Shown here piece by piece: positions 1 to 64,000 of a DNA stretch of 64,000 nt. The stretch comes from Peptococcia bacterium (GTDB lineage Bacteria > Bacillota > Peptococcia > DRI-13 > DTU073): positions 40 through 64,039 of the forward strand of contig JBMNJI010000001.1 in assembly GCA_050951585.1 (NCBI GenBank). Reading direction: 5' to 3'. The number at the start of each line of letters is the position of its first letter. The stretch's first letter is position 1. A program made the translations under genes and the position numbers. Under the pieces are notes generated by a model. The model searched no databases and had not been told where the DNA came from. It worked only from the letters and a program-made list of their open reading frames with translations.

Positions 1-1
1 T

Positions 2-691
2 GAAATTTTAAGCAGCAGCGGGAACACCGACACGCCGTTCCTTTATAACGGGCGGGATGGGGTCATGACCGATGCCAACGGCCTGTACTACATGCGGGCG
101 CGGTACTATAACCCCGAGATCAGGCGGTTTGTGAGCCAGGATATCTTGCTGGGGGTAGTTATAGACGGACAAAGCCTCAACCGTTATGCTTATGTGCAGG
201 GGAACCCGATTGGCTATGTAGACCCCCTTGGATTAGCGAGGGACGGTGGAAAGCTGAGGGCAGGTAATTCTTATTTAAGTGTTGCTGATTTTCGATTACT
301 TCAAATGAATAAATCTAATTTAATACAAGCAAGAAGTTTACCCGCAAAAGGCAAACCAAATTCAACAGATCGATTGTATAATCCTGATGGAACCCTGAAG
401 CAAGAAAGATGGTACGGTCCAGACGGGAGAGCTTTGAGGGATAGAGACTATAATCACTCTGGCGAGGATACTCATGAATTCCCCCATGATCATGAGTGGG
501 ATTGGAGTAAAAGTCCTCCTAGACAAAAAGGAGTGCCAGTACCACAAACTGAGAAACCTGATAAAAATAACATACAAGACTCTACCTTTTGGGGGGCATT
601 AGGGGCAACAGCCGGAGTAGTGTTTTATATAATTATTTCCGAAGGTTCAAGAATTGTATTTCCAATAAGAAATCTTGCTCCTGTGATATAA
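2..691 (+). CDS. RHS/YD-repeat polymorphic toxin, 3' end only (5' part lies outside the window): end of the RHS core plus a variable C-terminal toxin domain
   Basis: The frame is open from nt 2 with no start in the window. The translation ...FLYNGRDGVMTDANGLYYMRARYYNPEIRRFVSQD...NRYAYVQGNPIGYVDPLGL is the canonical end of the RHS-repeat-associated core and ends at nt 235. The remaining ~150 aa (nt 236-691) are unrelated to RHS, lie in visibly AT-richer DNA, and end in a hydrophobic helix (FWGALGATAGVVFYIIIS). Confidence 0.85.
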   Translation, partial: EILSSSGNTDTPFLYNGRDGVMTDANGLYYMRARYYNPEIRRFVSQDILLGVVIDGQSLNRYAYVQGNPIGYVDPLGLARDGGKLRAGNSYLSVADFRLLQMNKSNLIQARSLPAKGKPNSTDRLYNPDGTLKQERWYGPDGRALRDRDYNHSGEDTHEFPHDHEWDWSKSPPRQKGVPVPQTEKPDKNNIQDSTFWGALGATAGVVFYIIISEGSRIVFPIRNLAPVI

Positions 692-715
692 TTGTTTTTG
701 AAAGGAGAAAAAACA

Positions 716-1063
716 TTGAATAAGCTTCTTGTTGACGGTCATGAAAATATTGAAAAAGTTTTTGGGTATTGGCCTTCATTTCACGACAAAATAATTGATA
801 AAATTGAAATAACGGACGGTAAAATTATATTATATTTTAAAATGGAAAATCCCCCTAATGGTGTTAAATCGTATAATGGAATAAAATTAATGTTTTGTGA
901 AGTTGAAAAATTTAGTTTAGAAGGCGAACCATATGGTTGTGCTAGCATTATTTTAGATATTGAATCCCGAAAAATGGACGATCATATAGAGACCCATATT
1001 TCTTCTTCATTAGGGGCAAGCGGAGTTATTCATTCAAAGAAGATGCAAATTGAGTTTGTTTAA
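716..1063 (+). CDS. candidate cognate immunity protein of the RHS toxin (small cytoplasmic protein; WPSFHD motif reminiscent of the Imm50-type family)
   Basis: It starts directly after the toxin stop (691). The likely start is TTG 716, 8 nt after AGGAG; the ORF-track start is 692. It is 115 aa with no signal peptide, shares the AT-rich composition of the toxin tail, and is followed by a terminator. Position is the main evidence. The family assignment is from memory only. Confidence 0.55.
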   Translation: MNKLLVDGHENIEKVFGYWPSFHDKIIDKIEITDGKIILYFKMENPPNGVKSYNGIKLMFCEVEKFSLEGEPYGCASIILDIESRKMDDHIETHISSSLGASGVIHSKKMQIEFV

Positions 1064-1198
1064 AAAGGAAGAATACAAAGTTACTTAATAAAAACAACAC
1101 GCTCGGGGGACAAAAATGAGGTGACCCCCCAATCGCTAGATTTTAGGTCTAACTTTTGGCGGTCAATACAAAACATCGGAAGTTGTTTCAGAAGGATC

Positions 1199-1233
1199 GG
1201 TCACACAGTTTCGGCTGATGTGACCTTTTTTTA
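1199..1233 (+). terminator. rho-independent terminator after the toxin/immunity pair
   Basis: Stem ggtcaca / tgtgacc (7 bp) with a 13-nt loop, followed by ttttttta. Confidence 0.6.
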
Positions 1234-1306
1234 TTTCTATGCTTATGTTGAAATGAAACCGGCGCTGTAATGCACTACTTGGCAGAAGAATCCAATTGGC
1301 ATATAA

Positions 1307-2955
1307 CCTGACTTGACCGCTTGTTATATTTTTTAAGAAATGCAAGTCCACAAACGCTGATATTACGCCATTTTTTAAAAAGGTTACTCTAAAATGTGGT
1401 TACCTCTTAGCTTCCCAATAAGCCATTTTGAGTATATGATTAGCATATGAGTAGTTTCATAAGAAAAAAGAAAACAAAGAGCGGCGCGATAGCCGTCCAA
1501 ATAATACACAAGAGAGGTCGCACCGTAACTGGTCTTAAGCACATTGGTACGGCACACAACGATGCAGAACTCGAAATGCTTCTTGCCTTAGCGCAGGAAA
1601 AGTTGCACGAGGGGCAACTTACTCTTGACGTTGAAAAGGCCTTAAGAAGCGGAGATGCTGACCTTCATTTAGAAAAGTCATACTCTGCACTGTTGTGGGA
1701 TACTTTAAGCGGCGTATATGATAAGCTCGCTTTTGACTGTTTAAATGACCTTGTATTCAAGCAGCTCGTACTTGCCCGTATTATCGAACCAACTTCAAAG
1801 CTTGACACTATCCGTGTACTGAGTGATTTAGGACTGGAAGCACCATCGAATTCAAGCATTCATCGCTGTCTGCGCAAAATCATTGATAAAGGCTACAGAG
1901 AACTTTTAAGCGAAGCGTGTTTCAAACATGTGAAACCAGCAGCGCTTAGGCTGGTTCTTTACGATGTAACCACTTTGTACTTTGAGATACAAAAAGAAGA
2001 TGAGTATCGCAAACCAGGGCTTTCGAAAGAACGCAGACTTGAACCGCAGATCATTATCGGACTTTTAGTGGATCGTACAGGGTTCCCACTGGAGATCCAA
2101 AGCTTTGAAGGTAACTGTGCTGAGGTCAAGACGTTTCTTCCAGTGCTTGCGAGATTCAGAGAACGCCATGGGCTGAAAGACATTACGGTTACGGCCGATG
2201 CCCCCATGCTTTCGGCTGGGAACATCTCAGAACTAGAACATCTCGGATATCACTATATTATCGGCTCAAGGCTTGCGAAAACTCCTTACGAAATAGAGGA
2301 ATATCTTTGCGCTGAAGGAACTGTCTTGGAAGATCAACAAATCTTCGAATCAAGCATGATTGTGACGGTGAATGGTAAAAGAACCAAGCGGCGTGTGGTT
2401 TATCAGTACAGGTCGAAAAGAGCTTCATTGGATCTTTCAAACATTGAGAAGACTGTAGCGAAAGCTCAAAAGATGGTAGAAAACAAAGCAGACATTAAGC
2501 GTAATCGCTTTCTAACGATCAAAGGTGACAAACGTGAAATCAATGTGGCATTGGTCGAAGAAGCCCGCCGTAAAGCTGGTATTAAAGGATATGTTACTGA
2601 TTTACGTATCCCGGCACAGGAAGTAATTGACGCATACCATCGACTTTTTCAGGTTGAAAAATCGTTCCGAATGTCCAAATCAGACTTAAAAGCCAGACCG
2701 ATTTTCCATCACAAACGAGATTCAATTGAAGCACATCTTACGATTGTATTTGCTGCTCTTGCTATTACTAGATACATCGAAGCAATGACCGGATTAAGCA
2801 TTAAGAAGTTCATCAGAAAACTTGCGCCGATTCGAACTGGCGTGGTTTCTGTAAACGGCTCTTCGCTACTGCTTAAACCACTAATTCCGGATGACGTTAC
2901 TGCATTGCTTAAACGCTTGAAGATTTAATGTGGTTACCTTTTCGGTCAAGTCAGG
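1307..2955 (+). mobile_element. IS1634-family (IS4-like DDE) insertion sequence
   Basis: A perfect 13-bp terminal inverted repeat, cctgacttgaccg (1307-1319) and cggtcaagtcagg (2943-2955), brackets a single transposase ORF. I could not see a flanking direct target duplication. Confidence 0.75.
1447..2928 (+). CDS. IS1634-family transposase
   Basis: 493 aa. The N-terminus MSSFIRKKKTKSGAIAVQIIHKRGRTV... and the later YDVTTLYFE, ITVTADAPMLS and FQVEKSFRMSKSDLKARPIFHH motifs are typical of IS1634/IS4-type DDE transposases. Confidence 0.85.
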   Translation: MSSFIRKKKTKSGAIAVQIIHKRGRTVTGLKHIGTAHNDAELEMLLALAQEKLHEGQLTLDVEKALRSGDADLHLEKSYSALLWDTLSGVYDKLAFDCLNDLVFKQLVLARIIEPTSKLDTIRVLSDLGLEAPSNSSIHRCLRKIIDKGYRELLSEACFKHVKPAALRLVLYDVTTLYFEIQKEDEYRKPGLSKERRLEPQIIIGLLVDRTGFPLEIQSFEGNCAEVKTFLPVLARFRERHGLKDITVTADAPMLSAGNISELEHLGYHYIIGSRLAKTPYEIEEYLCAEGTVLEDQQIFESSMIVTVNGKRTKRRVVYQYRSKRASLDLSNIEKTVAKAQKMVENKADIKRNRFLTIKGDKREINVALVEEARRKAGIKGYVTDLRIPAQEVIDAYHRLFQVEKSFRMSKSDLKARPIFHHKRDSIEAHLTIVFAALAITRYIEAMTGLSIKKFIRKLAPIRTGVVSVNGSSLLLKPLIPDDVTALLKRLKI

Positions 2956-2964
2956 AGAAACCTA

Positions 2965-3006
2965 GCCCGGTACACCTGATAAAACGGTTACCGGGCATGT
3001 TTTTTG
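2965..3006 (+). terminator. rho-independent terminator
   Basis: Stem gcccggta / taccgggc (8 bp) followed by atgttttttg. Confidence 0.55.
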
Positions 3007-3134
3007 CTATTTTGACCAAACTTGTGGGGTCCATTCAGTGATAAAATACTATTAATATAAATGGCAAGAGATATTGCAGGGTTTTGTAAAAATGTTTCGT
3101 CTATATTAATAAGTGAGCAGAAAGGAGGGGAGCT

Positions 3135-3698
3135 ATGGATTCACTTGAGTTGCAAAAGTTAGTCTGGCGATCCTGCAAGGGCGATCAGGAAGCTTTTGCC
3201 GCAATCGTCAATCTATACAAAGCATATGTATTTGCGGTTATTCTCAACTTTGTGCACGAAAGAGAAGAAGCCGAGAACATTGCCCAGGAAGTGTTTTTAC
3301 AAATGTACCGCTCCCTTCCCCGGTATCGCTCACAAAATTTAAAAGCCTGGTTGGGCAAAATCGCTCTGAACAAGGCTCTCGATTTTCAAAGGAAAATGAA
3401 GAAAAAGGGCCAGGAGGAATTCTTTACAGAGGAAGAGGAATTATTTAAGGCCAGGAATGCACCGATTATACCAAGGGATGACCCGGAGATGATCTTTTTG
3501 CAAAAAGAGCGGCAGGAGCAGGTGGAAAAAGTATGTTTAGCTTTACCGGAGGTTTACCGACGAACCATTGAAAAGTATTACCTAGAGGAAAAAAGCTATC
3601 AGCAGATTGCCGCGGAGGAAAGAACTACCGTTAAAACAGTTGAATCGCGCTTGTACCGGGCGAAAAAACTATTCCGCGAAAAATGGGAGGAGGGTTGA
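3135..3698 (+). CDS. ECF-type RNA polymerase sigma factor (sigma-70 family)
   Basis: 187 aa. The region 2 motifs (AFAAIVNLYKAYVFAVILNFV, AENIAQEVFLQMYRSL) and region 4 motifs (LPEVYRRTIEKYYLEEKSYQQIAAEERTTVKTVESRLYRAKKLF) are present. RBS aaaggagggg lies upstream. Confidence 0.9.
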   Translation: MDSLELQKLVWRSCKGDQEAFAAIVNLYKAYVFAVILNFVHEREEAENIAQEVFLQMYRSLPRYRSQNLKAWLGKIALNKALDFQRKMKKKGQEEFFTEEEELFKARNAPIIPRDDPEMIFLQKERQEQVEKVCLALPEVYRRTIEKYYLEEKSYQQIAAEERTTVKTVESRLYRAKKLFREKWEEG

Positions 3699-4300
3699 TG
3701 ATGAGGCACTATCAGCGTGAAGAGCTCCAGCGATATAAAGAGGGTCTGTCCGAGGGGAAGCTTAATGAAAATATAGCGCAGGAAATCGAGGCTCATTTAG
3801 CCGGCTGTGTGCAGTGTCAGGAGAAATTTTTGGCCTTGGTATCAACCGCAGAAGTGGGTCGCGCCGCCGGGCTGCTTTCTCCCGATTTTACGGACAAGGT
3901 TCTCGCTGGTGTAGCACAGCAACGCCAATCCGGACAACGTAGTTCGCAACAATATGGTCGGCAACAAGGAAGTCCGCAGCAACGTAAATCAGGGCAAAGC
4001 AGGCCCCAGAAGAGCAGTTCTTTTTTGCGCAAGCAGAGCCGGGAAAAGTGGCAGAGTTTAGTGCTCTATTATGTTGGGGCTGCTGTTATAACGCTTGTTT
4101 TCGTGAGCAACGGGCTCTTCCAAAAAATTATTGACGTGACGCCGCAAATGGCCTTGCTCAGTTCAATGGAAAGGATGGAGAGGTTTGAAGTGGGGGAAAA
4201 AGAGAGGGGTTTTGATTTTCCCAGAAAAGCAGTAGATCAGGCAGCACAATGGATTGAGAATTTTGAAATGCCAAAAGGCAGGGAGGGGGAAGTAAGGTGA
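3698..4300 (+). CDS. anti-sigma factor (zf-HC2 type), single-pass membrane protein
   Basis: ATG 3698 overlaps the sigma stop (TGATG). The HLAGCVQCQEKF zinc-finger anti-sigma motif is present. A Q/S/R-rich linker precedes one TM helix (LVLYYVGAAVITLVFV). Confidence 0.8.
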   Translation: MMRHYQREELQRYKEGLSEGKLNENIAQEIEAHLAGCVQCQEKFLALVSTAEVGRAAGLLSPDFTDKVLAGVAQQRQSGQRSSQQYGRQQGSPQQRKSGQSRPQKSSSFLRKQSREKWQSLVLYYVGAAVITLVFVSNGLFQKIIDVTPQMALLSSMERMERFEVGEKERGFDFPRKAVDQAAQWIENFEMPKGREGEVR

Positions 4301-5196
4301 AGAAAAAAAGTAAGTTTGTCACTTTTATCTTGTCATTTTTGCCGGGGTTAAGTCATCTTTATGTTGGCTACAAGGAAAGAGCCATTATCTTCTTCGTGCT
4401 TTTCTTCGGCGCAATATCTTCGGTGGCGGGGCTTAGTGTGATTTCGAATGATAGCGAGTATTTTGTTATGCTGCTCTTTATCTATCCATTGCTCTGGTTT
4501 ATTTCCCTGGTCGATGCCGTATCTTTAACAGACCGCCCTTTGAGTGCGCCGGGCGAAAACGGCGAGGAAGGATTATTTAACGGGAGGAAGGATCCGGATG
4601 ATCCCTCCTGGTTTAATCTCAGTAACAAAAAACTAATCACAGTAGCCTTATCCATGGTCCCCGGAGCCGGACATATGTACCTGGGGTTGCAGAATCGAGG
4701 GCTTGCTTTGATGACGCTCTTTTTCTTCTCAGCTTTTCTGATGGGTTGGCTGCGGATGTCCGTTTTCGTCTTTGTCTTACCGGTGATCTGGTTTTACAGC
4801 CTTTTTGATGCGTATCACCGGGTGGAGAATTCCCAATGGCCCCATGAGAATGAATGGGAATCTGCAGAACAGGAATTACCGTTTTTCTCCTGGGTCAATC
4901 AGCATCCGCACTGGAGCGGCTGGGCCCTGATTATCCTTGGTTGCTTCGTCCTCTTTGAAAGAGTCATCTCACCTTTGCTCACCTGGCAGGTAAGAAACTA
5001 TCTCCAGACCGGGATTGTCGCGCTGATTTTGATCGGGGGGGGCATTAAGCTGCTGCTCGGCAGCAGGCAGAATGATCTTGAAATTGCTAAAGACAGAGAG
5101 GGTAGTAATAGTAGTACAATTAGTAAAAACAGTGCAGGGATTGAAAGCAGTGAAAATAGTAATAGTAGTGAAAACGGCGATTTAAAGGAAGAGTAA
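4297..5196 (+). CDS. polytopic membrane protein with an internally duplicated module
   Basis: The GTG start overlaps the anti-sigma stop (GTGA). Two copies of the motif PG(L/A)(S/G)H(L/M)Y(V/L)G....R......FF are each followed by TM helices. The C-terminal tail is Ser/Asn-rich. Confidence 0.7.
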   Translation: MKKKSKFVTFILSFLPGLSHLYVGYKERAIIFFVLFFGAISSVAGLSVISNDSEYFVMLLFIYPLLWFISLVDAVSLTDRPLSAPGENGEEGLFNGRKDPDDPSWFNLSNKKLITVALSMVPGAGHMYLGLQNRGLALMTLFFFSAFLMGWLRMSVFVFVLPVIWFYSLFDAYHRVENSQWPHENEWESAEQELPFFSWVNQHPHWSGWALIILGCFVLFERVISPLLTWQVRNYLQTGIVALILIGGGIKLLLGSRQNDLEIAKDREGSNSSTISKNSAGIESSENSNSSENGDLKEE

Positions 5197-5212
5197 GAGG
5201 GGGGATTCGATT

Positions 5213-6238
5213 ATGAAGCAAAGAAGAGTAGGGACTCTGTCCATGGGGTTGCTCCTGATTTTTGCCGGGGCCATGCTTGTTTATGCGCAAATCAATGCGC
5301 AAAATGCCCTGGAGCTGGTCTTAACCTGGTGGCCGATTATTCTTTTTATGCTAGGGATAGAGGTTTTGTGGGCCTATTATTCCGCGAAAGATGAAAAGCC
5401 GAAAATAAAATACGATCTCTTAAGCATTTTTATTATTCTGTTCATTATCTTCACCGCCGTGGGAATTTATACTTTAAATCAGGTGGGGGTTGTTTCATAT
5501 TTCACGAAGATGATTGCGACGGAGCATTATACTCTGCCGCTTCCCACGCAGGAACTGGCCGTGGATGACTCCATCAGGAAAATCGTCGTTGATTCCTCCG
5601 GGCTCGATCTTAATTTACGGACCGGCACGGCGAATACTATCGCTGTCCATGGCGATGCTTATGTGACGGCGGATAGCCGGCAAACAGCCGAAGAACTGCT
5701 CCCGTCTTCGGTCATCGTTGACCGGAAAATTGGCGATACCCTTTACCTTTCGTTTAATTATCGGGGTTCAGGCAATGACCGGTGCTATTACTCCGGAATA
5801 GACGATCTAACCTTAATTCTTCCCGCTGACCGGCAAATTGAGGTGGAAAGCCATAATTATTTAGAAGTCACGGCGGATAATCCGGTCAAGCGGCTTTCTA
5901 TTAAGGGAGACGGGGTGGTGGAATTAAACATCCCCGCAGAGGCAAATTGCCAGATTAAAGCGTATGTGGAGCATCCTTCCCGGTTAAGCGGGAATGTGGA
6001 GTGGCAGCTTGACGGGAAAAACGAGCAGGATAGAACTAATGAGGAAAACAGAGGGAAAGGGCAAGAGAACCCTAAGGATATGGAAAATCCTGATATAGGA
6101 AATTCTGATGAGTATGTCAATAAGGTTGAGCGGGAGACTGAATATCAGCGGGCATTGATGGGCGAAGTATCTTTTGGCCAAGGAGAGGCCCCAATCACCG
6201 TGATCGGCAGAAGTGAGGTAAGGGTCAACCGGATTTAA
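5213..6238 (+). CDS. membrane-anchored protein with a LiaF-like N-terminus and a DUF4097-like beta-rich extracytoplasmic domain
   Basis: It has three N-terminal TM helices and then a beta-strand-rich domain (IVVDSSGLDLNLRTG...IEVESHNYLEVTADN...). It is the last gene of the ECF operon. The family assignment is tentative. Confidence 0.6.
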   Translation: MKQRRVGTLSMGLLLIFAGAMLVYAQINAQNALELVLTWWPIILFMLGIEVLWAYYSAKDEKPKIKYDLLSIFIILFIIFTAVGIYTLNQVGVVSYFTKMIATEHYTLPLPTQELAVDDSIRKIVVDSSGLDLNLRTGTANTIAVHGDAYVTADSRQTAEELLPSSVIVDRKIGDTLYLSFNYRGSGNDRCYYSGIDDLTLILPADRQIEVESHNYLEVTADNPVKRLSIKGDGVVELNIPAEANCQIKAYVEHPSRLSGNVEWQLDGKNEQDRTNEENRGKGQENPKDMENPDIGNSDEYVNKVERETEYQRALMGEVSFGQGEAPITVIGRSEVRVNRI

Positions 6239-6303
6239 CAGCATGTCCGTGCTCATTTACCTGTGATATCTGTTATAATGGGGGTGAGGAGGGACCAGAG
6301 TAA

Positions 6304-7149
6304 ATGACTAGAATAAGCAAAAGAGACGGACACACTCATACCCATTATTGCCTGCATGCTTCAGGAGAGCACGCCGAGGAATATGTCAGAAAGGCGATTG
6401 AGCTGGGTTTTACGACGTATTCCTTCACCGAACATCTGCCTTTCCCGGACAGCTTTTGGGCTAAATTTCCCTATTCCGAGGAAATAAGAGGACAATTGGG
6501 CTTGCGAGATGATGATCTGGACGGTTATTTCCGGGAAATGTATGCTTTGAAGAAAAAATACCATGATCAGATTGAACTAAAAGTGGGCTTGGAAATCGAT
6601 TATTTACCGTCCGAGACAGACTATTTACGGATGATGTTAAAAGAATATGGTCCTTATCTGGAGGATGCCCTTCTTTCTGTGCACATTATCAAAGGAACCG
6701 GCGGTTTCCGCTGTGTTGATGTAGGACCGGCCGATTTTACGGAGGGCCTGCTCAGTTACTATGGCTCTTATGAAAAGGTGCAAACGGCCTATTTTCAAAC
6801 TGTCCAGGAAGCGCTCACCGCTGATTTGGGTCAATACAAGCCGAAAAGGATCGGGCATTTAAACTTGTGCCATAAATTTCAGTATTATTTTCAGCAGGAA
6901 GGGGTAATCAGCGAGGAAACGAAGACGGTTATCCTTAGCGTGTTGAACTATATGCATGAGCATGGTTATAGCCTGGACGTAAATGTAGCGGGCCTCTATA
7001 AGAATTATTGCCGGGAAATCTATCTGTCGCCCTGGATTGTGCAGGTGGCCCAACAGCTGAAGATTCCCCTGGTCTATGGCTCGGATTCCCATGCTGTGGA
7101 TCAGGTGGGACGTGGATATGACCAATACCGGCAGTTGGTCGGGGATTAA
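6304..7149 (+). CDS. hisK: histidinol-phosphatase, PHP (HisJ/HisK) family
   Basis: DGHTHTHYCLHASGE...YSFTEHLPFP...GHLNLCHKF...VYGSDSH matches the PHP-domain metal ligands of HisJ-type histidinol phosphatases. Confidence 0.8.
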   Translation: MTRISKRDGHTHTHYCLHASGEHAEEYVRKAIELGFTTYSFTEHLPFPDSFWAKFPYSEEIRGQLGLRDDDLDGYFREMYALKKKYHDQIELKVGLEIDYLPSETDYLRMMLKEYGPYLEDALLSVHIIKGTGGFRCVDVGPADFTEGLLSYYGSYEKVQTAYFQTVQEALTADLGQYKPKRIGHLNLCHKFQYYFQQEGVISEETKTVILSVLNYMHEHGYSLDVNVAGLYKNYCREIYLSPWIVQVAQQLKIPLVYGSDSHAVDQVGRGYDQYRQLVGD

Positions 7150-7181
7150 GATTGAGTTTACGGAGAGAGAAGAAAACCATT

Positions 7182-7208
7182 AGGAAGCCATGACGGCTTC
7201 CTTTTTTG
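7182..7208 (+). terminator. rho-independent terminator after the histidinol phosphatase gene
   Basis: Stem aggaagcc / ggcttcct (8 bp), loop atgac, then tttttt. Confidence 0.7.
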
Positions 7209-7314
7209 TATGCACTAATAAAAAAAGGAAATTTACTCATACTATCCTTAATGAAGAATGAAGCGCTCTTTATTTTATCTTAGCGGTATATTTTATTCTA
7301 AAGGAGGAAAGAGC

Positions 7315-7821
7315 TTGAAAAGAAAGATTTTGATCCTGCTGGCCGCCATTATCCTGCTGGCGGCAGCGGGAGTGTGGCAGCAATTAATCGAACGCGGCGA
7401 AGGAAAGGAAACTCCGGAGGGTGCAATACAGGTGGCGAAGAAGGCTCAGGCTAAAGTAGGGACCGTATCGAGCAATGATACTTATGTTCTATCGAAAATA
7501 ATCAGCGGGGAGGCTCGCGGCGAAAGCTATATCGGCCAGGTCGCGGTTGGCGCGGTGATTGTTAACCGCGTCAAAAATCCGAACTTCCCCAACACCGTTT
7601 ACGGCGTCGTCTTTGAACCGGGGGCCTTTGATGCCGTTTCGGACGGGCAGTATTATCGTCCCCCCGCCGCCTCGGCCGTCAAGGCGGCCCGTGCCGCCAT
7701 TAACGGGTGGGATCCGACCGGCGGCGCGATCTATTATTGGAATCCCGCGACGGCTACTTCCAGGTGGATCTGGTCCCGACCGATTATTGCCCGGATTGGC
7801 CGGCATGTTTTTGCCCGTTAA
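7315..7821 (+). CDS. sleB: spore cortex-lytic enzyme, SleB/CwlJ (Hydrolase_2) family
   Basis: TTG 7315 lies 6 nt after aaggagg. It has a signal/anchor helix. The catalytic-domain motif ISGEARGESYIGQVAVGAVIVNRVKNPNFPNTVYGVVFEPGAFDAV is present. It lies immediately upstream of ypeB, as in Bacillus. Confidence 0.85.
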   Translation: MKRKILILLAAIILLAAAGVWQQLIERGEGKETPEGAIQVAKKAQAKVGTVSSNDTYVLSKIISGEARGESYIGQVAVGAVIVNRVKNPNFPNTVYGVVFEPGAFDAVSDGQYYRPPAASAVKAARAAINGWDPTGGAIYYWNPATATSRWIWSRPIIARIGRHVFAR

Positions 7822-7884
7822 TAAAGATGTGAGGCGGGTTATTGCAAGAAAGGCCGGTTATTTTAAGAAAGGCAGGTTTTGTTG

Positions 7885-9264
7885 ATGAAAAAGCGGTGGA
7901 CTTCGCGATATTGGTTATTACCCGGACTACTCACCTTAGCGCTCATTGCTGTTGGCGTGTGGGGATACCAGGAGTCAAGATTAAGGCAGGAACTGCAGAA
8001 CAGGGCGGAAAGTCAATATCAAAAGGCCTTTCATGAATTGACCTGGCACCTGGACAACATTACCGGGCAATTGGCCCAGGCCCTCGTCAGCTCCTCCAAA
8101 GAGCAGACAGTCTTGACGCTGGCCACTGTCTGGCGGCAGGTGTTTGCCGCCCAATCGAATCTCGGTGGCTTACCCCTTGCCTATGTGCCGTTATCGAAGA
8201 CGGAAAAATTTTTGTCCGATACGGGCGAGGTGGCGAATACTTTGTTAGCCCAAACCGCCCGGGGGCAAGCAACCCTTCAGGAAGAAAGCAGTAAAGTGCT
8301 GGAGGAATTATATCACCGCTCCAAGACGTTAGGGGATGAATTAAACAAATTGCAGGCCAAAATCCTGGGCCGCCAGTTAAGCTGGACGCAGGTAGAGCTG
8401 GCCTCCTTTGCCGGCGGGGGAAATTTAGAGGATAATACCATTCTCGATGGTTTTAATACCATGGAACAAAGAATTGAGGAGTATCCGGAGATTAATCTCA
8501 GTGAGGACTTTAGCCCAGTCGAGCAGGAACCGAAGAAAATGCGCGGCAAAGAGGAAATCGGTGAGCAAAAGGCGCGGCAGATCGCCCTTGATTGGTGGTT
8601 CAGCGATGATCCGGGCGAACATCAAGCCAGGATTAGCTACGAAGGAGTGGGGGATATTCCGACTTACGGGGTGGAGATTACTCCTTTGAACGAAGACGAG
8701 GGCGGGCCGGTCTATGTGGATATCAGTAAGTTGGATGGCGCGGTAATCTGGGCCATGAAGGAAAAGACGTCGGAAAGCCACAAGCTGAGTCTTGCCGAGG
8801 GGGAAAGAAAGGGACAGGAGTTTCTCGCCAGGCATGATCTGGAGGACTTTGTGGCGGTAAAGGCGCAAAAAGAAGACAATACGGCGGTCTATACCTTTGT
8901 GCCGCGGCAGGGAGAGGTCTTATTGTATCCCGATCAGATTAAACTCCAGGTTTCCCTTGAAGATGGCGAGATAACCGGGTATGAAGGTACGCCTTATTAT
9001 ATGTATAACCGCCCCCGGGAGTTGTCCGCCCCCAAGCTGACGGAGAGTGAGATCAAGAAGATGGTCAGCCCCCGTCTTTCGATTGAGTTGGTGCGTCCAG
9101 CTTTAATCGTGAATACATGGGGGAAAGAGGTTCTTACCTGGGAAGTAAGGGGCAAATTTTTTGAAGAGCAATTTGCTATTTTCTATGATGCCAAGTCCGG
9201 AATTGAAGAAAATATCACGCGCATAACCCCTTCGCCGCAATTTACCTTTGAGGTGGAGAGTTGA
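7885..9264 (+). CDS. ypeB: germination protein YpeB
   Basis: ~459 aa. An N-terminal anchor is followed by a coiled region and C-terminal PepSY-like repeats. It is the partner of sleB by conserved adjacency. Confidence 0.85.
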   Translation: MKKRWTSRYWLLPGLLTLALIAVGVWGYQESRLRQELQNRAESQYQKAFHELTWHLDNITGQLAQALVSSSKEQTVLTLATVWRQVFAAQSNLGGLPLAYVPLSKTEKFLSDTGEVANTLLAQTARGQATLQEESSKVLEELYHRSKTLGDELNKLQAKILGRQLSWTQVELASFAGGGNLEDNTILDGFNTMEQRIEEYPEINLSEDFSPVEQEPKKMRGKEEIGEQKARQIALDWWFSDDPGEHQARISYEGVGDIPTYGVEITPLNEDEGGPVYVDISKLDGAVIWAMKEKTSESHKLSLAEGERKGQEFLARHDLEDFVAVKAQKEDNTAVYTFVPRQGEVLLYPDQIKLQVSLEDGEITGYEGTPYYMYNRPRELSAPKLTESEIKKMVSPRLSIELVRPALIVNTWGKEVLTWEVRGKFFEEQFAIFYDAKSGIEENITRITPSPQFTFEVES

Positions 9265-9333
9265 GCATTGACATTCACCGAAGAAGGAACATATAATTGT
9301 TTTGATTAGCAAGACGGAGAGAGGAGCAAAAAG

Positions 9334-11010
9334 ATGAGTAGTATTGTTGAAGCGAAAAAACAGCAAGTGCATGTGCAGATAGAAAACGCTTTAGAGCAGG
9401 CCAGAGCCAACGGACAGTTGACTTTTGCGGAAATCCCGGCTTTTACGGTGGAAACACCCCGTGAAAAAGCCTTTGGCGATTTTGCCACAAATATTGCGAT
9501 GCTTTTAAGTAAGCAGGAGAAGATGCCGCCGCGCAAAATTGCCGAGATTCTGGTGGCTAATTTAGGAGAAGCCGGCCCTTTATTTGAAAAGGTGGAAATA
9601 GCCGGCCCGGGCTTTATCAATTTTTATCTGGGCAAAAGCTGGATATACGAAATAGTGCCGCAGGTTCTGCGGGAAGGCGACAGCTTCGGTCATTCCGCTT
9701 TTGGAGAAGGGCGGAAGGTGCAGATTGAATTTGTCAGCGCCAATCCGACCGGACTTTTACATATGGGCAATGCCCGCGGCGCCGCCTTAGGCGATACTTT
9801 GTGCAATGTGATGAAAGCGGCCGGTTACGATGTGCAAAAGGAGTTTTATATCAACGACGCCGGTAATCAAATTGAGAATTTCGGCAAATCACTGGAAGCC
9901 CGTTATTTTCAGTTGCTGGGGCAAAAGGTTGAATTTCCCGAAGAGGGCTATCACGGACAGGATATTGTGGATAGCGTGAAGAAGATTATCGCCGAAGTCG
10001 GCGAGCAGTATTTAACGGTGGACAGTGCTTTGCGGCGGGAATTTTTAATCCAGAAGGCTTTGACTGAAAAACTGAGCAACATCAAAAGGGATTTGGCCGC
10101 TTTTGGTGTGGAGTATGATGTCTGGTTCAGTGAACAAACCCTGCATGATAGCGGGGCCATTACCAAAACAATTGAGGAATTGCAGGAGAAGGGCTATATT
10201 TATGAAAACGAAGGGGCCCTTTGGTTAAAGACGACGGAGTTCGGCGATGAAAAGGATGAGGTCTTGGTGCGCTCAAACGGGGTACCGACATACTTTGCCG
10301 CTGATATTGCTTATCATCGCAATAAATTTGAAAGAGGCTTCGAGAAAGTCATTAATATTTGGGGCGCCGATCATCATGGACACGTCGCCAGGATGAAGGG
10401 TGCCATGCAGGCTTTAGGCCAGGATCCCGAAGCATTGGATGTCATTTTAATGCAATTAGTGCGTCTTTTCCGTAACGGGGAAATCGTGCGGATGTCCAAA
10501 AGGAGCGGTCAATATATTACCCTTTCTGAATTAATTGACGAAGTGGGGAAGGACGCCGCCCGTTTCTTCTTTGTTATGCGCAGTGCGGACAGCCAGATGG
10601 ATTTTGATTTGGATTTAGCGAAAGCGGAGTCCTCGGAAAATCCTGTTTATTATGTGCAATATGCGCACGCGCGGGTTTGCAGTATTCTAAAAGCGAGCAT
10701 TGCTGAATTGCCTGATTATGACCGGGTGGACTTTTCCTTGTTAAAGGAAGAGGCGGAAATAGATTTGATCCGCAAGATTGCTGATTTCCCCGATGAGATC
10801 ATTGGCGCGGCCCAATACTATGAACCGCATCGTCTGACCTATTATGCCCATGATTTAGCCTCGCTTTTTCACAGCTTTTATAACAGTTGCCGTGTGCTGA
10901 TTGATGATGTGGAACTGCGCCAGGCCCGGCTGCTCCTGATCGAAGCGACCCGGATTACTTTGCGCAATGTCTTGCAATTATTAGGCGTGACAGCTCCGGA
11001 GCGGATGTAA
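9334..11010 (+). CDS. argS: arginine--tRNA ligase
   Basis: 558 aa. It has the class I HIGH-type motif (SANPTGLLHMGNARGAALGD), MSKRSG (the KMSKS equivalent), and the DALR anticodon-binding C-terminus. Confidence 0.97.
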   Translation: MSSIVEAKKQQVHVQIENALEQARANGQLTFAEIPAFTVETPREKAFGDFATNIAMLLSKQEKMPPRKIAEILVANLGEAGPLFEKVEIAGPGFINFYLGKSWIYEIVPQVLREGDSFGHSAFGEGRKVQIEFVSANPTGLLHMGNARGAALGDTLCNVMKAAGYDVQKEFYINDAGNQIENFGKSLEARYFQLLGQKVEFPEEGYHGQDIVDSVKKIIAEVGEQYLTVDSALRREFLIQKALTEKLSNIKRDLAAFGVEYDVWFSEQTLHDSGAITKTIEELQEKGYIYENEGALWLKTTEFGDEKDEVLVRSNGVPTYFAADIAYHRNKFERGFEKVINIWGADHHGHVARMKGAMQALGQDPEALDVILMQLVRLFRNGEIVRMSKRSGQYITLSELIDEVGKDAARFFFVMRSADSQMDFDLDLAKAESSENPVYYVQYAHARVCSILKASIAELPDYDRVDFSLLKEEAEIDLIRKIADFPDEIIGAAQYYEPHRLTYYAHDLASLFHSFYNSCRVLIDDVELRQARLLLIEATRITLRNVLQLLGVTAPERM

Positions 11011-11107
11011 TTTTTATTTTTTCGAAAATATTTGTCCGATAGGCAGGAAAACGGGTATATTTGTGAGAATTATGGATTGTTTAGAATTATAAGAGGGGTG
11101 TTTGCCG

Positions 11108-11500
11108 ATGGAAGAATTAGAAAGCATTAATCCTAGTCTATCTGAAGTGGACATCATCTATCAGGTATTAAAGGGTTCTGCCGATCATCAGGGCAAAAAA
11201 CTGAAAGAGTTGCTACAGGCGGTTTTTCAGATTAAAGGGTGGTCGCCGGATGATCACCAGAAAATGGCCGCCATTCACACCCAGCTTATCCTGGATAACC
11301 GGATTGTTAACTTAGGACAAGGACTTTGGGGTTTAAAAGAATGGTCCCAGGCCAAAGTTGTCAGACGGAACCTGTCTTATGGCTCCCGTACGATTCCGTA
11401 CCGCCGCCGTTCTTTATTGGATGAGGTTGAGGTTGAAGAGAAGGAATCTACTGACAAGTATGAAAATGCCGAGGGCGATGAAGACTGGGACAACGAATGA
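11108..11500 (+). CDS. rpoE: DNA-directed RNA polymerase subunit delta
   Basis: An N-terminal HARE-HTH-like domain is followed by an acidic C-terminal tail (EVEVEEKESTDKYENAEGDEDWDNE). It lies immediately upstream of pyrG, as in B. subtilis. Confidence 0.8.
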   Translation: MEELESINPSLSEVDIIYQVLKGSADHQGKKLKELLQAVFQIKGWSPDDHQKMAAIHTQLILDNRIVNLGQGLWGLKEWSQAKVVRRNLSYGSRTIPYRRRSLLDEVEVEEKESTDKYENAEGDEDWDNE

Positions 11501-11541
11501 AATGGGCAGATTTTCTTGATAAATTCTTCATAAAAAGATTG

Positions 11542-11570
11542 TTGACGCAGTCTAAAGGGAAGTATAAAAT
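11542..11570 (+). promoter_or_regulatory. candidate sigma-A promoter of pyrG
   Basis: TTGACG (11542-11547), a 17-nt spacer, then TAAAAT (11565-11570), about 110 nt upstream of the pyrG start. Confidence 0.45.
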
Positions 11571-11605
11571 CTTAGAAGGACTAGTTAGGGAATACTTTAT
11601 AATAA

Positions 11606-13282
<1,677 letters not shown>

Positions 13283-13335
13283 AACGGTGCGGTTGCGGGT
13301 AATTCATCTATACAGGGAAAAGCGGAAGATATTCA

Positions 13336-13365
13336 AGGCGCAGCGGGGGCTGTGCCTATTTCTTT
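13336..13365 (+). terminator. probable terminator after pyrG
   Basis: Stem aggcgcag / ctgtgcct (8 bp including one G-U pair), followed by atttcttt. Confidence 0.45.
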
Positions 13366-13475
13366 AGCAATGCTTGATAGTATCTTAATCCGATCGAAAA
13401 GCTTGAGTAAGAAGCGCATTTATAGGTAGAATAGGAGTAAGGGTAGTATTAAGGAGGACACAAAAGGAGGAGCTT

Positions 13476-14624
13476 ATGTATAAGGCACGGATACTGACAT
13501 CGGAGGAAAAGGAATATTATAATAACTTTCTCCTGAGTGCCCCCAAAGGACATATCTTGCAGTCGTGGGAATGGGGAGAGCTAAAGGGGAAAGGGGAATG
13601 GCAGCCCTATCACCTGATCGTGGAGCAGGAAAAGGAAAACGCGGAAGGGAAAGAAGCGGGAGTAGAACCCGTTGCCGCCATCAGTATTTTAGCCCGCCGC
13701 ATCCCTTTGTTGGGGAAGTACATCTTTTATGCGCCCCGTGGGCCGGTGGGGGATGTGCATAATACCGGGCTGATGGACTTTTTATTTGCCGAAGTCCGAA
13801 AATTTGCCCGGGAAAAGGGGGCCATTTTCCTGAAGCTTGATCCGGATATCTCCGTCGAAGACCAGGACTTTGCCGAATACCTACGCACCCGGGGTTTTCG
13901 GGCGGCGGAAAAAGGTGAAGGCTTTGAAGGGATTCAGCCCAAATTCGTCTTTCGTTTGGATCTAGAGCCGGATCCGGAGACGCTTTTTAATAATTTTCAT
14001 CAAAAAACCCGTTATAATATCCGCCTGGCCACCAAAAAAGGGGTGACAATCCGCCAAGATTGCGAAAAAGACCAGTTGCCGCTCTTTTATGAGATCCTAA
14101 AAGAAACAACCGAACGGGATAAATTTTTAGTGCGGCCTTATCGCTATTTTGCGGAGATGTGGGACCTACTGGCCCCGGCAGGCTATCTCAAGCTTTTTAT
14201 GGCTTATTACGAAGACCGGCCGATTGCGGGCACCCTGGCTTTTCTCTTTGGGGACAAAGCCTGGTATATCTATGGGGCGTCCTCGAATCGGGACCGCCAC
14301 GTGATGCCGAATTATTTGTTGCAGTGGACAATGATTCAGTGGGCGAAGGAAAACAACTGCCGCATGTACGATTTTCGCGGGGTTTCCGGCGATTTATCGG
14401 AGGACAATCCTCTTTATGGGCTGTACCGTTTTAAAAAGGGTTTTAACGGGACTTTTACGGAATTTGTCGGCGAATATGATTTAGTATTTTCCGATTTCTA
14501 TTATCGCTTGTGGACAACGCTCGAGCCGGTATACCAAAAAAATATCCGGCGGTTAATAGCTCTGAAAAAGGCAATTAAGGGTCAGGGAGGAGCGCGCAAT
14601 GACACAGGAAAACAGGCCAAGTGA
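13476..14624 (+). CDS. FemAB-family peptidoglycan interpeptide-bridge peptidyltransferase
   Basis: 382 aa. HILQSWEWGELK...YAPRGP...YDFRGV...LYRFKKGF are typical FemAB/FemX (aminoacyl-tRNA-dependent) motifs. Confidence 0.85.
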   Translation: MYKARILTSEEKEYYNNFLLSAPKGHILQSWEWGELKGKGEWQPYHLIVEQEKENAEGKEAGVEPVAAISILARRIPLLGKYIFYAPRGPVGDVHNTGLMDFLFAEVRKFAREKGAIFLKLDPDISVEDQDFAEYLRTRGFRAAEKGEGFEGIQPKFVFRLDLEPDPETLFNNFHQKTRYNIRLATKKGVTIRQDCEKDQLPLFYEILKETTERDKFLVRPYRYFAEMWDLLAPAGYLKLFMAYYEDRPIAGTLAFLFGDKAWYIYGASSNRDRHVMPNYLLQWTMIQWAKENNCRMYDFRGVSGDLSEDNPLYGLYRFKKGFNGTFTEFVGEYDLVFSDFYYRLWTTLEPVYQKNIRRLIALKKAIKGQGGARNDTGKQAK

Positions 14625-15783
14625 CACCAGGTGGGTAGAGGTGGATCTTGACGCTATTGCCAGCAATTATCACGCGATCCGGCAAAAAATCGGACCGGAG
14701 GTCAAGCTGCTGGGTGTGGTGAAGGCTGATGCCTATGGGCACGGAGCAGTGGAAGTAAGCCGCAAGCTTACGGAGCTGGGCGTGGATATGCTGGGGGTAA
14801 CGACACCCGAGGAAGGGCGGATTTTGCGGGAAGCGGAGATTTCTGCGCCGATTCTCGTTTTTGGGGCCTTTTTGCCCGGGGAAGCCGTATATTATGCGCA
14901 GTATGGTCTAACCGCCACCGTGGCCAGCCGGGAAGCGGTGGACTGGTTAAGGGAGGCGGCCGCCGCAGCCGCGTGCCGGATTAGCGTTCATCTAAAAGTA
15001 GAAACCGGCATGGGGCGTTTCGGTTTATGGCCTGATGAGGTTGTGGCTGTGGCCCGGGAGATTTCCGAATTACCGGAGCTTTGTTTAGAAGGGGTTTATT
15101 CGCATCTGGCTACGGCCATGTGGCAGGATAAGAGCTATGCCCGGAAGCAGTTTGGTATCTTTCAGCAGGTCTGTGCCTCGCTGGAAGAAGCGGGTATCCA
15201 AGGCTTAGTGAAACATCTGGCCAATAGCGCGGCCATATTGGAGCTGCCCGAAATGCATTTAGACATGGTACGGGCGGGGACTTTACTTTATGGACAAGCA
15301 CCGGTGCCACGCCTGGCCCAAAAGATCAGCTTAAAGGATTCCTGGTGTTTAAAGGCGAAAGTAATTTACATCAAAACCTTACCGGCCGGTCATACGGCAG
15401 GTTATGGCCGGACCTTTAAAGCCCGCAGGACGACGACCCTGGCGGTTTTGCCCGTGGGGTTTCTGGACGGCATTCAGGTGGAGCCGGTCTTAAAACCGGC
15501 GGGGCTGTTGGATTTAGTCAAGGGAATGGCTAAACTGCTCTTACGGTATTGCGGCTATCAGAAATTAGGGGCACCGGTCCAATTCCCGCAAGGGGCGGGG
15601 AGGATTGCGGGCAAGGTGGAAATGCAGTTGCTACTGGTTGATGTTTCAGGGTTAGAGGGAATTACGGTGGGGACGGTGGCGTGTATTCCGGCCAGAAGAA
15701 CAGCGGTAAGCGCCGGCATTACGCGGGTTTATCTTGAAAACGGTCAAGTGTTAAGAAAACAAAAACAAGAAAACAGAGGATAG
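14599..15783 (+). CDS. alr: alanine racemase family protein (PLP-dependent), atypical C-terminal half
   Basis: The PLP-lysine motif VVKADAYGHGA is present, as are GYGRTF...LPVGFLDG. It overlaps the femAB gene by 26 nt. An extra ~35 aa sit between the GFLDG motif and the conserved C-terminal beta-domain. Confidence 0.8.
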   Translation: MTQENRPSDTRWVEVDLDAIASNYHAIRQKIGPEVKLLGVVKADAYGHGAVEVSRKLTELGVDMLGVTTPEEGRILREAEISAPILVFGAFLPGEAVYYAQYGLTATVASREAVDWLREAAAAAACRISVHLKVETGMGRFGLWPDEVVAVAREISELPELCLEGVYSHLATAMWQDKSYARKQFGIFQQVCASLEEAGIQGLVKHLANSAAILELPEMHLDMVRAGTLLYGQAPVPRLAQKISLKDSWCLKAKVIYIKTLPAGHTAGYGRTFKARRTTTLAVLPVGFLDGIQVEPVLKPAGLLDLVKGMAKLLLRYCGYQKLGAPVQFPQGAGRIAGKVEMQLLLVDVSGLEGITVGTVACIPARRTAVSAGITRVYLENGQVLRKQKQENRG

Positions 15784-15811
15784 CCGGAGGAAATAAAGAA
15801 GGAGGCTGCGT

Positions 15812-16168
15812 ATGGAGAATACTACAAATGTTATTAAAATTTTAATAGTTGATGATCAGGAAGGAATTCGGCAATTGTTAACGGAGGCCTGTGCTTTATT
15901 GGGCTATGAGGCCAAAACGGCCGCCAATGGGGATGAAGCTTTACAATTGATCGGTCAGGAGGATTTTCAGGTTGCGCTTGTTGATCTGAAAATGGGCGGT
16001 TTAAATGGTTTCGAAACAATGAAGCGGCTGAAGGAGAAGAGAAAGGATATGAGGGGCGTATTTATGTCCGGCTATGGACTACGGGAAATGGAAGGGAATT
16101 ATATTCTGAACAAACCATTTGATCTGCAGGAAATGGAAGATGTTTTAGAAAAAGTTCTCAATAATTAA
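15812..16168 (+). CDS. spo0F: single-domain response regulator (Spo0F-like phosphotransferase)
   Basis: 118 aa, receiver domain only (ILIVDDQEGIR...VALVDLKMGGLNG...). It sits just upstream of fba-tal as spo0F does in B. subtilis, so the symbol rests on synteny. Confidence 0.65.
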   Translation: MENTTNVIKILIVDDQEGIRQLLTEACALLGYEAKTAANGDEALQLIGQEDFQVALVDLKMGGLNGFETMKRLKEKRKDMRGVFMSGYGLREMEGNYILNKPFDLQEMEDVLEKVLNN

Positions 16169-16280
16169 GCAGAAAAAAGGGCAGGATTTTTCGGTAGAAT
16201 GAAGAATAATTTTTAATAAACCGATACAAAGGTACTACAGGCGTGAAGAGCAAAGAGCAAAAAGAAAGCGGGTAAGAAAA

Positions 16281-16958
16281 GTGCTTATTACGACGAATAC
16301 CATCCTGACCCTGCGTTGTCCGAAATGCGGGAAAACAAATATGTATGCCTTGTCCCGTTTCCGTTGCGGGAAAAGAAACCCCTTTCATTTGAGCTGTGAA
16401 TGCGGGAGCAACCTGCTGGAGATCTCCAGAAAAGGGCGGGAAGCATATTGGCTGCGTGTTTTATGTAATCTGTGTGAAACGGAGCATGTTTTTCATCTGT
16501 CCGGAGCACAGATTTGGAATAAAAAAGCGCTTTCGCTTCATTGCGAAAACACCCAAATCGTGCTTGGCTATCTGGGCAGCAAGGAAGAAGTGCTGAAAGC
16601 GATTAATGAAGAGGCGGACCTGACTAAGGGAATTGCTGCTCAAGCTGCTCAATTGGAAAACAGGGATTTTTATGTGAATTCGGCCATTATGCTTCAGGTG
16701 CTTGAAGCTTTACGGAAAATTGACGAGCAAGGCCAAATTTCTTGCAGTTGTGGCAGAAGCGAACTGGAATTTGAAACATATCCGGACAGGGTGGAAATTC
16801 GCTGCGTTGATTGTCAGGCTGTGGGGATCGTCTTTGCGGAATCAGTCCGTGATCTCCGGAATATCAACAAAACGGAGGCCATTCAATTGGCGGCAGCCAC
16901 CCGCAAATATTTAGATGATAGTAGTTTTCGCGGAAAAAAGAAGGTTAAAAATAAGTAA
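16281..16958 (+). CDS. hypothetical Cys-rich (double zinc-ribbon-like) protein
   Basis: 225 aa. It has CPKCG...CECG...CNLCE in the N-terminal half and CSCG...CVDCQ in the C-terminal half. I recognise no family. Confidence 0.55.
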   Translation: MLITTNTILTLRCPKCGKTNMYALSRFRCGKRNPFHLSCECGSNLLEISRKGREAYWLRVLCNLCETEHVFHLSGAQIWNKKALSLHCENTQIVLGYLGSKEEVLKAINEEADLTKGIAAQAAQLENRDFYVNSAIMLQVLEALRKIDEQGQISCSCGRSELEFETYPDRVEIRCVDCQAVGIVFAESVRDLRNINKTEAIQLAAATRKYLDDSSFRGKKKVKNK

Positions 16959-17053
16959 AACGACATAAAATTAGTTTATAGCGAAAAGATTTATGGTAAA
17001 ATTGTACATGGATATAATAAAATCATCATGAAAAGAATTGGGGGCTTGGAAGG

Positions 17054-17908
17054 ATGCCATTAGTAACAGCGAAAGAGCTTTTAGAAGATGCGGTTAAAGG
17101 TAATTATGCGGTGGGGGCGTTTAATTGCAACAACATGGAGATTATCCAGGCAATTATTGCCGCTGCCGAGGCGGAAAAATCACCGGTTATTATTCAGGCC
17201 AGTCAGGGCGCGATCAAGTATGCCGGGCTGGACTATATTGTTGGTTTAGTACATACAGGAGCGGAGAAGTCCAAGATTCCTATTTGCTTACATCTGGATC
17301 ATGGCACTGATTTTAAGCAGGTAGTGCAGTGCATTGCGCAAGGCTTTTCCTCGGTGATGTTTGATGGCTCAAAACTTTCGCTGGAGGAGAATATTGCGGT
17401 CACGAAAAGAATCGTGGAAATAGCCCGGGCTGTTGGCGTTTCAGTTGAGGCGGAATTGGGGAAAATAGCAGGGACAGAGGATGACGTCAGTGTTTCAGCT
17501 CGAGAGGCCATGTTAACTGACCCGGCCGATGTAAAGTATTTCGTCGAACAGACTGCCGTTGATTCGCTGGCCGTGGCGATAGGGACTGCCCATGGACAGT
17601 ATAAGGCGGAGCCCAAATTGGATTTTGAACGGCTGGCCCAAATACAGAGTCTCGTGAATGTCCCGATTGTCATGCACGGTTCCTCGGGAGTGCCGGATAA
17701 AGACGTGCAAAAGGCGATTTCCCTTGGTGTCCGCAAGGTCAATATCGATACGAATATTCGCGAAGCTTTCGTAAAAGGAGTTAAAGATGTGCTGGCTAAG
17801 CATCCCGCGGAAATTGATCCGCGGAAAATCTTAGGGCCGGCCAAGGAAGCCATGACGGAGATCGTCAGAGAAAAAATGAGGGTTTTTGGCAGTAGCGGGA
17901 AAGCATAA
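17054..17908 (+). CDS. fba: fructose-1,6-bisphosphate aldolase, class II
   Basis: MPLVTAKELLEDAVKGNYAVGAFNCNNMEI...LHLDHG...AIGTAHGQYK...MHGSSG is the canonical class II FBA sequence. Confidence 0.96.
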   Translation: MPLVTAKELLEDAVKGNYAVGAFNCNNMEIIQAIIAAAEAEKSPVIIQASQGAIKYAGLDYIVGLVHTGAEKSKIPICLHLDHGTDFKQVVQCIAQGFSSVMFDGSKLSLEENIAVTKRIVEIARAVGVSVEAELGKIAGTEDDVSVSAREAMLTDPADVKYFVEQTAVDSLAVAIGTAHGQYKAEPKLDFERLAQIQSLVNVPIVMHGSSGVPDKDVQKAISLGVRKVNIDTNIREAFVKGVKDVLAKHPAEIDPRKILGPAKEAMTEIVREKMRVFGSSGKA

Positions 17909-17986
17909 GCATAATACCCCGGAGGCCGGGTTTGGGTACAGGGAGCCTACCTGTACCCGTTTACATTTGTGCGAGGTGATGTTTTT

Positions 17987-18634
17987 GTGGAAATGTTTTT
18001 AGATACTGCTAATCTAACCGAAATCAGAGACGCTGTTTCATATGGAGTTATTTCGGGTATCACCACTAATCCTTCTTTAGTCGCACAGGAAAAGGAGCGG
18101 GACTTTTTCGAAATCCTGCAGGAAATTACCGGTTTACTGCCCGGTCCCGTGAGCGCGGAAGTGATGGCGACTACCGCCGGGGAGATGCTGGAGGAGGCCA
18201 GAAAGCTTGCCGCGATTCGGGAAAACATTGTGGTCAAAATTCCGATGACCGGGGAAGGAATCAAGTGTGTCGCAAAGTTATCTGAAGAGGGAATTAAGAC
18301 AAATGTCACCCTTGTTTTTTCCCTGAACCAGGCCTTATTGGCGGCCAGGGCAGGAGCAACTTTTGTGAGCCCTTTTGTGGGGAGATTGGATGATGTGGGC
18401 TATGAAGGGATTTCCCTGGTGCGGGATATTGTAGACACTTTTCGCCTTCATAATCTGGCGACCCGCGTTATTGCCGCCAGCATCCGGCATCCATATCATG
18501 TGCTTGAGGCAGCCCAGGCCGGTTCGCATATTGCCACCATCCCTTATAAAGTCTTCTTACAACTCTTTGAGCATCCCTTGACGACGTTGGGTCTTGCAAA
18601 GTTTCGGAAGGACTGGGAAGCCAAATTTAAATAA
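17987..18634 (+). CDS. tal: transaldolase / fructose-6-phosphate aldolase family
   Basis: (V/M)EMFLDTANL...GITTNPSL...VVKIP...[14 protein letters not shown] 17987 lies 7 nt after gaggtga; ATG 17993 is an alternative start. Confidence 0.93.
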
Positions 18635-18682
18635 GCAAGAGAAAATGGTGTGAGATTGTGAGATAAAGAGGAGGAAAAGGTA

Positions 18683-19678
18683 ATGACAACAGAAAGATTG
18701 GTCTCGTTGATGCAAAGAGAATTGACCCTTGAATTTGCCCGTGTTACGGAGGCTGCGGCGATTTCTTCCGCCCGTTGGTGGGGGAGAGGCGATAAGAATT
18801 CAGCTGATGATGCCGCCACTGAAGCCATGCGGGCCATGTTTGACACTGTCAACATTGACGGGACTGTAGTGATTGGTGAAGGGGAAATGGACGAGGCCCC
18901 GATGCTCTATATCGGGGAAAAAGTAGGCACCGGGAAAAATGTGGAGGTTGATGTGGCCGTTGATCCTTTAGAGGGCACCAATCTCGTGGCCAAAGGGTTA
19001 ATGGGGGCGATCACTGTTCTGGCTGTGGCTCCGAAAGGATGTCTGCTGCATGCCCCGGATATGTATATGGAGAAAATTGCGGCCGGGCCGGCGGCAAAGG
19101 GAAAAATCAGTCTTGATGCCACCGTTACGGAGAATGTGCAGGCCGTTGCGAAGAGTTTGAATAAAGAGGTTAACGATGTGACCGTGGTCGTATTAGACAG
19201 GGAGCGGCATGAGCATATTATTGAGGAATTAAGAAGAATCGGCGCGCGGATCAAACTGATTAGCGACGGTGATGTCTCGCCTGCTGTGGCCACCAGCATC
19301 CCGGGTTCCGGCGTAGATATGGTGATTGGGATCGGGGGCGCTCCGGAAGGTGTTTTGGCTGCTGCCGCCCAACGGTGTACCGGCGGAGAGTTTCAGGGAC
19401 GGCTGTGGCCGGAAAATGAAGAACAGGTGCAACGGGCCCGTAAATTAGGCGTGAAAAATCCCAAAAAAATTCTCACTCTCAACGATTTGGTGCGCGGAGA
19501 TGACGTAATTTTTGCGGCCTCCGGCGTTACTGATGGCGATTTTCTCAAGGGTGTACGCTATTACGGAAATTATGCGACCACCCATACGGTCGTAATGCGT
19601 GGTGTTTCGGGGACCATTCGTTTCTTAGAGTCCAGGCATCGGGTTGATAAGAAGACACAATATACAAGACGGTCCTAA
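18683..19678 (+). CDS. glpX: fructose-1,6-bisphosphatase class II (GlpX)
   Basis: LTLEFARVTEAAAISSARWWGRGDKNSADDAATEAMR...DPLEGTN...GIGGAPEGV are GlpX hallmarks. Confidence 0.95.
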   Translation: MTTERLVSLMQRELTLEFARVTEAAAISSARWWGRGDKNSADDAATEAMRAMFDTVNIDGTVVIGEGEMDEAPMLYIGEKVGTGKNVEVDVAVDPLEGTNLVAKGLMGAITVLAVAPKGCLLHAPDMYMEKIAAGPAAKGKISLDATVTENVQAVAKSLNKEVNDVTVVVLDRERHEHIIEELRRIGARIKLISDGDVSPAVATSIPGSGVDMVIGIGGAPEGVLAAAAQRCTGGEFQGRLWPENEEQVQRARKLGVKNPKKILTLNDLVRGDDVIFAASGVTDGDFLKGVRYYGNYATTHTVVMRGVSGTIRFLESRHRVDKKTQYTRRS

Positions 19679-19820
19679 TATTTCATTCTTTTTTGGGTCT
19701 AATATGGCTTTTTTCTATGTGTTGAATTTTTAAATCACCTGTGTTATAATTCTCTAATGTGATGATTTAAACGGTATACAGGACTTTTTTAAGTAAGGGT
19801 TTTTGAAAGAAGGTGAAAAT

Positions 19821-20021
19821 GTGAAAGAGGGTATTCATCCGAAATATCATAAGGCCACGGTAACTTGTGCTTGCGGCGAAACCTTTGAAACCGGTTCAAC
19901 AAAGCAGGAATTACGCGTGGAGCTTTGTTCAAAATGTCATCCTTTCTTCACCGGTAAACAGCGTACAGTGTTCACTACCGGGCGTGTGGAAAGATTTAAG
20001 AGCAAGTACGGCCTAGAATAA
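19821..20021 (+). CDS. rpmE: 50S ribosomal protein L31
   Basis: (V)[26 protein letters not shown]...[10 protein letters not shown]. The GTG 19821 start gives the canonical length. Confidence 0.95.
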
Positions 20022-20028
20022 GTTAAGA

Positions 20029-20060
20029 TATAGCAGAGCCCAGGCTCTGCTATATTTATA
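20029..20060 (+). terminator. probable terminator after rpmE
   Basis: Palindrome atagcagagcc / ggctctgctat, followed by an A/T-rich tail. Confidence 0.5.
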
Positions 20061-20155
20061 CGGCGCGTGATGTGTCTGTCTAATTTTTCCGATTAGTTGA
20101 TGCTTGGTATTTTTATTTTTCCGGTAATTGAGAGCGGGGAAAGGTGGTCTGCTTC

Positions 20156-21193
20156 ATGGCCCGTTGTTCGTACGGAGGTCAGGCAGTTATTGAAGGCGTG
20201 ATGATGCGCGGTAAAAGGAAGATGGCCGTAGCGGTGCGGCGCACCCCGGAGGAGATTGTATTTGACCTGCGGAATGTTATTTCGATAACCGAACGCTACC
20301 GCTTTTTAGGGTTGCCTTTTATTCGGGGCGTAGTTGTCATGATTGAATCGATGGTGGAAGGGATCAAAACCCTTACCTATTCGGCGAACCAGGTTGTGGA
20401 GGGCGAAGAGGAAGGAGAGACTTTGAGTCCATGGGAACTCCGGCTTTCCGTTGCCTTTGCCCTGATAGCGGGAACCGCCCTCTTTGCGCTTTTACCGGCA
20501 GGATTGGCGCATTTGGTGAAAGAGTATGTGCCGGGGTATTTTTTGCAGAATCTGCTGGAGGGAATTCTCCGGATTGTCATCTTTCTCGCTTATGTGGTGG
20601 CCATTGCGTTTATGGAGGATATTCAGCGGGTTTTTCAATACCATGGGGCGGAACACAAAACAATTCATGCTTATGAAGCGGGCGAAGAGCTGACCCCCGA
20701 AAATGCCCGGAAATATTCTACCTTGCATCCCCGTTGCGGAACCAGTTTTTTGCTTTTTGTGATGGTCATCAGTATTCTCGTTTTTTCGCTGACCGGCGAA
20801 ACGGGACTGTGGATGCGCCTTCTTTCCCGGATTCTTTTGCTACCGGTGGTAGCGGGCGTGTCTTATGAGTTTTTAAAGCTGACGGGGAAATATCAGCATA
20901 TCTGGATCATGCGGCTGTTCAGCAAGCCGGGGCTGTATTTACAAAAGCTTACCACCAGGCAGCCTGACGACAGTCAATTAGAGGTAGCCATCTTTGCCCT
21001 GCAAAAAGTGATGGCGGCGGAGCAGGAAGAAGCACTGGGCAAAGAAGCCGAAAGCAAAACGGAAAGCGGAGCAGAAGCAGAGAGGAAAGAAGCAGAGAGT
21101 ATCGCCGCAGACAGTATAGAGGCGAGCGGTGTTGCGGCAGGAAATATAGAGGCGGAGAGGACAGCGGTAGGAAGCTCTGCCGCGGAAGTTTAG
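20156..21193 (+). CDS. DUF1385-domain membrane protein (YqhQ-like) with a low-complexity acidic C-terminal tail
   Basis: MARCSYGGQAVIEGVMMRG...YHGAEHKTIH...HPRCGTSF is the DUF1385 signature. It is upstream of prfA, as in many Firmicutes. The last ~70 aa are an E/A/S-rich tail. Confidence 0.85.
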   Translation: MARCSYGGQAVIEGVMMRGKRKMAVAVRRTPEEIVFDLRNVISITERYRFLGLPFIRGVVVMIESMVEGIKTLTYSANQVVEGEEEGETLSPWELRLSVAFALIAGTALFALLPAGLAHLVKEYVPGYFLQNLLEGILRIVIFLAYVVAIAFMEDIQRVFQYHGAEHKTIHAYEAGEELTPENARKYSTLHPRCGTSFLLFVMVISILVFSLTGETGLWMRLLSRILLLPVVAGVSYEFLKLTGKYQHIWIMRLFSKPGLYLQKLTTRQPDDSQLEVAIFALQKVMAAEQEEALGKEAESKTESGAEAERKEAESIAADSIEASGVAAGNIEAERTAVGSSAAEV

Positions 21194-21229
21194 AAGGCGG
21201 AAGCGAAACGGAAGGTGAAGTGAGAACAG

Positions 21230-22300
21230 ATGTTGGAGAAACTACAACAGTTGGAAGATCGCTATGAAGAGCTGACCAAATTAATTAGCGATCCGGAGGT
21301 AATCAGTAATCAGAATGAATGGAAAAAGCATACCAAAGCGCATGCTGCTCTTGAAGATGTCGTGACGGTATATCGTGAATATAAACAGGTTATGCAAAGC
21401 ATCAAGGATAACGAGGAGCTCCTTGCCGAGAATCAGGACCCGGAGTTTAGCGAGCTGATTGAAGCCGACCTGGCGGAACTAAAAGAAAAGGAAGCCAGGC
21501 TGGAGGATGAGCTGAAGGTGCTTTTACTGCCGAAAGATCCTAACGATGAAAAGAACGTCATCATGGAAATCAGAGGCGGCACCGGGGGCGAGGAGGCGGC
21601 CTTATTTGCGGCCGACCTCTTGAAAATGTATACCCGTTATGCGGAAACAAGAGGCTGGAAGATGGAAATGCTCTCCGGCAATTATACGGACATCGGCGGC
21701 TTTAAGGAAGCCATCGTGATGATTGAAGGGAAGGGCGCATATAGCCGGTTGAAGTTTGAAAGCGGTGTGCATCGGGTGCAGCGGGTACCCACCACGGAAT
21801 CGGGTGGTCGTATTCATACTTCGGCCGCGACGGTGGCCGTCTTGCCTGAAGCCGAAGAGGTGGATATCGAGATTGATCCCAATGATATCCGTGTTGATAT
21901 CTTTTGTTCGAGCGGTCCGGGCGGACAATCGGTTAATACAACCCAGTCGGCCATTCGCGTGACCCATATTCCGACCGGCATGGTGGTTTCCTGTCAGGAT
22001 GAAAAATCACAGCACAAGAACAAGGATAAAGCGATGAAGGTTCTGCGCGCCCGTTTACTGGAGAAGGCCCAGGAGGAGCAAATGGGCGAGATGGCCAGCG
22101 TTCGTCGTACGATGGTCGGAAGCGGCGACCGGAGCGAACGAATTCGCACCTATAATTTCCCCCAGGGCAGAGTAACCGATCATCGGATCGGACTCACTTC
22201 TTATCGTCTGGAGGATGTACTGCAAGGCGAACTGGATGAATTTATCGATGCCTTGATCACGAGTGACCAGGCTGAACAATTAAAGAGGGTGGATTCCTAA
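21230..22300 (+). CDS. prfA: peptide chain release factor 1
   Basis: [21 protein letters not shown] (the PxT region) and the [12 protein letters not shown] (GGQ) motif are present. Confidence 0.97.
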
Positions 22301-23187
22301 TGACTGATCAGGAACGGCCGCATACCGGAGAAGAGGCTCTTCGGCGCGCGGCTTCCTTTTTCCGGGAGAAAGGGTGGACAGACCGGGCGGCTCAGCAGGA
22401 AGCAAGGCTGCTTTTGGCCAAAGTGTGGCGGAAGGATCTTTTGCATCTTTCGATCGGTCTAAAAGACCAGCCGGAGGAGACCGTCTGGGAGAATTTTTGG
22501 GCCTTGGTCAGGCGCAGAGGAAACCATGAACCGTTACATTACCTGCTGGGGGAAAAAGAATTTATGTCCCTCTCATTAAAGGTTTCTCCGGCAGTCTTGA
22601 TTCCGCGTTGGGATACGGAGGTACTGGCCGAAGAGGCCATTCGGCTGATGAAACCTTTGACACGGCCGCGCCTGCTTGATTTGGGAACAGGCAGTGGGGC
22701 CATTGCAGTAAGCCTCGCTTATTACCTGCCTGCGGCGGAGCTTGTAGCGGTTGATCTCTCTGCGGAGGCGCTGCGGATTGCCCGGGAAAATGCCCACAAG
22801 CTGGGGGTAGCCTCGCGGATCGATTTTCGGGAGGGGGATCTGTTTACCCCTCTGCGGGCGGAGGAATGCTTTGATTTAATTGTTTCCAATCCGCCTTACC
22901 TCACGGCGGACGAGATGCGTGCTTTGCCTCCGGACGTGCGGCAGGAACCGGCGCTGGCTTTGGCCGGCGGCGAGGACGGGTTGGATTTCTACCGGCGCAT
23001 TGCCCAAAAGGCGAAAAACCATTTAGGCCCGGACGGACATCTCTTGCTGGAGATAGGCTGGCAGCAAGGGGCGGCGGTCACGGCGCTGTTGGCCAAGCAG
23101 GGGCTTTCTCCGGTCAGAATACTCCGTGACCTGGAGGACAGAGACCGCGTGGTGGCATATTCGAAAGAAATTAATAGAAAAGGTTGA
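22300..23187 (+). CDS. prmC: release-factor glutamine N5-methyltransferase
   Basis: The start overlaps the prfA stop (TAATG). The SAM motif LDLGTGSGAI and the catalytic NPPY (IVSNPPYL) are present. Confidence 0.93.
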   Translation: MTDQERPHTGEEALRRAASFFREKGWTDRAAQQEARLLLAKVWRKDLLHLSIGLKDQPEETVWENFWALVRRRGNHEPLHYLLGEKEFMSLSLKVSPAVLIPRWDTEVLAEEAIRLMKPLTRPRLLDLGTGSGAIAVSLAYYLPAAELVAVDLSAEALRIARENAHKLGVASRIDFREGDLFTPLRAEECFDLIVSNPPYLTADEMRALPPDVRQEPALALAGGEDGLDFYRRIAQKAKNHLGPDGHLLLEIGWQQGAAVTALLAKQGLSPVRILRDLEDRDRVVAYSKEINRKG

Positions 23188-23194
23188 AGGGAAA

Positions 23195-24283
23195 ATGGAG
23201 ACAGTATTCTGGACTGTTTCGGCGGAAAAACCGGAGCAGGACATTATTAAGCAGGCGGCAGAGATTATTCGCCGCGGAGGCCTGGTGGCCTTTCCGACGG
23301 AAACAGTGTACGGACTCGGGGCCGATGGGCTAAATCCTGAGGCGGTAAGACGGATTTTTACGGCCAAAGGAAGGCCTTCCGACAATCCGTTAATTCTGCA
23401 TGTGGCCAGGCAGGAAGAGGTTTTTTGTTTGGCCGCGGAAGTAAAAGAGCAGGCTCAAGAGCTCATGCGGCGCTTCTGGCCCGGGCCGCTCACGCTTGTT
23501 TTGCCGAAGGCGGATTGTATTCCTGATGAGGTTACGGCGGGGTTGGATACGGTAGCGGTACGGATGCCGCGTCATCCGGTGGCGCTGGCTTTAATTGCCG
23601 CCGGCGGGGTACCCCTTGCGGCACCAAGCGCGAACCGTTCGGGTTATCCCAGCCCGACCACCGGGCGGCATGTTTATGCGGATTTGGCCGGGCGGATCGA
23701 GGCTGTTTTAGAAAGCGGACCGACGGGAGTCGGGTTGGAATCCACGGTGCTGGATTTATCCGGTGAAGTACCGGCCATCCTGCGCCCCGGCGGGATTACG
23801 CGGGAAGAATTACAGGCTGTGCTGGGCACCGTCATGATTGACCCCGGCTTGCTTGACCCGCGGCAAAAGCCCAAGGCCCCGGGCATGAAATATACCCATT
23901 ATGCGCCCCGGGCGGCTGTGTACTTGTTAAGGGGGCCAAGCAGAGAGAAGAAAGCGTTAAAAATCCGCGAATTAGTCGGGGAAAGCGCCCGCAAAGGGGA
24001 AAAAGTAGGGCTCCTGCTCACCAGCGAGACCTGGCAATGCTTCCGCGACTTGTCTGCTTCCCGGCAACGGCAGGACTTGCCGGAGAACGTCACCTACGCG
24101 CGGGATTTAGGGAGCAGTGCTCATCTGGAGGAAATTGCCCATGTCTTGTATGGCGAATTAAGGAACTGTGATGCGGCTGAGGTGGATCTGATTTATACGG
24201 AAACGTATCAGGAAGAAGGACTGGGCGCCGCCCTCATGAACCGCTTATTAAAATCGGCTGGTTATAAGATAATTGATACATAA
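23195..24283 (+). CDS. tsaC: L-threonylcarbamoyladenylate synthase (Sua5/YwlC type, with Sua5 C-terminal domain)
   Basis: GGLVAFPTETVYGLGADG...KGRPSDNPLILHV...SANRSG. ATG 23195 follows an RBS; the ORF-track start 23126 is too far upstream. Confidence 0.92.
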   Translation: METVFWTVSAEKPEQDIIKQAAEIIRRGGLVAFPTETVYGLGADGLNPEAVRRIFTAKGRPSDNPLILHVARQEEVFCLAAEVKEQAQELMRRFWPGPLTLVLPKADCIPDEVTAGLDTVAVRMPRHPVALALIAAGGVPLAAPSANRSGYPSPTTGRHVYADLAGRIEAVLESGPTGVGLESTVLDLSGEVPAILRPGGITREELQAVLGTVMIDPGLLDPRQKPKAPGMKYTHYAPRAAVYLLRGPSREKKALKIRELVGESARKGEKVGLLLTSETWQCFRDLSASRQRQDLPENVTYARDLGSSAHLEEIAHVLYGELRNCDAAEVDLIYTETYQEEGLGAALMNRLLKSAGYKIIDT

Positions 24284-24345
24284 GTATAGATAAATAGCAC
24301 TGCCGTTAAACTAATAATGTGATCACTGTTGAAGGGAGCACTGTC

Positions 24346-24945
24346 GTGGATTATGCAACGGTTTTATTGGTTTCGGTTGCTTTAGGAATAGATGCTTTTT
24401 CCGTGGCGATTGGGCTTGGCTTAATGGGGGTAAAAGTGAGGGAGATTCTTCTCGTTTCGGGTGTGGTCAGTATTTTTCACGTCTTTATGCCTCTCACCGG
24501 GCTCTATCTGGGAGGCTATCTGGGCAGCGTTGCCGGACCCGTGGCCTCCCTTATCGGGGCTTTGGTGCTGGTAGCGATCGGGTTGAATATATGCTGGGAC
24601 AGCCTCCGGGACTCCAGTTGGCTACGGAGCGCACGCCCAAAAGACGGCGGCGCGGAAAAAGTGATGACGAAAGGAAACGGGATGACGGTCAATTTCCGCA
24701 GTCCGGTTAGTTTAATCGTGATGGCGGGCAGTGTCAGCCTCGATGCGTTGTCCGTGGGTTTCGGACTGGGAACTTTAAAAGTTGATTTATGGTTGACCGT
24801 CATCACCATGGGCGTTATCGCGGGGTTGATGACGGCAACCGGGATGGCGTTTGGCAAAGGTTTGCACAGCATAGTGGGAGAAAAAGCCGGCATTATCGGC
24901 GGCATTATTTTAGTGATAATCGGGCTGAGGATATTAATCAGTTAA
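24346..24945 (+). CDS. mntP: manganese efflux pump MntP
   Basis: Six-TM protein with duplicated DAFSV / DALSVG motifs. It occupies the position of B. subtilis ywlD (mntP). Confidence 0.85.
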   Translation: MDYATVLLVSVALGIDAFSVAIGLGLMGVKVREILLVSGVVSIFHVFMPLTGLYLGGYLGSVAGPVASLIGALVLVAIGLNICWDSLRDSSWLRSARPKDGGAEKVMTKGNGMTVNFRSPVSLIVMAGSVSLDALSVGFGLGTLKVDLWLTVITMGVIAGLMTATGMAFGKGLHSIVGEKAGIIGGIILVIIGLRILIS

Positions 24946-25020
24946 GAAAAAGGAGAAGGCCAACATTCGGAGAATATGTTTATATGTTGACAGAAGGTTC
25001 GTGAGAGGAGGACTGGGGAA

Positions 25021-25803
25021 ATGACTGCCAAAACCATTCTTTTCGTATGTACCGGCAATACTTGTCGCAGTTCGATGGCAGAAGCTTTAGCCAGGGATTT
25101 TCTGCGAAGCCGAATTGCCGATCAGGCCGAATACAATGTGGAATGTATCCAATGTGCCCAAGATGCCGCCGAGACAACGGAACCGGCGATCAAAGTTTTA
25201 TCTGCCGGGACGGGAGCGATTGAAAATGAGCCGGCCTCACCCCAAGCCAAGCGGGTTATGGCGGACTGGGGCCTGGATTTATCCCAGCACCGGGCGCGGT
25301 TTTTGACCACCAAAATGGTGCAGGAAGCAGATCTAATCCTTACCATGACAGAGAGGCACAAGGATTATATCGAAGAAATCATGCCCGATGCTCGTGGCAA
25401 AGTATTCTTGCTGAAAGAATATGCGCAGGATGAGAATGGCCTGCTGGCCTTAAAGGAGAAAGCCGACAGGCTTTACCGGCAGATTGAAAAGAAAAAACGG
25501 GCCTTTTTCCAGGAACATCGTCCGGAGATTGAGGCTTTGGGGAAACGCAAAGAGGAACTGTTGAAACAGTTAAAGGAGATTGACAATGAATACAGCGTCT
25601 GGGAAAAGCAATTAGCCCAGATTGCCGGGGAAGAGCTGCGGGAATTGGAAAAGGTTGAAGCCGAACTGAAGAACCGGGATATTTATGATCCTTTTGGCCA
25701 GCCGGTGGATTCTTACCGGAAATGTGCCGAGGAGCTTAGGGAATATATCGCGAAGGCTTTGACAAGATTTTTGCAGGAAAATTCTTCTTCCAAGTCGAAA
25801 TAA
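25021..25803 (+). CDS. ywlE: low-molecular-weight protein phosphatase (YwlE-like arginine/tyrosine phosphatase) with large insertions
   Basis: The P-loop ILFVCTGNTCRSSMAEA and the DPFG loop (DIYDPFGQP) are present. The protein is 260 aa against roughly 150 aa for typical family members. Confidence 0.8.
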   Translation: MTAKTILFVCTGNTCRSSMAEALARDFLRSRIADQAEYNVECIQCAQDAAETTEPAIKVLSAGTGAIENEPASPQAKRVMADWGLDLSQHRARFLTTKMVQEADLILTMTERHKDYIEEIMPDARGKVFLLKEYAQDENGLLALKEKADRLYRQIEKKKRAFFQEHRPEIEALGKRKEELLKQLKEIDNEYSVWEKQLAQIAGEELRELEKVEAELKNRDIYDPFGQPVDSYRKCAEELREYIAKALTRFLQENSSSKSK

Positions 25804-25838
25804 GGAATATTATTTTCACAAATATCTTTGTAAAGGGG

Positions 25839-26300
25839 ATGCGGACAGTTTTGGCGAAAATAGCGCTAGGTTCTGATCATGGCGGTTATCAGTTAAAAGA
25901 GGAAATCAAAAAGTGGCTGACCGAGCGGAAAGAACAATATGAAATCAGGGATTTTGGCACCTTCAGTACGGAGTCATGTGATTATCCCGATATCGCCAAG
26001 CCGGTGGCGGAGGCGGTAGCGGCGGGCGAATGCGCTCTGGGTATTCTTGTCTGCGGGACGGGGATCGGCGTGAGTATTGTGGCGAACAAGATTCCGGGAA
26101 TCCGCGCCGCGTTGTGCAGTGATACTTTTTCGGCGAAAGCTTCCCGTGAGCATAATGATGCCAACATCCTGACATTGGGGGAAAGAGTAATCGGGCGGGG
26201 CTTAGCCTTAGAAATAGTCGAAGCCTGGCTCGCGACTCCCTTTGCCGGGGGAAGGCATCAACGCCGGGTCGATAAAATTACTGCCCTTGACCAAAGGTAA
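25839..26300 (+). CDS. rpiB: ribose-5-phosphate isomerase B
   Basis: IALGSDHGGYQLKEEIKKWL...ILVCGTGIGVSIVANK...HNDANILTLGERV. Confidence 0.95.
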   Translation: MRTVLAKIALGSDHGGYQLKEEIKKWLTERKEQYEIRDFGTFSTESCDYPDIAKPVAEAVAAGECALGILVCGTGIGVSIVANKIPGIRAALCSDTFSAKASREHNDANILTLGERVIGRGLALEIVEAWLATPFAGGRHQRRVDKITALDQR

Positions 26301-26353
26301 AGCAAAGGCAAAGCAAAGCGCAAAGCAAAGGTAAAGCAAAGGTAAGCCGAAAG
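26293..26353. repeat. purine-rich imperfect tandem repeat (aaagcaaagg-like units)
   Basis: aaaggtaaagcaaaggcaaagcaaagcgcaaagcaaaggtaaagcaaaggtaagccgaaag spans the rpiB stop codon. Confidence 0.8.
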
Positions 26354-26458
26354 ACGCCGAGGCAAAATATTTTTCGACAAGCGGAAAACTTTCTGCTGAG
26401 GCGTTATCACGACAGTGTAGGTAGGGCAAGGACATGGGTGTGACGTAAGGGGGGTGTT

Positions 26459-27010
26459 ATGGTGGAGCTTAGCGGGATTACCAAAGAAATGCAGACCGCT
26501 TTGCAAGAGTTATTGGCGGTGGCCGGCTTACGGGAAAAACAGCTTTTGGTTGTGGGGTGCAGTACCAGTGAAGTAATTGGCAAGAAAATCGGGACGGCTT
26601 CGAGCATGGAAGTGGCGGCGGCTTTATGGGATGGGCTTTATCCCCTTGCCAAGGAACAGGGGATTTATCTGGCCATCCAATGCTGTGAGCATTTGAACAG
26701 AGCGTTGGTAATAGAGGAAGAGGCCATGGAAAAATATAATCTGGAAGAGGTCTCTGTCTATCCGGTGCAGGGAGCGGGAGGAAGTTTGGCGAACCAGGCC
26801 ATGCGGTCTTTCCAGCACCCGGTCGTGGTGGAAAAAATCCAGGCGCACGCGGGCATAGACATTGGTGATACCTTTATCGGGATGCATTTAAGACCGGTGG
26901 CCGTGCCAGTGCGGGGCACTCTTCAGAAGATTGGCGAGGCGCACTTGACAATGGCCCGCACCAGGGCAAAACTCATTGGCGGGGAAAGGGCGCATTATCA
27001 TTGCGATTAA
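26459..27010 (+). CDS. ywlG: TIGR01440/UPF0340 family protein (YwlG homolog)
   Basis: LLVVGCSTSEVIGKKIGTASS...AIQCCEHLNRALV... is present. It lies between rpiB and glyA, as in B. subtilis. Confidence 0.85.
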   Translation: MVELSGITKEMQTALQELLAVAGLREKQLLVVGCSTSEVIGKKIGTASSMEVAAALWDGLYPLAKEQGIYLAIQCCEHLNRALVIEEEAMEKYNLEEVSVYPVQGAGGSLANQAMRSFQHPVVVEKIQAHAGIDIGDTFIGMHLRPVAVPVRGTLQKIGEAHLTMARTRAKLIGGERAHYHCD

Positions 27011-27076
27011 ATGCGATTAAATATTAAATTAAATAGATGATATTTGTGCGAAGCACAGAGAAAGGGAGAGAAGAAG

Positions 27077-28342
27077 ATGGATTATATCGAGAAGTATGTT
27101 TCACCGGTTGACCCGGAACTGGCAGAGTATATTGCCGGAGAAGAAAAAAGGCAATTAAACAAGATTGAGTTGATTGCGTCGGAAAATTTTGTGAGCAGAG
27201 CAGTAATGGCGGCCCAGGGGTCGGTTCTGACGAACAAATATGCGGAAGGATATCCGGCCAAGCGTTACTACGGCGGTTGTGAATGGGTGGACAAGGTTGA
27301 AGATTTGGCGCGGGACAGAGCCAAAGCCATTTTCGGGGCGGAGCATGCCAATGTGCAGCCGCACTCCGGGGCGCAGGCGAATACGGCCGTGTATTTTGCC
27401 CTGGCAAACCCCGGGGACACCATCCTGGGGATGAACCTAAGCCATGGCGGGCACTTGACTCATGGGAGCCCGGTGAACATCTCGGGGAAATATTTCAATT
27501 TTGTCGCTTATGGGGTTAATCAGGAGACCGAGCGAATCGACTATGATGATTTAGCCCGGATTGCCCGGGAGGCAAAACCGAGAATCATCGTTTCCGGAGC
27601 CAGCGCCTACCCCAGAATTATTGATTTTGCGAAAATCGCGGAGATCTGCCGCGAAGTCGGAGCCCTCATGATGGTGGATATGGCCCATATTGCCGGTCTG
27701 GTTGCGGCGGGGCTGCATCCCAATCCCTGCCTTTATGCCGATGTGGTAACGACCACAACGCACAAAACCCTGCGTGGGCCGCGGGGCGGGATGATTTTAT
27801 GCAAGGAGCAATATGCGAAAGACATTGACAAAGCCATTTTCCCGGGAATTCAGGGCGGACCGCTCATGCATGTGATTGCGGGGAAGGCGGCAGCATTTAA
27901 GGAAGCACAGGAGCCGGCCTTTAAGGGTTATCAGCAGCAGATCATTAATAATGCGCAGACCTTAGCCCAAGGGCTTACCGCCAAAGGGTTCCGTCTTATT
28001 TCCGGGGGGACCGACAATCATCTCATGCTCGTTGACCTTAGAAGCAAGGAGATTACCGGGAAGGAAGCCGAGCATCTCTTAGATGAAGCAGGGGTAACCG
28101 TAAATAAGAATACCATTCCCTTTGATCCGCAGAGTCCGTTTGTCACCAGCGGAATCAGAGTCGGCACACCGGCTGTGACTACCCGCGGCATGAAAGAGGC
28201 GGAAATGGAGAAAATTGCGGAGATTATTGATTTGGTGATTACCCACCGGGCCGATAGCGGCGCCCAGGCCAAGGCTAAAGAAATGGTGAAAACACTCACG
28301 GGGGCATTCCCGCTGGTGGCTGGCGATATTGCGGTCAGGTAA
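27077..28342 (+). CDS. glyA: serine hydroxymethyltransferase
   Basis: [10 protein letters not shown]...[15 protein letters not shown]...[14 protein letters not shown] (PLP lysine). ATG 27077 gives the canonical N-terminus. Confidence 0.97.
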
Positions 28343-28405
28343 ATAATAACGAAGGCAATTGGCAGCATAGCTGCCGTTGCCGACCAAAGAGTTAGAGGTG
28401 AGGAA

Positions 28406-28846
28406 ATGCGGCCGTCCTGGGATGATTACTTTATGGAAATTGCCGAGGTTGTGGCGACGCGGTCTACTTGTATCCGCCGCCGGGTAGGAGCGATTTTGGT
28501 TAAGGACAAAAGGATCCTGGCCACGGGATATAATGGGGCTCCGGCGGGGATCCGGCACTGTGGGGAGTCCGGTTGTTTGCGGGAAAAAATGGAGATCCCT
28601 TCGGGCGAAAGACACGAATTATGCCGGGGGCTTCATGCCGAACAAAATGCCATTATTCAATGCGCCTTGCATGGCGTCAATCTTCAGGGAGCCTCCTTGT
28701 ACTCCACGACCCAACCCTGTGTCTTGTGCAGCAAAATGTTGATTAATGCGGGAATTAAAGTAATCGTCTTTAAGGGTTCTTATCCCGACGAGTTGTCCTT
28801 AAACCTTTTGCGGGAAGCCGGGATAGAATTAAGGCAAAAGAAATAG
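28406..28846 (+). CDS. deoxycytidylate (dCMP) deaminase, ComEB-like
   Basis: The zinc motifs HAEQNAI and [14 protein letters not shown] are present. Size is 146 aa. Confidence 0.9.
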
Positions 28847-28872
28847 AAAATTGGTTGAAAAAAATTTTAATA

Positions 28873-28910
28873 AAAGAAAGCGCCGTTTTTTGGCGCTTTC
28901 TTTTCGTTTT
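28873..28910. terminator. bidirectional rho-independent terminator between convergent genes
   Basis: A 12-bp stem aaagaaagcgcc / ggcgctttcttt is flanked by T-runs on both strands. Confidence 0.8.
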
Positions 28911-29022
28911 TTCCTTCTTGCTTCTTCTTACGCTGATATACGCGGTATTCGGGTAAAATGTAAAAAATACTGACTAGTATTGACAATAGTAGGTTTATAC
29001 GATATATTCATATTCGGTTAAA

Positions 29023-29541
29023 CTATTTAAAATCCTTATACAACTGGCTAGGCACGATGCCACGGTTGTTCTGATATTTGACAGATGAGTATTTTTTAAA
29101 TGTTCCTTCTATATTATGGTAGAATATTTGACAAATTTGTACATCAGGGTAAATACGAACAGGCTGTATGCAGGTAATTTCCAAGGTCCAGTACCCGGCA
29201 AAACCTACATCACCAAAGCCGGCGCTGGAATGTACGCTGATGCCTAAACGCCCGATGGAGGATCTTCCTTCGAGCATGGGAACATAATTTTCAGTTCGGG
29301 TATATTCAGCCGTACGCCCCAGGTACAAGATCCCTGGTTCAATAACAAGACCTTCTGGGGGGATAACCAGGGTCGTGGTCTTATTCTCTTTTTTCATGTC
29401 GAGGCATGGTTCCTGATAGACGACCAGTTCGTTATGTAAGGTCAGATTGTAGCTGTTGGGATTTAAGTGAGCCGGATTAAAGGGATCGATAAAAATTTCC
29501 TTGCCCAGCTTTTCCCGGATCGCTAGTCCAGAGAGGATCAT
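29023..29541 (-). CDS. dcd: dCTP deaminase
   Basis: MILSGLAIREKLGKEIFIDPFNPAHLNPNSYNLTLHNELVVY...MLEGRSSIGRLG...GFGDVGFAGYWTLEI is the typical short Firmicute Dcd sequence. Confidence 0.92.
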   Translation of the reverse strand: MILSGLAIREKLGKEIFIDPFNPAHLNPNSYNLTLHNELVVYQEPCLDMKKENKTTTLVIPPEGLVIEPGILYLGRTAEYTRTENYVPMLEGRSSIGRLGISVHSSAGFGDVGFAGYWTLEITCIQPVRIYPDVQICQIFYHNIEGTFKKYSSVKYQNNRGIVPSQLYKDFK

Positions 29542-29730
29542 AATATAAACTCCTTTCCAATTTGTCTTCCTCTCTTATTTTACCTCAGATCTGCCCAAAC
29601 GGGAATTTATTATCGACAAATACTTTCAAGAAAATATATTTTGCGAGATATGTGATAGAATATTTAAAGATGGGATTGATTTTCTCTTTTTGGTTTTGCA
29701 ATGACATAATTTATTAGGAGAATAAGTGAA

Positions 29731-30906
29731 ATGAATAATGTGCAGACGAAAAAAGTATTGACGATTTTTGGGACAAGACCGGAAGCAATCAAAATGGCCC
29801 CTTTGGTGTGGGCGTTGAAGCGCGATCCGCGGATCAATTGTAAAATAGCGGTTACGGCACAGCATCGGGAGATGCTGGATCAGGTTTTGGAACTTTTTCA
29901 TCTTATTCCCGATTATGATTTAGACATCATGCAAGCGGGGCAGACCCCGTTTGATATAACTTCGCGTGCCCTTTTTGGTTTGCGGGATGTCCTGCAGCGG
30001 GAAAAATTCGATCTTATTTTGGTCCATGGAGATACCAGTACGACCTTTGCCGGGGCTTTAGCCTCTTATTATTTGCAGATACCGGTAGCGCATGTGGAGG
30101 CCGGGTTAAGGTCGGGCAATAAGTATTCCCCTTTTCCGGAAGAAATGAATCGGCGACTGACAGGGGCATTGGCCGACTTGCACTTTGCCCCGACGGTGAA
30201 AGCGCAGGAGGAATTATTAAAGGAAGGTCATGACCCTGCCGCAATATATATCACAGGGAACACGGTTATTGATGCACTTTTGAGTATTGTGGACCGGGAA
30301 TACCGGTTTAGCGATCCTGTTTTAAGGAGTATTGATTTTGCCAGGCAACGGGTTCTTGTGTTAACGACTCATCGCCGGGAGAACCTTGGTGAGCCGATGC
30401 GGCAGATTTATTATGCGTTGAGGGAGATTGTGGAGGAATTCTCCGATGTAGTGGTTGTTTTTCCGGTGCACAAGAATCCCGCTGTGCGCCGCGTGGCCCA
30501 GGAAGTACTGGGCAATATTGAGAGAATTAAATTAATCGAGCCGTTAGAATATCTGCCTTTTGGCAATTTGATGGATAGATCCTTCCTGGTACTTACAGAT
30601 TCGGGGGGCTTACAGGAAGAAGCGCCTTCCCTGGGTAAGCCGGTGCTTGTTTTACGGGAAAATACCGAACGTCCTGAAGCGATTGAGGCCGGGACAGTAA
30701 AATTGGTCGGGCTGAACAGGGAAAGGATTTTTGATGCGACCAAAAAACTTTTAACAGATCAGGAAGCGTATAACAAGATGGCGAAAGCCGTTAATCCCTA
30801 CGGGGACGGGAAGGCCAGCTCGCGAATTGTTGAGGCGTTATATCATTACTGGGGCTGGCGGGCCGAGCGGCCGCAACCTTTTATACATAAACAGCGCCAG
30901 GAATAA
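29731..30906 (+). CDS. wecB: UDP-N-acetylglucosamine 2-epimerase (non-hydrolysing)
   Basis: VLTIFGTRPEAIKMAP...VHGDTSTTFAGALA...HVEAGLRS...FPEE...TDSGGLQEEAPSLGKPVLVLRENTERPE. Confidence 0.95.
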   Translation: MNNVQTKKVLTIFGTRPEAIKMAPLVWALKRDPRINCKIAVTAQHREMLDQVLELFHLIPDYDLDIMQAGQTPFDITSRALFGLRDVLQREKFDLILVHGDTSTTFAGALASYYLQIPVAHVEAGLRSGNKYSPFPEEMNRRLTGALADLHFAPTVKAQEELLKEGHDPAAIYITGNTVIDALLSIVDREYRFSDPVLRSIDFARQRVLVLTTHRRENLGEPMRQIYYALREIVEEFSDVVVVFPVHKNPAVRRVAQEVLGNIERIKLIEPLEYLPFGNLMDRSFLVLTDSGGLQEEAPSLGKPVLVLRENTERPEAIEAGTVKLVGLNRERIFDATKKLLTDQEAYNKMAKAVNPYGDGKASSRIVEALYHYWGWRAERPQPFIHKQRQE

Positions 30907-30948
30907 TATATGTATTTAAGATAAATTATTGATAATTGGTGAAGAAAG

Positions 30949-31437
30949 ATGCGCAAAAAAAACAAAGCGTTAGATTATCTAAATTACGCGCTCAGTTTTG
31001 GACTAACCCTGGTGATTACTGCTTATATACTTTATTTAGCTGGCAGTTGGCTGGATAAGCGTTTAGGAACAGACCCTCTTTTCATGATCCTGGGCGTACT
31101 TTTAGCCATCGTCACCGTTTTCCGGCAAATGATTAACGAGCTTCTGAATATGGAGAAAGAGAAGAAGGAAAACACCCTCGAAGAGAATCCAATACCGGAA
31201 AACATAGAATTAGAATTAGACAAGGTCCGGACAAATCAACCGGAAGAGAAACAGGAAGATGAACAGGAAAATAAGCCGGAAGATGGACAGGAAGAAGAGC
31301 AAGAAGATAAACAAGATGATAAGCATGAGGATATACAAGAAAATAAACAGGAAGAAAAACAGAAAAATAAAATAGAAGAGCAAAAAGCAGAGCAAGAAAA
31401 GGGCAAAAAAGGTAAGCACAGAAAGACAAAGAAATAG
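30949..31437 (+). CDS. atpZ: AtpZ/AtpI-family small membrane protein with a long E/K/Q-rich tail
   Basis: Two TM helices (LNYALSFGLTLVITAYILYLAGSWLDKRLGT..LFMILGVLLAIVTVF) are typical of AtpZ. They are followed by ~95 aa of KE/Q-rich low complexity. Confidence 0.7.
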   Translation: MRKKNKALDYLNYALSFGLTLVITAYILYLAGSWLDKRLGTDPLFMILGVLLAIVTVFRQMINELLNMEKEKKENTLEENPIPENIELELDKVRTNQPEEKQEDEQENKPEDGQEEEQEDKQDDKHEDIQENKQEEKQKNKIEEQKAEQEKGKKGKHRKTKK

Positions 31438-31447
31438 GTGAGAGTAA

Positions 31448-31759
31448 ATGCCTGCATGGGGTATATGGGGTTTGAAAGGGCTCGCGCTGGGGTGTACCGG
31501 AGCGGCAATCAACTTTCTGATTTTGATCAAAGCAAGCGCACGGATGGAAAAAGTGCCGGAGAAGGCTAATGCCACGTTGGGGTTTTGTTATCTCCTACGC
31601 TTTGCGGTTAGTTTGGGGACTCTCCTGATTGCGTTTTTTTGCTTCGCCAGGAGCACTTCCTTTTTGGTGGGAGTGGCTTTTGGTCTGACCATACCAAGTT
31701 ATTTTTATTTTTTGTACTTTAATGGAAGAGGAAAACAAAATCTCGAAAGAAAGGAGTGA
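31448..31759 (+). CDS. atpI: ATP synthase subunit I
   Basis: Small hydrophobic protein of 103 aa lying directly upstream of atpB. Confidence 0.7.
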   Translation: MPAWGIWGLKGLALGCTGAAINFLILIKASARMEKVPEKANATLGFCYLLRFAVSLGTLLIAFFCFARSTSFLVGVAFGLTIPSYFYFLYFNGRGKQNLERKE

Positions 31760-32484
31760 GAACACAAATGTTTGCCACACCGGTTTATGCGGCTACGCAA
31801 GAGGGTGCTGAACATGGGGCAGCACTATTCGAAATCTTCGGGCTGGAAGTAACCAGTTATACGACAACGATGTGGGGATTAATGCTACTGCTGGCCATTG
31901 TCTCTTTTCTTGCCACCAGGAAATTGGAATTCATCCCGACGCGTCGTATCCAGATATTCATGGAAATGGTTCTGGAGATGATTATCGGATTTTTGACGCA
32001 GGTTATGGGCGACAGAGAGAAAGTGAAACGGTATCTTCCTTTACTGGGAACCTTTTTCATGCTCATCCTGATTTCCAACTATTCCGGTATATTACCCGGA
32101 GCAGGGCATATTAACGGGTTAGCAGCTCCGACCAGTACTTTAAGTGTAACCGCGGCTTTTGCCATTGTTGTCTTTTTTGCCACCCATTATTATGGAATAA
32201 AGGAGAACGGCTTAGGTTATTTTAAACATTTCGTTCAGCCGATCGCGATTTTATTACCTTTGAACATTATTGAGGAATTTACCAGACCTCTCTCGCTGGC
32301 TTTACGTTTGTATGGGAATATTTATGGCGAAGAAATGGTTGTTTTCGCGTTATTTAGCTTAGTACCTCTATTTTTGCCCTTACCCATACAGTTTCTAGGT
32401 CTTCTCTTTGGTTTTATTCAGGCTTTTGTCTTTACCTTATTGGCTGCAGTTTATATCAATTCGGCAACAGCAAGTCACCATTAA
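31756..32484 (+). CDS. atpB: F0F1 ATP synthase subunit a
   Basis: The conserved Arg motif region ...LSLALRLYGNIYGEE... is present. Start is GTG 31756 or ATG 31768. Confidence 0.95.
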   Translation: MRTQMFATPVYAATQEGAEHGAALFEIFGLEVTSYTTTMWGLMLLLAIVSFLATRKLEFIPTRRIQIFMEMVLEMIIGFLTQVMGDREKVKRYLPLLGTFFMLILISNYSGILPGAGHINGLAAPTSTLSVTAAFAIVVFFATHYYGIKENGLGYFKHFVQPIAILLPLNIIEEFTRPLSLALRLYGNIYGEEMVVFALFSLVPLFLPLPIQFLGLLFGFIQAFVFTLLAAVYINSATASHH

Positions 32485-32525
32485 TGCTATATTCAGATGC
32501 TTTTTTTCAATTGCAATGTTGCTAA

Positions 32526-32825
<300 letters not shown>

Positions 32826-32852
32826 TATTTCGAGCCGAAGGATGGGATAAGA

Positions 32853-32882
32853 GGGCGTTCCGGAGGGAACTCCGGACGCCCC
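32853..32882 (+). promoter_or_regulatory. strong intra-operon hairpin between atpE and atpF (no U-tract)
   Basis: gggcgttccggag ggaa ctccggacgccc forms 12 bp with one bulge. It is not followed by a T-run, so it is more likely an mRNA stability or processing element than a terminator. Confidence 0.4.
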
Positions 32883-32939
32883 CTGAACTCTCAGCATTAA
32901 CACAGTCCAACGGTACCAAAAGAGAGGTGAAGCAAACAA

Positions 32940-33424
32940 ATGAGTATATCTCCTTCAGATTTGCTCTTTGCTATCATAAACTTTTTAGTCTTGTTAGCCG
33001 TTTTGAAGAAGTTCCTTTATAAGCCTTTGATGACGATGATTGATGCCCGTGAGCAACAGGTGAAAGGCGACTTGGAAAACGCGGCAAAGGCCAAAGAGGA
33101 TGCGCAGAAAATAAAAGAAGAATATACAAAACAAATGGAACAAGCTAAACAGGAAGCCCAGCAGATTATTGACAAGGCTACCAAGATTGGGGAAGAAAGT
33201 CGGGAAGCCCTCCTTAGCCAGGCGAGAGAAGAAACCGCCAGAATGACCGAAAAGGCGCAGGAAATGATTCGGCTGGAAAAGGAAGAAGCCCTTACCCAAT
33301 TAAGAGGCGAAGTTGCTTCGTTAGTAGTTCTTGCTGCGGGCAAGGTGATAGATAAGACAATAGACCAACAATCCCACGAAAAACTGATTCGTGACTTTAT
33401 AGAAGAGGTGGGGGATGCGTCTTG

Positions 33425-33425
<1 letters not shown>
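32940..33425 (+). CDS. atpF: F0F1 ATP synthase subunit b
   Basis: One N-terminal TM helix is followed by a long charged coiled coil. Operon position supports the call. Confidence 0.93.
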
Positions 33426-35495
<2,070 letters not shown>

Positions 35496-35519
35496 CCCCG
35501 CAAAGAAGGTGGTGAGAGA

Positions 35520-36377
35520 ATGCCAGGTGTTCGGGATATTAAACGCCGGATCAGGAGTGTCAAAAATACTCAGCAAATCACCAAGGCGATGAAAATGGTT
35601 TCCGCCGCCAAGCTCAGAAGGACGCAAGCCGCGACCGTTGCCTCCCGCCCATACGCCCACAAGCTGGGGGAAATCCTGGAAAGGATTGTCGCTTCGGCGG
35701 GGGAAACAAAACATCCTTTGATGTTGGAAAGACCGGTTAAGTCTGCAGCGATTATTTTAGTATCCGCAGACAGAGGGCTGGCGGGTGGATATAATGCCAA
35801 CGTGATCAAAAAGGGTATCCTGGAAGCCGCCCGTCTCGGGGATACGGAAGTATCATTTTTCGCTGTTGGGCGTAAAGGACGCGATTTTTTGCGCCGGCGG
35901 AAAAAGAAGATTGACGGTGAGCTTATCGGTTTGAAAGACGTTCCGAGTTTTATTGATGCCCAAAATCTTGCTCAGCAATTGATTGATAGTTTTTTGGGTG
36001 GCACATATGATGCGGTCTATATCGTCTATCAGGAGTTTATAACCACAGTACAGCAGCGTCCGGTGCTTAAACAGCTTCTCCCCATTCCTTATGAAAAAGA
36101 GGAAGAGGACGAGGTTTCAGAGTACCTTTATGAGCCCGGGCCGCAGGAAGTACTGGGGGTACTCCTTCCCAAATATATCAACAATACAGTCTTTCATATT
36201 TTCATGGAGGCCAAAACCAGTGAGCATGGCGCTCGGATGGCGGCCATGGGTGCGGCAACCGATAATGCTGCGGAGATGATTGATAAACTGACGCTCTCCT
36301 ATAACCGTTCACGGCAGGCGGCGATTACCCGTGAGATTTCGGAGATTGTGGGTGGCGCCAATGCCTTACAGGGTTAA
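35520..36377 (+). CDS. atpG: F0F1 ATP synthase subunit gamma
   Basis: IKRRIRSVKNTQQITKAMKMVSAAKLRR...ITREISEIVGGA. Confidence 0.97.
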   Translation: MPGVRDIKRRIRSVKNTQQITKAMKMVSAAKLRRTQAATVASRPYAHKLGEILERIVASAGETKHPLMLERPVKSAAIILVSADRGLAGGYNANVIKKGILEAARLGDTEVSFFAVGRKGRDFLRRRKKKIDGELIGLKDVPSFIDAQNLAQQLIDSFLGGTYDAVYIVYQEFITTVQQRPVLKQLLPIPYEKEEEDEVSEYLYEPGPQEVLGVLLPKYINNTVFHIFMEAKTSEHGARMAAMGAATDNAAEMIDKLTLSYNRSRQAAITREISEIVGGANALQG

Positions 36378-36459
36378 GAAAAGCAGCTGAAGGTGAATAG
36401 CTTAAGGAAAAGTATAGCTAGTAAGAGAAATAAACCCAGCAACAATTTAGGGGGTGTAA

Positions 36460-37866
<1,407 letters not shown>

Positions 37867-37867
37867 T

Positions 37868-38272
37868 ATGGCTAAGATCCTGAACCTGGAAGTCGTTACG
37901 CCGGAAAGGATTATGCTTCAAGAAGAAGCCCATTCCATTATCGTTCCTGCTGCGGAAGGTTCTATGGGGCTTTTGCCCAATCATGCGCCGATTATCACCG
38001 GATTAACCCCGGGGGTGCTAAAATATCGCCAGGGTGCCGATTTGCATGTTGTGGCCATCGGCGGCGGCTTTATGGAGGTATCCAATAATAAGGTGACTAT
38101 TTTAGCTGATACGGCCGAATTACCCGGCGAAATAGACGTGGAAAGGGCGAAGGAGTCGCTGGAACGTGCGCAAATCCGTCTGAAGGAACCACCGCCGGGC
38201 CTGGATGTGCATCGGGCCGAGTTGGCCTTACATAGAGCCATCGCCCGTCTGCGTGCGGCAGAGTATAAATAG
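37868..38272 (+). CDS. atpC: F0F1 ATP synthase subunit epsilon
   Basis: MAKILNLEVVTPE... ATG 37868 lies right after the atpD stop; the ORF-track start 37784 is inside atpD. Confidence 0.95.
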   Translation: MAKILNLEVVTPERIMLQEEAHSIIVPAAEGSMGLLPNHAPIITGLTPGVLKYRQGADLHVVAIGGGFMEVSNNKVTILADTAELPGEIDVERAKESLERAQIRLKEPPPGLDVHRAELALHRAIARLRAAEYK

Positions 38273-38373
38273 CAACCGTACCAGATTTTAGCCACAAAAA
38301 ATTAGGGCTAAATAGCAGGATTATTGTTTTTCATGGCGAATTTCTAAAATAATTGCTTATGGGCAATTAACCT

Positions 38374-38425
38374 AAAACAGATGCACCGCAGTTTTCAGGA
38401 GCTGCGGTGTATCTGTTTTTAGGCC
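38374..38425 (+). terminator. rho-independent terminator of the atp operon
   Basis: A long stem aaaacagatgcaccgcag / ctgcggtgtatctgtttt is followed by ttt. Confidence 0.85.
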
Positions 38426-38632
38426 ATACAGCTTTTGCCGGCATGAATTAACGATGATGGTGGGAGAATAAATATTGTAATAAAATAACAACAAAAATAC
38501 AATAGAAATAAAAGGATATTGTCTTTTTATCTCGAAATTGGTTAAATAGTATATATAGACGAATAATAAAGGGGAGGCAACAACAAAACGGTCAGCTTGT
38601 CGTTCTGCAGGCTTTTTTGTTGGGAAAGAACA

Positions 38633-39929
38633 TTGGATAAAGCAGATAAAATCATTGTTTATGGCGGGAAAACTTTAAAAGGGAAAATCACGGTTAGCGG
38701 TGCGAAAAATGCCGTACTGCCGGTTATTATTGCCTCCTTATTGTCTGAGGGAATATGTCGGATTCAGGATATTCCTCATTTGGCCGATGTGGAGACGATT
38801 TGTGATGTGCTGGGAGAACTAGGGGCAACAGTTGAGCAGGAGCAGAATGGTGTTTTGAAAATATGTTGCAAGGATCTCAACAGTTCCGAAGCACCTTATG
38901 ATTATGTGAAAAAAATGCGCGCTTCCGTCTTAGTAATGGGGCCGCTGATTGCCCGCCTGGGCAAGGCCAAGGTTTCCCTGCCCGGAGGATGTGCCATTGG
39001 CACCAGGCCGATTGATTTACATCTCAAGGGCTTGGAAGCTTTAGGGGTACACATCAGCATGGAGCACGGCTATATTCTGGCGGAGTGCTTCCGGCTTGAA
39101 GGGGGCCCGTATTTATTTGGACTTCCCCAGTGTGGGGGCCACGGAACATATCATGATGGCGGGGACACTGGCGGAGGGGACAACGATTATTGAAAATGCG
39201 GCTGAAGAGCCGGAGATCGTTGATTTAGCCAATTTCATCAATAGTATGGGCGGCAATATTAAGGGCGCCGGCACCAAAGTGATCAAGATCGAAGGTGTGG
39301 AAGGTTTAGGGAGCACCACCCATACGATTATCCCCGACCGTATTGAGGCCGGCAGTTTTTTGGTTGCCGGGGCCATTACCGGGGGCGATCTTTTGCTGGA
39401 AAATGTGATTATCGACCATTTAAAACCGGTGGTGGCGAAGTTAATCGAAGCGGGAGTCGAGGTCCGCGAAGAAGGAAACGGCATTCGGCTGATCAGCAAC
39501 GGGCCGATCAAAGCTGTTGATCTGAAGACCCTGCCTTATCCGGGCTTCCCGACGGACATGCAAGCCCAGTTTATGGCGCTGATGGCGTTGGCGCAAGGGA
39601 CAAGCATCATTACCGAAACAGTCTTTGAGAACCGTTTTATGCATGCGGAGGAGTTGCGCCGCTTAGGGGCGGATATTAAAATCGAGGGACGCAGTGCGGT
39701 CGTTGAAGGCACGGAAAAGCTGACGGGCGCACAGGTCAAAGCCACTGATCTGCGGGCCGGGGCGGCGTTGATTATCGCCGGGCTGGCCGCCGAAGGGGAG
39801 ACAGTAATCTCCAATACCTACCACATTGACAGGGGTTATGATAATATTGTGGAGAAGTTGCGTGCCGTTGGCGCCAACATTCAACGGGAAGCGGAGCAGA
39901 ACAGACTGAAGCTGGTGCAGTATAAGTAG
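38633..39929 (+). pseudogene. murA: UDP-N-acetylglucosamine 1-carboxyvinyltransferase (MurA), interrupted by a +1 frameshift near nt 39085-39096
   Basis: ORF 38597-39193 encodes canonical MurA up to ...[36 protein letters not shown] and then nonsense. ORF 39096-39929, in another frame, continues with [47 protein letters not shown]... through the normal C-terminus. Removing one base in cttccggctt restores ...[14 protein letters not shown]. Confidence 0.85.
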
Positions 39930-40063
39930 AGAAGTGCGGTTCACCCGCGAAGGCCGGTTGATAGTTTATATGAGATGAGCGGTTAACAAAAGAAGAGCGG
40001 TTCTAAATGAAGCAAAAGGGACATATACTAGCCTGTGAGATTAAAGGAAAAGGGCTGGGTGAT

Positions 40064-41110
40064 ATGTCTCTTCGTTTTTTAGTAAAAAGGCCACGAAAAT
40101 ATGCGCGCTTGCTGTTGCCGGTTTGTGTTTTTACATTAATAATCCTTGGCGTAATGGCTTTATTTTTTTGTGCGCACAAACTGGTCGTCTATCTGGCGGC
40201 GGACCAGGAGATGGCGATAGAAGAGGATACGGTGACAATAAAGGTCTTCCTGCACGAGACACAAGAGGTGGTGGAAATGGGGCTGGAGGAATATATTGCG
40301 GGGGTGGTAGCGGCAGAAATGCCGGCTTCTTTTTCGTTAGAGGCGCTCAAGGCCCAGGCGGTAGCGGCGCGAACCTATGCGGTGAAACGGTTATTTGTCC
40401 CCGATTCCCGGGTTAAAGAAAGCAATCAGGAGGCGGACATCAGTACTGATCATACGATCAACCAGGCGTGGATCAGCACGGCGGAAATGAAAAGCCGCTG
40501 GGGCAAATGGAATTTTGCGGCGAACCGGGAGAAAATTGTGCAGGCGGTAGAAGCAACCCGGGGCAAGGTGCTTGTCTACAACGGGCAGATTGTCGACCCG
40601 GCTTATCACGCTTCTTGCGGGGGAAAGGGAACAGAAAATTCCGGAGACGTCTGGAAAGTTGATGTTCCCTATTTAAAAGGGGTTGCGTGCACAGGGCATC
40701 AGGACCGTCATCAGGCCGAGACGCATTTTTTTAGTCTGCAAAAGCTCGATTCCTTACTGGGAACGTCCTTGAATACTCTGCCGGCCAGTAAATTAACCAT
40801 CGGAGGGAAGGGTGCGTTAAGCATCAAAGAAAAGAGTAATTCCGGACGGATTCGGGAGGCGACGATTAGCGAAAAAACCTTTAGCGGGACGGAATTGCGC
40901 ACGAAACTCGCCTTACCCTCAACGCGTTTTAGCTGGAAAATCAAGGATGGCGGCGTTCTTTTTCAAACGAACGGTTATGGGCACGGCGTGGGGATGTGCC
41001 AATACGGCGCCAACGATTTGGCGCAGCAAGGAAAGAATTATGAGGAAATCCTCCGGCATTACTACAGCGGGGTGGAAATCGCGCGGATTAAAACTGGAAA
41101 AGGCAAGTAA
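40064..41110 (+). CDS. spoIID: stage II sporulation protein D (lytic transglycosylase)
   Basis: EEYIAGVVAAEMPASFSLEALKAQAVAARTYAV...YHASCGG...GHGVGMCQYGA is the SpoIID/LytB domain. It follows murA as in B. subtilis. Confidence 0.92.
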   Translation: MSLRFLVKRPRKYARLLLPVCVFTLIILGVMALFFCAHKLVVYLAADQEMAIEEDTVTIKVFLHETQEVVEMGLEEYIAGVVAAEMPASFSLEALKAQAVAARTYAVKRLFVPDSRVKESNQEADISTDHTINQAWISTAEMKSRWGKWNFAANREKIVQAVEATRGKVLVYNGQIVDPAYHASCGGKGTENSGDVWKVDVPYLKGVACTGHQDRHQAETHFFSLQKLDSLLGTSLNTLPASKLTIGGKGALSIKEKSNSGRIREATISEKTFSGTELRTKLALPSTRFSWKIKDGGVLFQTNGYGHGVGMCQYGANDLAQQGKNYEEILRHYYSGVEIARIKTGKGK

Positions 41111-41114
41111 AAAA

Positions 41115-41134
41115 GGAAGACAAAATTGTCTTCC
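41115..41134 (-). terminator. terminator hairpin (U-tract on the minus strand)
   Basis: ggaagaca aaat tgtcttcc. The A6 run to its left gives T6 after the hairpin on the minus strand, so it terminates the MNT gene and possibly also spoIID. Confidence 0.6.
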
Positions 41135-41243
41135 CCATAGTCTATTTCACATAATATTTGTTTTTAAAGTTTTTGTATCACAAATGCCAATACGTTGTCG
41201 GCATCAGCAATAGCAACTGAAACATCATTATCTGTTACCTATA

Positions 41244-41570
41244 CTAATTTTCTCCATATAATAACACTCCATCGCGGGCAATAGTTCTCTCTATAGTCGG
41301 TAGATTTTTACGTTGGTGAAATACACTTGATTTATTAACAAGAATATCAATAGCCTTTTTTTGTTCCTGATAAATAGCTTTTCCGACTATCTGCATCGCT
41401 TCAACTGGGCGAGGACCATCATCAGGAATTACTATATATATATCATAATCACTTTCTTCTGAAGGGGTTCCATACGCGTATGACCCAAAAAGATAGATTG
41501 CTTCAGTTTTAATTGTATTAAGAATTATGCGTTTAATATTTTCCAATTCGTCAAGAATTTGCGCGTTCAT
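41244..41570 (-). CDS. nucleotidyltransferase-domain protein (MNT-type, antitoxin-like)
   Basis: 108 aa with the GSxxxG...SDYD motif (LFGSYAYGTPSEESDYDIYIVI). The local DNA is AT-rich, unlike its neighbours. Confidence 0.85.
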   Translation of the reverse strand: MNAQILDELENIKRIILNTIKTEAIYLFGSYAYGTPSEESDYDIYIVIPDDGPRPVEAMQIVGKAIYQEQKKAIDILVNKSSVFHQRKNLPTIERTIARDGVLLYGEN

Positions 41571-41698
41571 GTTACCACCTTCCTTCTACTATAATTATAC
41601 ATTTATATTTAAATTAGCTCAAGTAGACGCCTTATTATATGGGAGATGCGACTATATCTGGAAAAAACAGGGCAGAATAGTAGCTGAGGTGATGCAAA

Positions 41699-42514
41699 AT
41701 GGTTCAGAATAAATACTCTAAACGGGCATGGATTTACTGTGGAGTGGTGTTGTTGGCGTTTTCTCTGTTTATACCGGTTTTAACGAGGGAGGTAAAGGAA
41801 AGAACAAACACAACTGCAAGCGCGAGCCGGGAAGATACGGCTGAAAGTATGACCGAAAATGTGACGGAGAAGGATGCCACTGAAAAAAACGCGGCGGCAA
41901 CTGCTGAGTCTGAGAATGATGAGCTTGAGGTTGCTGAGTCTGAGGCTACTGAAACTGGGAAATATGCGCCTGAAACATATGAAACTGAGAATGCTGAGCT
42001 TGAAAATGCTAAACCGGATTTGGCGGCCGAACAGGCTGTCAAGCCCGCTGATGTGGTTCAGGAGGAGATACTGCAGCAGACTACGGAGCCTCTTCCGCAG
42101 GTAGACATCAAAGAAATAATCTGGCCACTGAAAGGCGAAGTGATTCGCGAAGTAGGCTTGTCCTATTCCCAGACCTTCAGTGATTACAGGTACCATAACG
42201 GAATCGATATCAAGGCTGAACGGGGAGCACAGGCGGTCATGAGTCTGCCGGGGAAGGTTATCAAAAAAGAGACAACCAAAGACAATGGGCTGGTGCTTAC
42301 CTTTGAGCATGGCCAGCAAGATAATGTGGTCTGGCGCAGTGTTTATGCCCATCTTAGTGAAACGATCCTTCGGGAAGGCGATTCTGTAGAAGCCGGAGCC
42401 GTCGTGGGCATTATTGATCAACCCGGATATAATGAGATTATGGAAGGACCGCATCTTCATTACAGCCTTTATCAGAATGAACAGGTAGTTAATCCGCTCG
42501 ATTATTTACCGTAA
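41699..42514 (+). CDS. spoIIQ: M23/LytM-domain membrane protein, SpoIIQ-like
   Basis: An N-terminal TM helix and an acidic E/T/A-rich linker precede a C-terminal LytM domain (YRYHNGIDI...HLHYSLY). Its position between spoIID and spoIIID matches B. subtilis spoIIQ, so the symbol rests on synteny. Confidence 0.7.
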   Translation: MVQNKYSKRAWIYCGVVLLAFSLFIPVLTREVKERTNTTASASREDTAESMTENVTEKDATEKNAAATAESENDELEVAESEATETGKYAPETYETENAELENAKPDLAAEQAVKPADVVQEEILQQTTEPLPQVDIKEIIWPLKGEVIREVGLSYSQTFSDYRYHNGIDIKAERGAQAVMSLPGKVIKKETTKDNGLVLTFEHGQQDNVVWRSVYAHLSETILREGDSVEAGAVVGIIDQPGYNEIMEGPHLHYSLYQNEQVVNPLDYLP

Positions 42515-42524
42515 CTATCCTAAC

Positions 42525-45407
42525 TTACCGTAAATTAAGAGGCATGGGGGCGGTGTAGATATCATCATACATATCGCCCCAAATTTTCACTGTCTTTAGC
42601 TTGCAGATGTAAAGGCCGTTTTTACCGGCGTATTCGACGCGAATGCGCACCGTATAATCGCCGTCTTTGTCATCGGGGCTGGTGTAATGCTTCCTTTCAT
42701 AGATGGTTTCGCCATCCTTAAAGGTATAACGGGTGGCCGGTAACATCCAGGTACATGGGCCTGTTTTGTCAGCGCGGCCGGAGACTTGCTCCATTTCGAC
42801 GGATTTGACAAATTTGTAGTTGGGATCATAGAATTCGGCGATCACCCGGGTCGGTCCTGCATAGGTGCCGCCAATGGGCCGGGCGGTATCCCCGAGACCG
42901 TCAGGCACTTTCGTTTCCCAGTCGTTTTGGTAGTTGGTTACTACGGTGACTTCAAAGCCGTAACCGGCCCGGGTAATCTCGTTAGGGTCAACCGGGGTGC
43001 GCAGTTTTTTGGAGAGCTCCTCGGCATAAGGGATGATTTCCCAGGAACCACGGCTTTCCCGGTCGCTTTTTTTCGGGTTTTTAGGGTCAGTGGGAATACC
43101 TTGTTTCGTATTAACGCTGACATCAAATTCGAGAGACTCGTTGTAGGTAACAGTAACGGGTTCCCAAATCGGATTATTATAGTCTGTCACTGTGCGCGTA
43201 ACAGTGCGTGTAATAGGATTACCGTTTTCATCTGTCCCGTCAGTCACCGTATCATGGACGGTTCTGGTATGATAGCCGGTAATAATGTGGTAAGTCACAT
43301 CCCAACTGGCGTGGTCTAAGGGTTCACTGCAACTCCGCTGAATATGTTTATTCACCGTAATATATCTTTCCATAAAGTTGTTCGCTCTGTTTTCATCGGG
43401 AATCAACTGGGCCGGATCGGCAATGACGGCAAGATTAACGATATCTTCGCGGTCGGGAGCACGCCAGGCAAAGGAAAGAGTCTTCGTTTCTCCCAAGGCA
43501 AAGGAGACTTTTTCTTCCCGAATTACTTTGCCGTCTTCCTGCCACTCGATTAAGGCTTCCGGGATCGCTTGCCCCGTATTATTCGCAATGACGGTTTCGA
43601 TATTTTGCACTTTTCCGGCGTCGGTAGGGGTAACGACCGCAAGGGAGATTACCGCCAGATCGTGCGTATTCTTGTTAAGCTCAAGGGCGGCAGTGTTATC
43701 CAGGCGGGGCTTGATTTCCGCGGTGATTTCCTCAGGATGCCCTTCGGGATTGATGGTCGCTTGATAGAGCAAACTGCCTGATGGAGGCACTTCAACCGTC
43801 CAAGGGGCAACAGTTTGTGTTTCACCGGCGGCGAGGGTAACGGTGCCGCCGGGAATAACGGCTCCGTCCGGGGTGGTAAGGATGATGGGGATATTTGTAT
43901 AGTCTTCCGTGGAGGTATTTTCAACCGTGAAGCGGAAAGTCACTTTTTCCCCTGGCGCATATTCTTTATCTTCGGCTGCTTCTAAAGAAACCGCTTTAAA
44001 GTTGAGCGGCTTTTCCGCTTGATAGGCATGCATGATGCCTTGTCCATCCGTAATCAAGAGGTAGGAGTCGGCGATAACCATCTCCGGAGAGACACTACCC
44101 GCATCGACCGGAAAGAGCTGGGCCGCTTCTTTGACTGCGTTTTCCTTTTTATCATAGAACCAGGGCACCGGCTCCAGTGTTTCGCCATCTAAGACCCAGG
44201 CCGTGCCATCATAGGCAAAGACAAAAACATAATCCTGCTCCGCTTCCGGTGACGGTTTCCAGTAGAGCAGATTGGATTTGAGGATGGAATTGAAGGGACG
44301 GACCCTGTGGGTAAGGCCTGTTTCTTTATCCACGGCGATCACTGCCCCCGGCCCGCCGTAGGAGTAGTTGTTGTAATGCTGTAGCGGCAGGTAAATGTAT
44401 TTACTGCCGATGACCGGCGACATGATGTTGTAGCTGTTAAGCGGGCGGTTGAAGTCGAAATCTCCGGGCTCCTCGGGGTTTACCCATACACGATTAATTT
44501 CGTGTTCGCTTTTATTTAATATTTATAAATGCAACCTCCTCTATCGGCTACATAGATGTAATTTTCTTCTGCTGCGGGGGAACCAGGAACGCCTAAGTTG
44601 ACGTTAGTGTTTATTAAGGTAAATGTATTTTTGTCAGGTAAATATCTGATAAGCAGTGATTCTTTGTTTTGTGTGTTTTCAGTTCCTACTATCATCCCAT
44701 TATGAAAGATGGGAGAGCCTGTTACTTCTCCATCCATATGTCCTCTAAAAGCAAGCTTTGCTTTGAAGCCTAAATCCTGAACAACAAAAAAGCCGTTATC
44801 AGCGTACTGCCCGGGCAACCCTGTAGCATCTCCATTTGCGGTTCCAATGGCTATATATGTCCGATGATTATGAATAAAGACAAAGGGACTGGCGGTTACA
44901 CGATATCTTTTTTGGTAACTATCACCGTTTTCGATCAGTTGTCAGAATTAACGGTTGGTCCCAAATAGGGTTGAATGTAACAGGATCTATTGCCCAGAGC
45001 CGATGGTCACGGGTAGCCTGATAGATTCGCGGTGCATGAGTAGTTTCCGCATAAGTCGGTGAAGAACCGGAAGGCAGCTCATGCTGGTTTACGGTGATAC
45101 GACCAAGGATATTGCCATCTTCCAGTGAGAGCTTTACTAGGTCTTTTCCGGCCTGAACGTAGATATGACCATCAACCACAATGGGTTGGCTATTCACTTT
45201 CCCTTGTAAATTACATGTCCAGGCTTCGTGAAAGGGCAGTCCTGTTTCCGTAAAACTGTCTTTAATTTGCCTGGAATTGTATTCATCAATCGCAAAGCGA
45301 GGTGCAGCAGCAAAAGCCGGCAATGTATTTGCCGGCAAGATGCTTGTTAGGATATAGAACATTATTAATATTAATGCCGATAGTTTATGGAATCGATGTA
45401 GCTTCAT
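42525..45407 (-). pseudogene. disrupted paralog of the 959-aa secreted beta-propeller/CARDB-like protein (two frameshifts)
   Basis: Three consecutive ORFs (44922-45407, 44516-44818, 42525-44423) are collinear with the N-terminal, middle and C-terminal parts of the intact gene at 48928-51807. There is one extra base near 44933 and one missing base near 44517-44525. The first and third ORFs share a frame and the middle one is shifted. Confidence 0.9.
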
Positions 45408-46234
45408 TAATTATTACCCCCTCGCAGGTAAGCAGCCCATTCTTCCGGTGTTAATAGTTTCCGATTATTCCCCGGCTTTTCGTTAATCTCTACTTTTCTT
45501 TCCCCCTCAATCCAGTCAACCTTAAAATCAAGAGCTTCAGACAAAGCCCGTAATGGCAGAAGGGTTCGGTTATTTTCAATAACCGGAGCGACGTCGGAAG
45601 TCTTTAATTCGTCGATTAAGCCTGTGATAACCCGAAAGTTATTTTCCCCGATACGAAAGACGATCGTTTTACCGGCACGGTCCGTAGCGGTTACGGTACG
45701 CTCTTCCTCATTCCATTTTACTTCTGCCTGGACATCCGGATGTTCGAAGATGGCCCGGAGCGGCACCATTGTCCGTCCTTGAATGATAATCGGCTTTTGA
45801 TCAGGGAAATCCACTTGCTTACCATTAATGAAAACACTTACTTCAGCAGCAATTGGGGCAGGTTGCACAGAATCTTCGGGGAATTGATAATTCCCACCAA
45901 CATGCTGGATTACCCCACCATATTTTGCCCATTTGGTATTTTCAATTGGGACGCCATTGACGTGGGTTATGCGACGAATATATGTCTGATTTGTAGTCCA
46001 TATACCTTTTAATGTTATTTCTATTGCTTCATCTACTGTTATATCAGGATAATTATATATTGCAAAGGTTCCTGTTCCTTTCATACCATTAGCATGCCAA
46101 AACTCCAGAGTATAATCTGCAATTTTATATCTTTCCACCACATCCTCATACCCGGGCAAGACAGCCCAAGTTCCTGTTGTTCCCGCTATTGTCAATATAA
46201 AGGCAAACAGTAAGCCTATTGCGGCTTTTTTCAT
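45407..46234 (-). CDS. secreted protein: unknown N-terminal domain plus copper amine oxidase N-terminal-like domain (paralog P1, full length)
   Basis: Signal peptide MKKAAIGLLFAFILTIAGTTGTWA. The C-terminal half (VFINGKQVDFPDQKPIIIQGRTMVPLRAIFE...VAPVIENNRTLLPLRALSEALDFKVDW) is the Cu_amine_oxidN1 fold repeat. Its stop overlaps the start of the downstream large (pseudo)gene. Confidence 0.85.
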   Translation of the reverse strand: MKKAAIGLLFAFILTIAGTTGTWAVLPGYEDVVERYKIADYTLEFWHANGMKGTGTFAIYNYPDITVDEAIEITLKGIWTTNQTYIRRITHVNGVPIENTKWAKYGGVIQHVGGNYQFPEDSVQPAPIAAEVSVFINGKQVDFPDQKPIIIQGRTMVPLRAIFEHPDVQAEVKWNEEERTVTATDRAGKTIVFRIGENNFRVITGLIDELKTSDVAPVIENNRTLLPLRALSEALDFKVDWIEGERKVEINEKPGNNRKLLTPEEWAAYLRGGNN

Positions 46235-46270
46235 TATCGAATACCCCCTTAAACTGATACTACTTCTACT

Positions 46271-46299
46271 ATTTTACAGAAATATAGTATTAATTACAA
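46271..46299 (-). promoter_or_regulatory. conserved sigma-A-type promoter of P1
   Basis: On the minus strand, TTGTAA, a 17-nt spacer, then TAAAAT. The 5' UTR and the RBS aaggggg are conserved. The same block recurs upstream of P2, P3 and P4. Confidence 0.55.
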
Positions 46300-46426
46300 C
46301 CTTTTCTAAAATCAGCCATCATGCATAAAACCTGCATATAACATATCTCTTAAACATATTTCACCCATCATCATGCCGTTTCATTAATTCTTCATGGGAC
46401 ATGAGTTTAGAGCCGTTGTAGGGCAT

Positions 46427-46486
46427 GCTGGTGACATGGATGGTATTTATACTCACGTGGTAATAAATTCTTTAGACCAGTATACG
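46427..46486 (+). pseudogene. ~55-nt relic of the DUF234 ATPase gene fused to the 3' end of P2
   Basis: ctggtgacatggatggtatttatactcacgtggtaataaattctttagaccagtatacgcc aligns with nt ~48497-48556 inside the ATPase gene (ccggcgacatggatggtatttatactcacgtggtaaaaaactctttagatcagtttacatcc). Confidence 0.8.
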
Positions 46487-47251
46487 CCCCGGCTTTTCGT
46501 TAATCTCTACTTTTCTTTCCCCCTCAATCCAGTCAACCTTAAAATCAAGAGCTTCAGACAAAGCCCGTAATGGCAGAAGGGTTCGGTTATTTTCAATAAC
46601 CGGAGCGACATCGGAAGTCTTTAATTCGTCGATTAAGCCTGTGATAACCCGAAAGTTATTTTCCCCGATACGAAAGACGATCGTTTTACCGGCACGGTCC
46701 GTAGCGGTTACGGTACGCTCTTCCTCATTCCATTTTACTTCTGCCTGGACATCCGGATGTTCGAAGATGGCCCGGAGCGGCACCATTGTCCGTCCTTGAA
46801 TGATAATCGGCTTTTGATCAGGGAACTCCACTTGCTTACCATTAATGAAAACACTTACTTCAGCAGCAATTGGGGCAGGTTGCACAGAATCTTCGGGGAA
46901 TTGATAATTCCCACCAACATGCTGGATTACCCCGCCATATTTTGCCCATTTGGTATTTTCAATGGGCACTCCATTGACGTGGGTTATGCGACGAATATCT
47001 TTTTGATTTGTAGTCCATATACCTTTTAATGTTATTTCTATTGCTTCATCTACTGTTATATCAGGATAATTATATATTGCAAAGGTTCCTGTTCCTTTCA
47101 TACCATTAGCATGCCAAAACTCCAAGGTATAATCTGCGATTTTATAACTTTCCACCACATCCTCATATCCGGGCAAGACAGCCCAAGTCCCCGTCGTTCC
47201 CGCTATTGTCAAAATAAAGGCAAACAGTAATCCTATTGCGGCTTTTTTCAT
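46472..47251 (-). CDS. copper amine oxidase N-domain secreted protein, paralog P2 (C-terminus replaced by fusion junction)
   Basis: Nearly identical to P1 until ...VEINEKPG. It then reads into the ATPase relic (RILV*) and loses the last ~20 aa found in P1 and P3. Confidence 0.7.
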   Translation of the reverse strand: MKKAAIGLLFAFILTIAGTTGTWAVLPGYEDVVESYKIADYTLEFWHANGMKGTGTFAIYNYPDITVDEAIEITLKGIWTTNQKDIRRITHVNGVPIENTKWAKYGGVIQHVGGNYQFPEDSVQPAPIAAEVSVFINGKQVEFPDQKPIIIQGRTMVPLRAIFEHPDVQAEVKWNEEERTVTATDRAGKTIVFRIGENNFRVITGLIDELKTSDVAPVIENNRTLLPLRALSEALDFKVDWIEGERKVEINEKPGRILV

Positions 47252-47288
47252 TATAGAATACCCCCCTTAAACTGATACTACTTCTACT

Positions 47289-47317
47289 ATTTTACAGAAA
47301 TATAGTAATAATTTCAA
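47289..47317 (-). promoter_or_regulatory. conserved promoter of P2
   Basis: On the minus strand, TTGAAA, a 17-nt spacer, then TAAAAT, in the same conserved upstream block as P1. Confidence 0.5.
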
Positions 47318-47420
47318 CCTTTTCTAAAATAGCCATCATGCAAACGCATACTTAGTTTAAGCTCATCATCATGCCGTTTCATTAATTCTTCATGGATCAT
47401 GAGCTTTGAGCCTTTTGCGC

Positions 47421-47450
47421 TTGACGGCAGGTAATTAATGTACATATAAT
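47421..47450 (+). promoter_or_regulatory. near-consensus sigma-A promoter of the DUF234 ATPase gene
   Basis: TTGACG (47421-47426), an 18-nt spacer, then TATAAT (47445-47450). A 9-bp inverted repeat tatcaaatc (47454-47462) / gatttgata (47480-47488) lies between the -10 element and the RBS aaggagg. Confidence 0.6.
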
Positions 47451-47510
47451 TTTTATCAAATCAAGATTATACTAAACACGATTTGATAAAAGCCAAGGAG
47501 GCCGGTTCAG

Positions 47511-48920
47511 ATGTTTATCGGCAGAGAGAATGAGCTGAATTTTTTGGAGAACAAATACCTCTCCCAAGGTGGTCAACTTATTGTGATGTATGGCCGCCGC
47601 CGTGTTGGGAAGACCGAAACCTTGCGTAAATTTTGCGAAGGAAAAAGCCATGTCTTCTATTCCTGTACAGAATGTACAGACGAACAGCAACTCAAAGCCT
47701 TTAGTAGCAGGATGCTCATGGCGAATGTTCCGGCGGCCAAATATGTCCGGGAGTTTTCAGACTGGGAGCAGGCGCTTGCTTGTGTGTCTGAATTGCCCGC
47801 GGAAAGGAAAAAACTGCTGGTTATTGACGAGTTTCCCTATATGATAAAAAATAATGCTTCCATCCCTTCCATACTGCAAAAATTATGGGATGAGAAGCTA
47901 AAAGATGAAAATGTGATGATTATTCTCTGTGGTAGCGCCATGTCTTTTATCGAAAACGAAATCTTAGCAGAAAAGAACCCCTTATACGGAAGAGCTACCG
48001 GTATCCTAAAAATGAGCGAAATGAATTTCTATGAGGCGATTCAATTCTTCCCTCATTACTCATTATTGGATCAGATTCATGCTTATGCCATCTTAGGGGG
48101 CATCCCGCACTATTTAAAACAGTTTGACGATGAGCAATCACTGGAGGAAAATATCAAGGCCAATATTCTACAAAGAGGGAGCATCCTTTATTCCGAAGTG
48201 GAATTTCTGATGCGACAGGAGTTACGTGAGACCACTGTCTACAACACCATTATTGGAGCGGTTGCTTTAGGAAATACGAAGCTTAATGATATTTACCAAA
48301 AAACACAGATAGAAAAAAGCAAGCTGGCGGTGTATCTGAAAAACCTCATGTCTCTTGGGATTATCGAAAGGGAATTTCCCGTTTCCGATGGTCTTAAAAA
48401 TCAGGCAAATATCCAAAGAGGGTTATACCGGATTACCGATCACTTTTTCCGTTTTTGGTATGCTTTCGTTTTCCCCAATATCTCGGAGCTGGAAGCCGGC
48501 GACATGGATGGTATTTATACTCACGTGGTAAAAAACTCTTTAGATCAGTTTACATCCGGTATCTTTGAGTTGATTTGCCGCGAATATTTACGCCGTCAAA
48601 ACAGACAAGGAAAGCTTCCTTTTCGTTTTACCAAAATCGGGCGCTGGTGGAACAAGACAGATGAACTTGATATCATGGCAACTGATCTGGAGATGACTAA
48701 TTTTCTCTTAGGCGAATGTAAATTTAAAAATAGTGTCTTTAATTTGCATGATCTAAACAATATGTTATTCAAATTCAAGCCAGGTAAACAGACAGCTAAA
48801 GTCTATTACTATCTTTTTTCCAAAAGTGGCTTTAGCGAGGAGCTTATAAATGCTGTTGAAGGGCAAAAAAGTGGGTATAAAAATATTAGGCTGGTGACAT
48901 TGGAGCAATTGATGGAATAA
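47511..48920 (+). CDS. P-loop ATPase, archaeal-type ATPase domain plus DUF234-like C-terminus
   Basis: 469 aa. MFIGRENELNFLENKY...LIVMYGRRRVGKTETL (Walker A), LLVIDEFPYM (Walker B) and the C-terminal ...IGRWWNKTDELDIMA... region are typical of the Arch_ATPase/DUF234 family. Confidence 0.85.
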   Translation: MFIGRENELNFLENKYLSQGGQLIVMYGRRRVGKTETLRKFCEGKSHVFYSCTECTDEQQLKAFSSRMLMANVPAAKYVREFSDWEQALACVSELPAERKKLLVIDEFPYMIKNNASIPSILQKLWDEKLKDENVMIILCGSAMSFIENEILAEKNPLYGRATGILKMSEMNFYEAIQFFPHYSLLDQIHAYAILGGIPHYLKQFDDEQSLEENIKANILQRGSILYSEVEFLMRQELRETTVYNTIIGAVALGNTKLNDIYQKTQIEKSKLAVYLKNLMSLGIIEREFPVSDGLKNQANIQRGLYRITDHFFRFWYAFVFPNISELEAGDMDGIYTHVVKNSLDQFTSGIFELICREYLRRQNRQGKLPFRFTKIGRWWNKTDELDIMATDLEMTNFLLGECKFKNSVFNLHDLNNMLFKFKPGKQTAKVYYYLFSKSGFSEELINAVEGQKSGYKNIRLVTLEQLME

Positions 48921-48927
48921 CCTCGTT

Positions 48928-51807
48928 TTACCGTAAATCAAGGGGCAGAGGTGCGGTGTAGATATCATCATACATATCGCCCCAGATTTTCACCGTCTTT
49001 AGCTTGCAGATGTAAAGGCCGTTTTTACCGGCGTATTCGACGCGAATGCGCACCGTATAATCGCCGTCTTTGTCGTCGGGGCTGGTGTAATGCTTCCTTT
49101 CATAGATGGTTTCGCCATCCTTAAAGGTATAACGGGTGGCCGGTAACATCCAGGTGCACTCGCCCGTTTTGTCAGCGCGGCCGGAGACTTGCTCCATTTC
49201 GACGGATTTGACAAATTTGTAGTTGGGATCATAGAATTCGGCAATCACCCGGGTCGGTCCTTCATAGGTGCCGCCAATGGGCCGGGCGGTATCCTCGAGC
49301 CCGTCAGGCACTTTCGTTTCCCAGTCGTTTTGGTAGTTGGTTACTACGGTGACTTCAAAGCCGTAACCGGCTCGGGTAATCTCGTTAGGGTCAACCGGGG
49401 TGCGCAGTTTTTTGGAGAGCTCCTCGGCATAAGGGATGATTTCCCAGGAACCACGGCTTTCCCGGTCGCTTTTTTTCGGGTTTTTAGGGTCAGTGGGAAT
49501 ACCTTGTTTCGTATTAACGCTGACATCAAATTCGAGAGACTCGTTGTAGGTAACAGTAACGGGTTCCCAAATGGGATTATTATAGTCCGTAACCTGGCGC
49601 GACACCCTTTGGGTAATCGGGGCGCCGTTTTCATCCGTTCCCACAGTTACCGTATCATAGACTGTTCTGGTATGATAGCCGGTAATAATGTGGTAAGTCA
49701 CATCCCAACTGGCTCTGTCTAAGGGTTCTTTGCAACTCCGCTCGACATGTTTATTCACCGTAATATATCTTTCCATAAAGTTGTTCGCTCTGTTTTCATC
49801 GGGAATCAGCTGGGCCGGATCGGCAATGACGGCTAGATTGACGATATCTTCACGGTCGGGAGCACGCCAGGCAAAGGAAAGAGTTTTGCTTTCCCCCAAG
49901 GCAAAGGAGACTTTTTCTTCCCGAATTACTTTGCCGTCTTCCTGCCACTCGATTAAGGCTTCCGGGATCGCTTGCCCCGTATTATTCGCAATGACGGTTT
50001 CGATATTTTGCACTTTTCCGGCGTCGGTAGGGGAAACTACCGCAAGGGAGATTACCGCCAGATCGTGCGTATTTTTGTTAAGCTCGAGTGCGGCCGTGTT
50101 ATCGAGGCGGGGCTTGATTTCCGCGGTGATTTCCTCAGGATGTCCTTCGGGATTGATGGTCGCTTGATAGAGCAGACTGCCTGATGGAGGCACTTCAACC
50201 GTCCAGGGGGATACAGTTTGTGTTTCACCCGCGGCGAGGTCAACGGTGCCGCCGGGAATAACGGCTCCGTCCGGGGTGGTAAGGATAATGGGGATATTTG
50301 TATAGTCTTCCGTGGAGGTATTTTCAACCGTGAAGCGGAAAGTCACTTTTTCTCCCGGGGCATATTCTCTATCTTCGGCTGCTTCTAAAGAAACCGCTTT
50401 AAAGTTGAGCGGCTTTTCTGCTTTATAGGCATGCATGATGCCTTGTCCATCCGTAATCAGGAGGTAGGAGTCGGCGATAACCATCTCCGGAGAGACACTG
50501 CCCGCATCGACCGGAAAGAGCTGGGCCGCTTCTTTGACGACATTTTCTTTTTTATCATAGAACCAGGGCACCGGCTCCAGTGTTTCGCCATCTAAGACCC
50601 AGGCTGTGCCATCATAGGCAAAGACAAAAACATAATCCTGCTCCGCTTCCGGTGACGGCTTCCAGTAGAGCAGATTGGATTTGAGGATGGAATTGAAGGG
50701 GTGGACCCTGTGGGTAAGGCCTGTTTCTTTATCTACGGCAATCACCGCCCCCGGTCCGCCGTTGGAGTAGTTGTTGTAATGCTGTAGCGGCAGGTAAATA
50801 TATTTACTGCCGATCACCGGTGACATGAGGTTGTAGCTGTTAAGCGGGCGGTTGAAGTCAAAATCTCCGGGCTCCTCGGGGTTTTTCCACACACGATTAA
50901 TTTCGTGTTCGTTTTTATTTATATATTTATAAATACAACTTCCCCTATCTGCTACATAGATATAGTTTCCTTCTGCTGCGGGAGAACCTGGAACACCCAA
51001 ATTGACGTTAGTATTTATTAGAGCGAATTTACTTTCTTCGAGTAAATATCTAATAAGTAATGACTCCTTATTTTGACTGTTTTCCGTCCCAATAATCATT
51101 CCATTATGAAAGATAGGCGATCCAGTTACTTCTCCATCCATTTTTTGATTAAGAATACTTACTGCTCGAAATCCTAAATCCTGAATAATAAAGAAACCGT
51201 TATCAGCGTACTGCCCGGGCAACCCAGTAGCATCACCATTTGCGGTTCCTATGGCTATATATGTCCGATGATTATGAATAAAGACAAAGGGACTGGCGGT
51301 TACACGATATCTTTTTTTATAGCTGTCACCGTTCTCGTCAGTAGACAGAATTAACGGTTGGTCCCAAATAGGGGTAAAAGTAGATGGGTCTATTGCCCAG
51401 AGCCGGTGGTCACGGGTAGCCTGATAAATCCGCGGGGCATGAGTGGTTTCTGCATATGTTGGCGATGAACCGGAAGGTAGCTCATGCTGGTTTACGGTGA
51501 TGCGGCCGATAATTTTGCCGTCTTCCAGTGAGAGCTTTACTAGGTCTTTTCCTGCTTGAACGTAGATATATCCATCAACCACAATGGGTTGGCTATTTAC
51601 CTTCCCCTTTAAATCACAGGTCCAGGCTTCGTAAAAGGGCAGCCCTGTTTCCGTAAAACTGTCTTTAATTTGCCTGGAATTGTATTCATCAATCGCAAAG
51701 CGGGGCGCAGCAGCAAAAACCGGCAAGGTATTTGCCGGCAAGATGCTTGTCAGGATATATGCAAATAATATCAATACCGATACGATATGAATTCTACATA
51801 ACCTCAT
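48928..51807 (-). CDS. large secreted protein: signal peptide, PQQ/BamB-like beta-propeller, two CARDB-like Ig domains, unassigned ~330-aa C-terminal domain (intact copy)
   Basis: 959 aa. The N-terminal signal ends ...PVFAAAP. Propeller-like repeats are present (KVNSQPIVVDGYIYVQAGKDLVKLSLEDGKIIG, GSPIFHNGMIIGT, NYIYVADRGSCIYKY, LLITDGQGIMHAY). CARDB-like segments are present (VTFRFTVENTSTEDYTNIPIIL...; DLAVISLAVVSPTDAGKVQNIETVIANNTGQAIPEALIEW...LSFAWRAP...IADPAQLIPDENRANN). I cannot place the C-terminal domain, which ends ...GLYICKLKTVKIWGDMYDDIYTAP. Confidence 0.85.
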   Translation of the reverse strand: MRLCRIHIVSVLILFAYILTSILPANTLPVFAAAPRFAIDEYNSRQIKDSFTETGLPFYEAWTCDLKGKVNSQPIVVDGYIYVQAGKDLVKLSLEDGKIIGRITVNQHELPSGSSPTYAETTHAPRIYQATRDHRLWAIDPSTFTPIWDQPLILSTDENGDSYKKRYRVTASPFVFIHNHRTYIAIGTANGDATGLPGQYADNGFFIIQDLGFRAVSILNQKMDGEVTGSPIFHNGMIIGTENSQNKESLLIRYLLEESKFALINTNVNLGVPGSPAAEGNYIYVADRGSCIYKYINKNEHEINRVWKNPEEPGDFDFNRPLNSYNLMSPVIGSKYIYLPLQHYNNYSNGGPGAVIAVDKETGLTHRVHPFNSILKSNLLYWKPSPEAEQDYVFVFAYDGTAWVLDGETLEPVPWFYDKKENVVKEAAQLFPVDAGSVSPEMVIADSYLLITDGQGIMHAYKAEKPLNFKAVSLEAAEDREYAPGEKVTFRFTVENTSTEDYTNIPIILTTPDGAVIPGGTVDLAAGETQTVSPWTVEVPPSGSLLYQATINPEGHPEEITAEIKPRLDNTAALELNKNTHDLAVISLAVVSPTDAGKVQNIETVIANNTGQAIPEALIEWQEDGKVIREEKVSFALGESKTLSFAWRAPDREDIVNLAVIADPAQLIPDENRANNFMERYITVNKHVERSCKEPLDRASWDVTYHIITGYHTRTVYDTVTVGTDENGAPITQRVSRQVTDYNNPIWEPVTVTYNESLEFDVSVNTKQGIPTDPKNPKKSDRESRGSWEIIPYAEELSKKLRTPVDPNEITRAGYGFEVTVVTNYQNDWETKVPDGLEDTARPIGGTYEGPTRVIAEFYDPNYKFVKSVEMEQVSGRADKTGECTWMLPATRYTFKDGETIYERKHYTSPDDKDGDYTVRIRVEYAGKNGLYICKLKTVKIWGDMYDDIYTAPLPLDLR

Positions 51808-52634
51808 TAGGCATTATCTCCTTTCAGATAAACGGCCCATTCTTCCGGTGTTAGTAGTTTCCGTTTATTCCCCGGCTGCTCGTTAATTTCTACTTTTCTT
51901 TCCCCCTCAATCCAGTCAACCTTAAAATCAAGAGCTTCAGACAAAGCCCGTAAAGGCAAAAGGGTTCGGTTGTTTTCAATAACCGGAGCCACGTCGGAGG
52001 TCTTTAAGTCGTCAATTAAGCCTGTGATTACCCGAAAGTTGTTTTCCCCGATACGAAAGACAATCGTTTTCCCGGCACGGTCCGTCGCGGTTACGGTACG
52101 CTCTTCCTCATTCCATTTTACTTCCGCCTGCACATCCGGATGTTCGAAGATGGCCCGGAGCGGAACCATTGTTCGTCCTTGAATGATGATAGGCTTTTGA
52201 TCAGGAAATTCCACTTGCTTACCATTGATGAAAACAGTAACCTCCGTGGCAATTGGGTCAGGTTGTACAGGATCGTCGGGGAATTGATAGTTCCCGCCCA
52301 CATGCTGGATAACGCCACCGTATTTTGCCCATTTGGTATTTTCAATGGGCACCCCATTGACGTGGGTTATGCGACGAATATCTTTTTGATTTGTAGTCCA
52401 TAAGCCTTTTAACACTATTTCAATTGCTTCATCAACTGTTAATCCAGGATATTCATATATTGCAAAGGTGCCAGTTCCTTTCATTCCATTTGCATGCCAA
52501 AACTCCAAGGTATAATCTGCTATTTTCTCGTAGGAAATTGAATTCTCATACCCAGGCAAGACAGCCCAAGTCTCGGCCGTTCCCGTTATTGTCAAAATAA
52601 AGGCAAACAGTAAGCCTATTGCGGCTTTTTTCAT
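51807..52634 (-). CDS. copper amine oxidase N-domain secreted protein, paralog P3 (full length, coupled to the intact large gene)
   Basis: 275 aa with the same architecture as P1. Its stop and the start of the 959-aa gene overlap as TAATG on the minus strand. Confidence 0.88.
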   Translation of the reverse strand: MKKAAIGLLFAFILTITGTAETWAVLPGYENSISYEKIADYTLEFWHANGMKGTGTFAIYEYPGLTVDEAIEIVLKGLWTTNQKDIRRITHVNGVPIENTKWAKYGGVIQHVGGNYQFPDDPVQPDPIATEVTVFINGKQVEFPDQKPIIIQGRTMVPLRAIFEHPDVQAEVKWNEEERTVTATDRAGKTIVFRIGENNFRVITGLIDDLKTSDVAPVIENNRTLLPLRALSEALDFKVDWIEGERKVEINEQPGNKRKLLTPEEWAVYLKGDNA

Positions 52635-52670
52635 TATGGAATACCCCCTTAAACTGATACTACTTCTACT

Positions 52671-52699
52671 ATTTTACAGAAATATAGTAGTAATTACAA
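52671..52699 (-). promoter_or_regulatory. conserved promoter of P3 and the large gene
   Basis: On the minus strand, TTGTAA, a 17-nt spacer, then TAAAAT, with the conserved UTR and RBS. Confidence 0.55.
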
Positions 52700-52829
52700 C
52701 CTTTTCTAAAATTAGCCATCCTGCAAAAACATTTCCCTTAAACATATTTGCTACCTCATCATCCCGTTTCATTAATCCTTCATTAGTCATGGGTTTTGAG
52801 TCAGTTCCTTAACGACAGGTAAATAATAT

Positions 52830-53120
52830 AATTTTATCAAATCAAGATTATACTAATCACGATTTGATAAGGGCAAAGGAGGCCGGTTTTAGTTGTTCTC
52901 CGGCTTTTCGTTAATCTCTACTTTTCTTTCCCCCTCAATCCAGTCAACCTTAAAATCAAGAGCTTCAGACAAAGCAATTTTATCAAATCAAGATTATACT
53001 AATCACGATTTGATAAGGGCAAAGGAGGCCGGTTTTAGTTGTTCTCCGGCTTTTCGTTAATCTCTACTTTCCTTTCCCCTCAATCCAGTCAACCTTAAAA
53101 TTAAGAGCTTCAGACAAAGC
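52830..53120. repeat. tandem duplication (146 nt + 145 nt) of a chimeric junction: ATPase-gene leader fused to the 3' end of a P gene
   Basis: The unit is aattttatcaaatcaagattatactaatcacgatttgataagggcaaaggaggccggttttagttgttctccggcttttcgttaatctctac...cagacaaagc. It occurs at 52830-52975 and again at 52976-53120 with two small differences. Confidence 0.9.
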
Positions 53121-53807
53121 CCGTAATGGCAGAAGGGTTCGGTTGTTCTCAATAACCGGAGCAACATCGGAGGTCTTTAATTCCTCAATTAAGCCTGTGA
53201 TAACCCGAAAGTTATTTTCCCCGATACGAAAGACGATCGTTTTACCGGCACGATCCGTAGCAGTTACGGTACGCTCTTCCTCATTCCATTTTACTTCCGC
53301 CTGGACATCCGGATGTTCGAAGATGGCCCGGAGCGGCACCATTGTCCGTCCTTGAATGATAATCGGCTTTTGATCAGGAAATTCCACTTGCTTACCATTA
53401 ATGAAAACACTTACTTCAGCAGCAATTGGGACGGGTTCCACAGAATCTTCGGGGAATTGATAATTTCCACCAATATGCTGGATTACACCGCCATATTTTG
53501 CCCATTTGGTGTTCTCTATCGGTTCTCCGTTGACGTGGGTTATGCGGCGAATGTATGTCTCGTTCATTGTCCAACACCCTTTTAACGTTTGTTCGATTAC
53601 TTCATCATTTGTATAACGTGTACTTTTATATATTGGAAAAATTCCTGTTACTTTCATGCCATTAGCATACCAAAACTCCAAGGTATAGTCTGCAATTTTA
53701 TAACTTTCCACCACATCCTCATACCCGGGCAAGACAGCCCAAGTTCCTGTTGTTCCCGCTATTGTCAAAATAAAGGCAAACAGTAAGCCTATTGCGGCTT
53801 TCTTCAT
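53064..53807 (-). CDS. copper amine oxidase N-domain secreted protein, paralog P4 (divergent N-domain, C-terminal frameshift)
   Basis: 247 aa. The segment KVTGIFPIYKSTRYTNDEVIEQTLKGCWTMNETY differs from P1-P3. A 1-nt deletion in the run ctacttt(t)c changes the end to ...WIEGKGK*. Confidence 0.7.
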   Translation of the reverse strand: MKKAAIGLLFAFILTIAGTTGTWAVLPGYEDVVESYKIADYTLEFWYANGMKVTGIFPIYKSTRYTNDEVIEQTLKGCWTMNETYIRRITHVNGEPIENTKWAKYGGVIQHIGGNYQFPEDSVEPVPIAAEVSVFINGKQVEFPDQKPIIIQGRTMVPLRAIFEHPDVQAEVKWNEEERTVTATDRAGKTIVFRIGENNFRVITGLIEELKTSDVAPVIENNRTLLPLRALSEALNFKVDWIEGKGK

Positions 53808-53843
53808 TATGGAATACCCCCTTAAACTGATACTGCTGCTACT

Positions 53844-53872
53844 ATTTTACAGAAATATAGTATTAATTACAA
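53844..53872 (-). promoter_or_regulatory. conserved promoter of P4
   Basis: On the minus strand, TTGTAA, a 17-nt spacer, then TAAAAT. Confidence 0.5.
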
Positions 53873-54054
53873 CCTTTTCTAAAATTAGCCATCACACATT
53901 GAGCGATATATCAGCACCTACTCAGATGAACTGAAAGCAAACGGATATGAATTGCTTAAAGGTAAAAAACTACAGGCATTTATAGCCGCGTATGATGCCA
54001 CATTTGCGACCGACATTAATGTCGGTCACAAAATCCGTTCAAACTATTATAAAT

Positions 54055-54231
54055 CCAGTATGTGCCTGTTCCTGTAATACCATTAGCATACAAGAATTCA
54101 ACAGTATAATCAGCTATTTTATATTGCTTCACCATATCCTCATATCCGGGCAAGACAGCCCAAGTTTCTGCCGTTCCCGCTATTGTTAAAATAAAGGCAA
54201 AAAGTAATCCTATTGCGGCTTTTTTCCCCAA
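54055..54231 (-). pseudogene. 5' fragment of a fifth P paralog (P5)
   Basis: It encodes only (L)GKKAAIGLLFAFILTIAGTAETWAVLPGYEDMVKQYKIADYTVEFLYANGITGTGTY, after which homology stops. ATG is replaced by TTG and the conserved promoter block is absent. Confidence 0.75.
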
Positions 54232-54326
54232 CTTGACTAATATTGGAAGTTTGCTTATAATAAAAATAAAAATGTGATTTTTACACGCAAACTATGTATA
54301 ATAATGTGATTTTGGAGGCGGGGCGT

Positions 54327-55676
54327 ATGGAAAGACTGATTATGAAAAGCCTGCTGGATTGGAAAAAGTCTAATTATCGAAAACCGCTTATTTTAAAAGG
54401 TGTTCGTCAGGTTGGTAAGACATGGCTTCTCAAGGAGTTTGCCAAACATCACTATGGCAACATTGCTTATTTCAACTTTGATGAGCACCCGGAATATAAG
54501 CAGTTTTTTGAAAGTACCAAGGATGTGGAGCGCATTCTGCAAAACTTAATGATGGCCAGCGGGGAAGTGATCAAGCGCGACAGTCCGGAGGATACGCTCA
54601 TTGTTTTTGATGAAATCCAGGAATGCCCCAACGCGCTCAACACGCTGAAATATTTTTGTGAGAACACTCCCCATTATCATGTGGCTTGTGCTGGCTCTCT
54701 CTTAGGGATAGCCTTATCGAAGCCTGCCTCCTTCCCGGTTGGCAAAGTGGACTTCCTGGAAATCCTGCCCATGACCTTTACCGAATTTTTATTGGCCAAT
54801 GGTGACGAAAATCTTGTTGCTTACCTGGACAGCCTCGAAAAAATTGAGCCGATCCCGGAGGCGTTTTTTAATCCCTTGTCTGAAAAGCTGAAAATGTATT
54901 TTGTGACCGGTGGGATGCCAGAATCCGTTCGCTCCTGGACACAAGAGCGCAATGTTGAATTGATGCAGCAGGTCTTATTAAATATCCTCGGAGCGTATGA
55001 GCGTGATTTTGCCAAACACCCCGAGCCCAAGGACTTTCCGAAAATATCGCTGATCTGGAAGTCTATTCCTTCCCAATTGGCCAGAGAAAATAAGAAGTTT
55101 ATCTATAAAGCGGTAAAAGAAGGTGCCAGGGCTAGAGAATACGAAGATGCCCTGCAATGGCTTTGCGATGCCAACCTGACTTATAAAATCTACCGCAGTA
55201 CTGCGCCGGGCCTGCCTCTTTCAGCCTACGATGATTTATCTGCTTTTAAACTATACATGGCGGATGTGGGACTGTTACGCAGGCTGTCCCTCCTGGCACC
55301 TTCAGCCTTTGGCGAGGGCAACAGACTGTTTGTGGAGTTTAAAGGGGCCTTAAGTGAAAACTATGTCCTGCAGGCGTTGCAGCACCAGTTTGAAGCCACG
55401 CCCCGTTATTGGACGATGGAAAATCCAAGGTATGAAGTGGACTTTCTTATTCAAAGGGAAAACGATATTTTACCGGTAGAGGTTAAGGCAGAAAGTAATG
55501 TTGAAAGTCGGAGCTTAAAAAAATACAAGGAAAAATACGGGGATAAGGTAAAGTTGCGCATTCGTTTTTCCTTAAATAACCTGCGCATTGATGAAGATGT
55601 GTTAAACATCCCGCTGTTCATGGCTGATTATGCCGACAAGCTTATCGGGATGGCGCTGGAACAGTTACAAGTTTAA
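54327..55676 (+). CDS. P-loop ATPase, AAA_14 plus DUF4143 family
   Basis: MERLIMKSLLDWKKSNYRKPLILKGVRQVGKTWLLKEF (Walker A) and LIVFDEIQECP (Walker B) are present. The C-terminal ...YEVDFLIQRENDILPVEVKAE... is the restriction-endonuclease-like DUF4143 end. ATG 54327 follows ggagg. Confidence 0.85.
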   Translation: MERLIMKSLLDWKKSNYRKPLILKGVRQVGKTWLLKEFAKHHYGNIAYFNFDEHPEYKQFFESTKDVERILQNLMMASGEVIKRDSPEDTLIVFDEIQECPNALNTLKYFCENTPHYHVACAGSLLGIALSKPASFPVGKVDFLEILPMTFTEFLLANGDENLVAYLDSLEKIEPIPEAFFNPLSEKLKMYFVTGGMPESVRSWTQERNVELMQQVLLNILGAYERDFAKHPEPKDFPKISLIWKSIPSQLARENKKFIYKAVKEGARAREYEDALQWLCDANLTYKIYRSTAPGLPLSAYDDLSAFKLYMADVGLLRRLSLLAPSAFGEGNRLFVEFKGALSENYVLQALQHQFEATPRYWTMENPRYEVDFLIQRENDILPVEVKAESNVESRSLKKYKEKYGDKVKLRIRFSLNNLRIDEDVLNIPLFMADYADKLIGMALEQLQV

Positions 55677-55770
55677 AAATTTGGTGAAACTTTATGAGGT
55701 CTGCTTGCATTTTTTCGGAATCCTCTCATATACATTTAATGAAATGAAAGGTACGTGTGGAGGGGAGAAA

Positions 55771-56028
55771 ATGCAAGAATATATTAGGAAAAGGGTTTTG
55801 GAGGTCTGCCATTATATGCTTGATACGACCGCGACGGTCAGACAAACGGCCACGGTTTTCGGGGTAAGCAAAAGCACCATCCATAAAGATATGACGGAAA
55901 GATTGCCCGTCATTAACAAACAACTGGCCCAGCAGGTCAAATATGTCCTCGAGCAGAACAAAGCGGAAAGACATATCAGAGGCGGGGAGGCTACGCGCAG
56001 AAAATATAAAGAAGCGCAAGAAAATTAG
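55771..56028 (+). CDS. spoIIID: sporulation transcriptional regulator SpoIIID
   Basis: MQEYIRKRVLEVCHYMLDTTATVRQTATVFGVSKSTIHKDMTERLPVINKQLAQQVKYVLEQNKAERHIRGGEATRRKYK closely matches B. subtilis SpoIIID (FGVSKSTVHKDLTERLP...RHLRGGEAT). The ORF-track start 55630 is too far upstream. Confidence 0.93.
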   Translation: MQEYIRKRVLEVCHYMLDTTATVRQTATVFGVSKSTIHKDMTERLPVINKQLAQQVKYVLEQNKAERHIRGGEATRRKYKEAQEN

Positions 56029-56153
56029 CAAGATAATTAATACTTTAATATTTTTAATTGAAAACAGCCAATGAAAAAGAAGGAAATGGAGGTAAATATG
56101 TAGAATAAGGCTGTAAGAATGACAAAATGCGGGCGGGGGCAGGTGGATGTTTT

Positions 56154-57182
56154 ATGCTCTTTAGTTTTGGAGAAGATATCGGAATTGATCTAGGTACGGC
56201 GAGTATTCTTGTTTATGTCAAGAACAAGGGCATTGTTTTAAACGAATCCTCGGTTATTGCCATCGAGAAAAACACCGGACAGTTTATTGCCGTTGGGGAA
56301 GAGGCGCGGCAAATGCTGGGCAGGACCCCCGGGAATATTGTCGCCATAAGGCCCCTGAAGGAAGGCGTTATTGCTGATTATGATGTGACGGAACGGATGC
56401 TCAAATACTTCATCGGCAAAGCGATGGGACGCGGCTTCCTTTACAGACCGCGGGTAATTGTCGGCATTCCTTCTGGTGTTACGGATGTTGAGGAAAGAGC
56501 GGTCAAACAGGCGGCCATTTCCGCCGGGGCCAGGCAGGCCTTTTTAATCGAGGAGCCTTTAGCTGCCGCACTGGGAGCGGGGTTAGAGATTAGCGAGCCC
56601 AATGGCTCCATGGTAGTGGATATTGGCGGCGGCACCACTGATATTGCCGTGTTATCCTTAGGGAGTATTGTGACCTGCAAATCGATCCGCGTTGGCGGGA
56701 ATAAATTAGATGAAGCGCTGACTCGTTATATGCGCCGTTATCACAACCTGATGATTGGGGAAAGAACGGCCGAAGATATGAAAATCCAGATTGGGACTGC
56801 TTATCCTCAGGATAAGGAAGATGAATGGATGGATATTCGGGGTCGGGATCTGGTCAGTGGCTTGCCGCGGACAATCAAGGTGACGGCGGCCGAAGCCTAC
56901 CAGGCCATGAAGGAATTAATTGAGTCGATCTTAGGCGCGACCAAAGAAGTATTGGAAAAAACTCCTCCTGAGTTATCAGCGGATATTATGAACAAAGGAA
57001 TTGTGCTCACCGGGGGGGGAGCGCTTCTGCATGGATTGGACAAGTACCTTTCCGACCATACCAGGTTACCGATTTGCATCGCGGACAATCCGATCCAATG
57101 TGTGGCCATCGGCACAGCCAAAGCGCTGGAAAAGATAGATATGCTGGAGAATGCCCGCTCTTTAAAAATGGTGAGCAGGTAA
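56154..57182 (+). CDS. mbl: rod shape-determining actin homolog (MreB/Mbl family)
   Basis: DIGIDLGTASILVYV...VVDIGGGTTDIAVLSLG...VLTGGGALL. Its position after spoIIID matches B. subtilis mbl. Confidence 0.9.
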   Translation: MLFSFGEDIGIDLGTASILVYVKNKGIVLNESSVIAIEKNTGQFIAVGEEARQMLGRTPGNIVAIRPLKEGVIADYDVTERMLKYFIGKAMGRGFLYRPRVIVGIPSGVTDVEERAVKQAAISAGARQAFLIEEPLAAALGAGLEISEPNGSMVVDIGGGTTDIAVLSLGSIVTCKSIRVGGNKLDEALTRYMRRYHNLMIGERTAEDMKIQIGTAYPQDKEDEWMDIRGRDLVSGLPRTIKVTAAEAYQAMKELIESILGATKEVLEKTPPELSADIMNKGIVLTGGGALLHGLDKYLSDHTRLPICIADNPIQCVAIGTAKALEKIDMLENARSLKMVSR

Positions 57183-57302
57183 AAATCTGCTGAGAATTAG
57201 GCATAGGCATTAAACTTTTCGTAGGAAAATACCGATATTATATGTAGTGAGTAAAAATGGAGCCAAATTGTCTGATGACGAAGGAAAGGAGGTGTGTGGC
57301 AG

Positions 57303-58043
57303 GTGATCAAGGGGCTATATACCAGTGCCCAGGGATTAGCCGCACTCAACCGCCAGCATGAAGCGACGGCGAACAATCTGGCCAATGCCAATACTTCCGG
57401 TTACAAAAGGGACAGGATGGTATCTACGTCTTTCCCGGAGATGCTTTTTTACAGATTGAATGACCCAGCCCAGAACGGGAAGGATATCCCGGTAGGAAAT
57501 ATCTCCATGGGCGTAAGGACCGGGGAAGTATTTACGGACTATAGCGGTGGCGCAAAGCGGCAATCCGATAACCCGTTGGCGGTAGCCATTGAAGGAGACG
57601 GCTTTTTTGTGGTGAATACCCCGCAGGGAGAACGCTATACGAAAAACGGCGAATTTAATGTAGACGCCACCGGCCGGGTAATTACCCATGATGGCCATTT
57701 TCTGCAGGGGCAAAAAGGGGATATTGTACTGACAAACCCCGATTTTCAGGTGGATCGGCAAGGCCGGGTGTTTAGTAACGGAGCCGAGATCGATCGTTTG
57801 CGCATCGTTAGCTTTACGACACCTTTGACGAAGGAAGGGTCGTCTCTTTTCGCCGGGGAAAATCCCGTGGAGATGGCGCAACCGGTTTTATGTCAGGGCT
57901 ATGTGGAAGAGAGCAATGTTCAGCCGGTCGAAGAAATGATCAAGATGATTGAAGTCATGCGTTCGTATGAAGCCAATCAAAAAGTAATGCAGACAATTGA
58001 CGGGACCTTGGACAAGGCTGTTAATGAAGTCGGCAGAGTGTAG
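57303..58043 (+). CDS. flagellar basal-body rod protein (FlgF/FlhO-like)
   Basis: (V)IKGLYTSAQGLAALNRQHEATANNLANANTSGYKRD and the C-terminal GYVEESNVQPVEEMIKMIEVMRSYEANQKV rod-protein motifs are present. GTG 57303 lies 10 nt after ggagg. Confidence 0.88.
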   Translation: MIKGLYTSAQGLAALNRQHEATANNLANANTSGYKRDRMVSTSFPEMLFYRLNDPAQNGKDIPVGNISMGVRTGEVFTDYSGGAKRQSDNPLAVAIEGDGFFVVNTPQGERYTKNGEFNVDATGRVITHDGHFLQGQKGDIVLTNPDFQVDRQGRVFSNGAEIDRLRIVSFTTPLTKEGSSLFAGENPVEMAQPVLCQGYVEESNVQPVEEMIKMIEVMRSYEANQKVMQTIDGTLDKAVNEVGRV

Positions 58044-58142
58044 CAAGCTTAGCAGTGAGAAGCAAGAAGCACATGAAGCAAGAAGTGAGAAGCGTGAGAT
58101 GAGAAGCAGAATGGAATAAGAAGAGATAAGAAGCAAGAAAGA
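58044..58142. repeat. purine-rich degenerate repeats (gagaagcaagaag-like units)
   Basis: caagcttagcagtgagaagcaagaagcacatgaagcaagaagtgagaagcgtgagatgagaagcagaatggaataagaagagataagaagcaagaaag lies directly after the stop of the first rod gene. Confidence 0.75.
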
Positions 58143-58253
58143 GGCTGGCCTGCCTGGCAGGAGCCTCCGAGACTTTCGACCGACAGAGAAAGTCTTAGCT
58201 TATACGATGTTTCTATTGATTGATGAGGAACAAAGAAAAAGGAGGCTAAAAAA

Positions 58254-59084
58254 ATGAATCGTTCGCTTTATATTGCCAGTTCCGGCATGAAGGCGCAGCA
58301 GTTAAATCTGGATATTATCGCTAACAACCTGGCCAATGTGAATACCACGGGGTTTAAAAAGAGCTCCGCTGATTTTCAGTCGCTTTTTTATCAGATTTTA
58401 CAGAGACCAGTGGCCGCCGGAGAAAACGGGATCAACAGGTTGGGGATCGAAGTAGGTACGGGTGTTAAGGTGGCGGCGACCAAGACTATATTTGCAAATG
58501 GTATTTTGGAGCAAACAGGCAACGATCTCGATTTAGCAATTGAGGGTCGTGGCTTTTTTATGGTCGAATTGCCTAACGGGGAGGTAGGTTTCACCAGAGG
58601 GGGTTCTTTACGTGTTGACGGAGAGGGCTTTTTGATGAATCCTGACGGTTGCCGTGTCCTATCTACTCAGGGGAATGTCTCCGCCGAGACTCCCATCAAT
58701 CTCGGGGGCGAGGAATTAAAGTATCTGCAACCGGACACGGACGATATGACGATCAACATCGCCCCGAACGGGGAAATTATCACCGAAAAAGATATTGCCA
58801 CACCCCCGGTTCTTGAATTAGCTTACTTTACCAATCCCGGCGGACTGCAGGCGGTCGGTTCTACTTGCTATGTTCCCACGGCTGCTTGCGGCGAGACCAT
58901 AATTGGTCAGCCCGCCACCGAAAACTTTGGGATTCTCCGTCCCTCCTTCCTGGAAGAATCAAATGTGCAGATTGTTGATGAGATGGTGAAAATGATTATG
59001 GCCCAAAGAGCATATGAGATAGGTTCGAAAGCGATTCAGACCTCCGATGATATGATGGGGTTAACGAATAATCTGAAGCGGTAA
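58254..59084 (+). CDS. flgG: flagellar basal-body rod protein FlgG (FlhP-like)
   Basis: MNRSLYIASSGMKAQQLNLDIIANNLANVNTTGFKKS...LEESNVQIVDEMVKMIMAQRAYEIGSKAIQTSDDM. Confidence 0.9.
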   Translation: MNRSLYIASSGMKAQQLNLDIIANNLANVNTTGFKKSSADFQSLFYQILQRPVAAGENGINRLGIEVGTGVKVAATKTIFANGILEQTGNDLDLAIEGRGFFMVELPNGEVGFTRGGSLRVDGEGFLMNPDGCRVLSTQGNVSAETPINLGGEELKYLQPDTDDMTINIAPNGEIITEKDIATPPVLELAYFTNPGGLQAVGSTCYVPTAACGETIIGQPATENFGILRPSFLEESNVQIVDEMVKMIMAQRAYEIGSKAIQTSDDMMGLTNNLKR

Positions 59085-59124
59085 ACAATTTCCGTAAACT
59101 GCTTTCGGAGGGAGGAGATAGGCC

Positions 59125-59571
59125 ATGACGATTGATCCCCTCATGGGGTTGGGTCAGTCCCTGACAACGAAAACCACCGCCACGTATGCGTCAGAACAGA
59201 ATAACTTTCAGCAGACTCTGGAAAAGATGCAAAAGCTACAAAACCAGCAAAAAAAGCAAAACCAGCCCGTAACCCATCCGGAGCAAGCCGCCGCGGAGGA
59301 GCAAACGGCGGCCGTAGGCGGGTCAAAAACAATGACAGCGGAGGAAGACGCTGCCTTAAAGAAAGCCTGCCAGGAAATCGAGGCGATCTTTATTCAGCAA
59401 ATGCTCAAGCAGATGCGGGCCACTGTGCCCAAGAGCGAGCTGATTCCGGAAAGCAGCGCCAGCAAGCTCTATCAGGATATGTTAGACAGCGAGTACAGCA
59501 AGCTAATGTCCGAGTCATCCCAAAGTTTCGGGATCGCCGATATGTTATATAAGCAACTCAAGGGACGCTAA
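59125..59571 (+). CDS. rod-binding protein (FlgJ N-terminal domain-like)
   Basis: ACQEIEAIFIQQMLKQMRATVPKS...LYQDMLDSEYSKLMS...GIADMLYKQL is the Rod-binding domain pattern. No muramidase domain is present. Confidence 0.8.
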   Translation: MTIDPLMGLGQSLTTKTTATYASEQNNFQQTLEKMQKLQNQQKKQNQPVTHPEQAAAEEQTAAVGGSKTMTAEEDAALKKACQEIEAIFIQQMLKQMRATVPKSELIPESSASKLYQDMLDSEYSKLMSESSQSFGIADMLYKQLKGR

Positions 59572-59652
59572 ACAAAATAGTAAAAAATTGATTGATATGG
59601 TATAATTATTATAGAGAAATGCATATACTCCTTATATTGAGGTGAAGAGTAT

Positions 59653-59868
59653 ATGCGTTATAGGAGAAAGAAGGGTATTAATATGGGTGTGCCGTTAACA
59701 GATGATATCATGCTTAAGGATTTCATAAAACAAAACAAAGAGCAGATTTATGCTTTAGCAAAAAAGAATACTAAACTAAACTCAAATAATCAACCCACAA
59801 TTTCGAAGGATGATCCCTGGTTCAACGAAGATGAATGGGACCAACATTTTAGCAAGGAAAAAAGATAG
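59653..59868 (+). CDS. putative antitoxin of the MazF-like toxin
   Basis: Small ORF of 61-71 aa (alternative start 59683) ending 2 nt before the toxin start. I recognise no family; the call rests on position. Confidence 0.5.
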   Translation: MRYRRKKGINMGVPLTDDIMLKDFIKQNKEQIYALAKKNTKLNSNNQPTISKDDPWFNEDEWDQHFSKEKR

Positions 59869-59870
59869 TA

Positions 59871-64000: not shown

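Follow-up and report, generated by a model that had tools for sequence, protein, structure and literature searches.

The stretch of DNA from an uncultured Peptococcia bacterium analysed here (64,000 nt, hereafter the window) carries, between positions 42515 and 55770, genes for secreted proteins and two P-loop ATPases, inserted into a group of conserved sporulation genes. A preliminary description had placed the atp operon, murA, spoIID and a spoIIQ-like gene on one side and spoIIID, mbl and two rod genes on the other, in the order of Bacillus subtilis, and our ORF and domain calls agree with it on both sides. On the left, spoIID (40007–41110; TIGR02870 match, 336 bits), with murA and the atp operon upstream, is followed by the gene of a membrane-anchored M23 peptidase in the SpoIIQ position (41699–42514, plus strand; PF01551, 1.6e-18), whose M23 domain spans residues 165–266 and whose N-terminus is visibly hydrophobic. 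Its score of 41.5 bits is below the cut-off of 250 of the NCBIfam SpoIIQ equivalog, a model named for the Bacillus type; the synteny spoIID-M23-spoIIID is kept in four lineages, including L014, L069 and L071. On the right, an intact spoIIID (55774–56028, plus strand; TIGR02844) precedes an MreB/Mbl gene and two rod genes, the latter recognized by synteny with L014. Between spoIID and the M23 gene lies a solitary NTP_transf_2 nucleotidyltransferase gene (41244–41570, minus strand; Pfam annotation on identical contigs) with a weak match to PADLOC PDC-S09. It is missing from L014, L015 and L069, where spoIID directly adjoins the M23 gene, and is a separate small insertion outside the array described below.

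Genes of the interval

Both of the ~2.9-kb genes for a large secreted protein that had been described previously are present, the first of them carrying two frameshifts. Copy B (48928–51807, minus strand) is intact and encodes 959 aa, comprising a signal peptide, an eight-bladed beta-propeller, a pair of Ig-like CARDB domains and a C-terminal domain that contains a beta-hairpin of ~35 residues. The predicted structure (pLDDT 82.7) combines a BamB/YxaL-like propeller with Ig-like domains; its N-terminal ~430 residues superpose on the eight-bladed PQQ-like beta-propellers of BamB and YxaL with target-normalised TM-scores of 0.65–0.77, a likeness limited to the propeller and to 10–15% identity, to which the window protein adds the two Ig-like domains and the C-terminal domain. 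YxaL is a secreted protein of Bacillus. For the C-terminal domain we found no structural match; precomputed matches to PXO2_28_C (PF27438) fall on it and are mostly faint, and a local copy of Pfam gave no PF27438 match to the window protein. This domain is, however, 50% identical to that of a CARDB protein from the Paenibacillus plasmid pY5S7-2. Copy A (42525–45407, minus strand) carries two indels that disrupt its frame, +1 at ~44934 and −1 at ~44518; they compensate each other, and the frame-corrected gene has zero internal stops. These frameshifts could be assembly errors. The two copies differ in a mosaic manner along the gene (dN/dS 0.15, dS 0.16–0.74).

The small secreted-protein gene, for which five copies or fragments had been counted, occurs six times, as four full ORFs and two fragments. 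The long form s1A (45407–46234, minus strand, 275 aa), whose stop codon overlaps the start of large gene A by 1 nt, encodes a signal peptide, an N-terminal domain without a known family and a Cu_amine_oxidN1 "stalk" domain, and its counterpart s1B (51807–52634, minus strand, 275 aa; promoter 52699–52671) is translationally coupled to large gene B. The short forms are s2A (46472–47251, minus strand, 259 aa), with a sigmaA-like promoter of its own at 47317–47289, and s2B (53064–53807, minus strand, 247 aa), with a promoter at 53872–53844. One fragment (52893–52975, minus strand) represents the 3' end of a small gene and lies inside a 146-nt tandem duplication (52830–52975/52976–53120); the other (54049–54225, minus strand) retains codons 2–60 without the ATG and delimits the array on the right. 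Every small gene is preceded by a sigmaA-like promoter according to the consensus (TTGTAA or TTGAAA, 17 nt, TAAAAT), a feature kept also in the homologous loci L017 and L018. Between small paralogues dN/dS amounts to 0.02–0.25 in the mature protein (dS up to 1.1) and reaches 0.47 in the 24-codon signal peptide. All copies in the array evolved under purifying selection, and both the small and the large proteins, which have signal peptides, are probably exported.

The gene for a DUF234/ATPase_2 P-loop ATPase (47511–48920, plus strand) lies between the two sets and is transcribed divergently from the small genes. The intervening sequence contains a palindrome, TTATCAAATC...GATTTGATAA (47453–47491), a candidate operator near a promoter-like site (47421–47450). 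L018 keeps the palindrome upstream of its small gene, and in the window relic copies of it occur at 52832–52870 and 52978–53016. The second ATPase, of the DUF4143/AAA_14 type (54233–55676, plus strand), has its own promoter (54233–54261) and lies next to spoIIID. Both proteins match candidates from PADLOC over their full length: the DUF234 protein PDC-S27 (187 bits, 1.7e-55, residues 2–413) and the DUF4143 protein PDC-S01 (596 bits, 7.5e-180, residues 12–449). PDC-S27 and PDC-S01 are themselves no more than candidate phage-defence genes. Each of the two ATPases is encoded by a single gene that has its own promoter and is situated in a variable region. The two ATPases had been called unrelated; they do belong to different families, but since both match AAA_14 and ATPase_2 this wording is too strong.

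The reported lack of an integrase, transposase or tRNA in 42515–55770 was borne out by homologue, profile and tRNA searches: we found no recombinase or transposase homologue in the interval, no tRNA within or adjoining it, no Rfam match in the whole 64-kb window, and neither att sites nor a target duplication nor a recombinase at the array. The GC content varies from 0.38 to 0.52 inside the interval and from 0.43 to 0.54 in the flanks, with no clear compositional break, and the GC skew in the region switches sign with gene orientation. The junction between the M23 gene and the large gene is present in 10 independent metagenome contigs (98.8–100% identity), all of which end 38–238 nt inside the repeat, and the right side (53773–56035) is reproduced by contig L070 at 98.7% identity. 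The array is fixed across the sampled members of the species. The window contig has to cross a 6.4-kb repeat and therefore probably derives from a long-read assembly.

Locus states in relatives and array history

Comparison with related lineages confirmed that accessory DNA interrupts the order spoIID-spoIIQ-spoIIID-mbl, as the array is missing at this position in L014, L015/L069 and L071. It did not support a single 13-kb insertion. In the distantly related L071 the M23 gene is followed by 165 nt, a DUF4143 gene and spoIIID, with no other gene in between, and homology to the window restarts at 54246 (in L069, at 54233). In L014 the M23 gene and spoIIID are separated by only ~330 nt, which include a ~100-nt relic of the 3' end of the DUF4143 gene; here homology to the window ends at 42514 and restarts at 55572. 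Because of this relic and the arrangement in L071, the DUF4143 unit must have been resident at the site earlier, and the inserted array is therefore ~11.7 kb long (42515–~54232). L014 is a deletion derivative and not a pristine empty site; the array could have been present before its lineage separated from that of the window, and L014 could then have lost it.

The sister species L015/L069 present a third state, in which ~140 nt separate the M23 gene from spoIIID, and spoIIID itself is split at codon ~36 by a 6.7-kb element. Its cargo includes a DUF4143 ATPase 90–91% identical to that of the window, an N6 methylase and a 536-aa serine recombinase; imperfect inverted repeats occupy its ends, and joining of the sequence would restore the spoIIID frame. 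This layout matches that of skin (sigK), SPbeta (spsM), vfbin, vrin, gin (gerE) and yin (yabG), as judged from sequence: a mother-cell sporulation gene is split and a large serine recombinase is found at one end. Among the interrupted sporulation genes listed in the publications consulted, spoIIID does not appear. The window, unlike the skin-like elements, has no split gene, no recombinase and no att inverted repeats. The relatives show that the spot between the M23 gene and spoIIID, as well as spoIIID itself, has repeatedly attracted foreign DNA.

At the left junction (42515–42533) a 10-nt spacer separates the M23 gene from large gene A, which faces it with its stop-codon end. The 9-mer TTACCGTAA, noticed previously on both sides of this spacer (42506–42514 and 42525), is indeed repeated and occurs also at 48928, at the end of the second large gene (shuffle expectation 0.36 per window). 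It belongs to the 3' end of the large gene itself, being found in copy B and in the homologue L017 too, and the M23 gene of L014 already ends in CTACCCTAA, a 7/9 match. Microhomology at the junction is possible, but the proposal that the repeat reflects the insertion event is not demonstrable.

The interior of the array is repetitive: segments 42525–46564 and 48928–52975 are 89.6% identical, reflecting duplication of the operon with a period of 6.4 kb, and the small-gene cassettes are 85–94% identical to each other. Between s1A and s2A lies a 59-nt relic of the DUF234 gene (46427–46485, plus strand; codons ~328–352). The copies differ by 4–25% along their length, and this divergence is coherent at the codon level, so they are real paralogues. 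We infer that after its arrival the array was enlarged and rearranged by unequal homologous recombination, together with gene conversion and deletions. The ~1-kb small-gene cassettes and the ~3-kb large genes would have served as recombination partners, and the two-unit 6.4-kb repeat, the truncated cassettes, the DUF234 relic and the one frameshifted large gene may be what such events left behind.

The small-large gene pair in other genomes

The arrangement by which we recognize the accessory pair, namely a Cu_amine_oxidN1 gene immediately preceding one whose product has CARDB and a PXO2_28_C-type C-terminal domain, was found, and it recurs elsewhere: the large gene is preceded by a small one in 20 of the 26 loci with enough upstream sequence. 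L011 shares both the 1-nt stop/start overlap and the order short small, long small, large; L013 has the overlap with a single small gene, and L017 and L018 have two small genes upstream. The chromosomal surroundings of the module vary and are unrelated, including gltX/feoB...ligT/radC (L018/L012), smpB (L013) and PNPOx/SOD (L017).

In more distant relatives, homologues of the pair are linked to Tad genes, as in L011, L025, L036, L037, L040, L043 and the Paenibacillus amylolyticus plasmid pY5S7-2. In the latter, the order is a T2SS/T4P ATPase, two TadB/C-like proteins, a small pilin-like ORF, DUF4320, RcpC/CpaB, a giant FN3 protein, the Cu_amine_oxidN1 protein and the CARDB protein, and this type of organization is found also in L011, L036, L040 and L043. 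Compared to such Tad/Flp (type IVc) clusters, the window keeps only the last two gene types, in amplified form, in 64 kb without pilus machinery: neither tblastn with the L011 proteins nor an HMM search revealed any Tad gene or T2SSE ATPase, respectively, in the window. With respect to a Tad/Flp pilus, the two proteins may be components, an anchor or unrelated neighbours. Of the 22 loci flanked by 8 kb or more of sequence, only 5 showed Tad genes, so a description as "pilus accessory" may fit only part of the family.

A further parallel is offered by conjugative plasmids of the Bacillus cereus group, whose tra region encodes a "cell surface protein", CDS26 of pAW63 (homologue #027 in pXO2 and #024 in pBT9727), which is large and secreted and lies three small CDSs from a VirB11/T2SSE-type ATPase, with small membrane proteins nearby (PMC1196294). 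The family name PXO2_28_C suggests a pXO2 ORF of this region. In pXO2 the gene is split by a frameshift as well (PMC1196294), like large gene A here. On the other hand, CDS26 is a 1416-aa Rhs-like protein, as opposed to the propeller and CARDB N-terminus of the window protein, and, unlike CDS26, whose function is itself putative, the window gene lies on a chromosome, with neither an ATPase nor tra genes nearby.

A probable composite accessory region

We regard the interval as probably a composite accessory region, neither a single element nor a single system. An unlikely alternative is a decayed integrative element whose recombinase, att sites and pilus genes have disappeared, either a serine-recombinase element targeting spoIIID or a segment of a Tad-bearing ICE or plasmid. 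It would account for the similar (90–91% identical) DUF4143 ATPase in the 6.7-kb element of L015/L069, for DUF4143 homologues at 90% identity in IMG/VR contigs (the copy in L075 adjoins tandem serine recombinase genes), for the small-large homologues within plasmid Tad clusters and for three different states of the locus in three lineages. However, homologues of the recombinase and methylase were not found in the window, the att inverted repeat of L069 left no relic there, spoIIID and the M23 gene are whole and no spare spoIIID fragment was found. The DUF4143 unit is the sole part common to the window and the L069 element; it is situated upstream of the spoIIID promoter, outside the gene, and occupies the same place in L071, which is free of the element. 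Moreover, the array terminates on the right within a small gene, at codon 2, a break that resembles illegitimate recombination or deletion rather than site-specific recombination.

It seems still less probable that the small, large and DUF234 genes form one system, for instance a regulated or defence surface module, coupled via the palindromic operator between divergent promoters. L018 does repeat the divergent arrangement (77% aa identity), including ~250 nt of intergenic sequence with the palindrome, despite its different context, relics of the DUF234 promoter, palindrome and gene accompany the cassettes, and the DUF234 protein matches PDC-S27. Yet PDC-S27 is defined as a single-gene candidate, no PADLOC match was found for the small or large protein, and DUF234 accompanies the module in only 1 of 51 loci elsewhere, that of the nearest relative L018, where an aa identity of 73–77% to the window makes shared descent a sufficient explanation of the linkage, although it could also reflect function. 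The "gene combination" of the preliminary description does not constitute a functional unit: the pair is a conserved operon elsewhere, DUF234 joins it only in L018, and DUF4143 accompanies it in 0 of 51 loci.

We consider it very unlikely that the array forms a fixed component of the sporulation locus, encoding for example spore-surface or engulfment proteins co-regulated with spoIIQ and spoIIID. Its position between two mother-cell/forespore genes, its fixation in the sampled members of the species and the purifying selection on its copies would fit such a role, but it is missing at this position in the lineages compared, its genes are on the strand opposite to the sporulation genes, its promoters match the sigmaA consensus and homologous modules reside in non-sporulation contexts and on plasmids. 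Finally, a chimeric or mis-collapsed contig, a thought invited by the MAG origin of the sequence, the breaking of every short-read assembly at the repeat and the two frameshifts in one large copy, has a negligible probability given the 10 contigs across the left junction, L070 across the right one and the coherent 4–25% divergence of the copies.

In the composite reading that we prefer, the array (42515–~54232) would be a lineage-specific insertion between the M23 and DUF4143 genes. It would constitute an "orphan" surface-protein operon of short and long stalk genes and the large protein, with the divergent DUF234 gene alongside, in which each stalk gene would be expressed from its own sigmaA-type promoter and the long one would be coupled translationally to the large protein. 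The small and large proteins would be exported and most likely form a cell-surface complex. Their homologues appear to be standard parts of Tad-like (CpaF/TadB/TadC/Flp/DUF4320/CpaB) clusters on Firmicutes chromosomes and plasmids, from whose machinery the pair would be uncoupled in the window. The two ATPases would be independent passengers such as occur in defence islands, with DUF4143 having reached the site before the array. A lineage-specific array together with two stand-alone ATPase genes is an ordinary accessory island, and, judging from domain content and the neighbours of the homologues, the small and large proteins most likely act as a surface adhesin or pilus accessory.

Borders and composition of the spoIIQ-spoIIID interval

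Three components make up the interval at 42515-55770: an array of a surface-protein operon, a DUF234 ATPase linked to the lineage and a DUF4143 ATPase of greater age. These genes do not constitute a single system. On its left lie the atp operon, murA, spoIID (TIGR02870), a solitary nucleotidyltransferase gene on the opposite strand and a gene for a membrane-anchored M23 peptidase (41699-42514), and on its right spoIIID (55774-56028, TIGR02844), an MreB/Mbl gene and flagellar-rod-type genes. The M23 gene occupies what we take to be the position of spoIIQ in other endospore formers (gene orders of C. difficile and B. subtilis); its product scores 41.5 bits against the NCBIfam SpoIIQ model, below the 250-bit cut-off, and the putative label "SpoIIQ-like" rests on synteny. 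All gene contents listed for the interval in the preliminary description were found in the window, with corrections to counts and integrity: the small secreted-protein gene is present in multiple copies and fragments, namely four full ORFs and two fragments rather than five, and both copies of the large secreted-protein gene exist, although copy A is broken by two indels. The reported absence of mobility genes held, as no recombinase, transposase or methylase homologue was found in the interval, and tblastn searches of the window with the recombinase and methylase of a sister-species locus (L015) and with all Tad proteins of another locus (L011) gave no match. The proposal of an accessory insertion is right in outline, since three related lineages lack the array here, but the interval is composite and not a single 13-kb insertion.

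An assembly artefact is ruled out by independent contigs. Ten metagenome contigs from different samples encode an identical M23 protein followed by 38-238 nt of the large-gene 3' end (98.8-100% identity), all of them ending at the repeat, and a JGI contig (L070) corresponds to window positions 53773-56035 at 98.7% identity. Because the junctions recur in independent contigs, the island is fixed in the species wherever it has been sampled.

The array is absent from the syntenic position in a related Peptococcia MAG (L014), in a much more distant lineage (L071) and in a sister species (L015 and L069). In L014, whose M23 protein is 59% identical to that of the window, homology stops at the M23 stop codon (42514) and restarts at 55572, where a relic of ~100 nt of the DUF4143 3' end can be aligned with the window sequence as well as with the intact L069 gene; since it keeps this relic, L014 is a deletion derivative rather than a pristine empty site. 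In L071 (SpoIID 40%, Mbl 65% amino-acid identity) the order is spoIID, M23, 165 nt with a terminator, DUF4143, spoIIID and mbl, and in the sister species spoIIID follows the M23 gene after ~140 nt. A match to L016 (Lachnospiraceae) was discarded as spurious low-complexity similarity to the M23 N-terminus.

At the right border, homology of the DUF4143 unit (54233-55676) begins at 54233 in comparison with L069 and at 54246 with L071, position 54233 coinciding exactly with the -35 box of a promoter-like site (TTGACT-17-TATAAT). The array itself closes with a piece of a small gene (54049-54225) that is truncated at codon 2 and has lost its ATG. The inserted array therefore measures ~11.7 kb (42515 to ~54232), and the DUF4143 unit does not belong to it but has resided at the site for longer. 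A 30-nt near-perfect palindrome at 54003-54032 (GACCGACATTAATGTCGGTC core), between the promoter of the last short small gene (s2B) and the 5' small-gene fragment, may represent a hairpin of the terminator type or a scar left by recombination.

The 9-mer TTACCGTAA, previously noted twice at the left junction as possible microhomology, is present there (42506 and 42525) and occurs a third time at 48928; the shuffle expectation for the window is 0.36. The copies at 42525 and 48928 are the last two large-gene codons and the stop, read on the other strand. The same large-gene end is found in a homologue in an unrelated context (L017), and the M23 gene of L014 ends in CTACCCTAA. The two joined sequences were already similar before joining, and microhomology-mediated joining is possible.

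Three further features of the flanks deserve mention. The solitary NTP_transf_2 nucleotidyltransferase gene (41244-41570, minus strand), which has a weak PADLOC PDC-S09 match and no HEPN partner, separates spoIID from the M23 gene, while these two directly adjoin in L014, L015 and L069; it marks another small insertion in this neighbourhood, independent of the array. A further Cu_amine_oxidN1 gene at 60658-61272 (plus strand, 204 aa), with a stalk domain 38% identical to those of the island small proteins, is syntenic with L014:15241-15855 and is thus a conserved core paralogue outside the island. The only ARAGORN call in the window, a 100-nt "tRNA-Gln" at 63781-63880, is probably false; an Rfam search of the whole window at gathering thresholds found no tRNA and nothing else.

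The secreted-protein array and its relatives

The small proteins combine a Sec-type signal peptide, visible in the sequence, with a ~105-residue domain that matches no family and a Cu_amine_oxidN1 "stalk" domain (6e-39). Full-length relatives were found only among proteins of Peptococcia, Desulfitobacteriaceae and Clostridia metagenomes, and a sequence search against the PDB gave no match. The large protein carries a signal peptide and matches to PQQ_2 and CARDB, to which precomputed annotation adds PF27438 (PXO2_28_C), marked "weak" or "faint"; the intact copy is 100% identical to a database protein of a Peptococcia bacterium MAG annotated "CARDB domain-containing protein". Its AlphaFold model (pLDDT 82.7) predicts an eight-bladed propeller, which superposes on BamB and on the secreted YxaL, two Ig-like domains and a C-terminal domain, and Foldseek with the whole model returned only propeller and integrin-like multidomain matches. 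The C-terminal domain (residues 686-959; 48931-49752, minus strand), modelled alone with pLDDT 87.9, is predicted to be a beta-sandwich with a very long beta-hairpin (strands of ~27 and ~36 residues), the length of which varies among homologues. A separate Foldseek search with this domain gave no match at E<=0.001 in either the PDB or BFVD; a pore-forming reading was dropped, as the best match, the lysenin pore (E=0.02), was due only to the long hairpin. The domain occurs in only 63 of 1.84 billion representative clusters, always at the C-terminus.

In its basic unit the array has two small genes, one short (247-259 aa) and one long (275 aa), and a large gene, with the stop codon of the long small gene overlapping the large-gene ATG by one base. 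The same overlap is found in L011 and L013, and the order of two small genes recurs in L011 (257 aa and 279 aa, followed by 938 aa), L017 and L018, the nearest relative with the module; overlap and gene order are therefore ancestral and not a local accident. Self-comparison aligns 42525-46564 with 48928-52975 (89.6% over 4 kb), and the small-gene cassettes, each ~1 kb long with ~255 nt of upstream sequence included, are 85-94% identical to one another. A 146-nt segment is duplicated in tandem (52830-52975 and 52976-53120), and at 46427-46485, between two small genes, a 59-nt remnant of DUF234 survives. This pattern fits an array that would have been shaped by repeated unequal crossing-over, gene conversion and deletion.

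All small genes have the sequence TTGTAA/TTGAAA-17-TAAAAT upstream, located ~40 nt before a GGGGG ribosome-binding site and conserved in L017 and L018, from which we infer that transcription is probably vegetative and of the sigmaA type. Rfam reported nothing on the island at E<=0.1; as it was empty on both island and window, the conserved 255-nt upstream regions hold no riboswitch or leader. The DUF234 gene is transcribed divergently from an intergenic region of ~260 nt with a palindrome, TTATCAAATC...GATTTGATAA (47453-47491), which is conserved in L018 and has relic copies at 52832 and 52978.

Among the small paralogues dN/dS is 0.02-0.25 in the mature protein and up to 0.47 in the 24-codon signal peptide, with dS up to 1.1 and homogenised tracts such as the stalk domain of the first long and short genes (s1A versus s2A, dS 0.013). 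Diversifying selection for surface variation in the N-terminal domain was rejected, dN/dS there being 0.09-0.25. The two large genes, A (42525-45407) and B (48928-51807), show a dN/dS of 0.15, with dS rising from 0.16-0.18 over the 3' two-thirds to 0.48-0.74 in the 5' third. By these substitution patterns, the array paralogues are old and have been kept functional. Two indels outside homopolymers (+1 near 44934, -1 near 44518) disrupt copy A, which has no internal stop once the frame is corrected; given the constraint on the paralogues, its frameshifts are thus either very recent or assembly errors.

Outside the window, 26 loci have at least 1 kb of sequence upstream of the large-gene homologue, and in 20 of them this sequence contains a Cu_amine_oxidN1 gene of the same orientation. 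The chromosomal context of the closer relatives differs each time: in L018 and L012 the module lies between gltX-feoB-dtxR and ligT-radC, in L013 it is found with smpB and a restriction-modification/helicase island, and in L017 with PNPOx-SOD-ilvN. The module is multicopy and often decaying. The two ATPases, which the preliminary description had grouped with it, do not form a set with it: DUF4143 accompanies the module in none of 51 loci, and DUF234 only in L018, with 77% amino-acid identity and the same divergent layout, a linkage most simply explained by shared descent. The DUF234/ATPase_2 protein matches PADLOC PDC-S27 (1.7e-55). In one organism (sample ERZ724030; L065:6302-10840 and L067:10001-13488) we observed several dispersed small copies and broken large genes, with a 270-aa PQQ_2 and a 302-aa PXO2_28_C piece, adjoining an rve transposase and a helicase, or an SNF2/DUF4391/Fic/methylase cluster.

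In six loci (L011, L025, L036, L037, L040 and L043) the pair lies inside or beside a Tad-like cluster (CpaE-like ATPase, T2SSE/CpaF, T2SSF, Flp-like ORF, DUF4320 and RcpC/CpaB), and likewise on plasmid pY5S7-2 of Paenibacillus amylolyticus. Tad genes were detected in 5 of the 22 module loci with at least 8 kb of flank; none was found within the 64-kb window. L040:1044-17542 contains two back-to-back Tad-like gene sets (T2SSE, T2SSF, RcpC and DUF4320; CpaE-like ParA, an SAF domain gene, T2SSE and T2SSF) with small and CARDB/C-terminal-domain genes between them. Plasmids of the pAW63 type have a large surface-protein gene in a position similar to that of the module in Tad-like clusters: in the tra region of pAW63, CDS26 encodes a 1416-aa "cell surface protein" three small CDSs from a VirB11-like ATPase, and its pXO2 counterpart is frameshifted (PMC1196294). 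The name of the Pfam family, PXO2_28_C, may point to a link with the pXO2 region of that counterpart. Judged by gene neighbourhood, the pair would ancestrally have served a Tad-like filament system of Gram-positive bacteria as an extracellular accessory, the window copies having become uncoupled and amplified. It may act as an adhesin, anchor or mating-contact factor. We know of no member of the small-large module that has been studied experimentally.

The DUF4143 ATPase and the split spoIIID of the sister species

The DUF4143/AAA_14 protein matches PADLOC PDC-S01 (7.5e-180) and has homologues with 86-92% amino-acid identity across several Firmicutes orders, in MAGs or genomes labelled Anaerovoracaceae, Lutispora, Syntrophomonas, Sedimentibacter, Thermincola potens, Tissierellia and Desulfitobacteriaceae. 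Recent horizontal transfer, as in a recent sweep, was rejected, as synonymous sites are near saturation (pS 0.67-0.72, with 0.72 against L071; core genes slightly higher, 0.83-0.94). Between the window and L071, pN is 0.046 for DUF4143, compared with 0.233 for Mbl and 0.176 for SpoIIID. The high identity thus reflects extreme constraint, possibly combined with an older transfer. IMG/VR contigs hold copies at 90% identity, one of which (L075) adjoins tandem serine recombinase genes. Exact-sequence look-ups of the 84-aa SpoIIID protein and of the 460-aa DUF4143 ORF returned no match; the database version of the latter (P0138) has 458 aa and is 2 residues shorter.

In the window the gene (54233-55676) sits 98 nt upstream of spoIIID. 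Look-ups based on DUF4143 yielded three loci (P0139, P0140 and P0141), two of them at spoIIID: in L071 (8001-9356) the gene lies just upstream of it, and in L069 (2955-4304) inside an element that splits it. The window and the relic in L014 (10919-11010) are two more cases. This recurrent adjacency may reflect ancient synteny, recombination-mediated exchange beside the highly conserved spoIIID-mbl block, or targeting by spoIIID-specific elements.

The splitting element, of 6.7 kb, was found in L015 (Peptococcaceae UBA5356; 2232-9170) and in L069 (sample ERZ724030; 2555-9200), the latter 98.5-99.9% identical to the former. It interrupts spoIIID at codon ~36, corresponding to window positions 55872-55883, so that codons 1-36 are found 140 nt after the M23 gene and codons 34-84 6.7 kb further on. 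Its cargo comprises the DUF4143 ATPase (intact in L069), an HTH gene, a 768-aa N6 methylase and a 536-aa large serine recombinase that abuts the 3' half of spoIIID, and its ends form an imperfect inverted repeat (CCGACACCAAT...). Joined at the shared AAGCAC core, the two halves read ...VSKST(I/V)HKDMTERLP... in frame. In sequence, the layout is that of skin, SPbeta, gin and yin. The published accounts of intervening elements consulted here name sigK, spsM, spoVFB, spoVR, gerE and yabG as targets; spoIIID is not among them.

This raises the possibility, which we regard as unlikely, that the spoIIQ-spoIIID interval of this Peptococcia clade is a landing pad for large-serine-recombinase elements targeting spoIIID, the ultra-conserved DUF4143 of the window being a footprint of such traffic. 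The DUF4143 unit is all that the window has in common with the sister-species element, and a search of the window for relics of the L069 att inverted repeat found none. SpoIIID is a mother-cell regulator that in B. subtilis controls the skin recombinase. On the landing-pad reading, if it holds, skin-like developmental DNA rearrangement would have spoIIID as a new target, one acting unusually early, and cargo of the defence type would reside at a locus that undergoes rearrangement in the terminal mother cell alone.

Significance of the island

The island is a typical variable locus, in which amplified surface-protein genes and candidate defence ATPases are wedged between conserved core genes, and it alters little in the understanding of sporulation. 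Its constituents belong to known kinds: a variable island, a Tad-associated surface-protein pair and defence-candidate ATPases. Its moderate interest lies chiefly in the uncharacterised module and in what its relatives show about spoIIID. The latter provide two useful by-products, namely a sister-species spoIIID into which a serine-recombinase element carrying defence-type cargo has been inserted, and an extremely constrained DUF4143 ATPase that repeatedly neighbours spoIIID. The two-protein module, in which a stalk-domain protein is paired with a protein made up of a propeller, CARDB and a novel C-terminal domain, and which also occurs as free-standing, amplified and often decaying copies, gives research on adhesins of Gram-positive pili or mating pairs a concrete target.

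Follow-up and report, generated by a model that had tools for sequence, protein, structure and literature searches.

Surface display in Gram-positive bacteria follows the textbook routes of sortase, SLH domains and lipid anchors. TIEpLS20 (p34 of pLS20), an adhesin needed for efficient conjugation in liquid, has no sortase signal and uses none of these anchors; its C-terminal region has been proposed to attach it to the cell, and its mode of retention is an open question (PMC8092201). Another point of comparison is the Cu_amine_oxidN1 domain (PF07833). It precedes a cohesin in the cell-surface protein OlpC of Clostridium thermocellum, which, like ScaG of Acetivibrio cellulolyticus, holds another protein by a dedicated interaction (PMC3413522). 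PF07833 proteins also occur in the Desulfotomaculum reducens surfaceome and often in wall hydrolases (PMC4137172), and in a Paenibacillus superoxide dismutase the domain serves for dimerisation (PMC10432803). No wall-binding activity is described in the literature cited here on this domain.

The locus studied here (Table 1) lies in the window, the whole 64-kb stretch of DNA that was analysed. Its 959-aa protein shares a terminal domain of ~140 residues, PXO2_28_C, with TIEpLS20 and the other 'pXO2-28-29-30 fusion' adhesins of Bacillus, Listeria and Enterococcus conjugative plasmids. Proteins of both kinds are large and modular, carry a Sec leader and lack LPXTG, SLH and lipobox signals. However, the window protein has a beta-propeller and CARDB where the adhesins have thioester and CnaB domains, and an extra hairpin-and-helix segment of ~125 residues stands ahead of its PXO2_28_C. 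A Cu_amine_oxidN1 partner accompanies the window-type family, whereas none is annotated beside the adhesin gene in the retrieved plasmid stretches. The cassette is also chromosomal, and conjugation genes are not nearby. Membership of the TIE adhesin class was considered and rejected, as Pfam gave no TED or CnaB and sequence and profile searches of the PDB returned no TIE structures. On balance, we favor the reading that the locus is a conserved cassette, co-translated, for a complex of two proteins that is held at the cell surface without sortase and acts in display or adhesion.

Table 1. Features of the cassette, with positions in the window
Feature	Position	Strand	Description and basis
Small partner gene	51807..52634	-	Sec leader, ~80-aa N-domain, Cu_amine_oxidN1, conserved C-terminal tail; ORF list, Pfam, partner-family alignments A3 and A5
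N-domain of small protein, about residues 34-113	52296..52535	-	beta-beta-alpha-beta fold; motif ITHVNGxPIExTKWAKYGG
Cu_amine_oxidN1 domain, small protein residues 135-250	51885..52232	-	Pfam PF07833
C-terminal tail of small protein	51810..51866	-	KRKLLTPEEWAVYLKGDNA, motif [RK][RK]L[LM]xxxxW; proposed docking peptide for propeller
Coupling junction	51805..51824	-	SD-like AAAGGAGA, stop TAA, start ATG
Large protein gene	48928..51807	-	Sec leader, PQQ-like beta-propeller, two Ig-like domains, conserved C-terminal module; ORF list, Pfam
PQQ_2/BamB-like beta-propeller, about residues 36-470	50398..51702	-	PF13360, PDB profile matches, conserved motifs
Ig-like pair	49774..50376	-	DUF11/NEW3-like residues 478-541, CARDB residues 581-678; Pfam, PDB profiles
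C-terminal module part 1, residues 686-810	49378..49752	-	Long beta-hairpin with variable tip, then two helices; motifs NTKQG, SDRESRGSWEIIPYA
PXO2_28_C domain, residues ~811-949	48961..49377	-	Terminal beta-sandwich; motifs TRAGYGFE, DWETKVP, ERKHYT, DGxY, GxMYDD
Upstream tail-less small paralogue, 247 aa	53064..53807	-	Own promoter-like site and RBS
Second copy of three-gene unit	42525..47251	-	Tail-less 46472-47251, tailed 45407-46234, large 42525-45407

The gene pair and the tail of the small partner

The pair consists of a 275-aa gene followed on the minus strand by a 959-aa gene (ORF list). The stop/start overlap claimed in an earlier note on this DNA is borne out by the sequence: the TAA stop (51809-51807) shares one base with the ATG start (51807-51805), giving TAATG, and the Shine-Dalgarno-like AAAGGAGA (51824-51817) sits within the 3' end of the 275-aa gene. 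In the relatives L001, L002, L004 and L006, gene calls place the small/large overlap at 1-16 nt. Stops and starts that overlap or nearly abut are found again in relatives 36-63% identical, so this arrangement is not due to chance. Each protein begins with a Sec-type leader, as the same note had it; judged by eye, these are MRLCRIHIVSVLILFAYILTSILPANTLPVFA, followed by AA, and MKKAAIGLLFAFILTITGTAETWA, followed by VLP, and both proteins would be exported by the Sec pathway. The claimed absence of classical anchors also holds. No LPXTG-like motif or lipobox (regular expressions) and no SLH domain (Pfam) was found in either protein, and neither C-terminus is hydrophobic.

The small protein belongs to PF07833 by a wide score (132.8 bits against a cutoff of 24.2, E 6e-39), and the three other full-length small-gene copies in the window pass the same cutoff. 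The N-terminal part resisted assignment, as had been stated: residues 1-134 match nothing in Pfam or NCBIfam, and Foldseek against the PDB gives no match to the N-domain fold better than E 0.25, with an AlphaFold pLDDT of ~90 across the core of the domain. Among 1.84 billion proteins, 25 representatives of the N-domain were found at E<=1e-3, nearly all of the same architecture. The relationship to OlpC and ScaG is limited to PF07833. In those proteins a single chain carries both the domain and the cohesin, which binds a dockerin, whereas here the proposed binding element is a tail of ~15 residues and the proposed ligand is the propeller.

At 46 of the 51 evaluable GTDB species-representative loci, which span Peptococcia, other Clostridia and Paenibacillus, the PXO2_28_C gene is immediately preceded on its own strand by a Cu_amine_oxidN1 gene; the pairing is conserved across many spore formers. 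This supports the earlier idea that the pair is a conserved unit. The partner also precedes the large gene in loci from metagenomes and plasmids (L001, L002, L004 and L006-L010). Their neighbors are unrelated, so the pair moves as a unit. The tail of the partner varies with the protein beside it. Its motif occurs in every one of the propeller loci (15/15) and in none of the 48 non-propeller loci, a co-variation that is confounded by phylogeny because few clades are involved. At non-propeller loci the small partner bears a C-terminal domain of 105-160 aa in place of the tail, and the upstream tail-less small paralogues also lack the motif. The tail tracks the N-terminal architecture of the large protein, as a physical complex predicts, which points to direct binding between the small protein's tail and the large protein.

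The C-terminal domain and its pilus and conjugation context

The large protein ends in KTVKIWGDMYDDIYTAPLPLDLR (ORF list), and a search of it against a local Pfam copy that lacks PF27438 gave no match beyond residue ~680. The C-terminus had earlier been described as ~330 residues that could not be placed. The unassigned stretch is in fact shorter, ~275 aa (686-959), and its last ~140 residues can now be placed. We assign them to PF27438 (PXO2_28_C), the domain in which conjugation adhesins of the pXO2-28/TIEpLS20 type end. PF27438.1 is a precomputed annotation on the window protein (P0001) and on most homologues, although some relatives carry it with a faint or weak mark; on P0031 it stands without such a mark. 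Alignment to the TIEpLS20/pXO2-28 C-termini by hhalign gave a probability of 94.3% (E 9.7e-8, residues ~811-949), and a local HMM matches the C-terminus of the pXO2 ORF at 20898-22436. The earlier note held that placement of this end in a well-characterised family would speak against its reading; PF27438 is a family without established function, and therefore the objection does not arise.

The TIEpLS20/pXO2-28-type domain occurs on 329 plasmids, 251 of them typed as conjugative. In pXO2 and in all four further plasmids inspected, the adhesin gene adjoins a CpaF/VirB11 ATPase; the neighborhood of the domain on the Bacillus, Listeria and Enterococcus conjugative plasmids comprises this ATPase and two platform-like proteins, and the wider family is tied genomically to such modules. 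In Paenibacillus, Thermoanaerobacterium and Clostridia, relatives also sit within Tad-like clusters, among TadA/CpaF-like ATPases, platform proteins, small pilin-like genes, DUF4320, CpaB/RcpC, CpaE-like ATPases and A24 prepilin peptidase. This link of the family to Tad-like and conjugation systems was missed by the earlier note. To our knowledge, no described Tad component corresponds to either the small or the large protein.

It is possible, but on the present evidence rather doubtful, that the pair is an accessory of such a machine. The large protein would then be an adhesin associated with the tip or the shaft of a Gram-positive Tad-like (type IVc) pilus or conjugation apparatus whose genes lie elsewhere in the genome, PXO2_28_C would bind pilins or the CpaF-driven machine, and the small protein would be an assembly chaperone or adaptor instead of a wall anchor. 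Besides the plasmid and Tad-like neighborhoods, two relatives argue for it. In L001, a propeller-type relative of 63% identity whose three genes are laid out alike, the next genes downstream encode an ATPase, a platform protein, DUF4320 and CpaB. L006 sits among prepilin peptidase, TubZ and VirD4-like genes. Conversely, local HMMs detect no Tad gene in the window, neither a CpaF-type ATPase nor DUF4320 nor any other, and those for the ATPase and DUF4320 do match many related loci; a Tad/Flp type IVc cluster in the 64 kb was rejected on this ground. An ATPase lies within 10 kb at none of the nine propeller-type GTDB species-representative loci, as against at least 14 of 42 non-propeller loci. 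From the empty window and the nine propeller loci, the pilus link may not apply to the propeller subfamily. The module also occurs in many unrelated chromosomal contexts, and a literature search found no such accessory described.

The propeller, the duplication and selection on the cassette

PQQ-like propellers are generally scaffolds that bind proteins or ligands. The beta-propeller proposed earlier for the N-terminal region is supported by a PQQ_2 match (PF13360) above the gathering score, at residues 60-183 (36.7 bits, cutoff 27.6). A PDB profile search matched the propellers of quinoprotein dehydrogenases and the blades of designed propellers (E 8e-5 to 0.02), and the motifs RIYQATRDHRLWA, YADNGFF and GEVTGSP are strongly conserved in the family alignment A1 of 37 homologues. 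The likeness to BamB is confined to this match. The identity as BamB was rejected (TIGR03300 15.5 bits against a cutoff of 285.2, PRK11138 12.1 against 423, no lipobox); the host is a spore former of Gram-positive type without an outer-membrane BAM context, and in the window protein the chain continues from the propeller into Ig-like domains and PXO2_28_C. Of the two CARDB-like Ig domains described earlier, the second is indeed CARDB (PF07705, 39.6 bits against a cutoff of 22.7; structures 2l0d, 3idu and 2kl6 at E 4e-10 to 5e-8 in the PDB profile search), but the first is DUF11/NEW3-like and falls below cutoff.

A secreted enzyme is an improbable alternative, in which the propeller or the C-terminal module would be catalytic, for example on polysaccharide or the cell wall, and the Ig-like domains and the small protein would merely position it. 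In sequence, the N-terminal region comes closest to PQQ_2 and quinoprotein dehydrogenase propellers, and Cu_amine_oxidN1 is frequent in wall hydrolases, as noted above. However, the propeller matches are weak and cover 2-3 blades, and genes for PQQ synthesis or a redox partner are adjacent at none of the examined loci. The C-terminal module is very highly conserved in its polar residues, with many invariant E, D, R, K, Q and T, and invariant columns run through part 1; such residues could equally well form an enzyme site or a specific receptor site. The AlphaFold model of the 274-aa C-terminal piece (pLDDT 91; strands 13-39 and 45-80, helices 94-116) has no significant match in the PDB, the LPMO and CBM folds reaching only E > 0.004 and TM <= 0.26.

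The small/large pairing does recur in a second copy, as reported earlier, but the repeated unit is three genes rather than a pair: a tail-less small gene, a tailed small gene and the large gene. The stretches 42525-46412 and 48928-52800 are 90.7% identical in nucleotides, and the extra upstream small gene (46472-47251) matches 53064-53807. A tail-less extra gene is also present in L001 and L012. The second copy had been called broken. Its large gene is indeed interrupted, but merely by two frameshifts, +1 at 44934 and -1 at 44518, among three indels relative to the other copy; since they compensate each other, they may be recent events or sequencing errors. The dN/dS of the large gene between copies is 0.15 (0.12 within the frame-shifted stretch), that of the four full-length small-gene copies is 0.10-0.22, and that of the tail-less 53064-53807 against the other copies is 0.13-0.22. 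The genes of the cassette are under purifying selection.

The cassette is an orphan chromosomal insertion amid sporulation genes, inside a conserved spoIID...spoIIID neighborhood and flanked by genes for DUF234 and DUF4143 ATPases. In addition, the window contains a fifth, truncated piece of the small gene, and a 3' end that was duplicated once more. That the cassette is functionless, decaying cargo of a plasmid-derived element is very improbable: the frameshifts, the fragment and re-duplicated end, the flanking ATPases and insertion site, and the plasmid-borne relatives fit it, but the low dN/dS values, the compensating nature of the frameshifts and an intact copy with full-length ORFs, SD and promoter-like sites argue against it.

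The proposed surface complex

In the two-protein surface complex that we favor, the large subunit would be a modular protein of display or adhesin type, with a ligand-binding propeller as head, two Ig-like domains as spacers and a conserved base ending in PXO2_28_C. The small subunit would be its dedicated adaptor. We propose that the adaptor docks on the propeller through its C-terminal peptide, KRKLLTPEEW..., and that Cu_amine_oxidN1 serves either to keep the complex at the wall or to oligomerise it, in which the tail-less paralogues may join. The earlier note took this domain to supply the envelope attachment, a role for which the surface and wall proteins cited above offer indirect support. 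The PXO2_28_C end, which stems from adhesins that belong to Firmicute conjugation systems and Tad-like pili, probably serves as a second site of attachment, either to their CpaF/VirB11-type apparatus or to the envelope. Secretion, the physical binding, the cell-facing end and the adhesion function of the complex are what we infer, whereas the data show the structure of the genes, their domains, the conservation of the pair, the co-variation, the homology of the last domain and the purifying selection. If PXO2_28_C is proximal to the cell, as proposed for TIEpLS20, a partner bound to the propeller would be distal, which conflicts with a simple anchor role.

The cassette places the terminal domain of TIEpLS20 in a different protein, together with a partner gene whose C-terminus switches alongside the adhesin head. 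It links the newly catalogued PXO2_28_C domain, in Bacilli as in Clostridia, to Tad-like and conjugation systems. Two concrete interactions are suggested, between the tail peptide and the propeller and between PXO2_28_C and the envelope or a pilus, and the relatives are natural variants with which both can be tested. If the complex is an ordinary secreted protein pair, the finding reduces to a useful annotation. More speculatively, the Cu_amine_oxidN1 partner and PXO2_28_C may form an undescribed sortase-independent mount for large adhesins, on the surface or on CpaF-driven Tad-like or conjugative filaments, in which the C-terminal peptide or domain of the partner would fit the N-terminal head of the adhesin as a 'plug' specific to each class. 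If this is true, the same logic would explain how adhesins of the TIEpLS20 type are attached.

Architecture of the gene pair

The two genes overlap by one base in TAATG (TAA at 51809–51807, ATG at 51807–51805), and AAAGGAGA lies about 10 nt 5' of the large-gene ATG, within the end of the small gene, as read directly from the sequence. Pfam places Cu_amine_oxidN1 at residues 135–250 of the small protein (E 6e-39). In the large protein, PQQ_2 (60–183) and CARDB (581–678) each exceed their cutoffs, and a weaker DUF11/NEW3 Ig-like match covers residues 478–541. The local Pfam library, which is older than family PF27438, gave no match for small-protein residues 1–134 or large-protein residues ~686–959; an NCBIfam search added no further domains, with BamB models far under cutoff. 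Single-sequence PDB searches with both proteins returned no useful match, and a PDB profile search with the alignment of large-protein homologues (A1) returned CARDB structures and weak propeller matches only. On inspection, both N-termini look like Sec leaders. Neither protein carries an LPXTG-like motif, a lipobox or a hydrophobic C-terminus. In its ORFs, gene overlap, Pfam domains and absence of classical anchor motifs, the module is therefore as the earlier note described it. The unassigned C-terminal stretch of the large protein is likewise present, with a length of about 275 aa rather than the ~330 aa proposed.

Coordinates of the genes, indels and repeats in the window
Feature	Position	Strand	Remark
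Small gene, unit 2	52634-51807	minus	275-aa ORF
Large gene, unit 2	51807-48928	minus	959-aa ORF
Additional small gene upstream of the pair, unit 2	53064-53807		
Small gene of the pair, unit 1	45407-46234		
Additional small gene upstream of the pair, unit 1	46472-47251		
Indel, unit 1 large gene	codon 17		in-frame +3
Indel, unit 1 large gene	codon 157, 44934		+1
Indel, unit 1 large gene	codon 296, 44518		-1
DUF234/ATPase_2 ATPase gene	47511-48920	+	unique; separates the two units
AAA_14/DUF4143 ATPase gene	54294-55676	+	
Repeats of the small gene's last ~80 nt	52896-52975; 53046-53125	-	tandem
Fifth small-gene copy	54016-54231	-	truncated
Polbeta-type nucleotidyltransferase gene	41244-41570	-	between spoIID and M23 peptidase
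Double Cu_amine_oxidN1 gene, then two LytR_cpsA_psr genes	60658-63185	+	204-aa protein, then wall-polymer ligases

The Cu_amine_oxidN1 partner and its genomic settings

A Cu_amine_oxidN1 gene abuts or overlaps the large-gene start beside homologues that are 36–63% identical and lie in quite different neighbourhoods. Scanning one genome per species, we found 70 loci encoding the C-terminal module, on chromosomes and plasmids of Peptococcia, Peptococcaceae, Thermincola, other Clostridia MAGs and many Paenibacillus. A same-strand Cu_amine_oxidN1 ORF lies directly upstream in 46 of the 51 loci with enough upstream sequence. The C-terminus of this partner co-varies with the head of the large protein. 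In all 15 loci with an N-terminal propeller, it ends in a tail of 23–39 residues with the motif [RK][RK]L[LM]xxxxW, which is missing from the upstream tail-less paralogues; in 47 loci without a propeller, it bears a C-terminal domain of 105–160 aa and no tail motif. The locus on Thermoanaerobacterium plasmid pMU3262 (L008) is the one odd case. Contact of the partner's C-terminus with the large protein's N-terminal head would predict such a pattern; common ancestry of the loci confounds it, and the co-variation does not prove contact.

The N-domain of the small protein belongs to a very small family. An AlphaFold model shows a compact beta-beta-alpha-beta arrangement (pLDDT ~90 across ~80 residues), for which Foldseek found no PDB match better than E 0.25. 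A homologue search with the 112-aa domain gave only four short fragments, and an exhaustive profile search of 1.84 billion proteins gave 25 representatives, nearly all with the order leader, N-domain, Cu_amine_oxidN1, tail. Two giant proteins matching this profile (P0073 and P0077) were set aside as compositional-looking matches. Because the N-domain occurs in only 6 of 15 propeller loci, we regard it as accessory.

The strongest alternative makes the pair an accessory of a pilus or conjugation system. The pair is found inside Tad-like clusters, or between them, on a Paenibacillus plasmid (L007), on pMU3262 and on Clostridia contigs (L009, L010); these encode a CpaF/TadA-type ATPase, two platform-like proteins, small pilin-like genes, DUF4320, CpaB/RcpC, CpaE-like ATPases and an A24 peptidase. 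In the propeller-type locus L001, a Tad-like cluster directly follows the pair, and another related locus (L006) has TubZ, a relaxase-like gene, VirD4-like and A24 peptidase genes as neighbours. Of 42 non-propeller loci, 14 or more have the ATPase no farther than 10 kb away; the count is a minimum, since an intervening 5-kb fn3 gene frequently puts the ATPase past the fetched flank. No ATPase was found nearby in the nine propeller-type species-representative loci, and there is none in the window. We found no literature on DUF4320, nor on Cu_amine_oxidN1 together with Tad pili.

Some further features of these settings were observed. In L008, L009 and L010/L044 the pair is flanked on both sides by separate Tad-like clusters, and both of these encode a CpaF-type ATPase and DUF4320 of their own. 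A gene of ~5 kb for an fn3-repeat protein precedes the pair in Paenibacillus plasmids, and in L001 an NTase/NTase_sub_bind pair follows the Tad-like cluster.

A repeated three-gene unit under selection

The segments 42525–46412 and 48928–52800 share 90.7% nucleotide identity. Since an additional small gene lies upstream beside both pairs, the repeated unit consists of a tail-less small gene, a tailed small gene and the large gene. The same layout is found in L001, whose large protein is 63% identical, and in a Peptococcia MAG (L012), whose C-terminal module is 72% identical. In L012, too, a DUF234 ATPase gene is interposed; there it separates the tail-less small genes from the tailed pair (L012 5491–6912).

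Another alternative, the least likely one, takes the cassette as a decaying mobile remnant. The "broken" large gene of unit 1 has 237 substitutions and three indels relative to the intact one. Between the large-gene copies dN/dS is 0.15 overall and 0.12 within the out-of-frame stretch, and among the four full-length small-gene copies it is 0.10–0.22. Purifying selection acted on both units for nearly all their divergence, and the unit 1 frameshifts are either recent events or errors.

The two small genes of unit 1 have a mutual dS of 0.106, against 0.27–0.42 with their positional counterparts in unit 2, which suggests gene conversion or recent re-duplication within unit 1. The spacer that separates the tail-less from the tailed small gene contains a tandem repeat of the final ~80 nt of the small gene, 98.8–100% identical to the copy-1 counterparts. 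The early stop of the 247-aa tail-less gene results from a 1-nt deletion in a G-run. The truncated fifth copy comprises about the first 60–70 codons (LGKKAAIGLLFAFILTIAGTAETWAVLPGYEDMVKQYKIADYTVEFLYANG...) and stops at gaccgacattaatgtcggtc, a perfect palindrome a short way upstream of the DUF4143/AAA_14 ATPase gene; together they look like a rearrangement scar.

The gene order in the window (murA fragment, spoIID, a lone nucleotidyltransferase, M23 peptidase, unit 1, DUF234 ATPase, unit 2, the truncated fragment, DUF4143 ATPase, spoIIID, mbl and flagellar rod genes) indicates that the cassette interrupts a conserved sporulation neighbourhood in a Peptococcia-like spore former. A sporulation role, considered in view of spoIID, the M23 peptidase and spoIIID, was rejected, as homologous cassettes have unrelated neighbours. 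The two ATPase genes flank or separate the units, and the nucleotidyltransferase has no partner among the adjoining listed ORFs. LytR_cpsA_psr genes occur elsewhere in the window, after a protein of two Cu_amine_oxidN1 domains, and near the cassette in a related locus (L002); this proximity may bear on a wall-polymer ligand for Cu_amine_oxidN1.

The C-terminal module and conjugation adhesins

Large-protein homologues carry the precomputed Pfam family PF27438, named PXO2_28_C in gene tables. Our local C-terminal-region HMM matches the C-terminus of an unannotated ORF of pXO2 (NC_007323, 20898–22436), which adjoins the plasmid's T2SS/T4P/T4SS-family ATPase. Plasmids with a relative of this segment number 329, among them 241 from Bacillus, 45 from Listeria and 31 from Enterococcus; 251 of the 329 are typed conjugative. 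The relatives include the B. cereus "fusion protein (includes pXO2-28-29-30)" and, from pLS20-type plasmids of B. subtilis, the thioester-domain protein. In those conjugative plasmids of Bacilli that were inspected, the PXO2_28_C adhesin and a CpaF/VirB11 ATPase with two ~270-aa proteins have one to three small genes between them. The region of the fragmented pXO2-28/29/30 adhesin (20875–25261) has no genes in the plasmid table, which omits pseudogenes; on B. cereus plasmids an intact version of 1426 aa is annotated (L085).

Profile–profile comparison of the C-terminal alignment with the plasmid adhesin C-termini gave a probability of 94.3% (E 9.7e-8) over residues ~811–949; longer TIE segments gave 91.6% over the same residues, with no match upstream. 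Only the last ~140 residues are therefore PXO2_28_C, and 686–810 are specific to the large-protein family. The pLS20 protein, TIEpLS20, is needed for efficient conjugation in liquid and lacks a sortase signal; cell retention by its ~250-residue C-terminal region was proposed without proof (PMC8092201).

An AlphaFold model of residues 686–959 from a 42-sequence alignment (pLDDT 91.1) shows a beta-hairpin of great length, with a tip that some homologues lack, two helices with a SDRESRGSWEIIPYA motif, and a terminal beta-sandwich. Foldseek matches were not significant either in the PDB (best E 4.7e-3, TM <= 0.26) or in the viral BFVD library (best E 1e-2), and 4QRK ('toast-rack') is absent among the 50 best PDB matches listed. 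A further unlikely alternative is a secreted enzyme. LPMO, CBM and lysenin-like readings of the module were rejected, the Foldseek matches being generic beta-sandwich resemblance only. A thioester between the near-invariant Cys692 and the invariant Gln768 was also judged unlikely, because the fold does not resemble a TED and the cysteine shifts position in three homologues.

The protein is not new in category, for all its domain families are catalogued and Pfam already lists PXO2_28_C. We found no literature on an obligatory Cu_amine_oxidN1 partner, on the head/tail co-variation, or bridging the Clostridial/Paenibacillus Tad-like clusters with TIE conjugation adhesins. Cu_amine_oxidN1 has been documented both as a dimerisation domain (PMC10432803) and on surface or wall proteins (PMC4137172, PMC3413522). 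The evidence best supports a two-protein surface module that is Sec-exported and sortase-independent, in which the small protein is a dedicated adaptor and the large one a modular adhesin-type subunit. By analogy with TIEpLS20, PXO2_28_C would form the cell-proximal end, and the co-variation would put the partner at the large protein's N-terminal head.
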